DNA from: Macrostomum lignano
Lineage: Eukaryota
Length of the DNA: 64,000 nucleotides
Direction: 5' to 3'
NCBI GenBank assembly: GCA_002269645.1
Contig: NIVC01002394.1
Location: forward strand, 114,523-178,522
Shown here: one piece after another, positions 1-64,000 of the stretch
How the letters are laid out: every line of letters begins with the position of its first letter
Position numbering within the stretch: the first letter of the stretch is position 1
Notes under the pieces: generated by a model
Databases searched by the model: none
What the model was told of the DNA's origin: nothing
The model's input: the letters and a program-made list of their open reading frames with translations, nothing else
Position numbers and translations under genes: made by a program

Positions 1-68
1 ACCCACCCCACTGCTTTGCCGCCCTGGCCGAGAGCTGACATGGGGCCGGAGAAAAAAATTCGGAAGCG

Positions 69-69
<1 letters not shown>

Positions 70-114
<45 letters not shown>
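70..114. repeat. (CA)n microsatellite
   Basis: Pure acacac run. Confidence 0.95.
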
Positions 115-117
<3 letters not shown>

Positions 118-398
118 CGTAGTGACTTAGCGCCAACGGAAATAAAAACTGGACTCAAGGGCGGGGATATGGCTGCCCCGGGACTCAAGACAGAGAAAGG
201 CCAGGCCCTCCGCCTTCTGGCACATAGAAAATCTAAGATAGGAGGAGTAGAGATCAGTTCTGACACGCTGAGATGCCTGCTTGCAAAAAAATGTTAATTA
301 GTGCTTCTTGAGATGGAGAATCGCAATAGATTTATTTGTGGCTGTGATGAGAGAGTGCTAGCTGCGGACTGTGAGGTCGCGGGAGACTGAGATAACTA

Positions 399-1077
399 GG
401 CGAGAGAGTCTGAGACAAAGGCGAGAGAGTCTGAGACAAAGGCGAGAGAGTCTGAGACAAAGGCGAGAGAGTCTGAGACAAAGGCGAGAGAGTCTGAGAC
501 AAAGGCGAGAGAGTCTGAGACAAAGGCGAGAGAGTCTGAGACAAAGGCGAGAGAGTCTGAGACAAAGGCGAGAGAATCTGAGACAAAGGCGAGAGAGTCT
601 GAGACAAAGGCGAGAGAGTCTGAGACAAAGGCGAGAGAGTCTGAGACAAAGGCGAGAGAGTCTGAGACAAAGGCGAGAGAATCTGAGACAAAGGCGAGAG
701 AGTCTGAGACAAAGGCGAGAGAGTCTGAGACAAAGGCGAGAGAATCTGAGACAAAGGCGAGAGAGTCTGAGACAAAGGCGAGAGAATCTGAGACAAAGGC
801 GAGAGAGGCTGAGACAAAGGCGAGAGAGGCTGAGACAAAGGCGAGAGAGGCTGAGACAAAGGCGAGAGAGGCTGAGACAAAGGCGAGAGAGGCTGAGACA
901 AAGGCGAGAGAGGCTGAGACAAAGGCGAGAGAGGCTGAGACAAAGGCGAGAGAGGCTAAGACAAAGGCGAGAGAGGCTGAGACAAAGGCGAGAGAGGCTG
1001 AGACAAAGGCGAGAGAGGCTGAGACAAAGGCGAGAGAGGCTGAGACAAAGGCGAGAGAGGCTGAGGCAAAGGCGAGA
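399..1077. repeat. 21-bp tandem repeat, ~32 copies
   Basis: Unit GAGACAAAGGCGAGAGAG(T/G)CT. It explains the overlapping ORFs 332..943, 371..1207 and 396..1136. Confidence 0.95.
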
Positions 1078-1841
1078 TCCAAAGAATCAGGGTGAAGAGG
1101 CACTGAGACGAAGACTTGCTGAGAAACGCAGCGCAAGAACGCAGGGAAGACAGGCTCTGATTGCAGCAGAACTGGTGGGTGAGGAGGTCGAGGAGCCCTC
1201 GAACTGAGGGCTGGCGCAACTCCAGGCCACGCACGGAAAGAAGATTTTTGCTTCAGAAGGAAGTGCGGGGAAGGCAGAACGGCTCAAGAATTATCTGAAC
1301 TTAAATAGGGCCATATAAAACTGTTTACTCTCCCCCATCGGCCTCAGCCCCCCGTCATCAATCACGATCTGGTCCGAGTGGGATTTTTCTCCCATACTTT
1401 TTCTCCTCTCCCTGCCGGTGGGAATAGCTCGAAGAGGAAAAGTGGAATGAAATTCCAACTGTGAATGTGCGGCGCTATCTGTTCCGAATTTTGCTCTTCT
1501 CACTTTCTTCCACTTTCACATATCCGCTCTAATATTTATTTTTTGGTCAGTGAATAATCCCGCAATGCAGTAAGATAGATGAGCACTCTTCCAAGGCACT
1601 TGTTAAAGAAGGATAGCGACTAATATTCCTTCAAGGATGCTTGAACTGTAAGTCACTCCCAGAGATGAGACTGAAAGTTTTCAATAAATATTTTTAAAGG
1701 GTATTCGAATGAGCTTAAAAAATAAGGCTAAATGAACTTTTTATTCAATACACGTTAAATCACTTATGTCTATTGAATTAATACAGGTTACATATACCTA
1801 TAAAACGGAAAACTCTGTCTTAGTAGATAAACGAAAAAATG

Positions 1842-2217
1842 CGACAGTACGAGAGTACGAGAGTACGACAGTATGAGAGTATGAGAGTACGAGAGTACGA
1901 GAGTACGAGAGTACGAGAGTACGAGAGTACGAGAGTACGAGAGTACGAGAGTACGACAGTACGAGAGTACGAGAGTACGAGAGTACGAGAGTACGAGAGT
2001 ACGACAGTACGAGAGTACGACAGTACGAGAGTACGACAGTACGAGAGTACGACAGTACGAGAGTACGACAGTACGAGAGTACGACAGTACGAGAGTACGA
2101 CAGTACGAGAGTACGAGAGTACGAGAGTACGAGAGTACGACAGTACGAGAGTACGACAGTACGAGAGTACGACAGTACGAGAGTACGACAGTACGACAGT
2201 ACGAGAGTACGAGAGTG
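1842..2217. repeat. 8-bp tandem repeat (GTACGAGA/GTACGACA) in the LHFPL intron
   Basis: Direct reading; starts ~30 nt after the donor at 2248-2247. Confidence 0.95.
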
Positions 2218-2248
2218 CGAAGACACGAGAGTATTAAATCGTTCTCAC

Positions 2249-3377
2249 CCGCGCTGAGCTGAGCCAGGCCGCAGGCGACCAGCACCGGCCGGATGCGCAG
2301 CACCAGCAGGCGGAAGCCGCTAAAGGCCAGGAAGAAGGTGAGCAGCAGGGTCAGGCAGCTGGCTGCGGCCATCAGAGCGAAGGCCGCACGCCAGGCGGGG
2401 CTGGGGATCTCGCTGAGGTGCCGATAGTGCCCGCAGTCCAGCACCAACTGAACCCGGCCGTCCGGCCCCAGAGCCGGGTAGGCGCACAGGCGAAAGAGTC
2501 CCAGATCGCTGAGGTGGCGGGCCGCCGCGGCAGAGTCCGGGACGGCGGCCGCGCTGTCCCGGCTGCCCTTGAGCCAGTAGGGCAGCAGAAACGCCGCCGA
2601 AGCCATCATGCCGCTGGCCCAGCACATGAACACCCAGCCGGCCCACAGACAGCGGAGCGGCTGCTGCTGCTGATGATGCCGATGCTCGAGCAGCCGCTGC
2701 CGTGACGGCGAAGCCGATCCGCCCAGCACCGCGGCAAACTCGGAGGCGGCGCCAAAAGTAGAGCCGCCGTCCGCGTCTGCGGCCACCTTGCGTCGGCGTT
2801 CCAACAGCTGGAGCGTCTTGCAGCTGTGCGCCTGCTGGCGCTGTTGATGAGGCTGGAGAGGCTGCAGCTGCTGGTGTTGCGGGGGCTCCCAGGTCGACGC
2901 CAGACTGCCCATTGAGCATCTGCAGTAGAGGATCAAATGCGGGTCATGAGCAGCTTTATGAGTTGTATGAGCACTACTGCAGCTGTATGAGCACTACTGC
3001 AGCTATATGAGCACTACTGCAGCTGTATGAGCACTACTGCAGCTATATGAGCACTACTGCAGCTGTATGAGCACTACTGCAGCTGTATGAGCACTACTGC
3101 ATGCTATTTACTGAAACTTCCGCAAGAGTTCCCACTTCAATATCCTAATGGATTATGGGATTATGCCCTAAGCTACAGGTGACTCGCATGGTTACTCACG
3201 CAATGTAACGAGAGGGACAACACAAATGAGTTTTATCTACCTAGTTGGAGTCTGATGATGCAGAAGCTGCTGATGCTGGGGAGTCAGACTCCTACTGTGG
3301 CTTCCACTGCCGATCTCCGCCTCCTCCTCAGCTGCCAGGGCTCCATCGCCTGCGTCTTCATCTTCCAGAGCCAGCAT
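2249..3377 (-). CDS. LHFPL: LHFPL/TMHS-family (lipoma HMGIC fusion partner-like) tetraspan protein, partial; 3' exon(s) not found in the window
   Basis: Exon 2919-2249 encodes AAFLLPYWLKG..LGLFRLCAYP..DCGHYRHLSEIPSPAWRAAFALM..CGLAQLSA, the LHFPL pattern. Donor G|GTGAGA at 2248. The upstream exon 3488-3241 joins in phase (ACT AG|A TGC). A probable non-coding exon ends at 4629 (TGG|GTGAGC). Start codon uncertain (ATG 3377 or 2912). Confidence 0.8.
2950..3100. repeat. 20-bp tandem repeat (AGCTGTATGAGCACTACTGC) in the LHFPL intron
   Basis: Direct reading, ~7 copies. Confidence 0.9.
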
Positions 3378-3762
3378 CCTGAAACTTGAGAACAGCGGAG
3401 CGCCTGACTCAGGGGTCAGGGCGGCATGGGCATCGAGCACGCATTGATTGCGGCTGCACACCTGGGCCAGTGTCTGCCAATTCACCAACTGTAGCCTCGG
3501 ACGACAATTTTCGGGGAAAAGTCATATTGATACAATTGTGCTCAAACAGAGATATCAAGTTGCTACACTTTGCGTTTGACTTCGGCTTAAGATTGTTAAA
3601 TAGACTGAAGCGAGTGGGTAGGGGCTGTTTGATCCTCTCTCCCTCCTGTCCCTAGCGTGTACCCATGAACCTAGCATTTGTCTTAAAATGTACAACTTCA
3701 CCTTATTTCACCTTGCATAGCATGTGCTAGGACACAGTTTCTGTTTATGTCAGATCATAAAT

Positions 3763-4620
<858 letters not shown>

Positions 4621-5074
4621 CAGCTCACCCAGTGTCCGCAACAGAAGTGCAGAGGCCTACAGAGCCAGAGCAGTGCTGTGCTTCAGTGTCAGTGCCGCAG
4701 TCCGCACAATGGGCTCAGTGCCGTGGTCTCGCTGGCATGCTGAAACTTCATACAATTTTCTACCCGGCTCAGTGACTGCTAGGGAATAAAATCCCCCCTG
4801 CACCCGTCACTCAACCGCCCAGCAGCAGCCAATCAGCACTGAAGCCGGCTGCCCAGCCTCTCCCACTGCATCCCACCCTGTCTGTCGGATTGCAGCATGC
4901 GGTCTCCGTGCTGACCTCCCTATCGCGAAATCTATAATTACACAGAGCCCTCCTTCTCACTATCCTTCTCCAAAAGCCTCAAACCCTTTTTATTATCCAC
5001 AATATTGCCGTCCCTAACAATGACACGATCTCCGCTTCAATCCGCTGAATTCCGCTGACTCCACGAACTCAAAC

Positions 5075-5290
5075 ACACGTTCACACAGGGTGCACAGCGG
5101 TCCTGACTTTCTAATCGTCAGGCATGTACATTCTCTGCGCCATTTGGGGTGGGTGTTGGCTCTCACAGGTGTAAATCGCACGACAGCCCCCTGGCCACAA
5201 GCCCCAAGTGAATGTGGAATCGAACCAGGGGTCGTGAAGCAAGAGCCAGACGCGTGGCAGAGCATGCATGCAGCAGACCGAGAGCTTGAG
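5075..5290 (-). mobile_element. tRNA-derived SINE-like repeat, copy 1
   Basis: Pol III B-box GGTTCGATTC on the minus strand (5226-5217). Shares CACAAGCCCCAA.TGAATG and CACACAGG.TG.ACAG.GG.C.TGACT with 42150-42280. Confidence 0.55.
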
Positions 5291-5954
5291 AAGTCGGAGA
5301 GATCACCAGGGGAAGGGGTGCCAGTGGGATGTCTGTCTATCAGAGCCCGCCTGCTACATGCAATTGAAAATACTTGCAGTGCAGAGTGGCCGTCCGCACA
5401 CTCATCCTCACTGATTAGGGTTTGTTGCTGCGGCTGATTACTGACTCGCCAACGATTACGTAATAACTTCTAGATACTCAGCAGCGACCAAGTGAAAATA
5501 GTGTGCATCTCACTCCCTACTCTCTCCATCCTTTACTATGCAGTTTAGACTTTCCCTTCCTTGACCCTAACTCCGGAAATTAGAGCTGCCATTGAGCTGT
5601 GTGAGGTCGGTGTGGCAGTCTGCCAGTATTAGTGAAATAATAAAATGACTGACTTGGCCAGCAATTATTTTTATATAGCGTCCTCACCTTTAATAAGCCA
5701 TGGACGCTTACAGTTAGACATCTGGATAGAAACCCCAGGCTAGGATTCCGCCCAAAGTCCTAGTTGTCCATGTTTAAATAGTTGATAATAAAATGGAGTT
5801 AGCTGGTTGATTGATTTTTGTAGGTGTTGTAAAACCCGCTCGCTTTAATTGCTTTTTGTTTATCTGGTGGAGAGAGTTTGACAGACAGGGTAGAACGCTA
5901 TGCTTAACCATTTTCTCACTGTCTTTTATTCATGTAGTGGTGGTGTCATCAGGG

Positions 5955-6720
5955 CGAGATTGATAAGGATGAGATTGATTATGGATAGAGATTGATAAGA
6001 GATAGTGATTGATAAGATAGAGATTGATAAGGGCAAATTGATTATGGCAAGGTTGATAAGGGCGAGATTGATAAGGGCGAGATTGATAAGGGCAAATTGA
6101 TTATGGCAAGGTTGATAAGGGCGAGGTTGATAAGGGCGAGATTGATAAGAGCAAATTGATTATGGCAAGGTTGATAAGGGCGAGGTTGATAAGGGCGAGA
6201 TTGATAAGAGCAAATTGATTATGGCAAGGTTGATAAGGGCGAGGTTGATAAGGGCGAGATTGATAAGGGCAAATTGATTATGGCAAGGTTGATAAGGGCG
6301 AGGTTGATAAGGGCGAGATTGATAAGAGCAAATTGATTATGGCAAGGTTGATAAGGGCGAGGTTGATAAGGGCGAGATTGATAAGAGCAAATTGATTATG
6401 GCAAGGTTGATAAGGGCGAGGTTGATAAGGGCGAGATTGATAAGGGCAAATTGATTATGGCAAGGTTGATAAGGGCGAGGTTGATAAGGGCGAGATTGAT
6501 AAGGGTGAGATTGATAAGAGATTGAGATTGACAAGGGCGAGATTGATCATGGCGCGAATGATAAAGGTGAGATTGATAAGAGCGAGATTGATAAGGGCGA
6601 AATTGATTTTGGCGAGGTTGGTAAGGGCAAGATTAATGAGGGCGAGATTGATCATGGCGAGATTGATCATGGCGAGATTGATCATGGCGAGATTGGTAAG
6701 GGCGAGAATGATAATCGCGG
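5955..6720. repeat. 15-bp tandem repeat (GAGATTGATAAGGGC and variants)
   Basis: Direct reading; 3-4-unit sub-periodicity. Confidence 0.92.
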
Positions 6721-6880
6721 GATTGATCAGGACGAGAACGCGACGGCGTTGACGGACGGACTAGTTTGAGAAGAAAAGGATTTTCAACAGTCTTAAAGCA
6801 GACTGCCATATCAGTCAAAAGGTGCGCATGCGAGTTTGAAGGATTGCTTCATGCCATCACCAGGAGACAACCACGAACTG

Positions 6881-6886
6881 TTTATT
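6881..6886 (-). terminator. Candidate poly(A) signal AATAAA of the GM2A-like gene
   Basis: TTTATT on +, ~120 nt past the stop at 7007. Confidence 0.5.
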
Positions 6887-7006
6887 TGTTTAAAAACTGC
6901 CGTCAGTACATGCAATTACGGGCCTTTTCTTATGTTCCTACGAGCTACTAGAAGTAGAACGTAACATAAATGAGCAGCTGAATTTCCGGCACCGACTGGC
7001 ATCAGA

Positions 7007-10000
7007 TCAGTCGCCCTTCTTCAAGGTCATCTCCATCTCGAAGCAGGACATCAAAGAGCCGCTTCGGCTGTTGCTCAGCTCCACACGGATCTTGTAGTCA
7101 CCCTGTCAGTTGTGGGCAGGTTGTACTTTTGACTGCTTTGCTGGATTATTGAATTACATGAACTGCCTAGCTTCTAATAACTGCCTACTCCATCATCTAT
7201 AGCACCTGCCTAATCCATCACCTATAGCATATCTACCTAATCCATCACCTATAGCATATCTACCTAATCCATCACCTATAGCATACCTACCTAATCCATC
7301 ACCTAATAGCATATCTACCTAATCCATCACCTATAGCATATCTACCTAATCCATCACCTATAGCATATCTACCTAATCCATCACCTATAGCATATCTACC
7401 TAATCCATCACCTATAGCATATCTACCTAATCCATCACCTATAGCATATCTACCTAATCCATCACCTATAGCATATCTACCTAATCAATCACTTATAGCA
7501 TCTGCCTAAGCGCCTAAACATACTAACCGCAGCCAACTCTGCTTAACTTGCTTCGCTAGCAAACGAGCTAGCTAAAGCCAACAGCCTATGAACCCATTAT
7601 CTGTCATCTTCCATAATTATCTGCACTTTCCGAGTCGCCGGTCAGTCATTACTTAGAGATATATTAAATTCCAATTTCGCTACTTGCAGTAGGCTGCACA
7701 GCACATTCCATTTCTACTGCAGCTTTCATATCTCACGTTAGCGATAGCGGCCAGCAGGGAAGGAATGCCCGGCAGGTCCAGGGACCTGTCAGCGATCTCC
7801 AGTTCGGCCGGCTGGTACGGGCAGGCCTGCAGGCCCTCGGAGTCCACGCTGGCGATGAGCTGGCGAATTTCGGCCGCGATCCGGGCGGAGATGCCGACCC
7901 AGTCCTCGCGTTCCATGCGGTCCAGCAGGTTGCACAGATCCGGGTAGGAGCTGCGGGTTCGGCGGCTCTGCTTGGGAATTCTGCGCTTCACTAATCTGCA
8001 GCTCCCTTACTTGCTCACATTTTCAACTTTCTGGAGCTTTCTGGTCACTCACCTGCAGCTCTAGTCACTCACCAGCTGCTCTAGTCACTCACCAGCTGCT
8101 CTAGTCACTCACCTGCTGCTCTAGTCACTCACCTGCAGCTCTAGTCACTCACCAGCTGCTCTAGTCACTCACCTGCAGCTCTAGTCACTCACCAGCTGCT
8201 CTAGTCACTCACCTGCAGCTCTAGTCACTCACCAGCTGCTCTAGTTACTCAATAGCGTCTCTAATCACTTACCAGCATCTCTAGTCGCTCACCAGCATCT
8301 CTAGTCACTCACCAGCTGCTCTAGTCACTCATCTGCAGCTCTAGTCACTCACCAGCTGCTCTAGTCACTCACCTGCAGCTCTAGTCACTCACCAGCTGCT
8401 CTAGTTACTCACTAGCGTCTCTAATCACTTACCAGCATCTCTAGTCGCTCACCAGCTGCTCTAGTCACTCACTAGCAGCTCTAGTCACTCACCAGCTGCT
8501 CTAGTGACTCACCAGCTGCTCTAGTCACTCACCAGCTGCTCTAGTCACTCACCTGCAGCTCTAGTCACTCACCAGCTGCTCTAGTCACTCACCTGCAGCT
8601 CTAGTCACTCACCTGCAGCTCTAGTCACTCACCTGCAGCTCTAGTCACTCACCAGGATCCAATATTAAAGATGCAGGGAATTCGAACGTTGCCCAGCCAC
8701 GTCTTGCGCACCAGTTCAATTTTCATGTCGATATTATCAAAAGGACGCTGGATTTTTCCAGCGAATCCCAGTGTGATGCGGCCTGGCAGGGTGATGACGC
8801 TCGGCTCCAGGCTGATGGCCTGCACGTTGATGTCATCGTTGCCACCTGTGACAGATTAATCATGATGAAAGCCGGAATCCATACTCAATTCAAACAAAAA
8901 TAAACTGCTATTCCTATCGATTATACGTTGGTAAACAGCTGGCATGTTATATGCAAAAAAGGAGAAAAATGGGGAGTTAGTCGTACTAGCGAGAAGCTGC
9001 TACTGAATAGTAGAATTCTATATAGCTTAACCTGCAACACTGTACTTAACCCTTAGATGCCGGTTGGCTAGCAGAGCTGACCATAGCCATAGAATAGAAG
9101 GTGACGAGAAAAAAAATTGGTAGTCTATGGCCAGTGAGGCGCAGAATTGCAGCTCCTTTCCTGCCGAACACGGTCAGCTGAGCTGACCATGGAATAAATA
9201 GCGCACTCACTCAGTCTGTAGCACTCTGTAGCGACCACTAGAGCAACTTTCATGTACTAACAATGGCACAGAAGAAAGATGCAGTTTATTGTTGAATTAA
9301 TTTCGAACTATAAAGTTAAAGGGAAAGTTAAAGTTCAAGTTCAAGCAAAAGAAGATATTTGTCCAAAAGCAACAAAAAATTTATGATTTTGAGACGCAAC
9401 TACATGTACGCTCGTATAGTAGCATATAATAATACAGGGAACAATATTGTGGTAGAGTGCCGCAGTTGGACATTTAATTATTTTTGTCTTAACATAAAGG
9501 TAAAAAATTAATAGTCAATGCCGAATACAAACGCGAATTATATAGTACGGCTGGTGAAAGGAGTTCTTTAATTCAGTGATTCACATGCCACCGTTCAAAG
9601 CAGGGACTTGGGCACAGTCCAGGTGCATTCGGACACGCACTGCAGCAAAACACGGTGCGCTTCGCAGTGCCGTTGCGGTAGCACACGCGGCATCGCTTCA
9701 CCGGCCTCGGGCACGATTCCCTCGGAGGCAGCTTTGATGGAAAGTGCTGCTGAGCTGCGGCCGCCGCTGGTTGCCTAGCTGCCGTTCGCTGTCTTCCTGG
9801 TCCCGTGGAGTCAACCAGTAGGGTGATACAGCTCTCCAGGAATTTGAATAACTGCAGCCGGCCACCGTGCTTTGAGTATACAACCCATGCATTGTGTACA
9901 AGCAGCAGGCAGAGATGAAACCCCAACTTATGAAACCACTTGTAGGTTTTGCGGCAGCTGTCGTAAGGTTTCAGCATGGCATCGAGTCGGTCAACGCCTC

Positions 10001-12103
10001 CCATGCAGCGGTTGTACAGCAGGTTCGAGGCGCTTTTCTGCACTTGCACAGCTTCACCATTCTTGCGAATTCGGTTCGTCGCTACTTTCTGAGCTGAGCC
10101 GTGGGTGTCGATCATGAAGAATGTTTTCAAGCCGCTTTCCTTGCGCTCCAGGATTTTCATGGCCAGCACTGGCAGCTTCCTCATGAAAACTGCGTCATTC
10201 AACGGCACCTGCTGACTGCGCAATGCCAACGGCACTCCACGGTCGGCTCGAACAGTTGCTGTCAGCAGTGTGCTGCGTTCGTACAGAAAAGTCGCAAGCC
10301 GTACTGAGGCAAACCACTTGTCGACGAAAAGGTGATAGCCGAAACCGAGCAGGTCCTTGCAAAGGTGCACTACGATTTTCTCGCTTAGAGACAGCTGGTC
10401 ACAACCGAGGTCGTCGCCAAAATGAGAGTTCTCTTCAGCAGTCGAATGTACTAGAAAGTTATACAGGTAGCCAGATGCAGACTCACAGGCGCAGTACATT
10501 TTAATTCCAACTCTGGCTCTCTTCGATGGGATGTACTGCCTAAACTGAAGGCGCCCCTTGTACAGAATCAGGGACTCGTCGACGCTGACCTGCTGCTCCG
10601 GCTGGTACACGTTCGCGCAGAGCTGCTGAGCCAGACGGAGCAGCGGCCGAATCTTGTGCAGTGGGTCGTTCGAGGCGGGTGCTCGTGCATCGTAGAAACG
10701 AAGGAAGGCCAGCAGCTGCTTGAATCGGTCACGGGTCAAGCCATTGGGCGATTGAAAAAACGGAGTACTGTGAATGACACTGGTGCTCCAGTAATCATGC
10801 AGTTCCGGCTTCCGTGAGATGCCCATGAACAGGTACATACCCAACAGCTTGGATATCTCACTGCGGTTTGTGTCCTTCCATGACTTCAGCAAGCTCGAAA
10901 CATCTTCTCCATCATGTGTCGCCTGCTCATACTCAGCCCAAGCTTTTGCGTTTGTCCACTCCACGATCTTATCCAGCAGCTCATCGGTTAGAAACAGTCG
11001 TAGAAAATATTGGATGTCTTCACGGTCTTCGGGAAGGACAATGCTGGGGTTTACACCCGAAATTCCAGTGAAACTGGGGCCGTCTTCAACAATGTCTTCG
11101 CCTGGCTCCACAAACTGCCAATCGTCTTCTACTTCGCTGATAGTGACCGACTCAGACGACTCGGAGTTCTCCGCTATTCCAGCGTCACTTTCGGAGTCGG
11201 AAGTCAACAGAATATCCATATTTGGATTGATTTGAATTACATGAATAGAATTGTACAGAATTTGGCACAGCCCTTAATATACTAAAACTGGACTGTCTAT
11301 GGCCAGTCTTGTACAGTTTTGATAAGCGTGTGTGCAACCCATTCCAAATGTACATTCTCCTTCAACCCTAGATTAGACCAGCGATGGCTGGCTTATCGGC
11401 AGGAGTGGCAGTGCAATTCAGTTCACTGAAAGCTTGAAATAGTCTATGGTCAGCTCTGCTGACCATGCCGGCAGGAACGGAGCTTTCTATTTGGGAATTT
11501 GGGAATTGGGAATTTAGAATCTAGCGCATGACCGCGGGCCTGAGAGAGGAGAGGAGAGAGGAGAGCGAAGAGGAGGGCCGGGAGAGACTAGAGTGGATAG
11601 GAGAGGAGAGAGGAGAGCAGAGCAGAGAGGAGCGGAGGGACTAGAGTGGATAGGAGAGGAGAGAGGAGATCGGAGAGAAGGGGAGGGAGGAGAGTGAAGA
11701 GGAGAGAAAGGAGAAAAAAGAGTTGAGAAGAGTAACAATCATTTAGCAGTCCGCATCGCTATTGTGAAGTCAAGGGCCTTCAAAGTCAAAGTCAAAGTCA
11801 AGGAAAGAGAGGCTTCGCGGGTCGCATGCACTTATAATGTTTTAGTTCAAGAATAAAATAGTCTATGGTTACAACCCCTATTCCGACCCCAATCTGAATG
11901 TCGCACTGGTAGTGTGCGAACTCACGTCATAAATGTCTATGGTACAATGTACTGCAGTCATTGATTTTTATATGATGAACTTAAAGTTAGGACAATTAAT
12001 TTTCATAGAATAACTTACCGCACCTGGAGAACTTGAACGCGTTCGCACTACTTATAGTAAGTAGCAGGGCGGCGCACACGCAGAAACTAGGAAAGGCAGG
12101 CAT
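7007..12103 (-). CDS. GM2A: GM2 ganglioside activator-like / ML-domain lipid-binding protein with signal peptide, 4 exons
   Basis: Exons 12103-12019 (MPAFPSFCVCAALLLTISSANAFKFSRC G), 8845-8653 (..SLEPSVITLPGRITL..RIPCIFNIGSC), 7950-7737 (SYPDLCNLL..CPYQPAEL..LPGIPSLL) and 7102-7007 (GDYKIRVEL..SCFEMEMTLKKGD*). All junctions are GT-AG and phase-consistent. Motifs match the GM2AP pattern IPC..IGSC..C..CP..G.Y.I..L...C. Confidence 0.88.
7190..7500. repeat. 27-bp tandem repeat in GM2A intron 3
   Basis: Unit CACCTATAGCATATCTACCTAATCCAT, period 27. Confidence 0.93.
8045..8655 (-). repeat. 20-bp tandem repeat made of the intron-2 5' splice site, ~30 copies
   Basis: Minus-strand unit GTGAGTGACTAGAGC(TGCAG/AGCTG); the first copy is the real donor at 8652. 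Confidence 0.95.
9050..11483 (-). mobile_element. piggyBac-family DNA transposon in GM2A intron 1; one end found
   Basis: TTAA (9046-9049) followed by CCCTTAGATG at the low-coordinate end. Imperfect inverted repeat 9151-9192 versus 11444-11483. Transposase ORF inside. No GGG-TTAA end found on the high-coordinate side. Confidence 0.88.
9573..11219 (-). CDS. piggyBac transposase (PGBD4-like), 548 aa, uninterrupted
   Basis: Acidic N-terminus; VSVDESLILYKG, LFVDKWFAS and YNRCMGGVDRLD (DDD triad); C-terminal Cys-rich domain RCRVC..CCSAC..LC..CF..WH. Confidence 0.93.
   Translation of the reverse strand: MDILLTSDSESDAGIAENSESSESVTISEVEDDWQFVEPGEDIVEDGPSFTGISGVNPSIVLPEDREDIQYFLRLFLTDELLDKIVEWTNAKAWAEYEQATHDGEDVSSLLKSWKDTNRSEISKLLGMYLFMGISRKPELHDYWSTSVIHSTPFFQSPNGLTRDRFKQLLAFLRFYDARAPASNDPLHKIRPLLRLAQQLCANVYQPEQQVSVDESLILYKGRLQFRQYIPSKRARVGIKMYCACESASGYLYNFLVHSTAEENSHFGDDLGCDQLSLSEKIVVHLCKDLLGFGYHLFVDKWFASVRLATFLYERSTLLTATVRADRGVPLALRSQQVPLNDAVFMRKLPVLAMKILERKESGLKTFFMIDTHGSAQKVATNRIRKNGEAVQVQKSASNLLYNRCMGGVDRLDAMLKPYDSCRKTYKWFHKLGFHLCLLLVHNAWVVYSKHGGRLQLFKFLESCITLLVDSTGPGRQRTAARQPAAAAAQQHFPSKLPPRESCPRPVKRCRVCYRNGTAKRTVFCCSACPNAPGLCPSPCFERWHVNH
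11540..11730. repeat. Purine-rich (AG) low-complexity tract
   Basis: Direct reading. Confidence 0.8.
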
Positions 12104-13050
12104 GATTCTTCAAATTTGATTTAATGGAATAACAACTGCCAGGGCAGCTCCTCACGATCTGCGACGCGTGATTGTCTTTAAATAAACTGCACCGATGCGT
12201 CTGTCGGTTTCCCAGTACATGGTAAGAACTGAATATTGTCAGTAACAATATAAACAGTATCATATAGAGAGAGCTCAGCATTCTTTATATCTTAGATCTC
12301 CGATTCTTAAGAATTTGCGTACGTGTGGGCATGCGGTTCAAATTTCGTGTTCGAACTCAAGTGTGTGTTTTTGGCCACTCACAGGTGCGTTATGGTTGTG
12401 ACTCCACCGATCCACAGATATTGGACGACTCGCTGGACCTTGAAGAAATCGGCTATGCTCGTACAATACAATACACTAGTTTTGCAAACTGAATGCATGC
12501 TTGATACAGCTCCAAGGATTTTCGAATAATGGCCGATTCCTAGACAGATACCCAGGTCAAGTTCTAGTTTGCTACAAAAGCTAAATCGTCTGAATTCTAC
12601 AAATAATAATTGTGTAATCATTACCGTGAACGACTAATATTTCTGGTGCTGAAATCACTTAATAACTTCAGTTTTCCCCTTGTTGCACAAGTACCAGCAT
12701 GGGCACTATACTTCCAAAAGTAGTAGCTAAGCCATCTTCGTACATAGAGCACTATACATTAGTTACGAGTGCAGGAAATTGATCGAAACGTCACTTCATG
12801 GTAACAGGGACTTCTGCGATTTACCATAGAGAGAAGGGACTCTGGTTTAGTAAGAAAAATGTGGGGGCTGGCTGATAGCTGAAAGAGCTTAGTGGTGAGA
12901 AAGTGCACAGTTTTCGGCTACTCAACACACTACGATTCTTTCTATGGTAAAATTTATATCGCAGAAGTCCCAGTCTCTGCTTAATGGCTGAACTGAACTG
13001 AACGTCCCGTTTCGGCCATAGACAATTCAATCAACGCAGCTAATAATATA

Positions 13051-13729
13051 CCTTTTCAAGCTGGACTTTGGCAGCCCATAGAAAAAGCATACGCCTGCCA
13101 GCAACATGTCTATGGTCAACTGTGGTAGAATCGGTTAAAGCGTGCATTCAACTTTGGCAAAAGTGAGCGAATTTTGGCAACTCAACCGAACAAGATGCCG
13201 AACGCGCGTATATCGCTGCAGGATCGAGAACGGCTGGTGTGCAGCTACCAAGAAGGAAGAGACTAGAGACGACTGGCGAAGGACCTCGACATAAAGAGAA
13301 CCACGGCCGACACAATTATCCACAGGTTTGTCACTGAAGATCGCGTTGCGCTGAAGCAACCAGGAGCCGTGAGGCCAAAATTTACACCACCAATGTTAAA
13401 TGCTGTGACTCGGTTTGTTGAAGAGAAGCCCGCCATAACGTTGAGGGAGATGAAGGAGAAGATGGAAGCCGAACTTCCAGGCGCACCTGGCGTGTCGGTG
13501 CAGGCAATCAGTCAATCAGGCAATCAGACAGTATCGTGCTTTGTGCTTAAATCTTGTTTCCTAGTCAGTTTGTTACCGTTTTTCGTTCAGTTTATTGTGT
13601 TGCCAAAATTCGCTCACTTTTGCCAAAGTTGAATGCACGCTTTAACCGATTCTACCACAGTTGACCATAGACATGTTGCTGGCAGGCGTATGCTTTTTCT
13701 ATGGGCTGCCAAAGTCCAGCTTGAAAAGG
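13051..13729 (+). mobile_element. Tc1/mariner-IS630-like internal-deletion derivative with 131-bp TIRs and TA flanks
   Basis: 13051-13181 is the reverse complement of 13599-13729, with TA on both sides. The interior encodes a broken helix-turn-helix N-terminus (..RERLVCSYQEGRD*RRLAKDLDIKRTTADTIIHRF..RPKFTPPMLNAV..KPAITLREMKEKM). No DDE domain. Confidence 0.88.
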
Positions 13730-14018
13730 TATATGTCCATTAAGCCATTAACTTCAATTCTCGCTTCATATTAACCTTGCATTATTCGAATGTTTAGTCT
13801 ACTTACGAGTCATTAGCATTAGCTACTTCTAGATTTTTTAAATTAAATTATAGTCCAACTATAAAGGACGGAAAAACTTCGATTTTTAAATAAGTTTGAT
13901 TTTTTTATTTGTTTTTTTTTGAAGATAATAAACCGGCACTACGAAAGCAATAACAAAAATTGTATGCATCAACCGAGCATTGCGAAGTGTCCATTGTCAA
14001 CCAGTCAAGACATTCAAA

Positions 14019-16004
14019 CTACTTCTCAACAATCAGGGTGCTGTAGAAGGTGTCGTGGGTGATCCACTTTTCGAAGAAGTTAACGGTGACCCGGCAGCCG
14101 TAGACGCCAGCGTCGGATTCCTTGACGTCGTCGATGCCGACGGTGTAGTGGTTGGCGCTGCCGCGCATGATCTCGATGCGCTTGTCGTCGGTGCGAGCCA
14201 GGAAGTCGGCCAGGGTCTCAGCGTCGCGCATCGGCTCAACGAAGACGCCCAGGCCGGCCAGCTCGGCGTTGACGCGGCAGCCGAAGCTCGCCTTCTGGCC
14301 AGCCTTGACGGTGATGATCTCTCGGTGGTCGGCCGGCTCCAGCAGCGGGAGCACCTGGACATCGATGGAGCGCCAGTCGGACTTCTCCTGGCCGCGGATG
14401 CACTGGCAGAAGTAGGTGCCGCTGTGCTCCTCTGGCTTGGCGTCGCGCACCAGCATGGCGGAGAAGCGGGGCAGCACCGGGACCTCGACGACCGGCATGT
14501 CGGTCTTGTTGTTCAGATTCCACTCCACAGTCAGCTCCTCGTCCGGCCGGCGCTTGCCAGTGCACGGGCACTCCAGCAGGAAGTCGTCGCCGAAGCGGAT
14601 GATGCGGTTGCTGAGCGGGTTCATGGACAGCACGGCCGGGTAGCCCTCGACCACAGAGACTGGCTTGGCCTCCAGGTCGCAGCCCTGTTCCTTGATGCAG
14701 GGCTCCACGGTCAGGGCGATGGTCTTTTCGCGAGTCACGTGACCCATGCGACCGTTGTGCAGGCGGGCTCGGCAGAGAAACTCTTCGTTCTCCTTGGGTC
14801 CGGCAGAGTCGATGATGAGGTCGAAGGTGGCCTTGCTCATCTGGATGGCGCCGTGCAGCATCTGGTTGAGCTGCTCCAGAGGGATGAGCCTCGGGCGGGG
14901 CGGGCCCGCTCTGGGCTTCTCAACGATGTAGCACTCTGCGGCAGCGGCGTCCGGCTCGGTGGTGATGGCGTTGGACACGATGGCGCTCATGCCGGCCTTG
15001 ACGGTGACCTCGTCCTCCTTCTTGGCGAACTCGCCCATCTTGGTGACGAAGAACTGGGCCTCTCGGCTGATGACTGAGCCGAACTCGTTCTTGGCCAGGC
15101 AGACGACGGCCTTGGTCAGGTCCATGAACTGCGGGTTGACGATAACCAGCTGGCTGCGCTCCTCGATGCTGTCCGGCGGGCATGGGTGGTGGGCCTTGCA
15201 GTCGCGCTGCAGGTTGAAGAACGAGGTGCTGGTGGTGGAGTGATCCTTCAGCGGCTCGTGCGGGTTGGTGGTGATCTTGGCGTCGATCAGCTCAGTGATC
15301 AGAGACTCGTTAGCGACCTTCTTGACCAGACGCCACTCCACGGTTGGCTTGGGCATGCCGTAGGCCAAGCAGTTGAAGGTGACGATGAAGGGCCGGGCCT
15401 CTTTGTCGGCTTTCTTGGTTGTCTCCTCGGTGGCCGGCTTGATCAGGGCCTCAGTGATGAACAGGTGCTCGGGCTCAATCTGGAACTGAGGCCGCTGGGC
15501 AGCCGGATGGGCCGGGGCCTCGCAGATGAAGTTGCGTGGGATGTTGGTCTTGTTGGCCTCCAGCTCGATCTTGCTGTGGTCCTTGTTCGGGTTGATCACC
15601 ATCCAGAACTGCGGCTTGGGGGCCTCGTCCGGCTTCTCCTCTTTCTCGGTGCGCTGGTGCTTGCCGTGGCCCCTGGCCCTCGGCAGCGACCGGTGCATGA
15701 AGGTCGGGTCGAAGAACCACAGCGAGGTAGAGTCAGTATCGTGCTGGTTGCTCTTCACGATCAAGTCGTTGATGAAGTACACCTTGTCCATTCGGTGGGC
15801 GAAGCTCAGCAGTCTGGCCTTGTCGGCCTGGCAGGCCTTGTAAGCGTCGTCGAAGAGCATGGGCTCGGACATCAGCTTCAGGCAAGAGGCCTCGTAGTTG
15901 GTGTGGAACAGGGTCCAGCCATCCCGGCAGGTCATGACTAGCTGGCCGGAGTCGGCGCAAACGGAGGCTGCAAAAGCAGCCAGCACTAGCAGGCAGAGTC
16001 GCAT
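14019..16004 (-). CDS. Intronless secreted contactin-like protein: signal peptide, C-type-lectin-like domain, 4 Ig-like domains; 661 aa
   Basis: MRLCLLVLAAFAASVCA signal peptide; CTL pattern C..GW..C...A...C....A.L.S..FICE; Ig1 CLAYGMPKPTVEW..CLAKNEFGSVIS; later Ig domains with D.G.Y.C. Stop follows Ig4, with no FN3, TM or GPI tail. Strong GC3 bias. Confidence 0.85.
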   Translation of the reverse strand: MRLCLLVLAAFAASVCADSGQLVMTCRDGWTLFHTNYEASCLKLMSEPMLFDDAYKACQADKARLLSFAHRMDKVYFINDLIVKSNQHDTDSTSLWFFDPTFMHRSLPRARGHGKHQRTEKEEKPDEAPKPQFWMVINPNKDHSKIELEANKTNIPRNFICEAPAHPAAQRPQFQIEPEHLFITEALIKPATEETTKKADKEARPFIVTFNCLAYGMPKPTVEWRLVKKVANESLITELIDAKITTNPHEPLKDHSTTSTSFFNLQRDCKAHHPCPPDSIEERSQLVIVNPQFMDLTKAVVCLAKNEFGSVISREAQFFVTKMGEFAKKEDEVTVKAGMSAIVSNAITTEPDAAAAECYIVEKPRAGPPRPRLIPLEQLNQMLHGAIQMSKATFDLIIDSAGPKENEEFLCRARLHNGRMGHVTREKTIALTVEPCIKEQGCDLEAKPVSVVEGYPAVLSMNPLSNRIIRFGDDFLLECPCTGKRRPDEELTVEWNLNNKTDMPVVEVPVLPRFSAMLVRDAKPEEHSGTYFCQCIRGQEKSDWRSIDVQVLPLLEPADHREIITVKAGQKASFGCRVNAELAGLGVFVEPMRDAETLADFLARTDDKRIEIMRGSANHYTVGIDDVKESDAGVYGCRVTVNFFEKWITHDTFYSTLIVEK

Positions 16005-16114
16005 GGTTAATAACTGCTGCTTGGAATATCGATTAGAAATGCGAGACTGAACGGGTACGGTTGCAATTAACACAAGAAAATTATGTCTACGTTGAGAGTG
16101 GCTACAGGGCTCGT

Positions 16115-16124
16115 TATATATATA
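16115..16124 (-). promoter_or_regulatory. Candidate TATA box of the contactin-like gene
   Basis: TATATATATA ~110 nt upstream of ATG 16004; GC-rich and CCAAT elements further upstream. Confidence 0.4.
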
Positions 16125-16799
16125 GTCAACCCCACCTTAGGTGTCATTAGAAGGGGGCCGCTGTAAATTCCCTTAAGCCAAAGGCCTCAACAATCAAGCC
16201 AACACACCCCTTGCGCCGCTCTCTAGGCTGCCCGCCCGCCGCCTGAGCGAGAGTGGAGTGGGGTGGGTGGGCTGGCGAGGGGCGGGGGTAGAAAGTTACG
16301 GGGTAGAGAAACCCCAACCCCATTCCCCCGCCAGAGTGACCAGCCAATCAGACCCAACTACCGAGATTCAGCCGGTGTAAGTTAAGCCGGAATACAAACT
16401 TGTAATTGGGCCTCGCCAATTCTTGCCAATTAGCTTAAACTAGCTTTCAGAGCTGAGTCATGCCAGTCATTTTTGAAAAGATTGTTTTGTGTTGTTTTTT
16501 AAACTATTTCTGATTTTCTCTATGTACTCTAGTGTAGATTAAAGTTACTCGCGTTCTGAAACATACATGTAGCCCGTATTGCGCAACAAAATACCAGTCA
16601 TCGCGGGGTTCCAAAGCCTTCAATGCCATTGAAACTTAACAACTTAACTATACACGCAAATAGTTGTTTTGATAGACAGACAAAGATAAACTCTTAGCTA
16701 TATATAATTAGCAGTTAAACGTTTTGTTAGAGCTTAGAAATCTTTATATTGCAAAACTGAAAATAAATATGGACAACCAAAAAAGGTAAATACCAACTG

Positions 16800-17530
16800 G
16801 GCTTCAGGTGTTTGATAATGGATTACCAGGGCTTCGGGTGTCTGATAATGGATTACCAGGGCTTCGGGTGTCTGATAATGGATTACCAGGGCTTCGGGTG
16901 TCTGATAATGGATTACCAGGGCTTCGGGTGTCTGACAATGGATTACCAGGGCTTCGGGTGTCTGATAATGGATTACCAGGGCTTCGGGTGTCTGATAATG
17001 GATTACCAGGGCTTCGGGTGTTTGATAATGGATTACCAGGGCTTCGGGTGTCTGATAATGGATTACCAGGGCTTCGGGTGTCTGATAATGGAAAACCAGG
17101 GCTTCAGGTGTCTGATAATGGATTACCAGGGCTTCAGGTGTTTGATAATGGAAAACCAGGGCTTCAGGTGTCTGATAATGGATTACCAGGGCTTCGGGTG
17201 TTTGATAATGGATTACCAGGGCTTCGGGTGTCTGATAATGGATTACCAGGGCTTCGGGTGTCTGATAATGGAAAACCAGGGCTTCAGGTGTCTGATAATG
17301 GATTACCAGGGCTTCAGGTGTTTGATAATGGAAAACCAGGGCTTCAGGTGTCTGATAATGGATTACCAGGGCTACGGGTGTCTGACAATGGATTACCAGG
17401 GCTTCGGGTGTCTGATAATGGAAAACCAGGGCTTCAGGTGTCTGATAATGGATTACCAGGGCTTCAGGTGTCTGATAATGGAAAACCAGGGCTTCAGGTG
17501 TTTGATAATGGAAAACCAGGGCTTCAGGTG
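16800..17530. repeat. 30-bp tandem repeat, ~24 copies
   Basis: Unit GATAATGGATTACCAGGGCTTCGGGTGTCT and variants. Confidence 0.95.
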
Positions 17531-17994
17531 ACGTGTGTGTGTACTAATATAGAATAACAGTTGCAGCCATCTCAGACCTCAGTGCATCGCATGCCCAAAA
17601 GTACAAATGCAGTCACTCAATAGTGAAGCCATACGGTGCATATTGCATCGAATGAACCAATAAGCATAAGAAGCAGATGACAATTTCTCATACAGTGTAC
17701 ATGGCAATGCATAAAAAAGCTCAATAAGGCTATTTATTTTAGAATTAAGCTCAGGTAACTGGTTTGGGTTTTGCTTATAGAGTTTACTTAGGAAAGCTTT
17801 GTTAAAATATTGTCTACAGCAGTTTACAGCAAGTTATGACTAAAATATTACTGAGCATTTTGTCCAGCGCCAGACTTACAGATTTGGGATAACCTGAACG
17901 TCGCGATTGGCAAATCGTCCGCGCTCAGGTGAAAATTAAAGCATGAAAAAGAGAGGAAAGATTACTTCCAAAATGTAAGATTACCATGCATGAA

Positions 17995-18852
17995 TAGAGA
18001 GCGGATCAGACTGAGGAGTAGAGAGCGGATCAGACTGAGGAGAGAGCGGATCAGTCTGAGGAGTAGAGAGCGGATCAGACTGAGGAGTAGAGAGCGGATC
18101 AGACTGAGGAGTAGACAGCGGATCAGACTGAGGAGAGAGCGGATCAGACTGAGGAGAGAGCGGATCAGACTGAGGAGTAGAGAGCGGATCAGACTGAGGA
18201 GAGAGCGGATCAGTCTGAGGAGTAGAGAGCGGATCAGACTGAGGAGTAGAGAGCGGATCAGACTGAGGAGAGAGCGGATCAGACTGAGGGGTAGAGAGCG
18301 GATCAGTCTGAGGAGTAGAGAGCGGATCAGTCTGAGGAGTAGAGAGCGGATCAGACTGAGGAGTAGAGAGCGGATCAGACTCAGGAGTAGAGAGCGGATC
18401 AGACTGAGGAGAGAGCGGATCAGACTGAGGAGTAGACCGCGGATCAGACTGAGGAGTAGACAGCGGATCAGACTGAGGAGTAGAGAACGGATCAGACTGA
18501 GGAGTAGAGAGCGGATCAGACTGAGGAGTAGACAGCGGATCAGACTGAGGAGTAGAGAGCGGATCAGACTGAGGAGTAGACAGCGGATCAGACTGAGGAG
18601 TAGACAGCGGATCAGACTGAGGAGTAGACCGCGGATCAGACTGAGGAGTAGACAGCGGATCAGACTGAGGAGTAGAGAACGGATCAGACTGAGGAGTAGA
18701 GAGCGGATCAGACTGAGGAGTAGACAGCGGATCAGACTGAGGAGTAGAGAGCGGATCAGACTGAGGAGTAGACAGCGGATCAGACTGAGGAGTAGACAGC
18801 GGATCAGACTGAGGAGTAGACAGCGGATCAGACTGAGGAGTAGAGAGCGGAT
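17995..18852. repeat. 24-bp (and 21-bp variant) tandem repeat
   Basis: Unit GAGCGGATCAGACTGAGGAGTAGA. Confidence 0.95.
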
Positions 18853-18908
18853 GGGGAGCAGTGAGAGAAAGGTTCATATTAAACAGCTCAAAGGCATTGC
18901 GCAAGCCT

Positions 18909-19862
18909 TCAGCCGATGGGCTTGGCAGACTGGAAGATCTCGTCAGTCGTGAGCTCCCGGTCCCGTTCGAGGATCTCGGGATTCCGGCCGCGCAGGTAGC
19001 GAGCCTTCTTGGCCTCCTGCAGCAGAGTCCTGAAGTCCCGCTCCAGCCGCTCCAGCTCCTCCGCCTTCTGACCGCCCGGCCCGACCTCGTCGTTCGGCTG
19101 CTCCTCCTTCGGCTCCTCCAGCGGAACTCGACGCCCCGTTCCCGCTGTTTTGTGCCGCCTTCTGCTGCGCCGCTGAATGTCGCCGCCATTCGCCCCGCTG
19201 GTTTCGCGCCAGTCGTCCACGAAAGTCTCCGCCCGCTCGATGGCCGAGTCCATGAGATGGCGAGAGCGGCACTTCTTCATGAACTGCTCCAGGCTGAGGC
19301 CGCCAATGAGGACGCGAGGCGCGCCGCTAGCGGACGCGGAGGCAGCTTCGTCGCTGGCGCGCTGGCGCTCGAGAAAATCGGTGACAAGCTCGTCCTCGGA
19401 CTCGGTGAGCTCGAACATCTGGCCGCTGGCTGAGGCAATCGAGCGGCGAGGCGACGCCGGCGTTGCGGAGCCGCCAGAGCCGGGCAGGCGGGACACGAAA
19501 ACCGGAGGCTGCACCGGTTCGGCCTCGTCCGCCTCGGATGGCGTCTGAATGACGAACTCGAATGGCGCCGACTGGCCGTGGCGCTGCCCGGCACTTTGAG
19601 GCTCCTCCTCGGCGCCGGCGCCATCCATGTGGCGCAGCATTTGCTGGGACTTGATCTTGGCCAGCTCAGTGTTGTACCTGGCCAGCTTCTCCTCCATCAG
19701 GGTGCGCTCGCGTTTTAACCGGCCCATCACGGCGTCCGTGTTGATCACCTCGAAGTACAGCCGCTTCTTCAGCTGCTCGCCGTCCAGGCGCTGGTAACGG
19801 CGCTGGTCGTGCGCCAGCTTGTAGGAGCGCTCGCGGACCGCCTTGCGCCATTCGACCTGCAT
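18909..19862 (-). CDS. Uncharacterised coiled-coil protein, 317 aa, single coding exon
   Basis: Non-repetitive ORF with the same GC3 bias as the neighbouring genes; charged helical N- and C-termini. Branch point plus acceptor (CTAAT..CAG) at ~19967 upstream. No family recognised. Confidence 0.72.
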   Translation of the reverse strand: MQVEWRKAVRERSYKLAHDQRRYQRLDGEQLKKRLYFEVINTDAVMGRLKRERTLMEEKLARYNTELAKIKSQQMLRHMDGAGAEEEPQSAGQRHGQSAPFEFVIQTPSEADEAEPVQPPVFVSRLPGSGGSATPASPRRSIASASGQMFELTESEDELVTDFLERQRASDEAASASASGAPRVLIGGLSLEQFMKKCRSRHLMDSAIERAETFVDDWRETSGANGGDIQRRSRRRHKTAGTGRRVPLEEPKEEQPNDEVGPGGQKAEELERLERDFRTLLQEAKKARYLRGRNPEILERDRELTTDEIFQSAKPIG

Positions 19863-21289
19863 GATGAAGCACCGACTGGGGGTGATGCTGGGATAGCTGG
19901 GCTAACTCGGTTATTATTGTCACAGTTTTGTATAGCGGCCCCTCGAAGCCGCGAGCGCTCGACCGCTGTTTGATTAGCAAAATTTGAGAGAGAGAAAGAG
20001 AGCAAAACTGCTTTTTTACATACTCTTCATCACAGCGGCTGAGTTGCTAGCCATATACAACTGGCAGTCCTTCCAGCTGCCGCCATAGCTCATCTATCAG
20101 GCACAGAACCAAAGGCGCTCCGACAGGACTGCAAGCCTGGTTAATTTGCTTTTTAGTATCTGCGCGCTATTGTGCAGCATTGCTGTTCCACCTGTTGGGG
20201 GGCTGAGAGAGTTGGAGAGGACAGGTGGAGGTGGGCAGAGCTGGGTGAGGCTTGCAGCTCTTATTAAAATAACAATACGTAAAACTAGATGATAGATGGG
20301 CCTTGCCATTTTTTCTATTAGATTCTGATAAAGAGCTGTAAGAAGAGACGATGGCTGCACAAGACTTTTTTTGTCTGAAAAAATGGTAAACAAGTTGTAG
20401 AGAGTTAGTTTGATAAATTATCAGCAGCTGATCAAGGAGCTCCTATGGATGGAGATGTTGTGCAGACGCTGCTTTAGGAAGCAATAAAAAATATTTAGCA
20501 TTTCAATATCTGTGAACTACTTGCTTCCCAATACGAACTCCAATGCCGCTGATGATCCCCCCTGAGCACGTACTGTACACGCTCCTCACACGGGGTGTAC
20601 ACAACGAGCGTACAGGACCGCGATTACCTCACTACTGCTATCTGCCAGAGCCTTAAAAAACTTTTCTCTGTTCTTGAGCTTGTTTTTCATAAAATTTTCT
20701 CTGTGCGCTACTTAAAGTAGGGCAATGTGAACAAAATGCCTGATAATTCACGAATCTAATCCCATATTGAGGCGCAGGTTGCAAGTGGGCTTCTTGCTAA
20801 TCCTTAGCTAGCAGCCTCTCTTCACTGCGCATGTGCAGGCATTTATCTAATCTAGCTGGCTTTAATCAAGCCAAGCCCGGGGGGCCGCTGTGCATTTCTG
20901 CAGAACCAACTGCTTTGCTCCCACGCCCCATTGCCCTGTGCATTTTGGGAGGAGGAGGGGGAATCTTTGGCATTTCAAACCGGGGGCTGAAACTACCGTA
21001 AATTTATGGAAAGTCAACTGGAATGAAAAAATTCATAATTCATAATTCATAAATTTTGCCTCATAGCCGTATTGAACTCTATTAATAGTTTGCATCGATA
21101 ATTTATAAGCAGAAAATGAGTGGGTAGCCATGTCTCATAATCCGCAGGGGAACTGGCAGCATGAATTATTAGTCATTTATGCTGAATAAACCTACTCTGA
21201 GAGTTGAAATGTCGATTAAATTTAGATGATTGGAGTATAGATAGAATAGATATGAGTGGGAATTGGAAAACAGAAGTAGTGGAGAAGAT

Positions 21290-21490
21290 AGAGAAGTAGC
21301 GAAGAAAGAAAGAGAGAGAGAGTAAGAGAGAGAGAGAGAGAGAGACAGAGAGAGAGAGAGATAGAAGTAGAGGAGAGAGAGGTAGAAGAGAGAGAACTAG
21401 AGAGAAGTAGAGGAGAGAGAGAAGTAGAGGAGAGAGAGAAGTAGAGGAGAGAGAGAGAAGTAAAGGAGAGAAGATAGAGAAGTAGCGAAG

Positions 21491-21571
<81 letters not shown>

Positions 21572-21730
21572 GAGAGAGAGAAGTAGAGGAGAGAGAGAAG
21601 TAGAGGAGAGAGAGAAGTAGAGGAGAGAGAGAAGTAGAGGAGAGAGAGAAGTAAAGGAGAGAAGACAGAGAAGTAGAGAGAGTGAAGTAGAGAGAGAAGT
21701 GGAGGAGAGAGAGAAGTAGAGAAGACAGAG
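21290..21730. repeat. (AG)n / AGT-AG low-complexity tract
   Basis: Direct reading. Confidence 0.9.
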
Positions 21731-22079
21731 GATAAAGAAGCTGGAACTGTGGAATACGATCTTGCCGCAGACGGCAGGCACAAACAGGCAGTTGTGAGTG
21801 AAAACAGAGAATCAGGGCAGGGAGCGGGGCTTCAGCCTTTCAAAGTCACGTACGGCAGGCTAAAAAGGGTTTTGAAAGCTCATAAAAAGTCAGTCCAGAC
21901 AAATCTTATGCACAAGGGGCAGCTTTTATCGGGAGTCCTAACTAGCCTGATAGAACCAGTTGATTGGATGTGTGCCGAGTGACTCAGCACGATTGAAGCT
22001 CCGACTGGAGTCGATTGATCTCAGGCTATGAGAGGGAGAGACGCTGCAGAGTGCAGACAGACTCGATAGACGATAGGAG

Positions 22080-22420
22080 GGAAATGAGTAGAGGAGGGGA
22101 GAGAGTAGAGAAAAAATGGAGAGAGGCGAAAAGAGAGAGCAGAGAGATGAGGGGAGAGAGGAGAGTAGAGAGTAGAGAAGAGAGGAGAGTAGAGAGGAGT
22201 GTAGAGAGAAGAGTAGAGAGTAGAGAGTAGAGAAGAGAGTAGAGAAGAGAGGAGAGGAGAGAGGAGAGTAGAGAGGAGAGTAAAGAGGAGAGTAGAGAGG
22301 AGAGTAGAGAAAAGAGTAGAGAAAAAAGTAGAGAGGAGAGAGGAGAGAGGAGGTGGGGAGAGAAGGGATGAGAGGGGGACGAAGGAGAGAGGAGAATAAG
22401 AGAAAGGGATGTAACTAACA
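22080..22420. repeat. AG-rich low-complexity tract
   Basis: Direct reading. Confidence 0.85.
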
Positions 22421-23099
22421 AGAGAATGAATATAGAAAAGTAAGTCTGATGAAAGCATCTCGTGTTTAGCCTTAAAGAACGCTAAGCTGCGGACAAGAAG
22501 CCTCGCGCGCTCGCATGGAAAGCAGTCGGTTCCGCAGTTCAGTCGGAATGCTTTTTGGTGGGCACAGAAGGAAGGGACATGGGAAAGAGGCGAAGTCATA
22601 AGGTCACTACTGGCCTGGTTGGCAAAAGAATGTGGGAATTGATTTTTCCCAGAAAGAGAGGTGGAGAGACCCGTGGCGTTTCGGGATGCTGCAGCTGGCC
22701 AGCCTCCCCGAGTCCTGCATACGATAGCATCGAATGCAGCCAGAAACTGCTTCTGATCTGGAAGAAGCGCAGGGCAGAAAGACAACGGACGAAATCCTTT
22801 TTTTTCTTCTTTCGTCTCCTGCACAGTCCCAATGTGTCAAGAGGCAGGGACAGACGGACGCGAGGATCAGAGGATGCATTCAGAAGGGACATCAAGGAAG
22901 TGCTATTTTTAGAGGCAACAAAACTGCAGCAAGGTTTTGGGAGCCGAAAGGCAGTTAGAGAACTCATCCAGCGTCGACAAGGAGAAAGCAGCAAACGTTT
23001 CAATTCGCATTTCCTGTTTGCGAATAAATAATCAAAGAGCAGATGAAGTCAAACCAAAATGGGAGGAGGGGAATGGGCGATGAAAATGAATGAGGCGAT

Positions 23100-23610
23100 G
23101 AGAGGGGATGAGAATGGATTAGAATGAATTAGAGAGGGTTAGAATGGATAGAATGGATTAGAGAGGATGAGAATGAATTACAATAAATTAGAGAAGATTA
23201 GAATGGATTAGAATGGATTAGAGAGGATGAGAATGGATTACAGAGGATGAGAATGAAATACAATAAATTAGAGAAGATTAGAATGGATTAGAATGGATTA
23301 GAGAGGATGAGAATGAATTACAATAAATTAGAGAAGATTAGAATGGATTAGAATGGATTAGAGAGGATGAGAATGGATTACAGAGGATGAGAATGAATTA
23401 CAATAAATTAGAGAAGATTAGAATGGATTAGAATGGATTAGAGAGGATGAGAATGGATTAGATAGGATGAGAATGGATTAGATAGGATGAGAATGGATTA
23501 GATAGGATAATAATGGTTTAGAATGGATTAGAGGATGAGAATGGATTAGAGAGGGTTATAATGGGTCAGAGAGGATGAGAATGGATTAGAATGGATTAGA
23601 GAGGATGAGA
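23100..23610. repeat. GAATGGATTA/GAGAGGATGA 10-bp-based tandem repeat
   Basis: Direct reading. Confidence 0.88.
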
Positions 23611-24249
23611 ATGGATGAGAATAGAATAAGAGGAGGCGGGAAGGGATAAGAGGGTGAGATGAGATAGTAGGGGAGTAAGGGTAGGTGACTGATGAGAATA
23701 AGAATGAATGAGAAAAAGCAGTGAGAGTAGATCAAAGGAGATCAGGGAAGGCAAGATAAAAGAGGATAAGAAGAAGTGATATAAAGGATGGCACAGTATG
23801 GGCTGTCTGCTTTCCTCTCTAGTTACATTTGCCTCCAGGGAAGCTGTCAAGACAATCAGTCTGGATAGTAAAAAAATCAAGTGTACAAGAGCGAAAAATA
23901 AGCAGTATAGGATTGGATGAAGAGTTTCTATGGCAAGGATCAATTTATTGAGCAAGGCCCCAACAGACTATGTCAGAGTCTTCTAAGTCAGTCAGGCATC
24001 AGGCGGAGGAGATCGGCATGTACAGATAGGAGAAATAGGATATGGGCCGCGGGGCAATGGGCGTAACCCAGATGCTGCGCTAAGGGATTTTTATGATAAT
24101 CTCTTGTTTGCAGAGGGGAGACTGTCTTGCTGGAGACCTGGGACTCATTTTTTATACGGATGACTTTCGGGAGAGGCAGCGGTAGAGGGAGAAGATCTGG
24201 CACAGGCGGTGTAGAAAAATAGAGACCAAGCTCAGCCAGAGGAGAGGCA

Positions 24250-24487
24250 GCGGGGAAGAGGGAGAGGTGGGACGGAGAGGTAGAGTGGGGGAAGAGGGAA
24301 GGAGAGGGAGAGGGAGAGCGAGAGAGAGAGAGAGAGCGAGGGAGAGGGAGAGCGAGAGAGAGGGAGAGAGAGGGAGAGAGGGAGGGAGGGAGAGAGCGAG
24401 AGAGAGGGAGAGAGAGAGAGGGAGAGAGAGGGAGAGAGGGAGGGAGGGAGAGAGCGAGAGAGAGGGAGAGAGAGGGAGAGAGGGAGG

Positions 24488-24523
<36 letters not shown>

Positions 24524-24590
24524 GAGAGAGAGAGGGAGAGCGAGGGAGAGAGAGAGGGAGAGAGGGAGAGAGAGCGAGGGAGAGAGGGAG
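24250..24590. repeat. (GA)n/(GGGA)n tract
   Basis: Direct reading. Confidence 0.9.
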
Positions 24591-25749
24591 AGAAGATGGC
24601 ACCTCCAATCTCAGGCGCTGATACGGTGAAATGACTGATGATAAAAGTCAATCTAGTTCATGAAAATCATGTTGCCGATTGCCGATATTATGAGTAAGGT
24701 TACTCTTCGTCAGGGCAGTATGAGGGAGAGGGAGAGTGAGAGGGAAAACGAGAGAGAGCGAGGAGAGAGAGGGGGAGAGGAAGAGAAACAAGAAAGACAA
24801 GAGAGGAGCAGGAAAAAGAGAAAAATAGAGATGACAGCGGTGCAAGCGGAGAAATCGGGAAAATATAAAAGAGGAGAAGAGATCAGAGAGCCTAGAGAGA
24901 TATAGAGATAGACAGTCAGTCACAAAGGGGAAGAATTTGAGCATTGAAAAACTCAGATCAAACCGGGGACAGGCGGGGCCACACAGCGGAATAACAGAAG
25001 AGAGATCTGCCGGCCGCCAAAAAGGCCAACACAGACAGGGCGGGCACACCGCCGCCGCCGATGCAAGCGCAGAGATCTGTGCAGGAGAGTTCAAACGCAA
25101 ACACACACAAAAAGCACCCGTTGGAAGGACTGCCGGGAGGGGGGCGTGAGAGACGGAGGAGAGCGCGAATACCATTAGGACTTGGGAGCCAAAATATACA
25201 TATTTCTATGTATGTGCGCGTGTATATTTGCGAGTGCACGGCATATGCGGTCATTCTCAAACAGTTCGTATAATAGCAGAGGTCGGACGGGGTCGCTGTG
25301 TGAGAAGAATGCATAATACGTAGCAGCCGAATAGTCTTGACCTTAACAGAAAACCTACTTACGAGCTAATAAAATAATGGGCATTAATTTAACGCATTTC
25401 TTCTTCCTGCGCTGGAGGGGGGGGCGGCTCCAGAGGTGAAGGAGCAATGCAGAGAGGGAAACCCCTAACCGAATATAGGCCGCAGGCAAACAGCTGAATG
25501 AGACGAGAGAGGGAAGAGACAGATTTGGAGAGCGCGGTGCCGAGAGGCAGGAAGTGAAACGCTATAGCCTCTAGCTCTCGCATGCCTACTTTATTATTGA
25601 ATATTCCGACTGCAATTTCCTGCTAGCTGGAAACGGTTCGGCGCATGAGAATTGGGCCACTTTAGACAGAGCAAGCCTTGTACCAGGGCGCGTAATAACG
25701 CCAATATGGCTAGCTCTTGCAGGCTCGAAGCAACAGAATGGAAAGCGGC

Positions 25750-25890
25750 AAAATGGCAGAACAAAGACTAATGGGAGCAGCGATACCAGCTCGTAGCAGA
25801 ACAAAGACTAATGGATGCAGAGTGATGGCATAACAAAGACTAATGGGTGCAGAGTGATGGCATAACAAAGACTAATGGGTGCAGAGTGAT
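25750..25890. repeat. ~34-bp tandem repeat, ~4 copies
   Basis: AACAAAGACTAATGG recurs four times. Confidence 0.75.
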
Positions 25891-26898
25891 AGCTTAAAAA
25901 CAGGTTTTGGGCGAAAATGTTGTTGCAATATATAAGCAAGCTTTTTAAAATTGAAAATGATAAAAACAAAACCTCAGATTATGAAAGCAGCAATCTGAAC
26001 AGAAGCTTGATAGGAATAAAAACGATTAGGTCAATAGGGCAAGCAGGGTCAGCCGAGCCATCACAGGACATGTGTGATTAACTGCATAATACACTTTTTC
26101 ATTAGCAGGTTTATCAATGCATTATGCAGAGTAACCACACAGTCACGGGTGATGAATTTTTTAATACCTTTTAGCATATAATATTTTCTAAGCTTGCAGT
26201 GCAATGACTCAAATTTCGTGAACAACCTGCATAATAGATTATGTAAATAGTTTAGTTATTATCATGACAATCCAATTCTGCAAGTTGTTTTGCACGACAC
26301 TTGAGTCAGTTAACTTGTATATGGATTAACAAAATTTTAATAACTTACCTTAACATTTTTCTTTGTTACAATGTATCTAAAATGATTATGTATCCAGTTA
26401 AATACATAGAGATAGTAAAATAGCAGACATTTGGATGAAAAAACAATAATGTACATTGTTAGATAATGCCTAAGTTATTCCTTTAACTTTATGAACAAAA
26501 AACTGGCATAAATATCATTTATATTTATATCAAAAAATGCTAAAGCCTTTTTAATAGTAAATCTAGTCTATCTATTCAGCTTTTAAAAATTCATTTTGCA
26601 TTTTGCTTCAAGATATCAGACAAAAATGATAGAATTAACATATCCAAATTGAGTCAGATTGGTTTTAAATTTTTATCATATCATTTCTATTCTAGCAGAG
26701 ATCATTTAACATATTTATTTAAATGCTCATTAACAATTTTTAAATCCTATATATCAACTGAGATATAAGTATACATGTACAATTTAGGCAATATAGTATT
26801 GAAAGGTAATTAACTTCTTTATATTTAGAGGTCATTCAAGAATATCTTCATCTAGCATAAAGTCAAATTAAATAAAAAAACAAGATATGACTTAATTT

Positions 26899-27598
26899 TG
26901 TCGTAGGGCTCTGTCTCTCTATACAATTTCAACCGCTGACACCAAAGTGTGCTAGGGGTTATTCCTTCTTGTTAATATTGCTGGTTATTACTCGCCTTTT
27001 ACTCGTAGCGCATGTACTTCTATTGGTAGCATCTGTACTTCTATTGGTAGCGTATGTACTTTCTGGCCTGAGCAGTCTTTTAGGCACTGTCTATGTCTAT
27101 CCTATCCTTATACTCCTCTAAAGATATTATTCTCAGTCCTGGGCATTCCCAGGATCAGAGGGTCACAGCTTATTTGCTAGGTATTCTGCCCTGAGGCGGG
27201 GTTCTCAGACTCGGAGTCTGGGCTTCTCTACCCTGTGGTAGGATCTCTGCCTCCTAAAGGCGATTTCTCAGATCCTAGATCTGGTTGTCTCGTTCTCTGA
27301 GAACGGGTTGAACTCTCCCAATCTTGGGGCTTCTGATGCTTTCTAAAATAACTAAGTCAGTAAGTATCAAGCAATATACTAGAACAGTTTTAAGCTTGAA
27401 GCCAGCGAAGCACAAGTAGCACAAGTAGCCCAAGTTTCTCTCCTTCTTATTCGGCTTGTGTATTTATACTCTTCTCGATTTGGTCTTTTAAACAAATAAA
27501 ATTTCATAATATTTAAAATATTTACAATATTACTAATATTATACGTATTAAAACAAAATAACCTAGTTTCAAATATACTACTTTCTAGGAAACGAACA
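26899..27598. mobile_element. Possible solo LTR (TG...CA, 700 bp)
   Basis: GC-richer island in AT-rich DNA. Starts TGTCG, ends CGAACA. Two ATTGG boxes in a direct repeat (~27012-27060), TCAGT at 27133, AATAAA at 27495-27500. No target-site duplication (AATTT versus ATGCT). Confidence 0.35.
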
Positions 27599-30500
27599 AT
27601 GCTAAAATAAGGCCTACCTCAATATATATACTTAATAGTCAAAAGTTCCACTCCCTATATATTATGTATATAGCTACAGAGACAAGTTTCTTATTTAAAA
27701 TTCAACCTACAAGTATAAATTAAGCAACCATGCTGAAAACTAAGGATTATGCTCATCACAATAAATAACAATAGTTTTTTTAATACTAGCTATTTTTTAT
27801 TATGCCTCTAGTTTTAAGCAATCTAAAGTATGAAAAAAGTTGACTTACACTCATTTATAGAGAATGATTTTTATATGTAGAGATAACACTTGACCATAAG
27901 TTGAATATAAGTATATTTAGGTAATGCAACATTTCAACAAGTAGCCATGTAGCTTATAGAATTTATATAAAATTTTCATTATGCAGCTATGAGAATAAAT
28001 TCTATTGATGTATACAAACACTTTGCATAAATGTTATCACATATAATTTTACTTTCTTTTACTTAAAAAAGACTAATTTATTTTCTAGTTTAAAAAGATC
28101 AAGAAAATAGTCAAAAGTATTGATAATAATGACTAAATACAAGTCACAATTTAGTATAGAAATTATGACCAAAATTAAAATTGAATATTGCTAATTAAAA
28201 CCAAAACTTTGCTAAAAACTAATATATTAGATAAACCTAACAATCTGCATTAAATAAAGCATCTAAAACGCAATAAAGGCCTATATCATTTGAAACTTCA
28301 AGGCTTTAGCATAAGCTTATAACCATAAGCCCTAAAATTATTCCAAGAATTTCAAAATTAATTCACCATCCTATCAGTGATATATCCAAATATTTGGATT
28401 TGGAATCTAAATCAGATTTAAAATGTCTCTGTTTTTAGAAATACAAATGTTTTGGATTCAGAAATTTTATTTTCTGAATATTTCTGAATATGCTTTCAAA
28501 TATGAAAAAATGAAGAAACATAAACAAATTAAAATGTAAAAGAAAAAACTTTTGAAATAAGAAAGTACAAAAAATCAGAAAAATACATTTTATATTATAT
28601 TATTCATTTTTGCAGTAACATATTTTAAAGAAAGTTATAGAAAGTAAATTTACTTTTTGCAATTATTGTTAAGTGCAAACATTAATGGTTTTTTTTCAAA
28701 ATGTACATGCATGGACTTACAATAAAGTTCTTAAATTGCACAAATATAGTGTCAGTTATTATTAGTAATTAGAATTAGTTAGATTACTTATATAAGAATT
28801 AAGATCAATTCAAACTTATTTACTCTTTACTAAGTTTTAATTCTTGCAATTTCACTTGAAAAGTAGACTAGTTGTGCTCAGATCACTAATTAGATGACAA
28901 AGCATTTTCATTACTTAAAAGTGTCATAGTTACTCCCACCATTTATCTTTTACCTTTTACTTACATTTGGAAACATTTGGACATTTGGATTTGAAACTAT
29001 TTTGTAATTTGGATTTGGTTTTGGAAACTTGAAAAATCAATATTCAGTCCATAACTATATAATCAAGTTTATGCTCAAAAAAACCAAATGACAAATTACA
29101 TATATATTATAATATATATATAGACATTATCAAAAGTCATTGCAATAATGAAGGACCTTTTTTGCATTTTAACAATATAGGAATATAAGACCCTTTCTTG
29201 CATATAAAAACTAAGACTAAGACTAAATAAAATTTTAGTCTTTGTATATAATAGCTAGGCCTATGCCAACAGCTATGCTATATATTAGCTCTATAGCATA
29301 ATTTTCTAGTAGGCTTTTTGTCTACCAGATACTTTATACCAATAATTCTTTTCAGATCCATTGTAGGGTATGGTCAAAATCATCATATTCTAAATTGTCA
29401 TATATGATGATGACAACTTAGCCAATCTATAAGATTTTACCATTTGAATATGACAAATTCATCAAATTTCTTGGAATTAAAACTAAATTAAACAAAATAA
29501 CATGTTCTGCCTTAGAATAAATTAAAGCACATTTTTATAACAGCTAAGGAATAATATCTTAAATAAAGTTTAAAAATATGATTGCTTCTAAATCTAATTA
29601 TAAAGTTATCAAACTGTTACAAGGCAATATTTCTATCATTTATTCCTAGTTAAACCCAAAGAATATCAAGCTAATATTAGCTTAGTGTTCTTTAGTTAAA
29701 CCTTGAAATTTAGCTAGACTATTAACTTTAATATAGGAATTAGTCCAAGGCTTTGCATCTTTTAAGCAGATAATAACAATATAAGTTTAAGTTGAGAATC
29801 ATTTTGTTGGCAAGCAATAACATGTTACTATTAATGAGAGCAGATCTTTGTGCAGCCAATGAAATATAATATGATGATTTAGTGAATCCAGCATTGTCTA
29901 AATGCAGAGATGATGACAAATTTGATAATTTAGATTTATTTGTTTTTTTCATAACCCACATTTGAGTCTATGATAATCTCAAATATGATAATTTCGGCTG
30001 GAGCCCCATTGTATGGCTATATGCTAGAATTTTCTGGCATATATATATAAGATTTGGGAGTGGGGAAGTAGTAGATAGTTGTTACACATAAGAAAGTTCC
30101 CTCTTGCATAAAAAATAAGCACCAGAAAAAATGAGGGCAATATTTTCATTCATTGAGTTCAATTATTTTGACATGAAAAAATAGTATAATACAAAGTCAT
30201 TTGTCATTAGAGTGTCAATAGTAGTGCCAAACTCAATATAGGAAGTTCCTAAACACTTTTGGCGATGGGAAGAGGTGGCGCCATAGATACTCATTGAGGT
30301 GGGTATCAAACCGGGCGAAATAGTTTACTAATTTAAGCATTCCCGCCATTAGGCCCTAGTCAAAGTTTAATAGTTTAAACATTAGTCAACAACATCACAC
30401 GAATGATTCCCAAGGACGACTAGCTTCCATGAGGTAGGTAGGTAAGTAAGTGGCTCAGGCAAGAAGCCTGTTTGACCAATATATTTCAATGTCTTTAATA

Positions 30501-31369
30501 ATACTTCAAGAGTAGAAGGAAATATGTATGCATAGAGAGGTACGAGTTTTCTCCTAAATTAACTTTTTTAAATTTTGTAAAGGAAGGAATACAAAAAAAT
30601 CGAACTGTTGTGTAAAAAGTTCGAAATAACTGTAACTGTTCGTATTTCATTAGTATTTTTTAGCGTGGCATATTTTAAGCAACAATGAATAAACCTAGAC
30701 GTTCATCTTTGTTTTAACACACTGTAAGTGTAAATTAAAATTTCGAGGCGTGCGTCCATTACATCGTTTTTCAATTTTCGCATGTCGGCGAAAGATTACG
30801 TGGCATGTCTGCTTTTTCGAAACAAAATTTGGTGCAGCAACGATTATGACGCTTTAAGTTCTTAAAACAATTAAACAATTAACAATTAAAACAATTATAC
30901 ATACAAAAAATGATATTTCATTACAACTCTTTGTATAACTTATTCACATTGTATTATTAAAAGAACTAACTTCAAAAGTTTTGTAGCTACTTTTTACTTT
31001 TTCTTTTAAATATTTCTAGTTGTTTTGTCTATTAGTAGACAATATGTGGCAGAAAAAATGATTGCATACCAAACAAATCTTTTTCAAATTGATTTGAGTT
31101 TTGGTTAAAGTTAAAGGATCAACATTCTTTACCTATAGGCCTAACAAACCTTTGCCTAGATAAATAGATTTTTCATTAGAGCTAAGGCCTAATTAGAATC
31201 AGTGTTACATATTAGACCATTAATAGATGTTAATGAGAATTAAAGATTTTTCATTAACTTTAATAGACTGACATTTAGATTTTTTGCATTAATGCCAATA
31301 GATTAACAAACTTATGTTAGGCCCTATACTTTGGAAAGCATATATCATATTGAAAAATTCTAGCATGCA

Positions 31370-31520
31370 TTTAGTTTCGCTTGCTATCTGTGGGATGCTT
31401 GCTATCTGTGGGATGCTTGCTATCTGTGGGATGCTTGCTATCTGTGGGATGCTTGCTATCTGCAGTTAGTTACTCTTGGAAGGGGGGTGCTTGCTATCTG
31501 GGGGATGTTTTCTATTTAGG
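31370..31520. repeat. 18-bp tandem repeat (TGCTTGCTATCTGTGGGA)
   Basis: Direct reading. Confidence 0.85.
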
Positions 31521-31809
31521 GGGAACGTCTGTTATCTTTGTGAAGGCTTTGTTTTGTCGTCTTTGTTGATTTTAGAAAAAAAGAGGTTCATATCAAATAT
31601 CTTTGTCCGTGACAATTTTACTCGAATAAGGTGATTTATAAAACTGAAGAAGGAATTGATTCCTAAAAAAATGTGCTTTGGATGGATTTGCATGAATAAT
31701 GTTTGTTCCTTGCTTATTGGGCGCCCCGAAGGGTGCACTAGATTGCCAATTTGTATCTAAATTCTGAATTAGCATTCTGACATGTCCCGCACATGCCAAC
31801 TCCCTACAG

Positions 31810-33213
31810 TGTGGACCCATTCCTAAAAAAGAATGGTACGTCCTCAAGGCGCCATTTATGTTCGAGAAGCGCTCCTGCGGCAAGACCCTGATGACCCGTA
31901 GTGCCGGCACCCGGCTGGCCAGCGACTCGCTGAACTGAAAGGCCGCGTATTAGAATATGTCGCTTGGCGATTTGAAAACCAACGATAACGACTCGGCATT
32001 CCGCAAATTTAAACTGCAAGTCGAATTGGTCCAAGGCAAGCATTGTCTGACCAATTTCTACGGCATGAACCTGACTAAGGACAAGCTGTGCTCTCTGCTC
32101 AAGAAGTGGCAGTCTACTATTGAGGCCCACGTGGACGTCAAGACCGCTGACGGCTACTTGCTGCGCTTCTTTGTCATCGGATTCACTAAGAAGCGAATGA
32201 ACCAGATTTAAGAAGCACGCCTATGCCCAGTCTACTCAAGTTAGTGAAATTTGGCCCTAGTTAGTGAGATAATGAAGTCTTTAATTAAAATAGTGGCATC
32301 TTCGATTAAGATAATGGCCTCTTTGATTGTTAAGAAATGGCGTCTGACATTGAGATAATGGCATCTTTGATTCTTTACAAATGGCGCCTCAGATTGAGAT
32401 AATGGCATCCCTAATTCTTAACAAATGGCGCCTTACGTTGAGATAATGGCATCCCTGATTCATGACAAATGGCGCCTCACATTGAGATAATGGCATCTCT
32501 GATTCTTAACAAATGGCGCCTCACATTGAGATAATGGCATCTCTGATTCTTAACAAATGGCGCCTCACATTGAGATAATGGCATCTCTGATTCTTAACAA
32601 ATGGCGCCTCACATTGAGATAATGGAATCCCTGATTCATGACAAATGGTGGCCTCACATTGAGATAATGGCATCTCTGATTCTTAACAAATGGCGCCTCA
32701 CATTGAGATAATGGCATCTCTGATTCTTAACGAATGGCGCCTCAGATTGAGATAATGGCATCCTTAATTCTTAACAAATGGCGCCTCACATTGAGATAAT
32801 GGCATCTCTGATAATGGCGCCTCACATTGAGATAATGGAATCCCTGATTCTTAACAAATGGCGCCTCACATTGAGATAATGGCATCCCTGATTCTTAACA
32901 AATGGCGCCTCACATTGAGATAATGGCATCTTTTCCCAACCACAGGTTCGCCGCATCCGTCGCAAGATGCTGGAGATCGTGAATCGGGAGTGTTCAGTTG
33001 AGCTGAAGGACGTGGTGAACCGGCTGATCCCAGACAGCATCAGCCGCGAGATTGAGAAGGCTGCCGGCTCAATCTTCCCGATGCACGACGTTCACGTGCG
33101 CAAAGTGAGTGTTGAGAAAGCCGAAGGCAGAACTGGGCAAAATTATAGAGCTGCATGGTGAGAAAGTCGCCCGGCTGGATGGGTACGAGCCGCCCGTGCT
33201 CAAGTCCGTGTGA
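31810..33213 (+). pseudogene. RPS3A: 40S ribosomal protein S3a, intron-containing copy with five frameshifts; exon 1 not found
   Basis: Exon 31810-32239 ([38 protein letters not shown]) and exon 32946-33213 ([27 protein letters not shown]). Frameshifts at ~31828, 31935 (CTGAA duplication), ~31956, ~32208 and ~33110. Assembly indels cannot be excluded. Confidence 0.8.
32330..32930. repeat. 44-bp tandem repeat in the RPS3A intron
   Basis: Unit GGCGCCTCACATTGAGATAATGGCATCTCTGATTCTTAACAAAT. Confidence 0.93.
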
Positions 33214-33314
33214 GCACGGCGTCATCATGTTTAACATTTTCCGCCTGTCTTGTGGAGTTCTGTTGCAATAGAAAATATTTTACCTGAGCAAATACACGCA
33301 AATGCTCTGTTAGC

Positions 33315-36140
33315 CTGTTTTAAAGCTTTGAGCTATGCAGATTTAGCCTTGGAGACAAATTTCGCTGAATTGACTTGAATTACTGCGAGATTTATTGTAT
33401 ACTGCTAAAAGTAGCATAAATGGCACACATCAGCTTCTGAGCAGCCAATTAGGTCTGAAATTCTTAATCCATCAGGACCTGGTCCTGAAGACTCCATGAG
33501 GTGTAATTTCATCAGGACCTGAAGACTCCATGAGATGTGAGTCCATCAGGGCCTGAAGACTCCATGAGATGTGAGTCCACCAGAGCCTGAAGACTCCATG
33601 AGATGTGAGTCCATCAAGGCCTGAAGACTCCATGGGGCTTGAAGCCATCAGAGCCTGAAGACTCCATGAGATGTGAGTCCATCAAGGCCTGAAGACTCCA
33701 TGGGGCTTGAATCCATCAGAGCCTGAAGACTCCATGAGATGTGAGTCCATCAAGGCCTGAAGACTCCATGGGGCTTGAAGCCATCAGAGCCTGAAGACTC
33801 CATGAGGTGTGAGTCCCTCAGGGCCTGAAGACTCCATGGGGCTTGAAGCCATCAGAGCCTGAAGACTCCATGAGGTGTGAGTCCCTCAGGGCCTGAAGAC
33901 TCCATAAGGTCTCACCCCATCAGTGCCTGAAGAGTCTAATCAAATTAGGAATTAAATTAAGAATATACCTGCGTCATACTTTCCCAAGCAACCAAAACTG
34001 GTTTTTAAAGGTGTTAAACACACGCGTCTATTGTTTGAATTGAATGGTATCTTTGCACAGTCTCAAAGGTGGCATTTTGGTGCTTGGATAATTAATTACC
34101 TTATAAGTCAGATAAGTTAATGAAAACGTCGCAGTGACTAGACAGCATGTGTGACCCTATTTTTTATTTAAGGGGACACAACGTGGGCTACAATTATTTA
34201 CAATATGTCAGCTTAAAGTGCTTTGAGGTAATTATATTTTCCAAATTTGCGGAAATTAATCTCGGGTATGACATTCCTAAAATTTTACTGCCAATAATTT
34301 AATCAAATACTTTTCATTTATGATCATAAAATGGTGGGGGCGTTGTAAAAATGAAACAGAATTCCACGTAAATTATTATTACATGTAACAGCATTTACCT
34401 CAGCCAAACAATGAACGAGTGTAGTGAGTAGCGATAAAAGTTTTCTCACTTTGAGTTCGACTTGTTCTCACCTATTAGAATGCACTTTTATGTCGTGCAT
34501 TCTAATAGCCACACATGCACTCTAATTAATCGATGAAGCTTTTCCAAGGATGCTGCATTTGTGCGAGCGAGCATGCGAATTTTAATCACCGGATGGAGCA
34601 ATGTCAAAAAGGATGGTTTATGAGTCTGTGGATGAAAAAACCTTATCAACAGTGATCAATGCTTGATTGCAACTGTCTAACATCTAATCTGGGTTGTAGA
34701 TCAACTGTCTTACATCTAATCTGGGTTTTAGATCAACTGTTTAAACTGTTTTAAAGCTTTGAGCTATGCAGATTTAGCCTTGGAGACAAATTTCGCTGAA
34801 TTGACTTGAATTACTGCGAGATTTATTGTATACTGCTAAAAGTAGCATAAATGGCACACATCAGCTTCTGAGCAGCCAATTAGGTCTGAAATTCTTAATC
34901 CATCAGGACCTGGTCCTGAAGACTCCATGAGGTGTAAATTCATCAGGACCTGAAGACTCCATGAGATGTGAGTCCATCAGGGCCTGAAGACTCCATGAGA
35001 TGTGAGTCCACCAGAGCCTGAAGACTCCATGAGATGTGAGTCCATCAAGGCCTGAAGACTCCATGGGGCTTGAAGCCATCAGAGCCTGAAGACTCCATGA
35101 GATGTGAGTCCATCAAGGCCTGAAGACTCCATGGGGCTTGAATCCATCAGAGCCTGAAGACTCCATGAGATGTGAGTCCATCAAGGCCTGAAGACTCCAT
35201 GGGGCTTGAAGCCATCAGAGCCTGAAGACTCCATGAGGTGTGAGTCCCTCAGGGCCTGAAGACTCCATGGGGCTTGAAGCCATCAGAGCCTGAAGACTCC
35301 ATGAGGTGTGAGTCCCTCAGGGCCTGAAGACTCCATAAGGTCTCACCCCATCAGTGCCTGAAGAGTCTAATCAAATTAGGAATTAAATTAAGAATATACC
35401 TGCGTCATACTTTCCCAAGCAACCAAAACTGGTTTTTAAAGGTGTTAAACACACGCGTCTATTGTTTGAATTGAATGGTATCTTTGCACAGTCTCAAAGG
35501 TGGCATTTTGGTGCTTGGATAATTAATTACCTTATAAGTCAGATAAGTTAATGAAAACGTCGCAGTGACTAGACAGCATGTGTGACCCTATTTTTTATTT
35601 AAGGGGACACAACGTGGGCTACAATTATTTACAATATGTCAGCTTAAAGTGCTTTGAGGTAATTATATTTTCCAAATTTGCGGAAATTAATCTCGGGTAT
35701 GACATTCCTAAAATTTTACTGCCAATAATTTAATCAAATACTTTTCATTTATGATCATAAAATGGTGGGGGCGTTGTAAAAATGAAACAGAATTCCACGT
35801 AAATTATTATTACATGTAACAGCATTTACCTCAGCCAAACAATGAACGAGTGTAGTGAGTAGCGATAAAAGTTTTCTCACTTTGAGTTCGACTTGTTCTC
35901 ACCTATTAGAATGCACTTTTATGTCGTGCATTCTAATAGCCACACATGCACTCTAATTAATCGATGAAGCTTTTCCAAGGATGCTGCATTTGTGCGAGCG
36001 AGCATGCGAATTTTAATCACCGGATGGAGCAATGTCAAAAAGGATGGTTTATGAGTCTGTGGATGAAAAAACCTTATCAACAGTGATCAATGCTTGATTG
36101 CAACTGTCTAACATCTAATCTGGGTTGTAGATCAACTGTC
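33315..36140 (+). repeat. Direct tandem duplication, period 1431 bp; each copy contains a ~34-bp minisatellite
   Basis: 33315 onward matches 34746 onward at a constant offset of 1431. One substitution noticed (GTAATTTC versus GTAAATTC). Confidence 0.95.
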
Positions 36141-37960
36141 TAACATCTAATCTGGGTTGTAGATCAACTGTCTTACATCTAATCTGGGTTTTAGATCAAC
36201 TGTCTAACATAACATCTAATCTGGGTTGTAGATCAACTGTCTGACATCTAATATGGGTTGTAGATCAACTGTCTAACATCTAATCTGGGTTTTAGATCAA
36301 CTGTCTAACATAACATCTAATCTGGGTTGTAGATCAACTGTCTAACATCTAATCTGGGTTGTAGATCAAGTGTCTGACATCTAATCTGGGTTTTAGATCA
36401 ACTGACTAACATCTAATCTGGGTTTTAGATCAACTGTCTAACATAACATCTAATCTGGGTTGTAGATCAACTGTCAGGCGTCTAAACTGGGTTGTAGATC
36501 AACTGTCTAACATAACATCTAATCTGGGTTGTAGATCAACTGTCTGACATCTTAACTGGGTTGTAGATCAACTGTCTGACATCTAAACTGGGTTTTAGAT
36601 CAAGTGTCTGACATCTAATCTAGGTTTTAGATCAACTGTCTGACATCTAATCTGGGTTGTAGATCAACTGTCTGACATCTAAACTGGGTTGTAGATAAAC
36701 TGTCTGACATCTAAACTGGGTTGTAGATCAACTGTCTGACATCTAAACTGGGTTGTAGATCAACTGTCTGACATCTAAACTGGGTTGTAGATCAACTGTC
36801 AGGCGTCTAAACTGGGTTGTAGATCAACTGTCTAACATCTAATCTGGGTTTTAGATCAACTGTCTAACATCTAATCTGGGTTGTAGATCAAGTGTCTGAC
36901 ATCTAATCTGGGTTTTAGATCAACTGACTAACATCTAATCTGGGTTTTAGATCAACTGTCTAACATAACATCTAAACTGGGTTGTAGATCAACTGTCTAA
37001 CATAACATCTAATCTGGGTTGTAGATCAACTGTCTTACATCTAATCTGGGTTTTAGATCAACTGTCTAACATAACATCTAATCTGGGTTGTAGATCAACT
37101 GTCTGACATCTAATCTGGGTTGTAGATCAACTGTCTAACATCTAATCTGGGTTTTAGATCAACTGTCTAACATAACATCTAATCTGGGTTGTAGATCAAC
37201 TGTCTAACATCTAATCTGGGTTGTAGATCAAGTGTCTGACATCTAATCTGGGTTTTAGATCAACTGACTAACATCTAATCTGGGTTTTAGATCAACTGTC
37301 TAACATAACATCTAATCTGGGTTGTAGATCAACTGTCAGGCGTCTAAACTGGGTTGTAGATCAACTGTCTAACATAACATCTAATCTGGGTTGTAGATCA
37401 ACTGTCTGACATCTTAACTGGGTTGTAGATCAACTGTCTGACATCTAAACTGGGTTTTAGATCAAGTGTCTGACATCTAATCTGGGTTTTAGATCAACTG
37501 TCTGACATCTAATCTGGGTTGTAGATCAACTGTCTGACATCTAAACTGGGTTGTAGATAAACTGTCTGACATCTAAACTGGGTTGTAGATCAACTGTCTG
37601 ACATCTAAACTGGGTTGTAGATCAACTGTCTGACATCTAAACTGGGTTGTAGATCAACTGTCAGGCGTCTAAACTGGGTTGTAGATCAACTGTCTAACAT
37701 CTAATCTGGGTTTTAGATCAACTGTCTAACATCTAATCTGGGTTGTAGATCAAGTGTCTGACATCTAATCTGGGTTTTAGATCAACTGACTAACATCTAA
37801 TCTGGGTTTTAGATCAACTGTCTAACATAACATCTAAACTGGGTTGTAGATCAACTGTCTAACATAACATCTAATCTGGGTTGTAGATCAACTGTCTGAC
37901 ATCTAAACTGGGTTGTAGATCAACTGTCTGACATCTAAACTGGGTTGTAGATCAACTGTC
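36100..37960. repeat. 32-bp satellite, ~1.85 kb, with a ~861-bp higher-order duplication
   Basis: Unit CAACTGTCTAACATCTAATCTGGGTTGTAGAT. The variant GTCAGGCGTC occurs near 36474/37336 and 36799/37659. Confidence 0.95.
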
Positions 37961-38059
37961 AGACCGAATAGTCGAGAGCAATACTTTTTAAGTCTTTCAG
38001 AGCTGACATGCAGTCAGCGGGGCGGTGCATCACCATTATCGGCAGCGCTGTGCCGCAGG

Positions 38060-40124
38060 TCAGCAGCGGCATGCGCAGGTCTGCAAGACGCTGACGCTCT
38101 GCTTCACCCAGCGGCACTGGGAACGGCGCCAGCGCTTCGGGCACAGGTAGCGCAGCACCTGCAGCTGCCGGTGCCTCTCGGGCCTGCAGCGCATCCCCGG
38201 TGGAACGGAGCAGCTGCCGCCGTACTCGGAGCCGGCGCATTCGCCAGCGCGAAGCCAGCGCGGCCAGAATGCTTTGCCGAGGTCGCGCCACCACAGCCGC
38301 ACGGGGCAGGCCGAGTACGCCCACAGGAATTTGCGCAGCTGGCGTTTCTGCTGGCGTTGAAGGAAGCGAAGCCGGAGGTGCCGGCCGTAGGGCAGGCGGA
38401 CGGATCGGCGAGGCAGCAGCTGGCCGAGGCGGGGCAGCCGGCCGGGCATGCGCGGGTAGTCCAGCTCTTCGGTGTCCTCGGGCGCGTCAACACGCATGTA
38501 GCTGGGCTGGTAGTTGTAGAAGCCTGGATTGGAGGATCGCGGTGCGTGGACTGCTGTTGAGTTCTGTCATGGACAACTTACGATTGGATGTCCGGAACTC
38601 TTTTTATTTCCAGAGCGAAAACAACTTTGGCGTCAACCAATGTACTTGTAAAAGCGATGGTTTGTCTTTATAACAGGCTTGTACAAAACGTTATGTGAAA
38701 CGATAAACAGTAAAAACACAAAACTTCACACACTTACTCGTATTCTTCAGGAGGAGTCCAGGTCTTCCTTCCCATTTCAAATGGCTATTGTCTATTGTCT
38801 CATAAAAGGGGCATGTCAGGATCTTTAAAATCCATAAGATCCAGAGTAGCTACTTTAGAAGGTTAACTAAAAAGCAGCTAAAATTCTTTGCTACACTACT
38901 CACAAAAGACAAACCCGTATAGTAGTGCTAAACGAATGCTGCTGTATAAAAATTGGGTGGCACTGGAGAAAATGTCTATGGCATGAAACAGGTTTTGAAG
39001 CGAATGCCAAAGTTAAAAGCAGCGCAAGCAACCTGCAGAGGGTTGAAGATATCACAGGCAGAAGTTCGTGGCCAGCTGTTTTCTTTCGAACAAAAAGTAA
39101 ATGGTGGGACATTTTTCAACAAAAAGCGACTCGCGGAAAGCCCCGATTGCACCTGACTGACTTTGCGCAGCCAGTCGGAGTCTCAGCACCGCACTGCACC
39201 ACTGTTGCTGAGGGGGCGGTGCTCCTGTTTTGAAAGCGACCCTGCGTCAACAGGCCAGGAGGCGATGCTATTAGTGGCCCACCAGAAGCATTCCAGCAGC
39301 GCAACTGGCGCGCATGTGAACTGTTCATGAGAGCCGTGCTTCATTTTTTCTCCCGCTAGGTCCACGCCGCATTTGCGGCCCTCGAGTGCCACCCTCGGGC
39401 TTGAACGCTTTTCTTTGAAAGGGTCACCTATTGGCAGTTTAAACCTCACTTCTTGCTCAGTCACCTAACACAGCATCACTGATCAGGCACTGACACAGCA
39501 TCACTGATTAGGGATCAGGCACCTGACACAGCACCACTGATGAGGCACCTGACACAGCATCACTGATCAGACACCTGACACAGCATCACTGATCAGGCAC
39601 TGACACAGCATCACCGATTAGGGATCAGGCACCTGACACAGCATCACTGATCAGAGGATTAAGCACTGACACAGAATCACTGATCAGGCACCTGACACAG
39701 CATCACTGATCAGACACCTAACACAGCATCACTGATCAGGCACTGACACAGCATCACTGATTAGGGATCAGGCACCTGACACAGCATCACTGATCAGGCA
39801 CTCACCCAGCATCTCAAGCATCTGGCCTGGCCGCAGCAGCACTTCAGCGCGGTCAAACTCTTGCTCGTCAACAAGCGACGGCGAGGGCGGAGGCGGCCGC
39901 AGCACCCCGGACTCCCTCAGCGGATCGTAGCGAGTCGCCTGGTTGCTCCGCAGGCGGTGCCACATGGTTTCAGCCAGGCTGCGACTGTCGTTGACTGCCG
40001 GGCTGATCGCTGAGCCATCGCTGACCGCGGAAGGCGAACCAGCGGCCGCGGCAGCTTCGGCCACAAATGCTACTAGTAGCAGCAGCAGAAACGGCGACAA
40101 AGCTCGGGGCACAAACTGGGCCAT
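38060..40124 (-). CDS. NOG: Noggin (BMP antagonist), 2 exons, 260 aa
   Basis: Exon 40124-39806 has a signal peptide and LRPPPPSPSL clip-like region. Exon 38523-38060 gives LG|FYNYQPSYM..FLWAYSACPV.WWRDLG..FWPRWLRAGEC..CSVPPGMRCRP..LRYLC..C.WV..VLQTCACRC*. Nine cysteines; phase-1 junction is consistent. Confidence 0.93.
39466..39803. repeat. ~26-bp tandem repeat starting at the noggin donor site
   Basis: Plus-strand unit CTGACACAGCATCACTGATCAGGCAC. Confidence 0.9.
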
Positions 40125-40455
40125 ATTGGCTTGAAAATTTCTGCGATCAACTCTGCTTCAACTTGAATTCGCTTCAATATCGTCCTTGTCTAAAAGTTGC
40201 AGCACTCGGGGATGGGCCGAGGCTAGAACCCGCTTGGAATGGCTCTGGCCACAGCGGGCCAATCAGGGCCTGTGGAGGCGATGAATCTGCCTTGGCCCAA
40301 GAGCTCCATAGCACAGCTGCCAACCAAGAGAAGGCGTTTGGTCAGAGCCCGAGTGACGCGACATCCCCCCTCTCACCTCCCATTATAACCGGTGCTATTA
40401 ATTGGTGTCGGCAATTAACAGCACCTGCTGCGTCGTAGAAGCGCGCTCGCCTTAC

Positions 40456-40463
40456 TATATATA
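40456..40463 (-). promoter_or_regulatory. Candidate TATA box of noggin
   Basis: TATATATA ~330 nt upstream of the ATG. Confidence 0.35.
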
Positions 40464-41397
40464 TGCATTTATAAGGAGCTGTATAAGCAGACGCCGCCAG
40501 TTCATGATGCAGCTGCCTCTTGATTTTTAGGCGACGACGGTGCGACTCTCACTCTCTCTCTCTCTCTCTATCGGTGGGACAGCCCAGCAGCTGGAAAGTG
40601 GCGCCGTGGTGGCGCAGAAGAGGTGTGAAAAGCGATAGAGTGGTTCTGTGTGTGTGCCCAACGGCGACGAGACGTCTAGGCGTCTAACCAGTCATCAACA
40701 CTTCCTTCCCCTCCTGCACCCATACACTCACTCTCCCTCCGCCTCGGCCTTGTGGCGGCGCGCGCTCCGCCCCGTTCCTCCCGCATAGCCCTGCTGTAGC
40801 CTAAGAGAAGGCGGCGGCGGCACATTCCTTTGTACCGCGGCGACACAAGGCCTGGCACGCGTCCTCCTCTCCCGTGCGTATAACGCAACCGATTTGAGGA
40901 GCGGCAACCACTCCGCACACTCTTGAAAACCAGATCCCACTCTCTTCATCAGACGGCCGACGCTTTTGAGAACGGAGAGAAAGCAATTTAAACTGCCAGC
41001 GGGAAACATGATTTATCACACCGGCTGGAAGCAAAACTTACCAAAAGATGCACCTGTTCAGGAATTGTCTCTTCGCAGAAAGAAAAAGGAAGCTTTTACC
41101 TGCAAGCTATAAATGACACAATTTGACTAATTGGTAGCATTTCGCTTGGAACAGCCTTGTGAAATATGAATGAATGGTTAGGACCGCGTAGCCAGGAGGG
41201 GGCATAGACCACCCAGAGGGGCCAATGCTTTGTCAGAACCCAGCGACCCAACCTTTTTTGTCGAAAAGTTAGAAAAAAGAGGCTATCAAATAACCAATTG
41301 AACGATAAAAGAGGATCTTAGATGATATTGCCATAGAATCAAAGTACGCCCCTAACTACATGCACAACACACCGCTACGGGGCACCAGCATACTTAG

Positions 41398-42045
41398 AAC
41401 CCAGTCAGTGAAATCCCAATCAGTGAAATCCCAGTCAGTGAAATCCCAATCAGTGAGATCCCAGTCAGTGAAATCCCAGTCAGTGAGATCCCAGTCAGTG
41501 AAATCCCAGACAGTGAAATCCCAATCAGTGAGATCCCAATCAGTGAAATCCCAATCAGTGAAATCCCAGTCAGTGAAATCCCAATCAGTGAGATCCCAGT
41601 CAGTGAAATCCCAGACAGTGAAATCCCAATCAGTGAAATCCCAGTCGGTGAAATCCCAATCAGTGAGATCCCAGTCAGGGAAATCCCAATCAGTGAGATC
41701 ACAGTCAGGGAAATCCCAATCAGTGAAATCCCAGTCGGTGAAATCCCAATCAGTGAGATCCCAGTCAGTGAAATCCCAGACAGTGAAATCCCAATCAGTG
41801 AAATCCCAGTCGGTGAAATCCCAATCAGTGAGATCCCAGTCAGGGAAATCCCAATCAGTGAGATCACAGTCAGGGAAATCCCAATCAGTGAAATCCCAGT
41901 CGGTGAAATCCCAATCAGTGAGATCCCAGTCAGGGAAATCCCAATCAGTGAGATCACAGTCAGTGAAATCCCAATCAGTGAGATCCCAGTCAGTGAAATC
42001 CCAGGCAGTGAAATCCCAGTCAGTGAAATCCCAATCAGTGAAATC
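41398..42045. repeat. 15-bp tandem repeat (CAGTGAAATCCCAAT/AGT)
   Basis: Direct reading. Confidence 0.95.
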
Positions 42046-42059
42046 CAGTGAGCCAGTAC

Positions 42060-42330
42060 AGGCAGACAGACAGACATTCAGACAAACAGACGGACAGGCT
42101 GACAGACAGACAGACAGACAGACAGACCGACAGCCAGAGACAGACAGACTCACACAGGATGTACAGTGGCCTTGACTCTGTCACCATCAGACGTGAGCAC
42201 ACGCTGTGCCTTGGCGGTTGGTTCTCAGTCAATTTTCACGCACAAGCCCCAAATGAATGCGGCGCACAGAATCGAACCCAGGCCGGGTACCCTGATTCAA
42301 GAGTCGAGACTCGTGAATCGATGAGCTGAG
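42060..42330 (-). mobile_element. tRNA-derived SINE-like repeat, copy 2, with a (TCTG)n 3' tail
   Basis: B-box GGTTCGATTC (42278-42269) preceded by a tRNA-like GACTCTTGAATC arm. Similar to 5075-5290. Ends in a CAGA microsatellite at 42060-42150. Confidence 0.6.
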
Positions 42331-43569
42331 ACTAATGAACAATGATCGAGTTTGGCATGGCATCAGATCTGCTGCTTTCACAGCTAAAGACGCACACTGA
42401 TCTGATCTAATCAGATTGCTAACCAGTCAACGTCAGGACTTTAGAGTAAATGACAGTGAAATCTGTCAGAAGCAATTATGAGCTTTATGTAATATAGAAT
42501 TCGAGGGAATCAAAATATCCTATGCAGTTTTGACTCGTAAAAATAGTCAAGCAAAATACAATGCGTGTCTTTATTGATCTATTCTGAGCAGTAATTATTG
42601 AAATCTTCAGCCGGTGCCCAGCACAAATAGTTGATAAAATATATGTACACAGGGAGCTGTGAGAAGCAGGTGCTAGTACCGTGGCTATATTGGAGCGAAT
42701 CGCCCTAAGCAACATATTTAACTATAAAATAAATAGGTTGGCCGCCACCAAATAAGACAGGTGCGTATATTCTATGTATAGATCCGCTCTATATCAGGCA
42801 TGAAGTGTTACAAGGAGCAGAAAGTTGAAATAAACATTTCTGTAGAAATCTGCAGCGATTAAGGGTGAGGTGAGATGTGGGAGATTTCGGGCGTGATTAG
42901 GGTCAGATTTTAGAGTTGGCGACGTGAGATTGAGGGTGAGATATTGGAGTACGGGTGTGAGATTTAGGGTGCAATAAGGGGTGAGATTTTAGAGTTGAGG
43001 GTGAGATATGGGGCGAGATGTTGAAGTTGGGGGTAAGTTTGAGGGTGAGATATGATATGAGGTGAGATATGGAGCAAAATGCTGGAGTTGGGGAGTGAGA
43101 TTGGGGTTAAGATATGGGTTGAGATTGGGGGTAAGATAGAAGGGAACTAAAAACAAAAACCTCCATTATACGCTATACATCATATTTTGTTTCCCTAATC
43201 CAAAAAAGCAATTTAAAGCAAGAATCCGCAGCAGCAGGGAAGCGAACAAGCGCACAAATAAAACGGAATTTCGAAAATGCGCAATTTACAAATAGCAGCA
43301 ATGCTATTCGGGCGTAATAATTATAATTAATGATAAGAACTACGGATGAGCCAACAAACGCTGCAATAGATCTATATTATACGGTTAGTTCATAGAATTT
43401 ACGCATCCGTTTTTTGGGTTCAGAGATATTTTTATGTATCGCGTCTAAACTTGTTAAAAACATGCTGACAGAACATGCTTTTGAATTCTTTGGAATGCAC
43501 GATTATATAAAAGACTTTGTTCTACTGACTAGTACTATGTTCGGGTCATGAATGCAACCATATATGCGC

Positions 43570-43587
43570 GAAATGAAAATGGAGAGT

Positions 43588-43677
<90 letters not shown>
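43570..43677. repeat. (GA)n microsatellite
   Basis: Pure run. Confidence 0.97.
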
Positions 43678-43680
<3 letters not shown>

Positions 43681-43919
43681 CGATACAGGTTCAAAGCACG
43701 TTTATTAAGAGAAAGACTGCAAAACAACAAAGGAGAATAAACTGTTCCTTGACCAGCCACAGTGAACAGTAGAACAATTAACCGATTATTATTGAAAGAT
43801 TGGAATAAGTTAGAAAGGTTGAACGTGGAGTTTTTCTGAGAGAAATAGGGGGTCAGAGAGGAACAGAGGGATCGAAAATTAGAGAATTTGATGGGACTAT
43901 CAGAGAAGAGATTACAGAG

Positions 43920-44165
43920 AGGATTAGAGGGGATCAGAGAACGGATAAGAGAGGAGTCAGTGAGGGGATCAGAGAACGGATAAGAGAGGAGTCAGTGAGG
44001 GGATCAGAGAACGGATAAGAGAGGAGTCAGTGAGGGGATCAGAGAACGGATAAGAGAGGAGTCAGTGAGGGGATCAGAGAACGGATAAGAGGAGTCAGTG
44101 AGGGGATCAGAGAATGGATAAGAGAGGAGTCAGTGAGGGGATCAGAGAACGGATAAGAGTCAGAG
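43920..44165. repeat. 35-bp tandem repeat just past the MFSD13A stop
   Basis: Unit AGAGAACGGATAAGAGAGGAGTCAGTGAGGGGATC. Confidence 0.9.
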
Positions 44166-44200
44166 AGGAAATCAGCACAACCAGGAAAGACCGCCAAGGC

Positions 44201-47200
44201 TCAGTGACAGCCAAGCAAAGTGTCTGGATCAGCAGCAGCAGCAGCAGGCGCCAACGGAGGGGCTCTCCAACGCCGGAAGCAGAGCCAGAGCGCCAGCTCG
44301 CACAGCCCAGTGATCAGAGGGATGGCACCAGCCAGGCCCAGTACAACTGAGCGGCCGCTGGGACCGACTCTGGCAGACTGGCCGGGGGCAGTTCCGCTGC
44401 CAATGTAGGGCGCCAGAAGGTGCACAGTGAGCATAGATTGCAGATTGAATGCCTTGGAGGCCAGGATGAGGTACAGGGAGGCGATCAGCGCGCTCATCGG
44501 CCGGTCGCGGCTCCAGCGACGTCGGTCGCGATCGGCCACTTCAACAACGGCCAGGGACTGCGAGGTGGGTTTACCGCAGTGGCGAGTTTACAGACTGCCT
44601 GTCTCCGCTTTAGTTCACAGCTAGTTCCGCCTTGGTTTACAGCTAGTTCCGCTTTCCTTGGTTTACAGCTAGTTCCGCTTTAGTTTACAGCTAGTTCCGC
44701 CTTGGTTTACAGCTAGTTCCGCTTTAGTTTACAGCTAGTTCCGCTTTGGTTTACAGCTAGTTCCGCTTTCCTTGGTTTACAGCTAGTTCCGCTTTAGTTT
44801 ACAGCTAGTTCCGCCTTGGTTTACAGCTAGTTCCGCTTTAGTTTACAGCTAGCTTCGCTTTAGTTTACAGCCAGTTCCGCCTTGGTTTACAGCTAGCTTC
44901 ACTTTGGTTTACAGCTACCTCCGATTTAGTTTACAGCTAGCCCCGTTTTAGTTTACAGCCAGCTCCGCTTTAGTTTACAGCTAGTTCCGCCTTGGTTTAC
45001 AGCTAGTTCCGCCTTGGTTTACAGCTAGTTCCGCTTTAGTTTACAGCTAGTTCCGCTTTAGTTTACAGCTAGCTTCACTTTAGTTTACAGCTAGTTCCGA
45101 TTTAGTTTACAGCTAGTTCCGCTTTAGTTTACAGCTAGCTCCGCCCTGGTTTGCAGCTAGTTCCGATTCAGTTTACAGCTAGCTTCACTTTAGTTTACAG
45201 CTAGTTCCGATTTAGTTTTCAGCTAGCTCCGCTATAGTTTACAGACAGCTCCGCTATAGTTTACAGCCAGCTCCGCTATAGTTTACAGCCAGCTCCGCTT
45301 TAGTTTACAGCTAGCTTCACTTTGGTTTACAGCTACCTCCGCTTTAGTTTACAGCTAGCTCCGCTTTAGTTTACAGCTAGCTTCACTTTAGTTTACAGCT
45401 AGCTCCGCTTTAGTTTACAGCCAGCTCCGCTTTAGTTTACAGCTAGCTTCACTTTGGTTTACAGCTAGTTCCGCTTCAGTTTACAGCCAGTTCCGCTTCA
45501 GTTTACAGCCAGTTCCGCTTCAGTTTACAGCCAGCTGCATCTGCCATGGTAAACAGTCTCACCTGCAAGTTGCAATTCAGTCCAACAATAGCGCCATCCA
45601 ATAACAGATAGGCCAGCTGCTGCCATAGGGCCAGTTCTGGCCCGGCCAGGTAGAACAGGCCGCCAGTAGTAACGGTGAGGCCCGCTGCCAGCAGAGCGGC
45701 ATCGGCTAGGGGCGCCCTGGCCAGGCAAGTATAGCAGAACATGAATAGCAGCGCTGGCAACAGCTGTGAGGCCAAATAGAACAGCGACTTGGCGCCGGCG
45801 CCCATAGCGGCGCCAGGGCCGGGCGGATCGAGCTGGTCGACCAGCATAGGCAGGAAGGCGGCGCCGAACCCCATGTGAAAATTGTGAGCGAATTTCAGCG
45901 CCAGCACGCATAGAAACAGGCGATCTGTGAATAACCGGCGAAGATTCTGCAACAGGCCCGGCTCGGCCAGGCGGATGGGTTGGCCCAGGCCGCTGGCTGC
46001 AGAACATGCGCCTCCGGGCTGCCAGACAGAGGGGTTGATGAGGGTGGGCTGCGGCTAGGATTCTGCGCGCGTGGGTGCTTGACACGCGATGGTGATGACG
46101 ATGATGATGGTGGTGATGGTGATGATGGTGGAGGGTGATGATGATGACGGTGGTGATTCAGTCAGTCAGTCAAGGCCAGTCAACTGCCTGTGAGTTCATG
46201 CGCAACGCCAACACCAACGGCCATGTTTATAATTGGGCAGAAATGTACACAGTTATATTTTTACTAGAATTAATTTCAATTACTACTATTTAGTCAGTAA
46301 TAAGTGAGAGAAAATGTGACAGGCTACTAAAGTTGATCAATGTTTCACACAATATTCAATATAGCTGATCACACAGGCCCCCCTATAAAACAGAGATTTA
46401 AATATTGAATAAATGTATGATAATTAATTCGGCAATTTAAAATTGTGCAGCACAAACTCGAGTCTCAGGTTAAAGCAACAGATTGAAGCAGACAGAGAAG
46501 GAAGCGGTCGGAGAAGCTCCAGATTAGGAAAGGAAATTGACACGAACGGAAATATGTTAATCCAGGAAATCCGGGAGAGGACGAAGTACGCCTGCGCTAC
46601 CTTAAGGAAGGGCCCGAAGAAGTTAGAGAAGCTGTCCGGGAAAGAATCCGATATCTATACGAACACCGAGCGTGGCACTGGGAAGCCAGTGAGAAGGTAG
46701 GCCTTATCATACCACTCTTTAAGAAAGGGGACAGGACCGACCTTAACAATTACCGAGGAGTGTGCCTCCTGCCGATGCTAAGTCGCATATTGGCAAGAAT
46801 CATCGCCCTAAGGTTACGGGACTGGGCAGAACGAGTCGGGGCGCTTGACGACAATCAGAATGGCTTTAGAGCCAACCGATCAACGGCAGACAGCACCCAG
46901 ATAATCATCCGTATACAAGAGGACATAACAGAATACCGCCAGGCGAAAAACGCCGTAGGAGACTGCAACCTAGAAGAAGACCAACTAGCATTTCTCCTAG
47001 ACCTCCGGAAAGCATACCCCAGAGTCAGCAAGCCGATACTTTGGGGGATACTACAGAAGTACGCCCTGCCGGAAAAAGTGATTGACAAATTGAAGGACCT
47101 TCATGAATACACAGAGTATAAAGTGAAAGGAAAGAAACAGTCCAGTGAATCGTGGTTGCCAGAAAGAGGACTACGCGAAGGATGCCCGACATCCCCAGTT

Positions 47201-49778
47201 CTATTTAATATCTTTCACCAAGCATGCATCAGGGAAGTTGAGGAGAAAAGAACACAATCAGCAAAGGAGAAAGAGCAAATATGTGGAATTGAATGGACAT
47301 ACCTCCCAGGAAGCTCACTCCCACCTCAGCGAAGAAACCAACCAAACTCGGAGACCAAAACCGAACTCATCAGGACAGTTCTATTCGCAGACGACACCAC
47401 TATCCTAGGCAACCGCAAGGAACTCAGCGCGGGCCTAGAGTCGACGAAAGAAATAATGGCAGGATTCGAAGAACAAACGAACGACAAAAAGCAAGAGGTA
47501 ATGATATTCGGAACCAGAGAGGGAGGAAAAGTACGCATGCTAGGATCATGGACGGACACGAAGTACGACACGACCAAGAGATTGCAAAAAGCGGTGAGAA
47601 GCTGGTCGACGATCCGTAGACGTTTCATCAAGTGCAGGTTGAAAAATACCACGCAAGCGAAGGTCGTTGAAGCCTGTATAGAGAGCATCCTGCTATTCCA
47701 CGCGAACATACGCCCATTCCTGAAGTCAGAAACGAAGCAACTACAAAGCTTCATGGACCGGATCTACCGGCAGATATGGAGCAGCAGGAAAATGGAACCA
47801 CTAAGGGAAATGGAGGCAAAAGGAATAAATATGCAGGACATTCGCAATGAACTAGAAGTAACGACAATACAAACAAAGATTGAGAAGAGCCACCTTATCC
47901 GCATCGGACATGTGCTTCGCATGGAGGCGAACCGCCTAACGAAAAAGATGGTTCTCGGATGGTACAAGGGTCTGGAAAAGATAAGGAAAACACGTAAGAG
48001 AAAAGGTAACACCATCGAATATTGGAAACGACTACTACGCCAAGCAGGGATCGAGCCGGAAATGACAGAGAGACTAGCAACCGACCGCCAGAAATGGCGT
48101 AAAATTGTTCAAGAACGCATAAGCCACCTCAAGAGATGGGAACAACAACAAGGAAAGAAGGCAGAAGCAAGGAACATCGAAAGGAACGACAAACAGAAAC
48201 AGGAGAAAACAAGAACATTCATATGTGAATACGCAGACTGCGGAAAGGAGTGCAAAAGCAAAGCAGGCCTGACCATTCACCAAAAGAGGATGCACCGCAA
48301 GATAGAAGAACCAGTAACGTTCAAGTGCGAAAAATGCGAGAAGCAGTTCAGGCAAGAGGCAACGTGGTTAAACCACGTAAAGGTCTGCGGAGGAGATAGA
48401 GAAGTGGGAGGAAACCGCGTAAAATGCGCGAACTGTGCTCGAGAAATATCGAAATCAAACCTAGCGAGACACCGCAAAACCTGTGGTACAACGCGGGAAG
48501 AGACACGGTCCCCGGGAGGTGAGAGGAAGTACCGAGCGAAAACTAAACAATGCGAAGGTTGTCGGCGCACGCTCGCCGCGACGAACATGGCACGCCACCT
48601 ACGCACCTGCAAGGACTGCTGACGAGAGACCCCGAAGACTGCCCATGCCACACACGGCGACAAAAGGGAAGAAGAGGAAGAAGAAGAAGATGATGGTGGA
48701 GGGGATGATGATGACGGTGGTGATCGTGACGGTGATGATGGTGGTGATGGTGATGATGATGATGGTGGTGATGGTGATGATGATATGGTGGGGATGGTGA
48801 TGATGATGGAGGGTGATGATGATGACGGTGGTGATCGTGACGGTGATGATGGTGGTGATGGTGATGATGATGGAGGGTGATGATGATGACGGTGGTGATC
48901 GTGACGGTGATGATGGTGGTGATGGTGATGATGATGATGGTGATGATGGTGGTGATGATGATAATGGTGATAATAGTTGCCATTAAAGATGATGAAGTTA
49001 CAAAATGCTGAACAATAAAAAGTAGAGAGATCTAATGCAAGTACCAAACTAAGACCAAGTACAGCAGTGAACTGTAGCTCACGTGGCACAGATTAACAGT
49101 CCGACAGTCGTACATAGTCCGACACTGCCAGCCGCAGTACATCACGGACAGCAGGGCTACAATCGAGGCCAGCACTGCGCAGAATTGAAAAGCGGACAGA
49201 TTGGCCAAATCGGCAGAGGCCCAGTTAGCCAATGGCACGGCCAGACAAGCGGCCATGTAGGGCACCTGGGCTAGCCAGAGCTGGGACAGGCGGGTGGCAG
49301 TCTGGCTAGACATCTCAATAAGCAGTGAGGCGTGAGCAAATCGAACGCATTTATCAACCAGCTGGAACATCAGGTCAGTCAGCACCAGCTGCAGGCCGAT
49401 GTTAACAGCCGGCAGCCAGCGGAACCAATGCAAGCTGAACGCCAAGGCGTACACTGGTGCCGCGTACAGCAGCCACTTGCGACGGTCCGTCAGCCGGCTG
49501 TCCTGAACATGCGACACGGCCAAACTGATCAGTGTGCTCCACAGCATAGCAACCAACTGGGACGCCTGGAACCAGTTCTCGCTAAGCAGGAACACCGTCA
49601 GGTACACTTTGGCGCGGAAGAAATCTAATAGACCGGACACTAGCGACAGGCCAAGATTGCCGCTGGCGTAGGCCACGGTCTGGCGGGACACCTGCGGCCC
49701 GGCCGAGGCTGGCGTTGCTGACGCTGCTGCGGCTTGTTGCTGCGGAATGCCAACGGCTGCTTCTGTTACAGTAGTGTA
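44201..49778 (-). CDS. MFSD13A: MFSD13A/TMEM180-like major facilitator superfamily membrane protein, 3 exons found; start codon not found
   Basis: Exons 49778(or 49762)-49083, 46054(or 46048)-45563 and 44557-44201, joined in phase 0. Motifs resemble MFSD13A (F..FH..F...FLP..++L; NCNLQ|SLAVVEVADRD; IPLITGLCELALW). Confidence 0.75.
44605..45535. repeat. ~22-bp tandem repeat filling MFSD13A intron 2
   Basis: Unit AGTTTACAGCTAGTTCCGCTTT. Confidence 0.95.
46440..48980 (+). mobile_element. 5'-truncated non-LTR retrotransposon (RTE-like), antisense in MFSD13A intron 1, with a GAT/GGT microsatellite tail
   Basis: RT frame open from 46541 to 48622 (PGEDEV..GLIIPLFKKGDR..NNYRGV..FLLDLRKAYPRV..GLREGCPTSPVLFNI..LFADD), with a frameshift near 46560. 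No endonuclease domain. Tail at 48660-48960. Confidence 0.9.
46541..48622 (+). CDS. Reverse transcriptase with four C-terminal zinc-finger-like motifs (partial ORF2)
   Basis: RT motifs as above, then CxxxxC..HxxxxH, CxxC..H...C, CxxC..H...C and CxxC..H...C. Confidence 0.85.
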   Translation, partial: HERKYVNPGNPGEDEVRLRYLKEGPEEVREAVRERIRYLYEHRAWHWEASEKVGLIIPLFKKGDRTDLNNYRGVCLLPMLSRILARIIALRLRDWAERVGALDDNQNGFRANRSTADSTQIIIRIQEDITEYRQAKNAVGDCNLEEDQLAFLLDLRKAYPRVSKPILWGILQKYALPEKVIDKLKDLHEYTEYKVKGKKQSSESWLPERGLREGCPTSPVLFNIFHQACIREVEEKRTQSAKEKEQICGIEWTYLPGSSLPPQRRNQPNSETKTELIRTVLFADDTTILGNRKELSAGLESTKEIMAGFEEQTNDKKQEVMIFGTREGGKVRMLGSWTDTKYDTTKRLQKAVRSWSTIRRRFIKCRLKNTTQAKVVEACIESILLFHANIRPFLKSETKQLQSFMDRIYRQIWSSRKMEPLREMEAKGINMQDIRNELEVTTIQTKIEKSHLIRIGHVLRMEANRLTKKMVLGWYKGLEKIRKTRKRKGNTIEYWKRLLRQAGIEPEMTERLATDRQKWRKIVQERISHLKRWEQQQGKKAEARNIERNDKQKQEKTRTFICEYADCGKECKSKAGLTIHQKRMHRKIEEPVTFKCEKCEKQFRQEATWLNHVKVCGGDREVGGNRVKCANCAREISKSNLARHRKTCGTTREETRSPGGERKYRAKTKQCEGCRRTLAATNMARHLRTCKDC

Positions 49779-49819
49779 CTGATGGGATAGGGAGTCGGGA
49801 CTGGGTCAGGGGGGTTCTT

Positions 49820-51830
49820 AGTGTGTCAGGAGTAATTCCTAATGGATAAGGAGTGATTCTTAGTGGGTGAGGAGTGATTCTTAGTGGGTCAGAAGTGATT
49901 CTTAGTGGGTCAGGAATGATTCTTAGTGGGTCAGGAGTGATTGTCAATGGGCCAGGAGTGGTTCTTGATAGGTCAGGAGTAATTCTCAATGGGTCAGGAG
50001 TAATTCTTAATGGGTCAGGAGTAATTCTTAATGGGTCAGGAGTAATTCTTAATGGGTCAGGAGTGATTGTCAATGGGCCAGGAGTGATTGTCAATGGGCC
50101 AGGAGTGATTCTTGATAATAGGTCAGGAGTGATTCTTGATAGGTCAGGAGTAATTCTCAATGGGTCAGGAGTAATTCTCAATGGGCCAGGAGTGATTGTC
50201 AATGGGTCAGGAGTAATTCTCAATGGGTCAGGAGTGATTGTCAATGGGTCAGGAGTGATTGTCAATGGGTCAGGAGTGATTGTCAATGGGCCAGGAGTGA
50301 TTCTTGATAGGTCAGGAGTAATTCTCAATGGGTCAGGAGTAATTCTTGATAGGTCAGGAGTGATTCTTGATTCTTGAATTCTTGATTCTTAATTCTTGAA
50401 AAGGCGTGTTTTTCAATGAGTCAGGAGTAATTCTTAATGGGTCAGGAGTGATTGTCAATGGGCCAGGAGTGATTGTCAATGGGTCAGGAGTGATTGTCAA
50501 TGGGCCAGGAGTGATTGTCAATGGGTCAGGAGTGATTGTCAATGGGCCAGGAGTGATTGTCAATGGGCCAGGAGTGATTGTCAATGGGCCAGGAGTGATT
50601 GTCAATGGGCCAGGAGTGATTCTTGATAGGTCAGGAGTAATTCTCAATGGGTCAGGAGTGATTGTCAATGGGTCAGGAGTGATTGTCAATGGGTCAGGAG
50701 TGATTGTCAATGGGCCAGGAGTGATTCTTGATAATAGGTCAGGAGTGATTCTTGATAGGCCAGGAGTGATTCTTGATAGGTCAGGAGTGATTCTTGATAG
50801 GTCAGGAGTGATTCTTGATAGGTCAGGAGTGATTCTTGATAGGTCAGGAGTAATTCTCAATGGGTCAGGAGTAATTCTCAATGGGTCAGGAGTGATTCTC
50901 AATGGGTCAGGAGTAATTCTCAATGGGTCAGGAGTAATTCTTAATGGGTCAGGAGTAATTCTCAATGGGTCAGGAGTGATTGTCAATGGGTCAGGAGTGA
51001 TTGTCAATGGGTCAGGAGTGATTGTCAATGGGCCAGGAGTGATTCTTGATAGGTCAGGAGTAATTCTCAATGGGTCAGGAGTAATTCTTGATAGGTCAGG
51101 AGTGATTCTTGATTCTTGAATTCTTGATTCTTAATTCTTGAAAAGGCGTGTTTTTCAATGAGTCAGGAGTAATTCTTAATGGGTCAGGAGTGATTGTCAA
51201 TGGGCCAGGAGTGATTGTCAATGGGTCAGGGGTGATTGTCAATGGGCCAGGAGTGATTGTCAATGGGTCAGGAGTGATTGTCAATGGGCCAGGAGTGATT
51301 GTCAATGGGCCAGGAGTGATTGTCAATGGGCCAGGAGTGATTGTCAATGGGCCAGGAGTGATTGTCAATGGGCCAGGAGTGATTCTTGATAGGTCAGGAG
51401 TAATTCTCAATGGGTCAGGAGTGATTGTCAATGGGTCAGGAGTGATTGTCAATGGGTCAGGAGTGATTGTCAATGGGCCAGGAGTGATTCTTGATAATAG
51501 GTCAGGAGTGATTCTTGATAGGCCAGGAGTGATTCTTGATAGGTCAGGAGTGATTCTTGATAGGTCAGGAGTGATTCTTGATAGGTCAGGAGTGATTCTT
51601 GATAGGTCAGGAGTAATTCTCAATGGGTCAGGAGTAATTCTCAATGGGTCAGGAGTGATTCTCAATGGGTCAGGAGTAATTCTCAATGGGTCAGGAGTAA
51701 TTCTTAATGGGTCAGGAGTGATTCTTGATAGGTCAGGAGTGATTCTTGATTCTTGAATTCTTGATTCTTAATTCTTGAAAAGGCGTGTTTTTCAATGAGT
51801 CAGGAGTGATTTTAATGGGTCAGGAGTGAT
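49820..51830. repeat. 21-bp tandem repeat, ~2 kb, with higher-order blocks
   Basis: Unit GGTCAGGAGTGATTGTCAATG. The marker TTCTTGAAAAGGCGTG recurs at ~50393, 51135 and 51772. Confidence 0.95.
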
Positions 51831-52486
51831 TCTTAAAAAGTCACGAGGCGATTCTCAACATGTCAAAGGGCAATTCTAAATAAGTCAGGGATGATTCTTA
51901 TAATGGATCTAAAGCAAGAAAGAATAGCAGAAAAGCTGCGAAGACAAATAAAATAGAATGGCATTGACACGCTTGACAATTGATGCATGAACTATGCATG
52001 TATTTGAATGTCAATGGGGTGCGTGGGTGAGGGGGTTGATAATGATCCGCCCAGATCGAAATAGTTTTCATACTAGATTTGTATAAATTTGTATCTATAT
52101 TGAAGTTAAAGTGCAATTATTATTATTATATAACCAAACTATTTTGAAGGCAAACACAGATAAGGTAGAATGAAATTAGTTGAACATTATTTTTCATAGC
52201 TCCTTGAATAATAATAGTTATTAAATAAACACAGTTGAAGACAGTATGGACGGGTTTCCTGAGGTGTGCAGACTGGGGCCAGTATCTGGGTATTATACTT
52301 GTGTATGGGAATATAGCCACAAGAAGACACACTGCCGCGGGCAAGGAAAACTTGATGGATTACACTGCTGCTCGGATTTGCAAGGCAGGTTAAATGTGAG
52401 CAAGAAAAGTGCATATATATGTAATAAATGAGCCAAGAGAGGGGGGAACGTACAGAGACAATGCAATCAAAAGGCAGTTATTAACA

Positions 52487-52492
52487 TTTATT
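52487..52492 (-). terminator. Candidate poly(A) signal of WAC
   Basis: TTTATT on +, ~230 nt past the stop. Confidence 0.45.
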
Positions 52493-52717
52493 ATCAAACC
52501 CGAAACCCTTGCCAAATTAGACTGGATAACCAAAAAATACACACAAAAACACGCCCATTGGCTACTGAATAAGTAGCAGTCAGTAAGTAGCCTATAAGTA
52601 GTATAGCAAGTACCAGTATGTACACGATTGGGAAGTACAATAAAACTCCTTCACAGACAGGCAGACAGGGGTAAATATATATTTATAGATAGATTAGATC
52701 GGCAACTTCTGGCTAGG

Positions 52718-54196
52718 CTAGCTATCGCAATTCGTTAGCAACAGGCTGGCACCACCGCTGCCGTCTGATGCCGCTGTAGCAGCAACAGCCGCAGCAGCCG
52801 CAGCAGCCGGCGTCGCATTCGCTGTCGAGGCCGACGGGAAACTACTGGAAGAGTCTGGCAATGCCACGCAGTCCGGGTGGTGTTGCAACAATCTTTGCTG
52901 CTGCTGAGACTGATGCGTACTAGAAGGAGTCTGCGGCTGCTGCATCAGGTGCAAGCTAAGCCGGCGCTGGTTCTGCACAGTCGCCTTGACCTCGGCTATG
53001 CGGACTAGGGAGCGGAGCTTCTTCAACTGGGCGCTGAGATCGCAGCAGAGCACGCCGCTAAGCCGATTGTAGACTGCGGCGCAGTGGGCTGCCTGGTCCA
53101 GCATTCGCTGGGCCTGCCGATCGTCGAATTTGCCAACAAATCGATGATCAACAAAGGCCAGCAGATCTGGCGAGTCCAGCCTGGCGTGGGCCAGGTCCTC
53201 CGGCTCCGGACTGCGCAGATACTCGCGGCCAGGCCGCGGCGGCTCGGCTGGCGGATGTTGCTGAGTCGGAGGCGCTGCTCCTGTCTGCTGCTGTTGAACC
53301 TCCGTCATTGGCGGAGATGCCTCCTTCACGGTGGAGGAAGCCGCCGCGTTTGCTGCTGCCGCAGTCGCCGAAGAAGACGATGCCGACGATGCCGACGAAG
53401 CCGCCGACGATCGAACTGGAGCGACTGGGGCTGCCGACTCCTTCGACTGCGGCTGCTGCGTCGGCGGCTGTCGCGACGATGATGCGCCTTCGCTGAGCCG
53501 CTGCTGCTCCTCCGATGCCTTCCGTTTGAGAGTCTTGGGCGTCCGGCTGGCCGGCTCGTGGCGCGGACTGATGTCCATGTCGTCGGATGCCTGCGGGTTC
53601 TGCTGCTGCTGTTGCTGCACGCCTGAGGATCCGTGATGCCCACGGCTAGGCGGCATCAGCGAAGAGGCGGCCGAGAAGCCTTCTTGTCGAGCGTCTAGAG
53701 TGATGCGAGTCTCTTTGATGCGCTGCAATAGGCGACTGTCGCCAACGCTTGATTGGCGCTGCTGAGGCGCAGTCTGGTGCTGACTGCGGTGCTGCTGCTG
53801 CTCCTTGTGGTGCTGGTTAGCCTGGTCATTCCGACTGCGCCGCACGGGCGGCCGCCGCTCCTGTTTTAGCAGGGCCTGCTGCTGCCGCTGCCTGATAATG
53901 TGCTGCAGCTCCTCCTGGCTGAGATCCGGGAGGCTCCACTCGGCCGGTTTCACCCACTGCGAAGTTTCCGTCCGGCAATTGTAGTAATACAGCCGATTTT
54001 TTGAGCTCAACTGCTCAGACCAGTTGTTTTGAATTCGCACGGCGCTGCTGCGCCACTCTGTCTTGCCTTCGCCGCCGCCGCCGCTGCTGCCACCGGCATG
54101 CCCGCCGCTGCCGCCGCGACTGCTGGCGCTGTTGCTGTTGTTGTTGCCGTCGGCCGCGTTGCCGTTCGGACGGCTGCAACCGCTGGTCTCTGGCAT
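52718..54196 (-). CDS. WAC: WW domain-containing adapter with coiled-coil, single coding exon, 492 aa
   Basis: WW domain WSEQLSSKNRLYYYNCRTETSQWVKPAEW and C-terminal LKKLRSLVRIAEVKATVQNQR, both matching WAC. Acceptor TTTCAG at 54207-54206, 9 nt before the ATG, with an in-frame TGA directly before the ATG. Confidence 0.9.
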   Translation of the reverse strand: MPETSGCSRPNGNAADGNNNSNSASSRGGSGGHAGGSSGGGGEGKTEWRSSAVRIQNNWSEQLSSKNRLYYYNCRTETSQWVKPAEWSLPDLSQEELQHIIRQRQQQALLKQERRPPVRRSRNDQANQHHKEQQQHRSQHQTAPQQRQSSVGDSRLLQRIKETRITLDARQEGFSAASSLMPPSRGHHGSSGVQQQQQQNPQASDDMDISPRHEPASRTPKTLKRKASEEQQRLSEGASSSRQPPTQQPQSKESAAPVAPVRSSAASSASSASSSSATAAAANAAASSTVKEASPPMTEVQQQQTGAAPPTQQHPPAEPPRPGREYLRSPEPEDLAHARLDSPDLLAFVDHRFVGKFDDRQAQRMLDQAAHCAAVYNRLSGVLCCDLSAQLKKLRSLVRIAEVKATVQNQRRLSLHLMQQPQTPSSTHQSQQQQRLLQHHPDCVALPDSSSSFPSASTANATPAAAAAAAVAATAASDGSGGASLLLTNCDS

Positions 54197-54274
54197 TCAA
54201 TAGGCCTGAAATTGCGGAAAGTCTGCTACTAGAAGAAAATAGAGTCTACTAAAACGGCTTACTATAAAAAAGGC

Positions 54275-54545
54275 AATGGCTGGTACTAGAAGAGGGCAAT
54301 GGCTGGTAGTAGAAGAGGGCAATGGCTGCTACTAGAAGAGGGCAATGGCTGCTACTAGAAGAGGGCAATAGCTGCTACTAGAAGAGGGCAATGGCTGGTA
54401 CTAGAAGAGGGCAATGGCTGCTACTAGAAGAGGGCGATGGCTGGTAGTAGAAGAGGGCAATGGCTGGTAGTAGAAGAGGGCAATGGCTGCTACTAGAAGA
54501 GGGCAATAGCTGGTACTAGAAGAGGGCAATGGCTGCTTCTAGAAG
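54275..54545. repeat. 23-bp tandem repeat
   Basis: Unit AGAAGAGGGCAATGGCTGCTACT. Confidence 0.92.
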
Positions 54546-55416
54546 GCGATGGGTGTTAATAGAAGATGGAAAAGTGCCTTTATTTGTTTTAAAACAATGT
54601 AGAATAATAAGGGAAGACCAAGTAGGCCGAAAATTTGCAACAAATTCAATTAATTAGCAGTTGAATTTTTCTGTAGCAGCTTTTCTTTCAAATTTATTTT
54701 TAACTAAGTTTGGTGCATTCTTTCTTATCAAACAAAGATAAATTAGCAAAAGACGAGAATAGCAAACACTGAATTAGATTTAGTCGGGAATTAGCTATAC
54801 TTTAAAGATTTCATTTGGCCTAAAAAGATTATTAGGGCAAATATGAGTCAAGGAAACACATAAACAAACAGTAATATATATTTATAAATGTACATAAAAA
54901 GATTAGCATATAGTGCCCTAGATCAGTATTAATAACGATATTCATTAGTTTTGAATGCATGTATTTACATTGTAGCGCTGACAGTAGGATCAATAGAGTA
55001 GGTAAATTTCAATTAATTAAAGAAATTTTAATAGGTATATAATTGCAGCAAATTTATGTCAGCTACTACTTAGATTTACGTTATTAAGTAATAAACAAGA
55101 GAAAATAAGCAATAAAATAAGCAACATCTTGAAAAACAATTAGGACTGCAAGGGAACAAACAAATCAATTTAACAGAAGGTAAGCGGCAATTATTTATCA
55201 GCTTGACATCCATAAACATTTACCAGTAAGTTTTTTGAGACGACTTGCTTTTGTACTTTTGTAACTAAGGGAATTGAACATATGGTATTAATGACTGAAA
55301 ATTAAATAAATAAATACTATTTAGCCACTAATAATATCCCAACCTTAAGTGAAAGCTGTTTATTCTGAAAATTTCAAGCGTTTTGCATATTTCATTTTTA
55401 TAGTATAAGAACTTGC

Positions 55417-55860
55417 GGGCTGGGTGCCGATCTGCCGGAACTGGCAGGTTGGACTCGGGCTGGGTGCCGATCTGCCGGAACTGGCAGGTTGGACTCGGGC
55501 TGGGTGCCGATCTGCCGGAACTGGCAGGTTGGACTCGGGCTGGGTGCCGATCTGCCGGAACTGGCAGGTTGGACTCGGGCTGGGTGCCGATCTGCCGGAA
55601 CTGGCAGGTTGGACTCGGGCTGGGTGCCGATCTGCCGGAACTGGCAGGTTGGACTCGGGCTGGGTGCCGATCTGCTGGCAGGTTGGACTCGGGCTGGGTG
55701 CCGATCTGCTGGCAGGTTGGACTCGGGCTGGGTGCCGATCTGCTGGCAGGTTGGACTCGGGCTGGGTGCCGATCTGCCGGAACTGGCAGGTTGGACTCGG
55801 GCTGGGTGCCGATCTGCTGGCGGGTTGGACTCGGGCTGGGTGCCGATCTGCTGGCAGGTC
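55417..55860. repeat. 40-bp tandem repeat with 33-bp deletion variants
   Basis: Unit GGGCTGGGTGCCGATCTGCCGGAACTGGCAGGTTGGACTC. Confidence 0.95.
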
Positions 55861-56155
55861 TCTCGGACAAATAACAACATGCGAGATGTCGCTAACAAAA
55901 CTGCTGTCGTATTAGCGACGGAATTAAAAGCTAATGCTGTGCAGGATATTACTTGTAGTCTTAGTAGTTGGCTGAGGTCTAACTTGAGGAGTCGAGGTTA
56001 ACTACACACACCAGCAGGCGCGAATGAAAATTGGTTTCTCAACTCTTGAAAATTGCTGATGAAGAAAGAAAATAGGTAATCCGACGCGTATAGCAGGGCA
56101 AATTCCTGATCACTTCAAACCGCGCACTCTCTGCTCCCTTCCCTCTCTCTCTCAC

Positions 56156-59100
56156 TCAGGCCGCCAGCTCGATAGACTGCACTGGGCAGGTCTTGCAGTC
56201 AATTAGACCGGCGCCTGTGTCCAATGCGGCCTCGGGCACGCCTGAGCCAGTTAGGAAGGCCACACAGGACTCAGTGTCCGGAAAGCCCAATTCGGACTCA
56301 ACGTAGGAAATTGGTACCGTTGGCCGGTATCTGAGACAGGGGAGAGACGCGGTTGATTGATCGGTAAATAAAACGAATAATTAACAAGATAATTTAGCAA
56401 TAGAATTTTTAATTTGTTTAAATTCACTTTTTTAATGATAATAGAAAAAAATCAAGAATCCAAAATTCTGGCAGACATCCGTCGATGGAAATGCCGAACT
56501 TGGAGGTCGAATAGGAGACTTACTCTCTCTCTCTCGGCCTGTCTCTGGTGGAGGCGCCGCCTTTTCCGGGATCATTTCTTAACTGAAATTGGGCTTCAAT
56601 TAACAAACAAACGCACACGATTCCAAGCATAAAAATTAACAGATCTCTCCCGACGAAAAGAAAACTGCCCCCAACAATGAAACTTGTTTTTGTTTGAACT
56701 CTTGCATTGCCCGAGCAGCGAGTTTTAATCCTGTGTTTGGGCAAAACGGTTGGCGCTACTTACGACTTAATAATCGCCTTCAAGGCCAGGACGCGTTCCC
56801 TATCCAAAAACCAGTTCACAATGTGCCCACAATAGCCTGGCGCTGTGGTGTAAAGCTTAAAAAATGTGTGATAATTGTTAAGCGACCAAGCCGTGCGCAG
56901 CTTGAGGGCAAACTTAATGCACGGGTGACCCTTGCACTCGGCTGTTAGGCGGCCAATTGTTGTTGTGAGGTCTGCAACGGTTCGGGCGGAGGAGTGTGGC
57001 GCTTAGCAATCATAGCATCAGTTTGCGGCCTCTGGTCTGCTTTTAGGGGCGATTCTGGGTGGCTTAGGGGCGATTCTGGGGCGGCTTAGGGGAGATTCTG
57101 GTCTGCTTTTAGGGGCGATTCTGAGCGGCTTAGGGGAGATTCTGGTCTGCTTTTAGGGGTGATTCTGGTCTGCTTTTAGGGGAGATTCTGGTCTGCTTTT
57201 AGGGGCGATTCTGGGGCGGCTTAGGGGAGATTCTGGTCTGCTTTTAGGGGCGATTCTGGGGCGGCTTAGGGAAGATTCTGGTCTGCTTTTAGGGGCGATT
57301 CTGGGGCGGCTTAGGGAAGATTCTGGTCTGCTTTTAGGGGCGATTCTGGGGCGGCTTAGGGAAGATTCTGGTCTGCTTTTAGGGGCGATTCTGAGCGGCT
57401 TAGGGGGCGATTCTGAGCGGCTTAGGGGGCGATTCTGGGGCAGCTTAGGGGCGATTCTGGGACGACTTTAGGGGCAATTTTGGGGCGACTTTAGGGACGG
57501 CTTAGGGGTGATTCTAAGGAGGGTTTAGGGGCGACATTAGGGACAGCTTAGGGGCGATTTTGGGGGCAGTTTAGGGGCGATTTTAAGAGCTTAAGACTGA
57601 TATTGGGGCGGATTTAGAGGCGATTCTAAGAGCTTAAGAGTGATACTGGGGCGGATTTAGGGGCGATTCTAAGGACTTCCGGGCGATTCTTGGGCGGCTT
57701 AGGGGCAATTCTAGAGCGGATTATCTAAATTATTCTGAAGGCGGCTCAAGGGCGATTCTTAGGGAGGACGGCGCATTTTAAGAAGTGAGCTTGGGACAGA
57801 AATTTATTAATTCTAGAAATGTCGAAAAGCCAATTTGAAGTAGATAATTCTAGAAAGTTGAAAACAGCTCGACAGTAGAACTCACGAGTAATGTCGTGCG
57901 TGGACATGAAGTACAGCATTCGATAGGCGGTGAACTCGACTCTCCGGCCTGGCACGCCCTCCTCATAGAGGGTCTTCAGTTGGGAATTGCACTGGTTGAA
58001 CTCATCCCTATCGTTGGCCTCCAGCGCCACCTCGGCGTGGGCTTCGTAGACTCGCACAGTCAGCTGGTCGCGAATGCACTGCACAGTGAGATCCTGTCGA
58101 ATAGATTTGAACTGTTCGCACACGTACAAGTAGTCGGCCGACTTATTGGCCCATTTCTCCAACACAAGGGCTAGAGCGCGCTGTAGGGTGGCGCGCGATC
58201 TTACTATCGAGGGGTCCGGCGCGCTAGTTAAGCGCAAGTATTCCTTCTCTAGCTGCGTACTAGTACCCACTATGCTCAGCCGCTTCCAGTCAATTTTATC
58301 AGCCGCATCGTCGCCCTGCCCCCTAAGGGCGCACAGCGAGTCAGATACGGACCCGGTCCACTGCCGGCTGAGCAGCCGCTGCTTCTGCTGCTGCTGCTGC
58401 TGCGACTCCTGGCCTAAGTGGTCCTTGAACCTCTGACGGCGACGGCTTAGCTTGGCCTCCGCTTCCGGGCTAAAGCCAGCTGCGGGACCGCCGCCGCCTC
58501 GTCCTCCGCGGCCGCCGCGACCTCCGCGACCTTTGCCGCGACCGCGTCCTGCCGACTGCTGGCTGGCCAGCCCGGCCTCAACACTGCTGTCGTCCTCGCC
58601 GACGCTTTCGTTGCTGTTGCCGAAGCGGCCTCGGCCAAGTCGGCCGGCTAAGCCGCGACGGCGACCTCGGTTGAAACCGGCGGAGCCGACGGGACTGCGG
58701 CTTCGACTCCGGCTGCGGCTCCGGTCGCGCCGATACTCACCCCGACGCATGTTGCGTCGCCTCAGCATTGACGACGTGGCCGAAGCCGACGGCGAGTCGG
58801 ATGACGACGTTCTCGAGCTGGAATTATAAGACGATCGCGACCGGTGCCTGGAACGGGAACGGGATCGGCTGTTGCCGCGACGGCGCCTGCGCGGAGGCGG
58901 CGAACGGGAGCGGGAGCGGCTGCGCCGGCCGCCAGACGACGACGTTGGTGACTTCCGACGCTCCAGCATCTGCCAGGGCGGCGGCGGGCGCTCCAGCAGC
59001 TGCGTTGGCGGCGGCGGCAGGCGGCTACCGAATTGTGAAAAGCCTCTGGCCGGCTGCTGCGACTGCAACGGTGTGCCACCGCCAAAGCCGCCGCCGCCGC

Positions 59101-61647
59101 CACCACGTCCGCGACCGCGCCCGCGCGCACCACCGCCGCTGCCGCCAATCGTCGACGCTCCGTCGGCCGAACCCGCCGGCTTTGCTGGCGACCAACGGCC
59201 GGTGTAGCCGAGCTGGCGCGGCGCCTGCTGCTGGCTGAAAGCAATAATTAGTAAACAAATGAGTACCTAATTGAACTACTGTTAGTAGCATTACAGAATT
59301 TCACTGAAATTATGCTACCGAACCCGATGAAAACGGCACCTAGGCCGTGAAGCGTCCCGAAGTCTCTTATGTCGCTCTAGATGCGTTTCAATGAGATGAC
59401 GTTTTGAGCCAATGACGCGCGCCTAAAGATGAAAGATAAAGATAAATCCAAAGCGACTTACCCAGTCTGGATATTAAGAAAGTCCAGCGAAGGCAGCGGC
59501 TCCTTGTCCCAATCAATTGCGTTATCCAATTTGTGCTGCGTAACATAATTTATCTTCTGTTTCAGCAGCAATTCAATCTGATCCTTCTCAGCGTCGGTAG
59601 GAACTGATCGGAAGGCTCTGTCGACGTACCTTCTGTGAATGGCAAGTGCATTCGATTTTGTCTATTATGGCCAACGTGACTAGACAATGGGGAATGCTAT
59701 AATCGAATTTGCATCACGTGATGGGATTGCCCTAACAAGGGAGAGTTTTACTGGTATATTAATTTCCATTCAATATGACATTTCCCTTGAGCCATTATGC
59801 TCCTAAACGAACCCGATAAGGTCATATCAATATCAAGGAAATGTGGAAGAGGATACAAGGAAAAGTTGAACCAATATACCAGAAGAGGGGATGGAGAGCA
59901 TAGAGGAGAGGATGGAGAGAGCGGAGAGGAAGAGGGGATGGAGAGAGCGGAGAGGAAGAGGGGATGGAGAGAGCGGAGAGGAGGGGATGGAGAGAGCGGA
60001 GAGGAAGAGGGGATGGAGAGAGGGGGGGAAGAGGGGATGGAGAGAGGGGGGAAAGAGGGGATGGAGAGAGGGGGGAAAGAGGGGATGGAGAGAGGGGGGA
60101 AAGAGGGGATGGAGAGAGGGGGGAAAGAGGGGATGGAGAGAGGGGGGAAAGAGGGGATGGAGAGAGGGGGGGAAAGAGGGGATGGAGAGGGGGAGAGAGG
60201 GGATGGAGAGAGCGGGAAGAGGGGATAAGTAATATAGGACTCAAAAGCGCACAGCAACAAATTCACTCACTTGAAAGACAGAGGCCAGGTGTTTTGGTCG
60301 GACATGTCAATAGAATTCGAATTAGCTTGAGTCGTCGCCGTGGTTGCCGGAGGCGGCGGCGGAGAGGAGGAGAATCTCGGCAGGCGCGGAGCTCCGCCAC
60401 CGCCGCCAAAGCCGGCGCCGCGGCCGACGCGAGGCCTAGCAGGAGCGGAGAGGGCCAGAGGAGCGAAGGTGGACAGGAATTTCCCAACTGGCCCAATGCC
60501 GCCGCCAGCAGCCCCAATCGGCGGCGCCTGCCCGGCTGGAGTCCCGGTCGAAGCTGGCATCATGAGAGGGCGGACTGGGCGGGCGCGATCGGAGTTGAAC
60601 TGCATTGTCACCCGGCTGGGCTGGGTTGACGGCGGCGGCGATTCCGACGGCGGCGGTGGAGGAGGCGGCGGGGGAGGCGGTGGCGGCGGCGGCGGGGAGG
60701 CGGCGGAGGCACGTCACAAGGCGGCAGCTGGGATGGAAGGGGGCCTCCGAAACGGCCCCTGGGCTGGAGCTGGCGAGGCAGCAGTGACGACACCCAGAAT
60801 GACCTTCAGGGTGCTGAAAGGCAGAATGGAGGTCAATGCACGCCTTTTTGACAGATTAGAAAACTCCCTAGTATTCTAATCTGCTATCCTAGTATCCTAA
60901 TCCGCAATGCGAGTATCCTAATCCGCAATCCTAGTATTCTAATCTGCTATCCTAGTATCCTAATCCGCAATGCTAGTAGTATCCTAATCCGCAATGCTAA
61001 CTAGTATCCTAATCCGCAACCCTAGCATTCTAATCCGCAATGCTAGTATCCTAATCCGCAATCCTAGTATCCTAATCCGCAATCCTAGTATCCTAATCCG
61101 CAATCCTAGCATCCTAATCCACAATCCTAGTATCCTAATCCGCAATGCTAGTATCCTAATCCGCAATGCTAGTATCCTAATCCGCAATGCTAGTATCCTA
61201 ATCCGCAATCCTAGTATCCTAATCCGCAATCCTAGTATCCTAATCCGCAATCCTAGTATCCTAATCCACAATGCCAGAATCCTAATCCGCAATCCTAGCA
61301 TCCTAATCCACAATCCTAGCATCCTAATCCACAATCCTAGTATCCCAGAATCCTAGGATCCATAATACAAAATAATTCCTGGATCCAAACCCAGTTCACA
61401 GTTCCCTAATCCACAACATCTGGATGCTTATATGCAAAACCTCAATATCCTAATCCAAAGCTTATGATTATAATTCTCAATCAGCTGATTAACCTTAATT
61501 CAAAACTGATGACACAACTACTCAAAAATGGATTACCTGAGGTGGCAAGTATTCGCTCTTTTGCTGGGCAGGACTTGGTTTGTAATAGAGATTATTGTAT
61601 TCCTGCCAATCCATTTTCTTTGCATCAATGTGTCCAGGTGTAGACAT
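56156..61647 (-). CDS. LENG8: LENG8 / THP3-like SAC3-GANP-family protein, 6 exons, with a 1-nt lesion in exon 2
   Basis: Exons 61647-61537 (tentative), 60769-60271, 59632-59462, 59234-57886, 56971-56764 and 56330-56156. Motifs WPLSFK|RYVDRAF..IDWDKEPLP; IVGTSTQLEKEYLRLTSAPDP..YVCEQFKSIRQDLTVQ..EFNQCNSQL..EFTAYRMLY; LRTAWSLNNYHTFF..RER..ALKAIIKS|YRPTVP. All phases are consistent if exon 2 gains 1 nt. Confidence 0.9.
57030..57720. repeat. G-rich TTAGGGG-containing tandem repeat in LENG8 intron 4
   Basis: Recurrent TTAGGGGCGATTCTGG. Confidence 0.88.
59885..60225. repeat. Purine-rich ~22-bp repeat in LENG8 intron 2
   Basis: GAGGGGATGGAGAGA-based units. Confidence 0.88.
60878..61345. repeat. 21-bp tandem repeat in LENG8 intron 1
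   Basis: Unit TCCTAATCCGCAATCCTAGTA. Confidence 0.93.
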
Positions 61648-63639
61648 GGTATTTAATTGGTCATTGATTAATCAGCAATAAATCCATTTTATTGACCAAT
61701 TATTTAAATATTTACACAAGTATATTATTTTTTTAGTTTGCCATTTTATAATATAAATTATGAAACTGTTTTGATAGTTAAAACAGACACAGCAAATGAA
61801 TATTAGGACAATTCCACAAAATGCTATCTTCTTTAAATAAACTTTTTGCAACTATTGTCTATGTCACTATCTCTGTCATTTGGCTTTAATATTCAATGAT
61901 GTGCACCTATATTTAAATGAATTTTATAGCCTTCTATAGCCTCTAATAACTTTTTTGATAAATTATTTAATTGTATTTAAATATTTGATTGGAGTTTAAA
62001 AATAAGACCTAACTCATGACTATAAAAAATATTTGCTAAAAATATTAGTCTTAGAATTAGCTATATTTCTACTTGTTACTTTGTATAGCATTTATACAAT
62101 TCAATAGACAAAGTGACCAAAACTAAGATGAATTTTTCTCTCTTAGTAAAGGCAATAAGCAATTGCAGTGGACATATTGTTTTTTGTGCAGAATTTTTCA
62201 ATTTTTTCCTAGGAAATTTTAGTTCTAGTTTTAAACTAGCAATCAGCGCCCCCCCCTATTGAAGAGCCAACAAAGAATGGAATACAAACTTTTTAATAAA
62301 CTACACTTAGCTAATCCTTGCAATAACCTTAGCAACTCCACATGTAAGCCTTGACATCTTAGCTATTCCTATGAGCCATGACATCTCAGCAATGCCCCCA
62401 TAAGCTTCAAATCCCAAAAAATCCAATATCAGTCTTGAAGTCTCCTCCCTAATTCCCACTATTTAGCAATTCCCCCTAACCCAAACCCTAATCCTAACCC
62501 TAACTTTAAAGCCTTGATTTCTTAGTAATTCTACCCATATAAACCTTGACATTTTAATAATTCTAGAATTACAGCAATTCCCTTAGACCCTTGAAATGGT
62601 AGCAATTCCAAAAAATAATTTTTATTTGACATGATACTTCTTTTATGTCTGACAGTCTTAATTTATGTTTTACATGACTTATCTTTAAAACATTTTCAAT
62701 GTCTATATGACACTTCTTTTATTTTTTATATGATACTTCTTATAAATACACCCATTAGAGAGCCAACAAATAATGTAATATTTTTGAGTAAACTATATGT
62801 AGCTTCTAACCTAAGCAATTATTCCTAGAAAATTACCCCCTTAAACCTAGAAATTTCAGCAATTCTCCCCAAGACTACATGATACTTTTTGACATGTTTA
62901 ACATGACTATTTTTATAACACTTCTTTTTTAGATTATGCTTCTTTTATCTTTAATATGACATTACTTATTGGTCTATATGACGGCTTTTTATATGCTTTA
63001 AAAAATACTTCTTTAATTTCTTCTTTCTTTTTCTTTAAAAATTATTTAACTTTTGCAAAAAAAGCATGTTTTTGAATATTTAATCCTTTTAGCATTGAGC
63101 AATTTCTTAGCCAAGACATGTGTTGTCATGGCAAAATTTCTAATTAAATGGTACAACATTGAAGAAAATTGTTAAGCTGTTTTTTTTAATTTATCACATA
63201 TCTACCAACAAAACATTTTTAGTATATAGACTAAATTTATATGAAAAATCAAAGTATTGAAAAGGTACAAAGCTAGGCCTAATAAGGAATAATAAATAAA
63301 AATTTGCATTCTAAAAAACTATATTATAAAATACAAGCTGTTGAAACCCGCGGATTTTGAACCCAGGAAATTCTAATCACAGAACTATTTTTCCATGTAT
63401 TCTGAAATCTGAGGCCATACTCAAACAAAAACTTGTTAATAGTTAGTAGGATAGAGGTAGACATAAAATGGAGTACATTTGTGTAAAATTAGAATTTGAG
63501 GCAAACATTGATCTTGTTGGCTAGGGTGCTTTTTACTTTAAATAGGCAGTTAATGTTTGCCTGACTCTAAAAGATGTATTGGCAAACTCTGGCCTCCACC
63601 TCTGACTCTCCCTATGTCCCTTGGATCCTTTGAAAGTTT

Positions 63640-64000
63640 TATCTTCTCTTCTGTTTCCTCTCTTCTCTCTCATCTCTCCTCTCTGCTCTTTCTCCTCTCC
63701 TCTTTTCTCTTTTTCTTCTTTCCTCTCTCCCCCCTCTTCTCTAGTATCTTCCCTCATTTCTCTTCTTTTTCATCTGTCTTATCTCATCTCTTTTTCTCTT
63801 CTTTTTTCTTTCCTCTCTTCCCACTCTTCTCTCGTCTTTTCCTTCACCTCTCTTCTCTCTCGTCTTTATTTGCTCTCTGATCTCCCCTTTCTCTTCTCTC
63901 TATTCTCTTTTATCTCTTTTCATTTCTCTCTGCTTCCCCCCCTCTCTCTCTGCTTCCCCCCTCTCTTTTATCTCTCCTCTCCTATCTTTCTTCTCCTCTC
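63640..64000. repeat. CT-rich low-complexity tract
   Basis: Direct reading. Confidence 0.85.

Follow-up and report, generated by a model that had tools for sequence, protein, structure and literature searches.

The window analysed here, that is the whole stretch of 64,000 nucleotides, is metazoan nuclear DNA and contains a piggyBac-type transposase, an immunoglobulin-domain ORF, Noggin, a reverse transcriptase with C2H2 fingers, a WW-domain protein and a LENG8/SAC3-like protein (Table 1). The best protein matches of the LENG8-like ORF reach 50-61% identity and come from flatworms, cnidarians, vertebrates and others, and the WW-domain ORF has a single weak protein match. TRF reported 43 non-overlapping tandem arrays with periods of 16-68 nt, which together occupy 16.7 of the 64 kb (26% of the window), and several of these minisatellites have a period of 21. 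More than 10 kb away from the recognisable genes, a non-coding island of ordinary GC content stands in a 5-kb AT-rich block (19-33% GC). No ORF longer than 52 amino acids was found in the island, stops occur in all six of its frames, and its plus strand has an excess of T, with 35 occurrences of TCT versus 7 of AGA. When both strands of the island were scanned, GTAAGTAT was the only strong 5' splice-donor-like site, and its position near the hairpin array described below would favour transcription, a point that we take as a lead only.

The array consists of seven perfect Watson-Crick palindromes between positions 27185 and 27329, with arms of 3-7 bp and centres of 1-5 nt, preceded by a separate hairpin (hairpin 1). 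All eight hairpins that an earlier note on this DNA had described are present in the sequence. Their starts follow one another at 51, 18, 22, 21, 20, 22 and 26 nt, so that the measured spacings bear out the range of 18-26 nt given in the note for hairpins 2-8. The last hairpin exists but had been bounded one base off, as CCCCAA/TTGGGG with arms of 6 bp; the correct form is CCCAA-TC-TTGGG with arms of 5 bp. With hairpin 8 rebounded to 27317-27328, a G follows the core in all seven units, and therefore the observation that hairpins 2-7 are followed by G was right for these six but its restriction to them was not. The centres of units 2-8, with unit 8 bounded in this way, are spaced by 20.5-24.5 nt. 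Hairpin 1 lies 47 nt, about two periods, before unit 2; folded as RNA, it would gain three pairs beyond an internal loop and reach -14.4 kcal/mol. This hairpin has TCAG directly before it and TCT three bases further upstream, and the TTCTCAG that opens units 3 and 6 also stands three bases before this hairpin.

Table 1. Features of the window discussed in the text, with positions counted from its first nucleotide.
Feature	Position	Strand	Description
piggyBac-type transposase	9573-11219	minus	
Immunoglobulin-domain ORF	14019-16073	minus	
Island	26899-27494		Non-coding, about 600 bp, about 45% GC
Three 21-nt direct repeats	26996-27061	plus	75-83% identical, each with a 3-bp proto-hairpin
Possible degenerate relative of unit 2	27061-27072	plus	11 of 12 bases as in 27184-27195, weaker palindrome
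Hairpin 1	27131-27160	plus	7-bp arms 27137-27143 and 27148-27154, 4-nt loop
63-nt higher-order repeat	27184-27312	plus	Two copies, 27184-27246 and 27247-27312
Unit 2	27185-27198	plus	TCT, GCC-CTGA-GGC (27188-27197, 3 bp, centre 4 nt), G
Unit 3	27203-27221	plus	TCT, CAGACTC-G-GAGTCTG (27206-27220, 7 bp, centre 1 nt), G
Unit 4	27225-27242	plus	TCT, CTACC-CTGT-GGTAG (27228-27241, 5 bp, centre 4 nt), G
Unit 5	27246-27262	plus	TCT, GCCT-CCTAA-AGGC (27249-27261, 4 bp, centre 5 nt), G
Unit 6	27266-27284	plus	TCT, CAGATC-CTA-GATCTG (27269-27283, 6 bp, centre 3 nt), G
Unit 7	27288-27306	plus	TCT, CGTTCTC-T-GAGAACG (27291-27305, 7 bp, centre 1 nt), G
Unit 8	27314-27329	plus	TCT, CCCAA-TC-TTGGG (27317-27328, 5 bp, centre 2 nt), G
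Donor-like site GTAAGTAT	27360-27367	plus	30 nt 3' of the array
Three 9-nt direct repeats	27409-27435	plus	3' side of the island
Noggin	38060-38497	minus	
Reverse transcriptase with C2H2 fingers	46760-48622	plus	
WW-domain protein	52718-54196	minus	
LENG8/SAC3-like protein	57746-59068	minus	

The palindromic cores, of 10-15 nt (13-15 nt in units 3-7), sit within a fixed frame made of a G, two or three free bases (six before unit 8), one semi-conserved base and TCT, and four linkers in succession are exactly 7 nt long. TCT stands directly 5' of the core in 7/7 units, as the earlier note had stated for hairpins 2-8, and G directly 3' of it in 7/7. The base before TCT is T in four units, C in two and G in one, while the middle of the linker is free. 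Over the 4 nt before the cores the units are 83% identical to each other, and conservation of the frame is 83-100%, whereas their left arms are only 30% identical, which is the random level. Pairing is nevertheless kept, with a mean of 5.3 bp between the arms of one unit versus 0.8 bp between arms taken from different units, and in this respect the description of different stems with conserved pairing holds.

When the units were aligned by anchoring on the frame, the number of units paired at each position, from the outermost inwards, was 7, 7, 7, 6, 5, 3 and 2, and the five outer pair positions showed 2-4 pair types each, a variation seen among paralogous units of one 150-nt stretch, which are the source of all the covariation evidence. 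All in-stem pairs are Watson-Crick (37/37), with no wobble and no internal mismatch, and T opposite G is found only at the seven frame positions. The palindromes of units 3 and 7 leave a single base at their centre, a spacing too tight for the innermost bases of a hairpin to pair. Once such sterically impossible inner pairs are opened, the loops appear partly conserved, with a C-T start in 5/7. Comparison of units 3 and 6 shows two adjacent pairs that differ, each on both arms, and unit 5 has one additional pair on each side relative to unit 2.

The array is also periodic in direct orientation. Sequence identity peaks at lags of 21-22 (0.37), 42 (0.38) and 63-64 (0.40), over a background of about 0.25. 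The alignment of the two 63-nt halves is significant (P=0.001), which makes unit 2 homologous to unit 5 and unit 3 to unit 6. Direct matches inside the array include an 8-mer at lag 63 and a 6-mer at lag 61; exact direct matches of at least 6 nt are not commoner than in shuffles (11 vs 9.9). The head-to-tail periodicity of a minisatellite is therefore present, but the likeness of units over most of their length is not: TRF reported nothing at 27184-27335, even at a score of 30, and the units resemble each other in the frame only. The best explanation is that the array is a short, old and degenerate tandem repeat in which seven units of some 21 bp form higher-order copies of 63 bp, with putative weaker relatives a little upstream, and that it belongs to the same broad class as the numerous 15-45-bp arrays of this animal genome.

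Some sequence upstream in the island resembles parts of the array. The three direct repeats at 26996-27061 share 10/11 bases of an 11-mer with unit 4, where it spans the right arm and the linker (pairwise P 0.0075), and the pairwise P for the likeness of 27061-27072 to unit 2 is 0.0015; assessed over the whole region, the upstream similarity to the array is not significant (P 0.085). It is possible that these two stretches are before-and-after relatives of units 4 and 2, respectively. Inverted copies occur between units as well. In unit 7, the 9 nt at 27296-27304 match 27201-27209 exactly in reverse complement, and the left arm of this unit repeats letters of the linker. In unit 6, positions 27270-27277 are the reverse complement of 27239-27246, the end of unit 4 plus linker (8 nt). 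Long-range inverted matches number 7 vs 4.5 expected, an excess that is not significant (P=0.17).

The excess of hairpins over chance depends strongly on the null model. Local dinucleotide shuffles gave a mean of 0.59 hairpins of at least 5 bp versus the 5 observed in 153 nt (0/5000 shuffles). Window-wide shuffles in 200-nt blocks contained a 125-nt stretch with five or more such hairpins in 18% of trials and one with 30 or more stem bp in 3%, and a phased chain weighted by stem length matched the observed value in 5.5% of shuffled windows; unweighted phased chains of five are ordinary in shuffles. The local test thus overstates the hairpin excess, and density alone is marginal window-wide, with P about 0.03-0.18. 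This marginal density is what would be expected from a chance cluster of short palindromes in low-complexity sequence rich in T, C and G, as are the hairpin total of the window (311 vs 300 +/- 15 expected) and the two unphased clusters of similar hairpin density at 28290-28507 and 53073-53243. Such a cluster is nonetheless very improbable as an account of the array. Perfect hairpins with 4 bp or more and a loop of 1-5, directly preceded by TCT and directly followed by G, form a motif that we defined after the data had been seen; the plus strand of the 64 kb contains it ten times, and six of these ten sites are consecutive within 123 nt (27206-27328). The invariant TCT before the cores and G after them, 7/7 in each case, and the identity peaks at lags 21, 42 and 63 also speak against chance. 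Among phased chains with different stems the array scores 14 and the runner-up 9. The pattern is real and unusual and is present in one copy in the window.

Folding against shuffled controls, which the earlier note had proposed as a check, showed that the array folds modestly better than shuffles but not in a strand-specific manner, with z values of -2.2 for the plus strand as RNA, -2.9 for the minus strand as RNA and -3.3 with DNA parameters (0/200 shuffles as good). Single units folded as plus-strand RNA gave -5.2 to -9.1 kcal/mol (z -1.5 to -3.5).

Several known identities were considered and rejected. A coding repeat, for which 21 nt would be 7 codons, is incompatible with the array, across which all six frames are stopped. 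Hairpins are not a general property of the minisatellites of this window either: among the 43 arrays, the unit of one alone was above shuffles in hairpin formation (P<=0.05). A known RNA family or ribozyme is ruled out by Rfam 15, which had no match at gathering score in the window and, in the search that the earlier note had suggested, none even at E<=10 over 26800-27600. The search for tRNA and tmRNA genes found none. The proposal of a small-RNA precursor fails on stem length, as the longest perfect arms are of 7 bp (8 pairs with wobble) versus the duplex of about 21 nt needed for a miRNA or hairpin-RNA precursor. LTR, MITE or foldback ends found no support in the window, which has no partner repeat, terminal inverted repeat or pair of matching flanks for the island. 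PiggyBac-type ends were considered at the TTAA present on both sides of the island, and the sequences inside them are not mutual inverted copies. The end of a Helitron carries a hairpin, and the terminal tetranucleotide of the family comes a short and constant distance after it; by reading, no such tetranucleotide is present in the 7-11-nt linkers after the hairpins. Scanning of metagenome contigs with 20-mers retrieved one chance match with unrelated flanks, and the scans of viral and prokaryotic genomes retrieved no other copy of the array.

The earlier note had placed the array at an initiator-like TCAGT inside an LTR-like island, and the corresponding explanation makes the island either a solo LTR or the terminal part of a retroelement not described before, with the hairpins as its R/U5 leader or packaging signal. 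The island has indeed some of this appearance, as a block of about 600 bp with distinct composition, with short tandem repeats upstream of a hairpin-rich stretch and with TG at 26899-26900 and CA at 27493-27494. We consider this origin quite improbable, because a second copy of the island is missing from the 64-kb window, a long direct or inverted partner is missing from 25800-31500, the 4-6 bases outside the TG...CA bounds differ (AATTT vs AATAA) and thus form no target-site duplication, and no primer-binding-like sequence follows the island. Downstream, a search of the six frames of 27481-31320 (3.8 kb), with stops written as X in the translations, found no retroelement Pfam family at E<=1, and no ORF is longer than 73 amino acids. 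The only reverse-transcriptase ORF of the window is 19 kb off. TCAGT occurs 197 times in the window, and the initiator-like pentamer is therefore without weight. With a single copy, no partner repeat, unmatched flanks and no retroelement domain downstream, the description of the island as LTR-like was not upheld.

We tentatively favour, on the evidence of the sequence, that the palindromes were created and extended at the DNA level by short-range template switching. In such a process, also known as quasi-palindrome correction, a polymerase engaged in replication or repair would for a moment take the other arm, or sequence close by, as its template and write its reverse complement, and in this way palindromes would be created, lengthened and kept perfect. 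One switch event would alter both arms at once, and the outcome would resemble covariation without any selection on an RNA. In published reports (PMC8794818; PMC13100816, PMC7954356), template switching makes perfect stems in one event and fixes existing pairing, homogenises and expands the arms of inverted repeats, and is documented in RNA genes, promoters and great-ape genomes.

Directly visible in the array are its periodicity, a frame that is conserved, arms that are unrelated between units yet pair perfectly, differences on both arms of homologous units and inverted copies of neighbouring sequence; for these we infer that a template-switch mechanism, together with absence of function, is the most likely explanation. 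Palindromes that run down to a single central base are predicted by copying and not by hairpin stability. The 37/37 Watson-Crick pairs fit a DNA-level process at least as well as selection on RNA. The multi-base differences on both arms, the inverted copies of neighbours, the possible unexpanded relatives upstream and a genome prone to repeats, whose minisatellites are enriched in the TCAG/CTGA letters of the array, would fit such a process too. We also counted on the side of a DNA-level origin that there is no ORF, no Rfam match, no tRNA and no strand preference in folding, and on the opposite side the conserved frame and partly conserved loops standing beside arms of random identity. Uniform neutral decay combined with copying from one arm to the other raises the rate of change in the arms no more than twofold, and therefore does not produce this two-class pattern, which needs either a constraint on the frame or repeated overwriting of the cores from neighbours. 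As regards overwriting, the array contains two independent inverted matches between units only. That all palindromes end at a T opposite a G is a regularity that template switching leaves unexplained.

The other group of explanations invokes selection on the hairpins themselves. A structure-selected RNA module transcribed from the plus strand would consist of seven or eight short hairpins, each with a U-G closing pair, separated by pyrimidine-rich linkers of about 7 nt. Such a module would be a scaffold on which a protein binds in several copies, or would mark a leader, and it might belong to a non-coding first exon that starts near 27135 and reaches as far as the donor-like site at 27360. This explanation is unlikely, though well worth weighing: positions that are either conserved or saturated, combined with perfect pairing, form the classical signature of constraint, and the loops are partly conserved, with their C-T start in five of seven. 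The T opposite G closes all seven stems, on the plus strand only, and at the base of a stem it is naturally meaningful only in RNA; if the T-G and the C-G beyond it are included, units 2, 3 and 7 have stems of 6-8 bp as RNA. The strand asymmetry of the island in TCT and AGA, the sole strong donor-like site on the same strand as the array and a GC content above that of the AT-rich surroundings, as in many exons, point in the same direction. Conversely, the lack of in-stem wobble (0/37) is unusual for saturated arms under selection at the RNA level, two units have a palindrome centre of 1 nt, the plus strand does not fold better than the minus strand, and no Rfam family was matched. Moreover, the covariation comes from paralogous units alone at a single locus, and the nearest recognisable genes are more than 10 kb off.

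Alternatively, selection could act on the palindromes as DNA, in the form of cruciforms or hairpins, or of sites for a dimeric protein that recur at intervals of two helical turns, and the locus could be an origin, a recombination site or the site of an enzyme of single-stranded DNA that would read a short fixed sequence beside whatever hairpin. The exclusively Watson-Crick symmetry, the phasing at 21 bp, which corresponds to two helical turns, and the strongest folding z value, obtained with DNA parameters, would agree with this. Some enzymes of single-stranded DNA recognise a fixed sequence beside variable hairpins, and the fixed frame of the array next to variable hairpins resembles their sites. 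Functional DNA palindromes are improbable, however, because seven different ones cannot serve one sequence-specific dimer and arms of 3-7 bp lack the length that a stable cruciform in duplex DNA requires. There is no candidate enzyme gene nearby, the sole transposase of the window is of the piggyBac type, lies 16 kb off and does not use hairpins like these, and here too the evidence comes from a single locus. More generally, it is rather unlikely that the array is a novel structure-selected module, which would be defined by free stems, a fixed three-base frame on the 5' side, U-G closure and a pyrimidine-rich linker of about 7 nt. A module of this sort could be a multivalent landing pad, of plus-strand RNA or of single-stranded DNA, on which a protein would read the shape plus the frame.

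If the palindromes are products of template switching, the array is a natural example of mutation imitating RNA covariation without selection, and a caution where compensatory changes are taken as proof of function. If, on the contrary, frame and pairing are selected, this animal genome would contain a modular hairpin array of a new type, built by a simple, testable rule in which the frame is fixed and the stem is free.

Among known systems, hairpins made by template switching have in common with the array perfect Watson-Crick arms, multi-base changes on two arms, extension of the arms and inverted copies of adjacent sequence. The cases described in the reports cited above are single hairpins in RNA genes, promoters and scattered loci, whereas here seven are phased in a fixed frame. 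The leader hairpins of LTRs compare with the array in the strong first hairpin after an initiator-like pentamer and in the tandem repeats upstream, but none of the defining LTR features was found at the array.

The A-repeat of Xist has about eight short hairpin-forming cores, pyrimidine-rich linkers and units whose length is in the 20s of nt. The architecture of this and other lncRNA modules is similar to that of the array, but the core sequence is conserved in them and unrelated between the units described here. In bacterial REP/BIME elements, integron attC sites and the 3' hairpins of Helitrons, which are DNA palindromes read as single-strand hairpins, pairing is kept while sequence varies, next to a short fixed flank. 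The likeness to these systems is one of analogy only, as the array belongs to an animal genome, has much shorter units and no cassettes, and its window contains no gene for a matching enzyme.

The array is most like a minisatellite whose units became independent quasi-palindromes. It has in common with minisatellites the head-to-tail units of about 21 bp, the 63-bp higher order and the letters TCAG/CTGA. The other arrays of the window have units 74-100% identical by TRF, in agreement with the earlier statement that all other repeats of the window conserve sequence, and form hairpins at the level of chance, whereas this array keeps its frame only and every core is a different perfect palindrome. 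The TCAG/CTGA letters, which in the array are found in loops and at the starts of units, occur in 14/43 unrelated minisatellite units versus 6.2 expected.

Two further clusters of hairpins in the window were compared with the hairpin array, the run of seven palindromes that recur about every 21 nt, each with TCT directly 5' and G directly 3' of its core. One of them, at 53073-53243, comprises 7 perfect non-overlapping hairpins of 5-7 bp within 181 nt, where local shuffles gave 1.0 (0/3000 shuffles reached the observed number), and sits in the GC-rich coding sequence of the WW-domain ORF; these hairpins are unphased and share no frame. The other, at 28290-28507 in AT-rich DNA 1 kb 3' of the hairpin array, contains, within 228 nt, 7 hairpins with stems of 5-6 bp (2.4 expected, P=0.001), which are irregularly spaced and have no common frame. 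A 20-mer from unit 3 of the hairpin array had its sole public match in a metagenome contig (L001, 5640-5659) with unrelated flanks, and a single such match is about what chance would give in a collection of that size.

Minisatellite density is extreme throughout the window (1-64000), and the arrays are unrelated to each other. TRF detected 43 arrays that do not overlap, their periods ranging from 16 to 68 nt; together they occupy 16.7 kb, or 26% of the window, and within an array the units are mostly 74-100% identical. TCAG/CTGA tetramers occur in 14/43 of these unrelated array units (6.2 expected, P=0.004) and CAGAC/GTCTG in 5 (1.7 expected), an excess which hints at a common origin of the arrays or a common array-forming process. 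These minisatellite-enriched letters appear again in the hairpin array.

Minisatellites, duplicated array and long ORFs in the window
Feature	Position	Strand	Details
Minisatellite stretches (examples)	398-1077; 17995-18852; 36101-37964; 49802-51746		
34/68-nt array plus flank, two copies	33484-33964; 34915-35395		Offset 1431 nt; identical TRF statistics
piggyBac-type transposase ORF	9573-11219	-	548 aa, uninterrupted; DDE_Tnp_1_7 (E 1.8e-70) and C-terminal zinc finger
Reverse-transcriptase ORF	46760-48622	+	620 aa; reverse-transcriptase domain, then C2H2-type zinc fingers
Ig-domain protein ORF	14019-16073	-	Long, no introns
Noggin ORF	38060-38497	-	Long, no introns
WW-domain (WAC-like) protein ORF	52718-54196	-	Long, no introns
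LENG8/SAC3-like protein ORF	57746-59068	-	Long, no introns

The closest database proteins to the long intron-free ORFs reach 50-61% identity at best, so close relatives of the source animal are absent from the protein collection compared. Exact look-up of the piggyBac-type transposase returned no identical recorded protein. The paired copies of the 34/68-nt array reflect a duplication that is both recent and local and spans about 1.4 kb.
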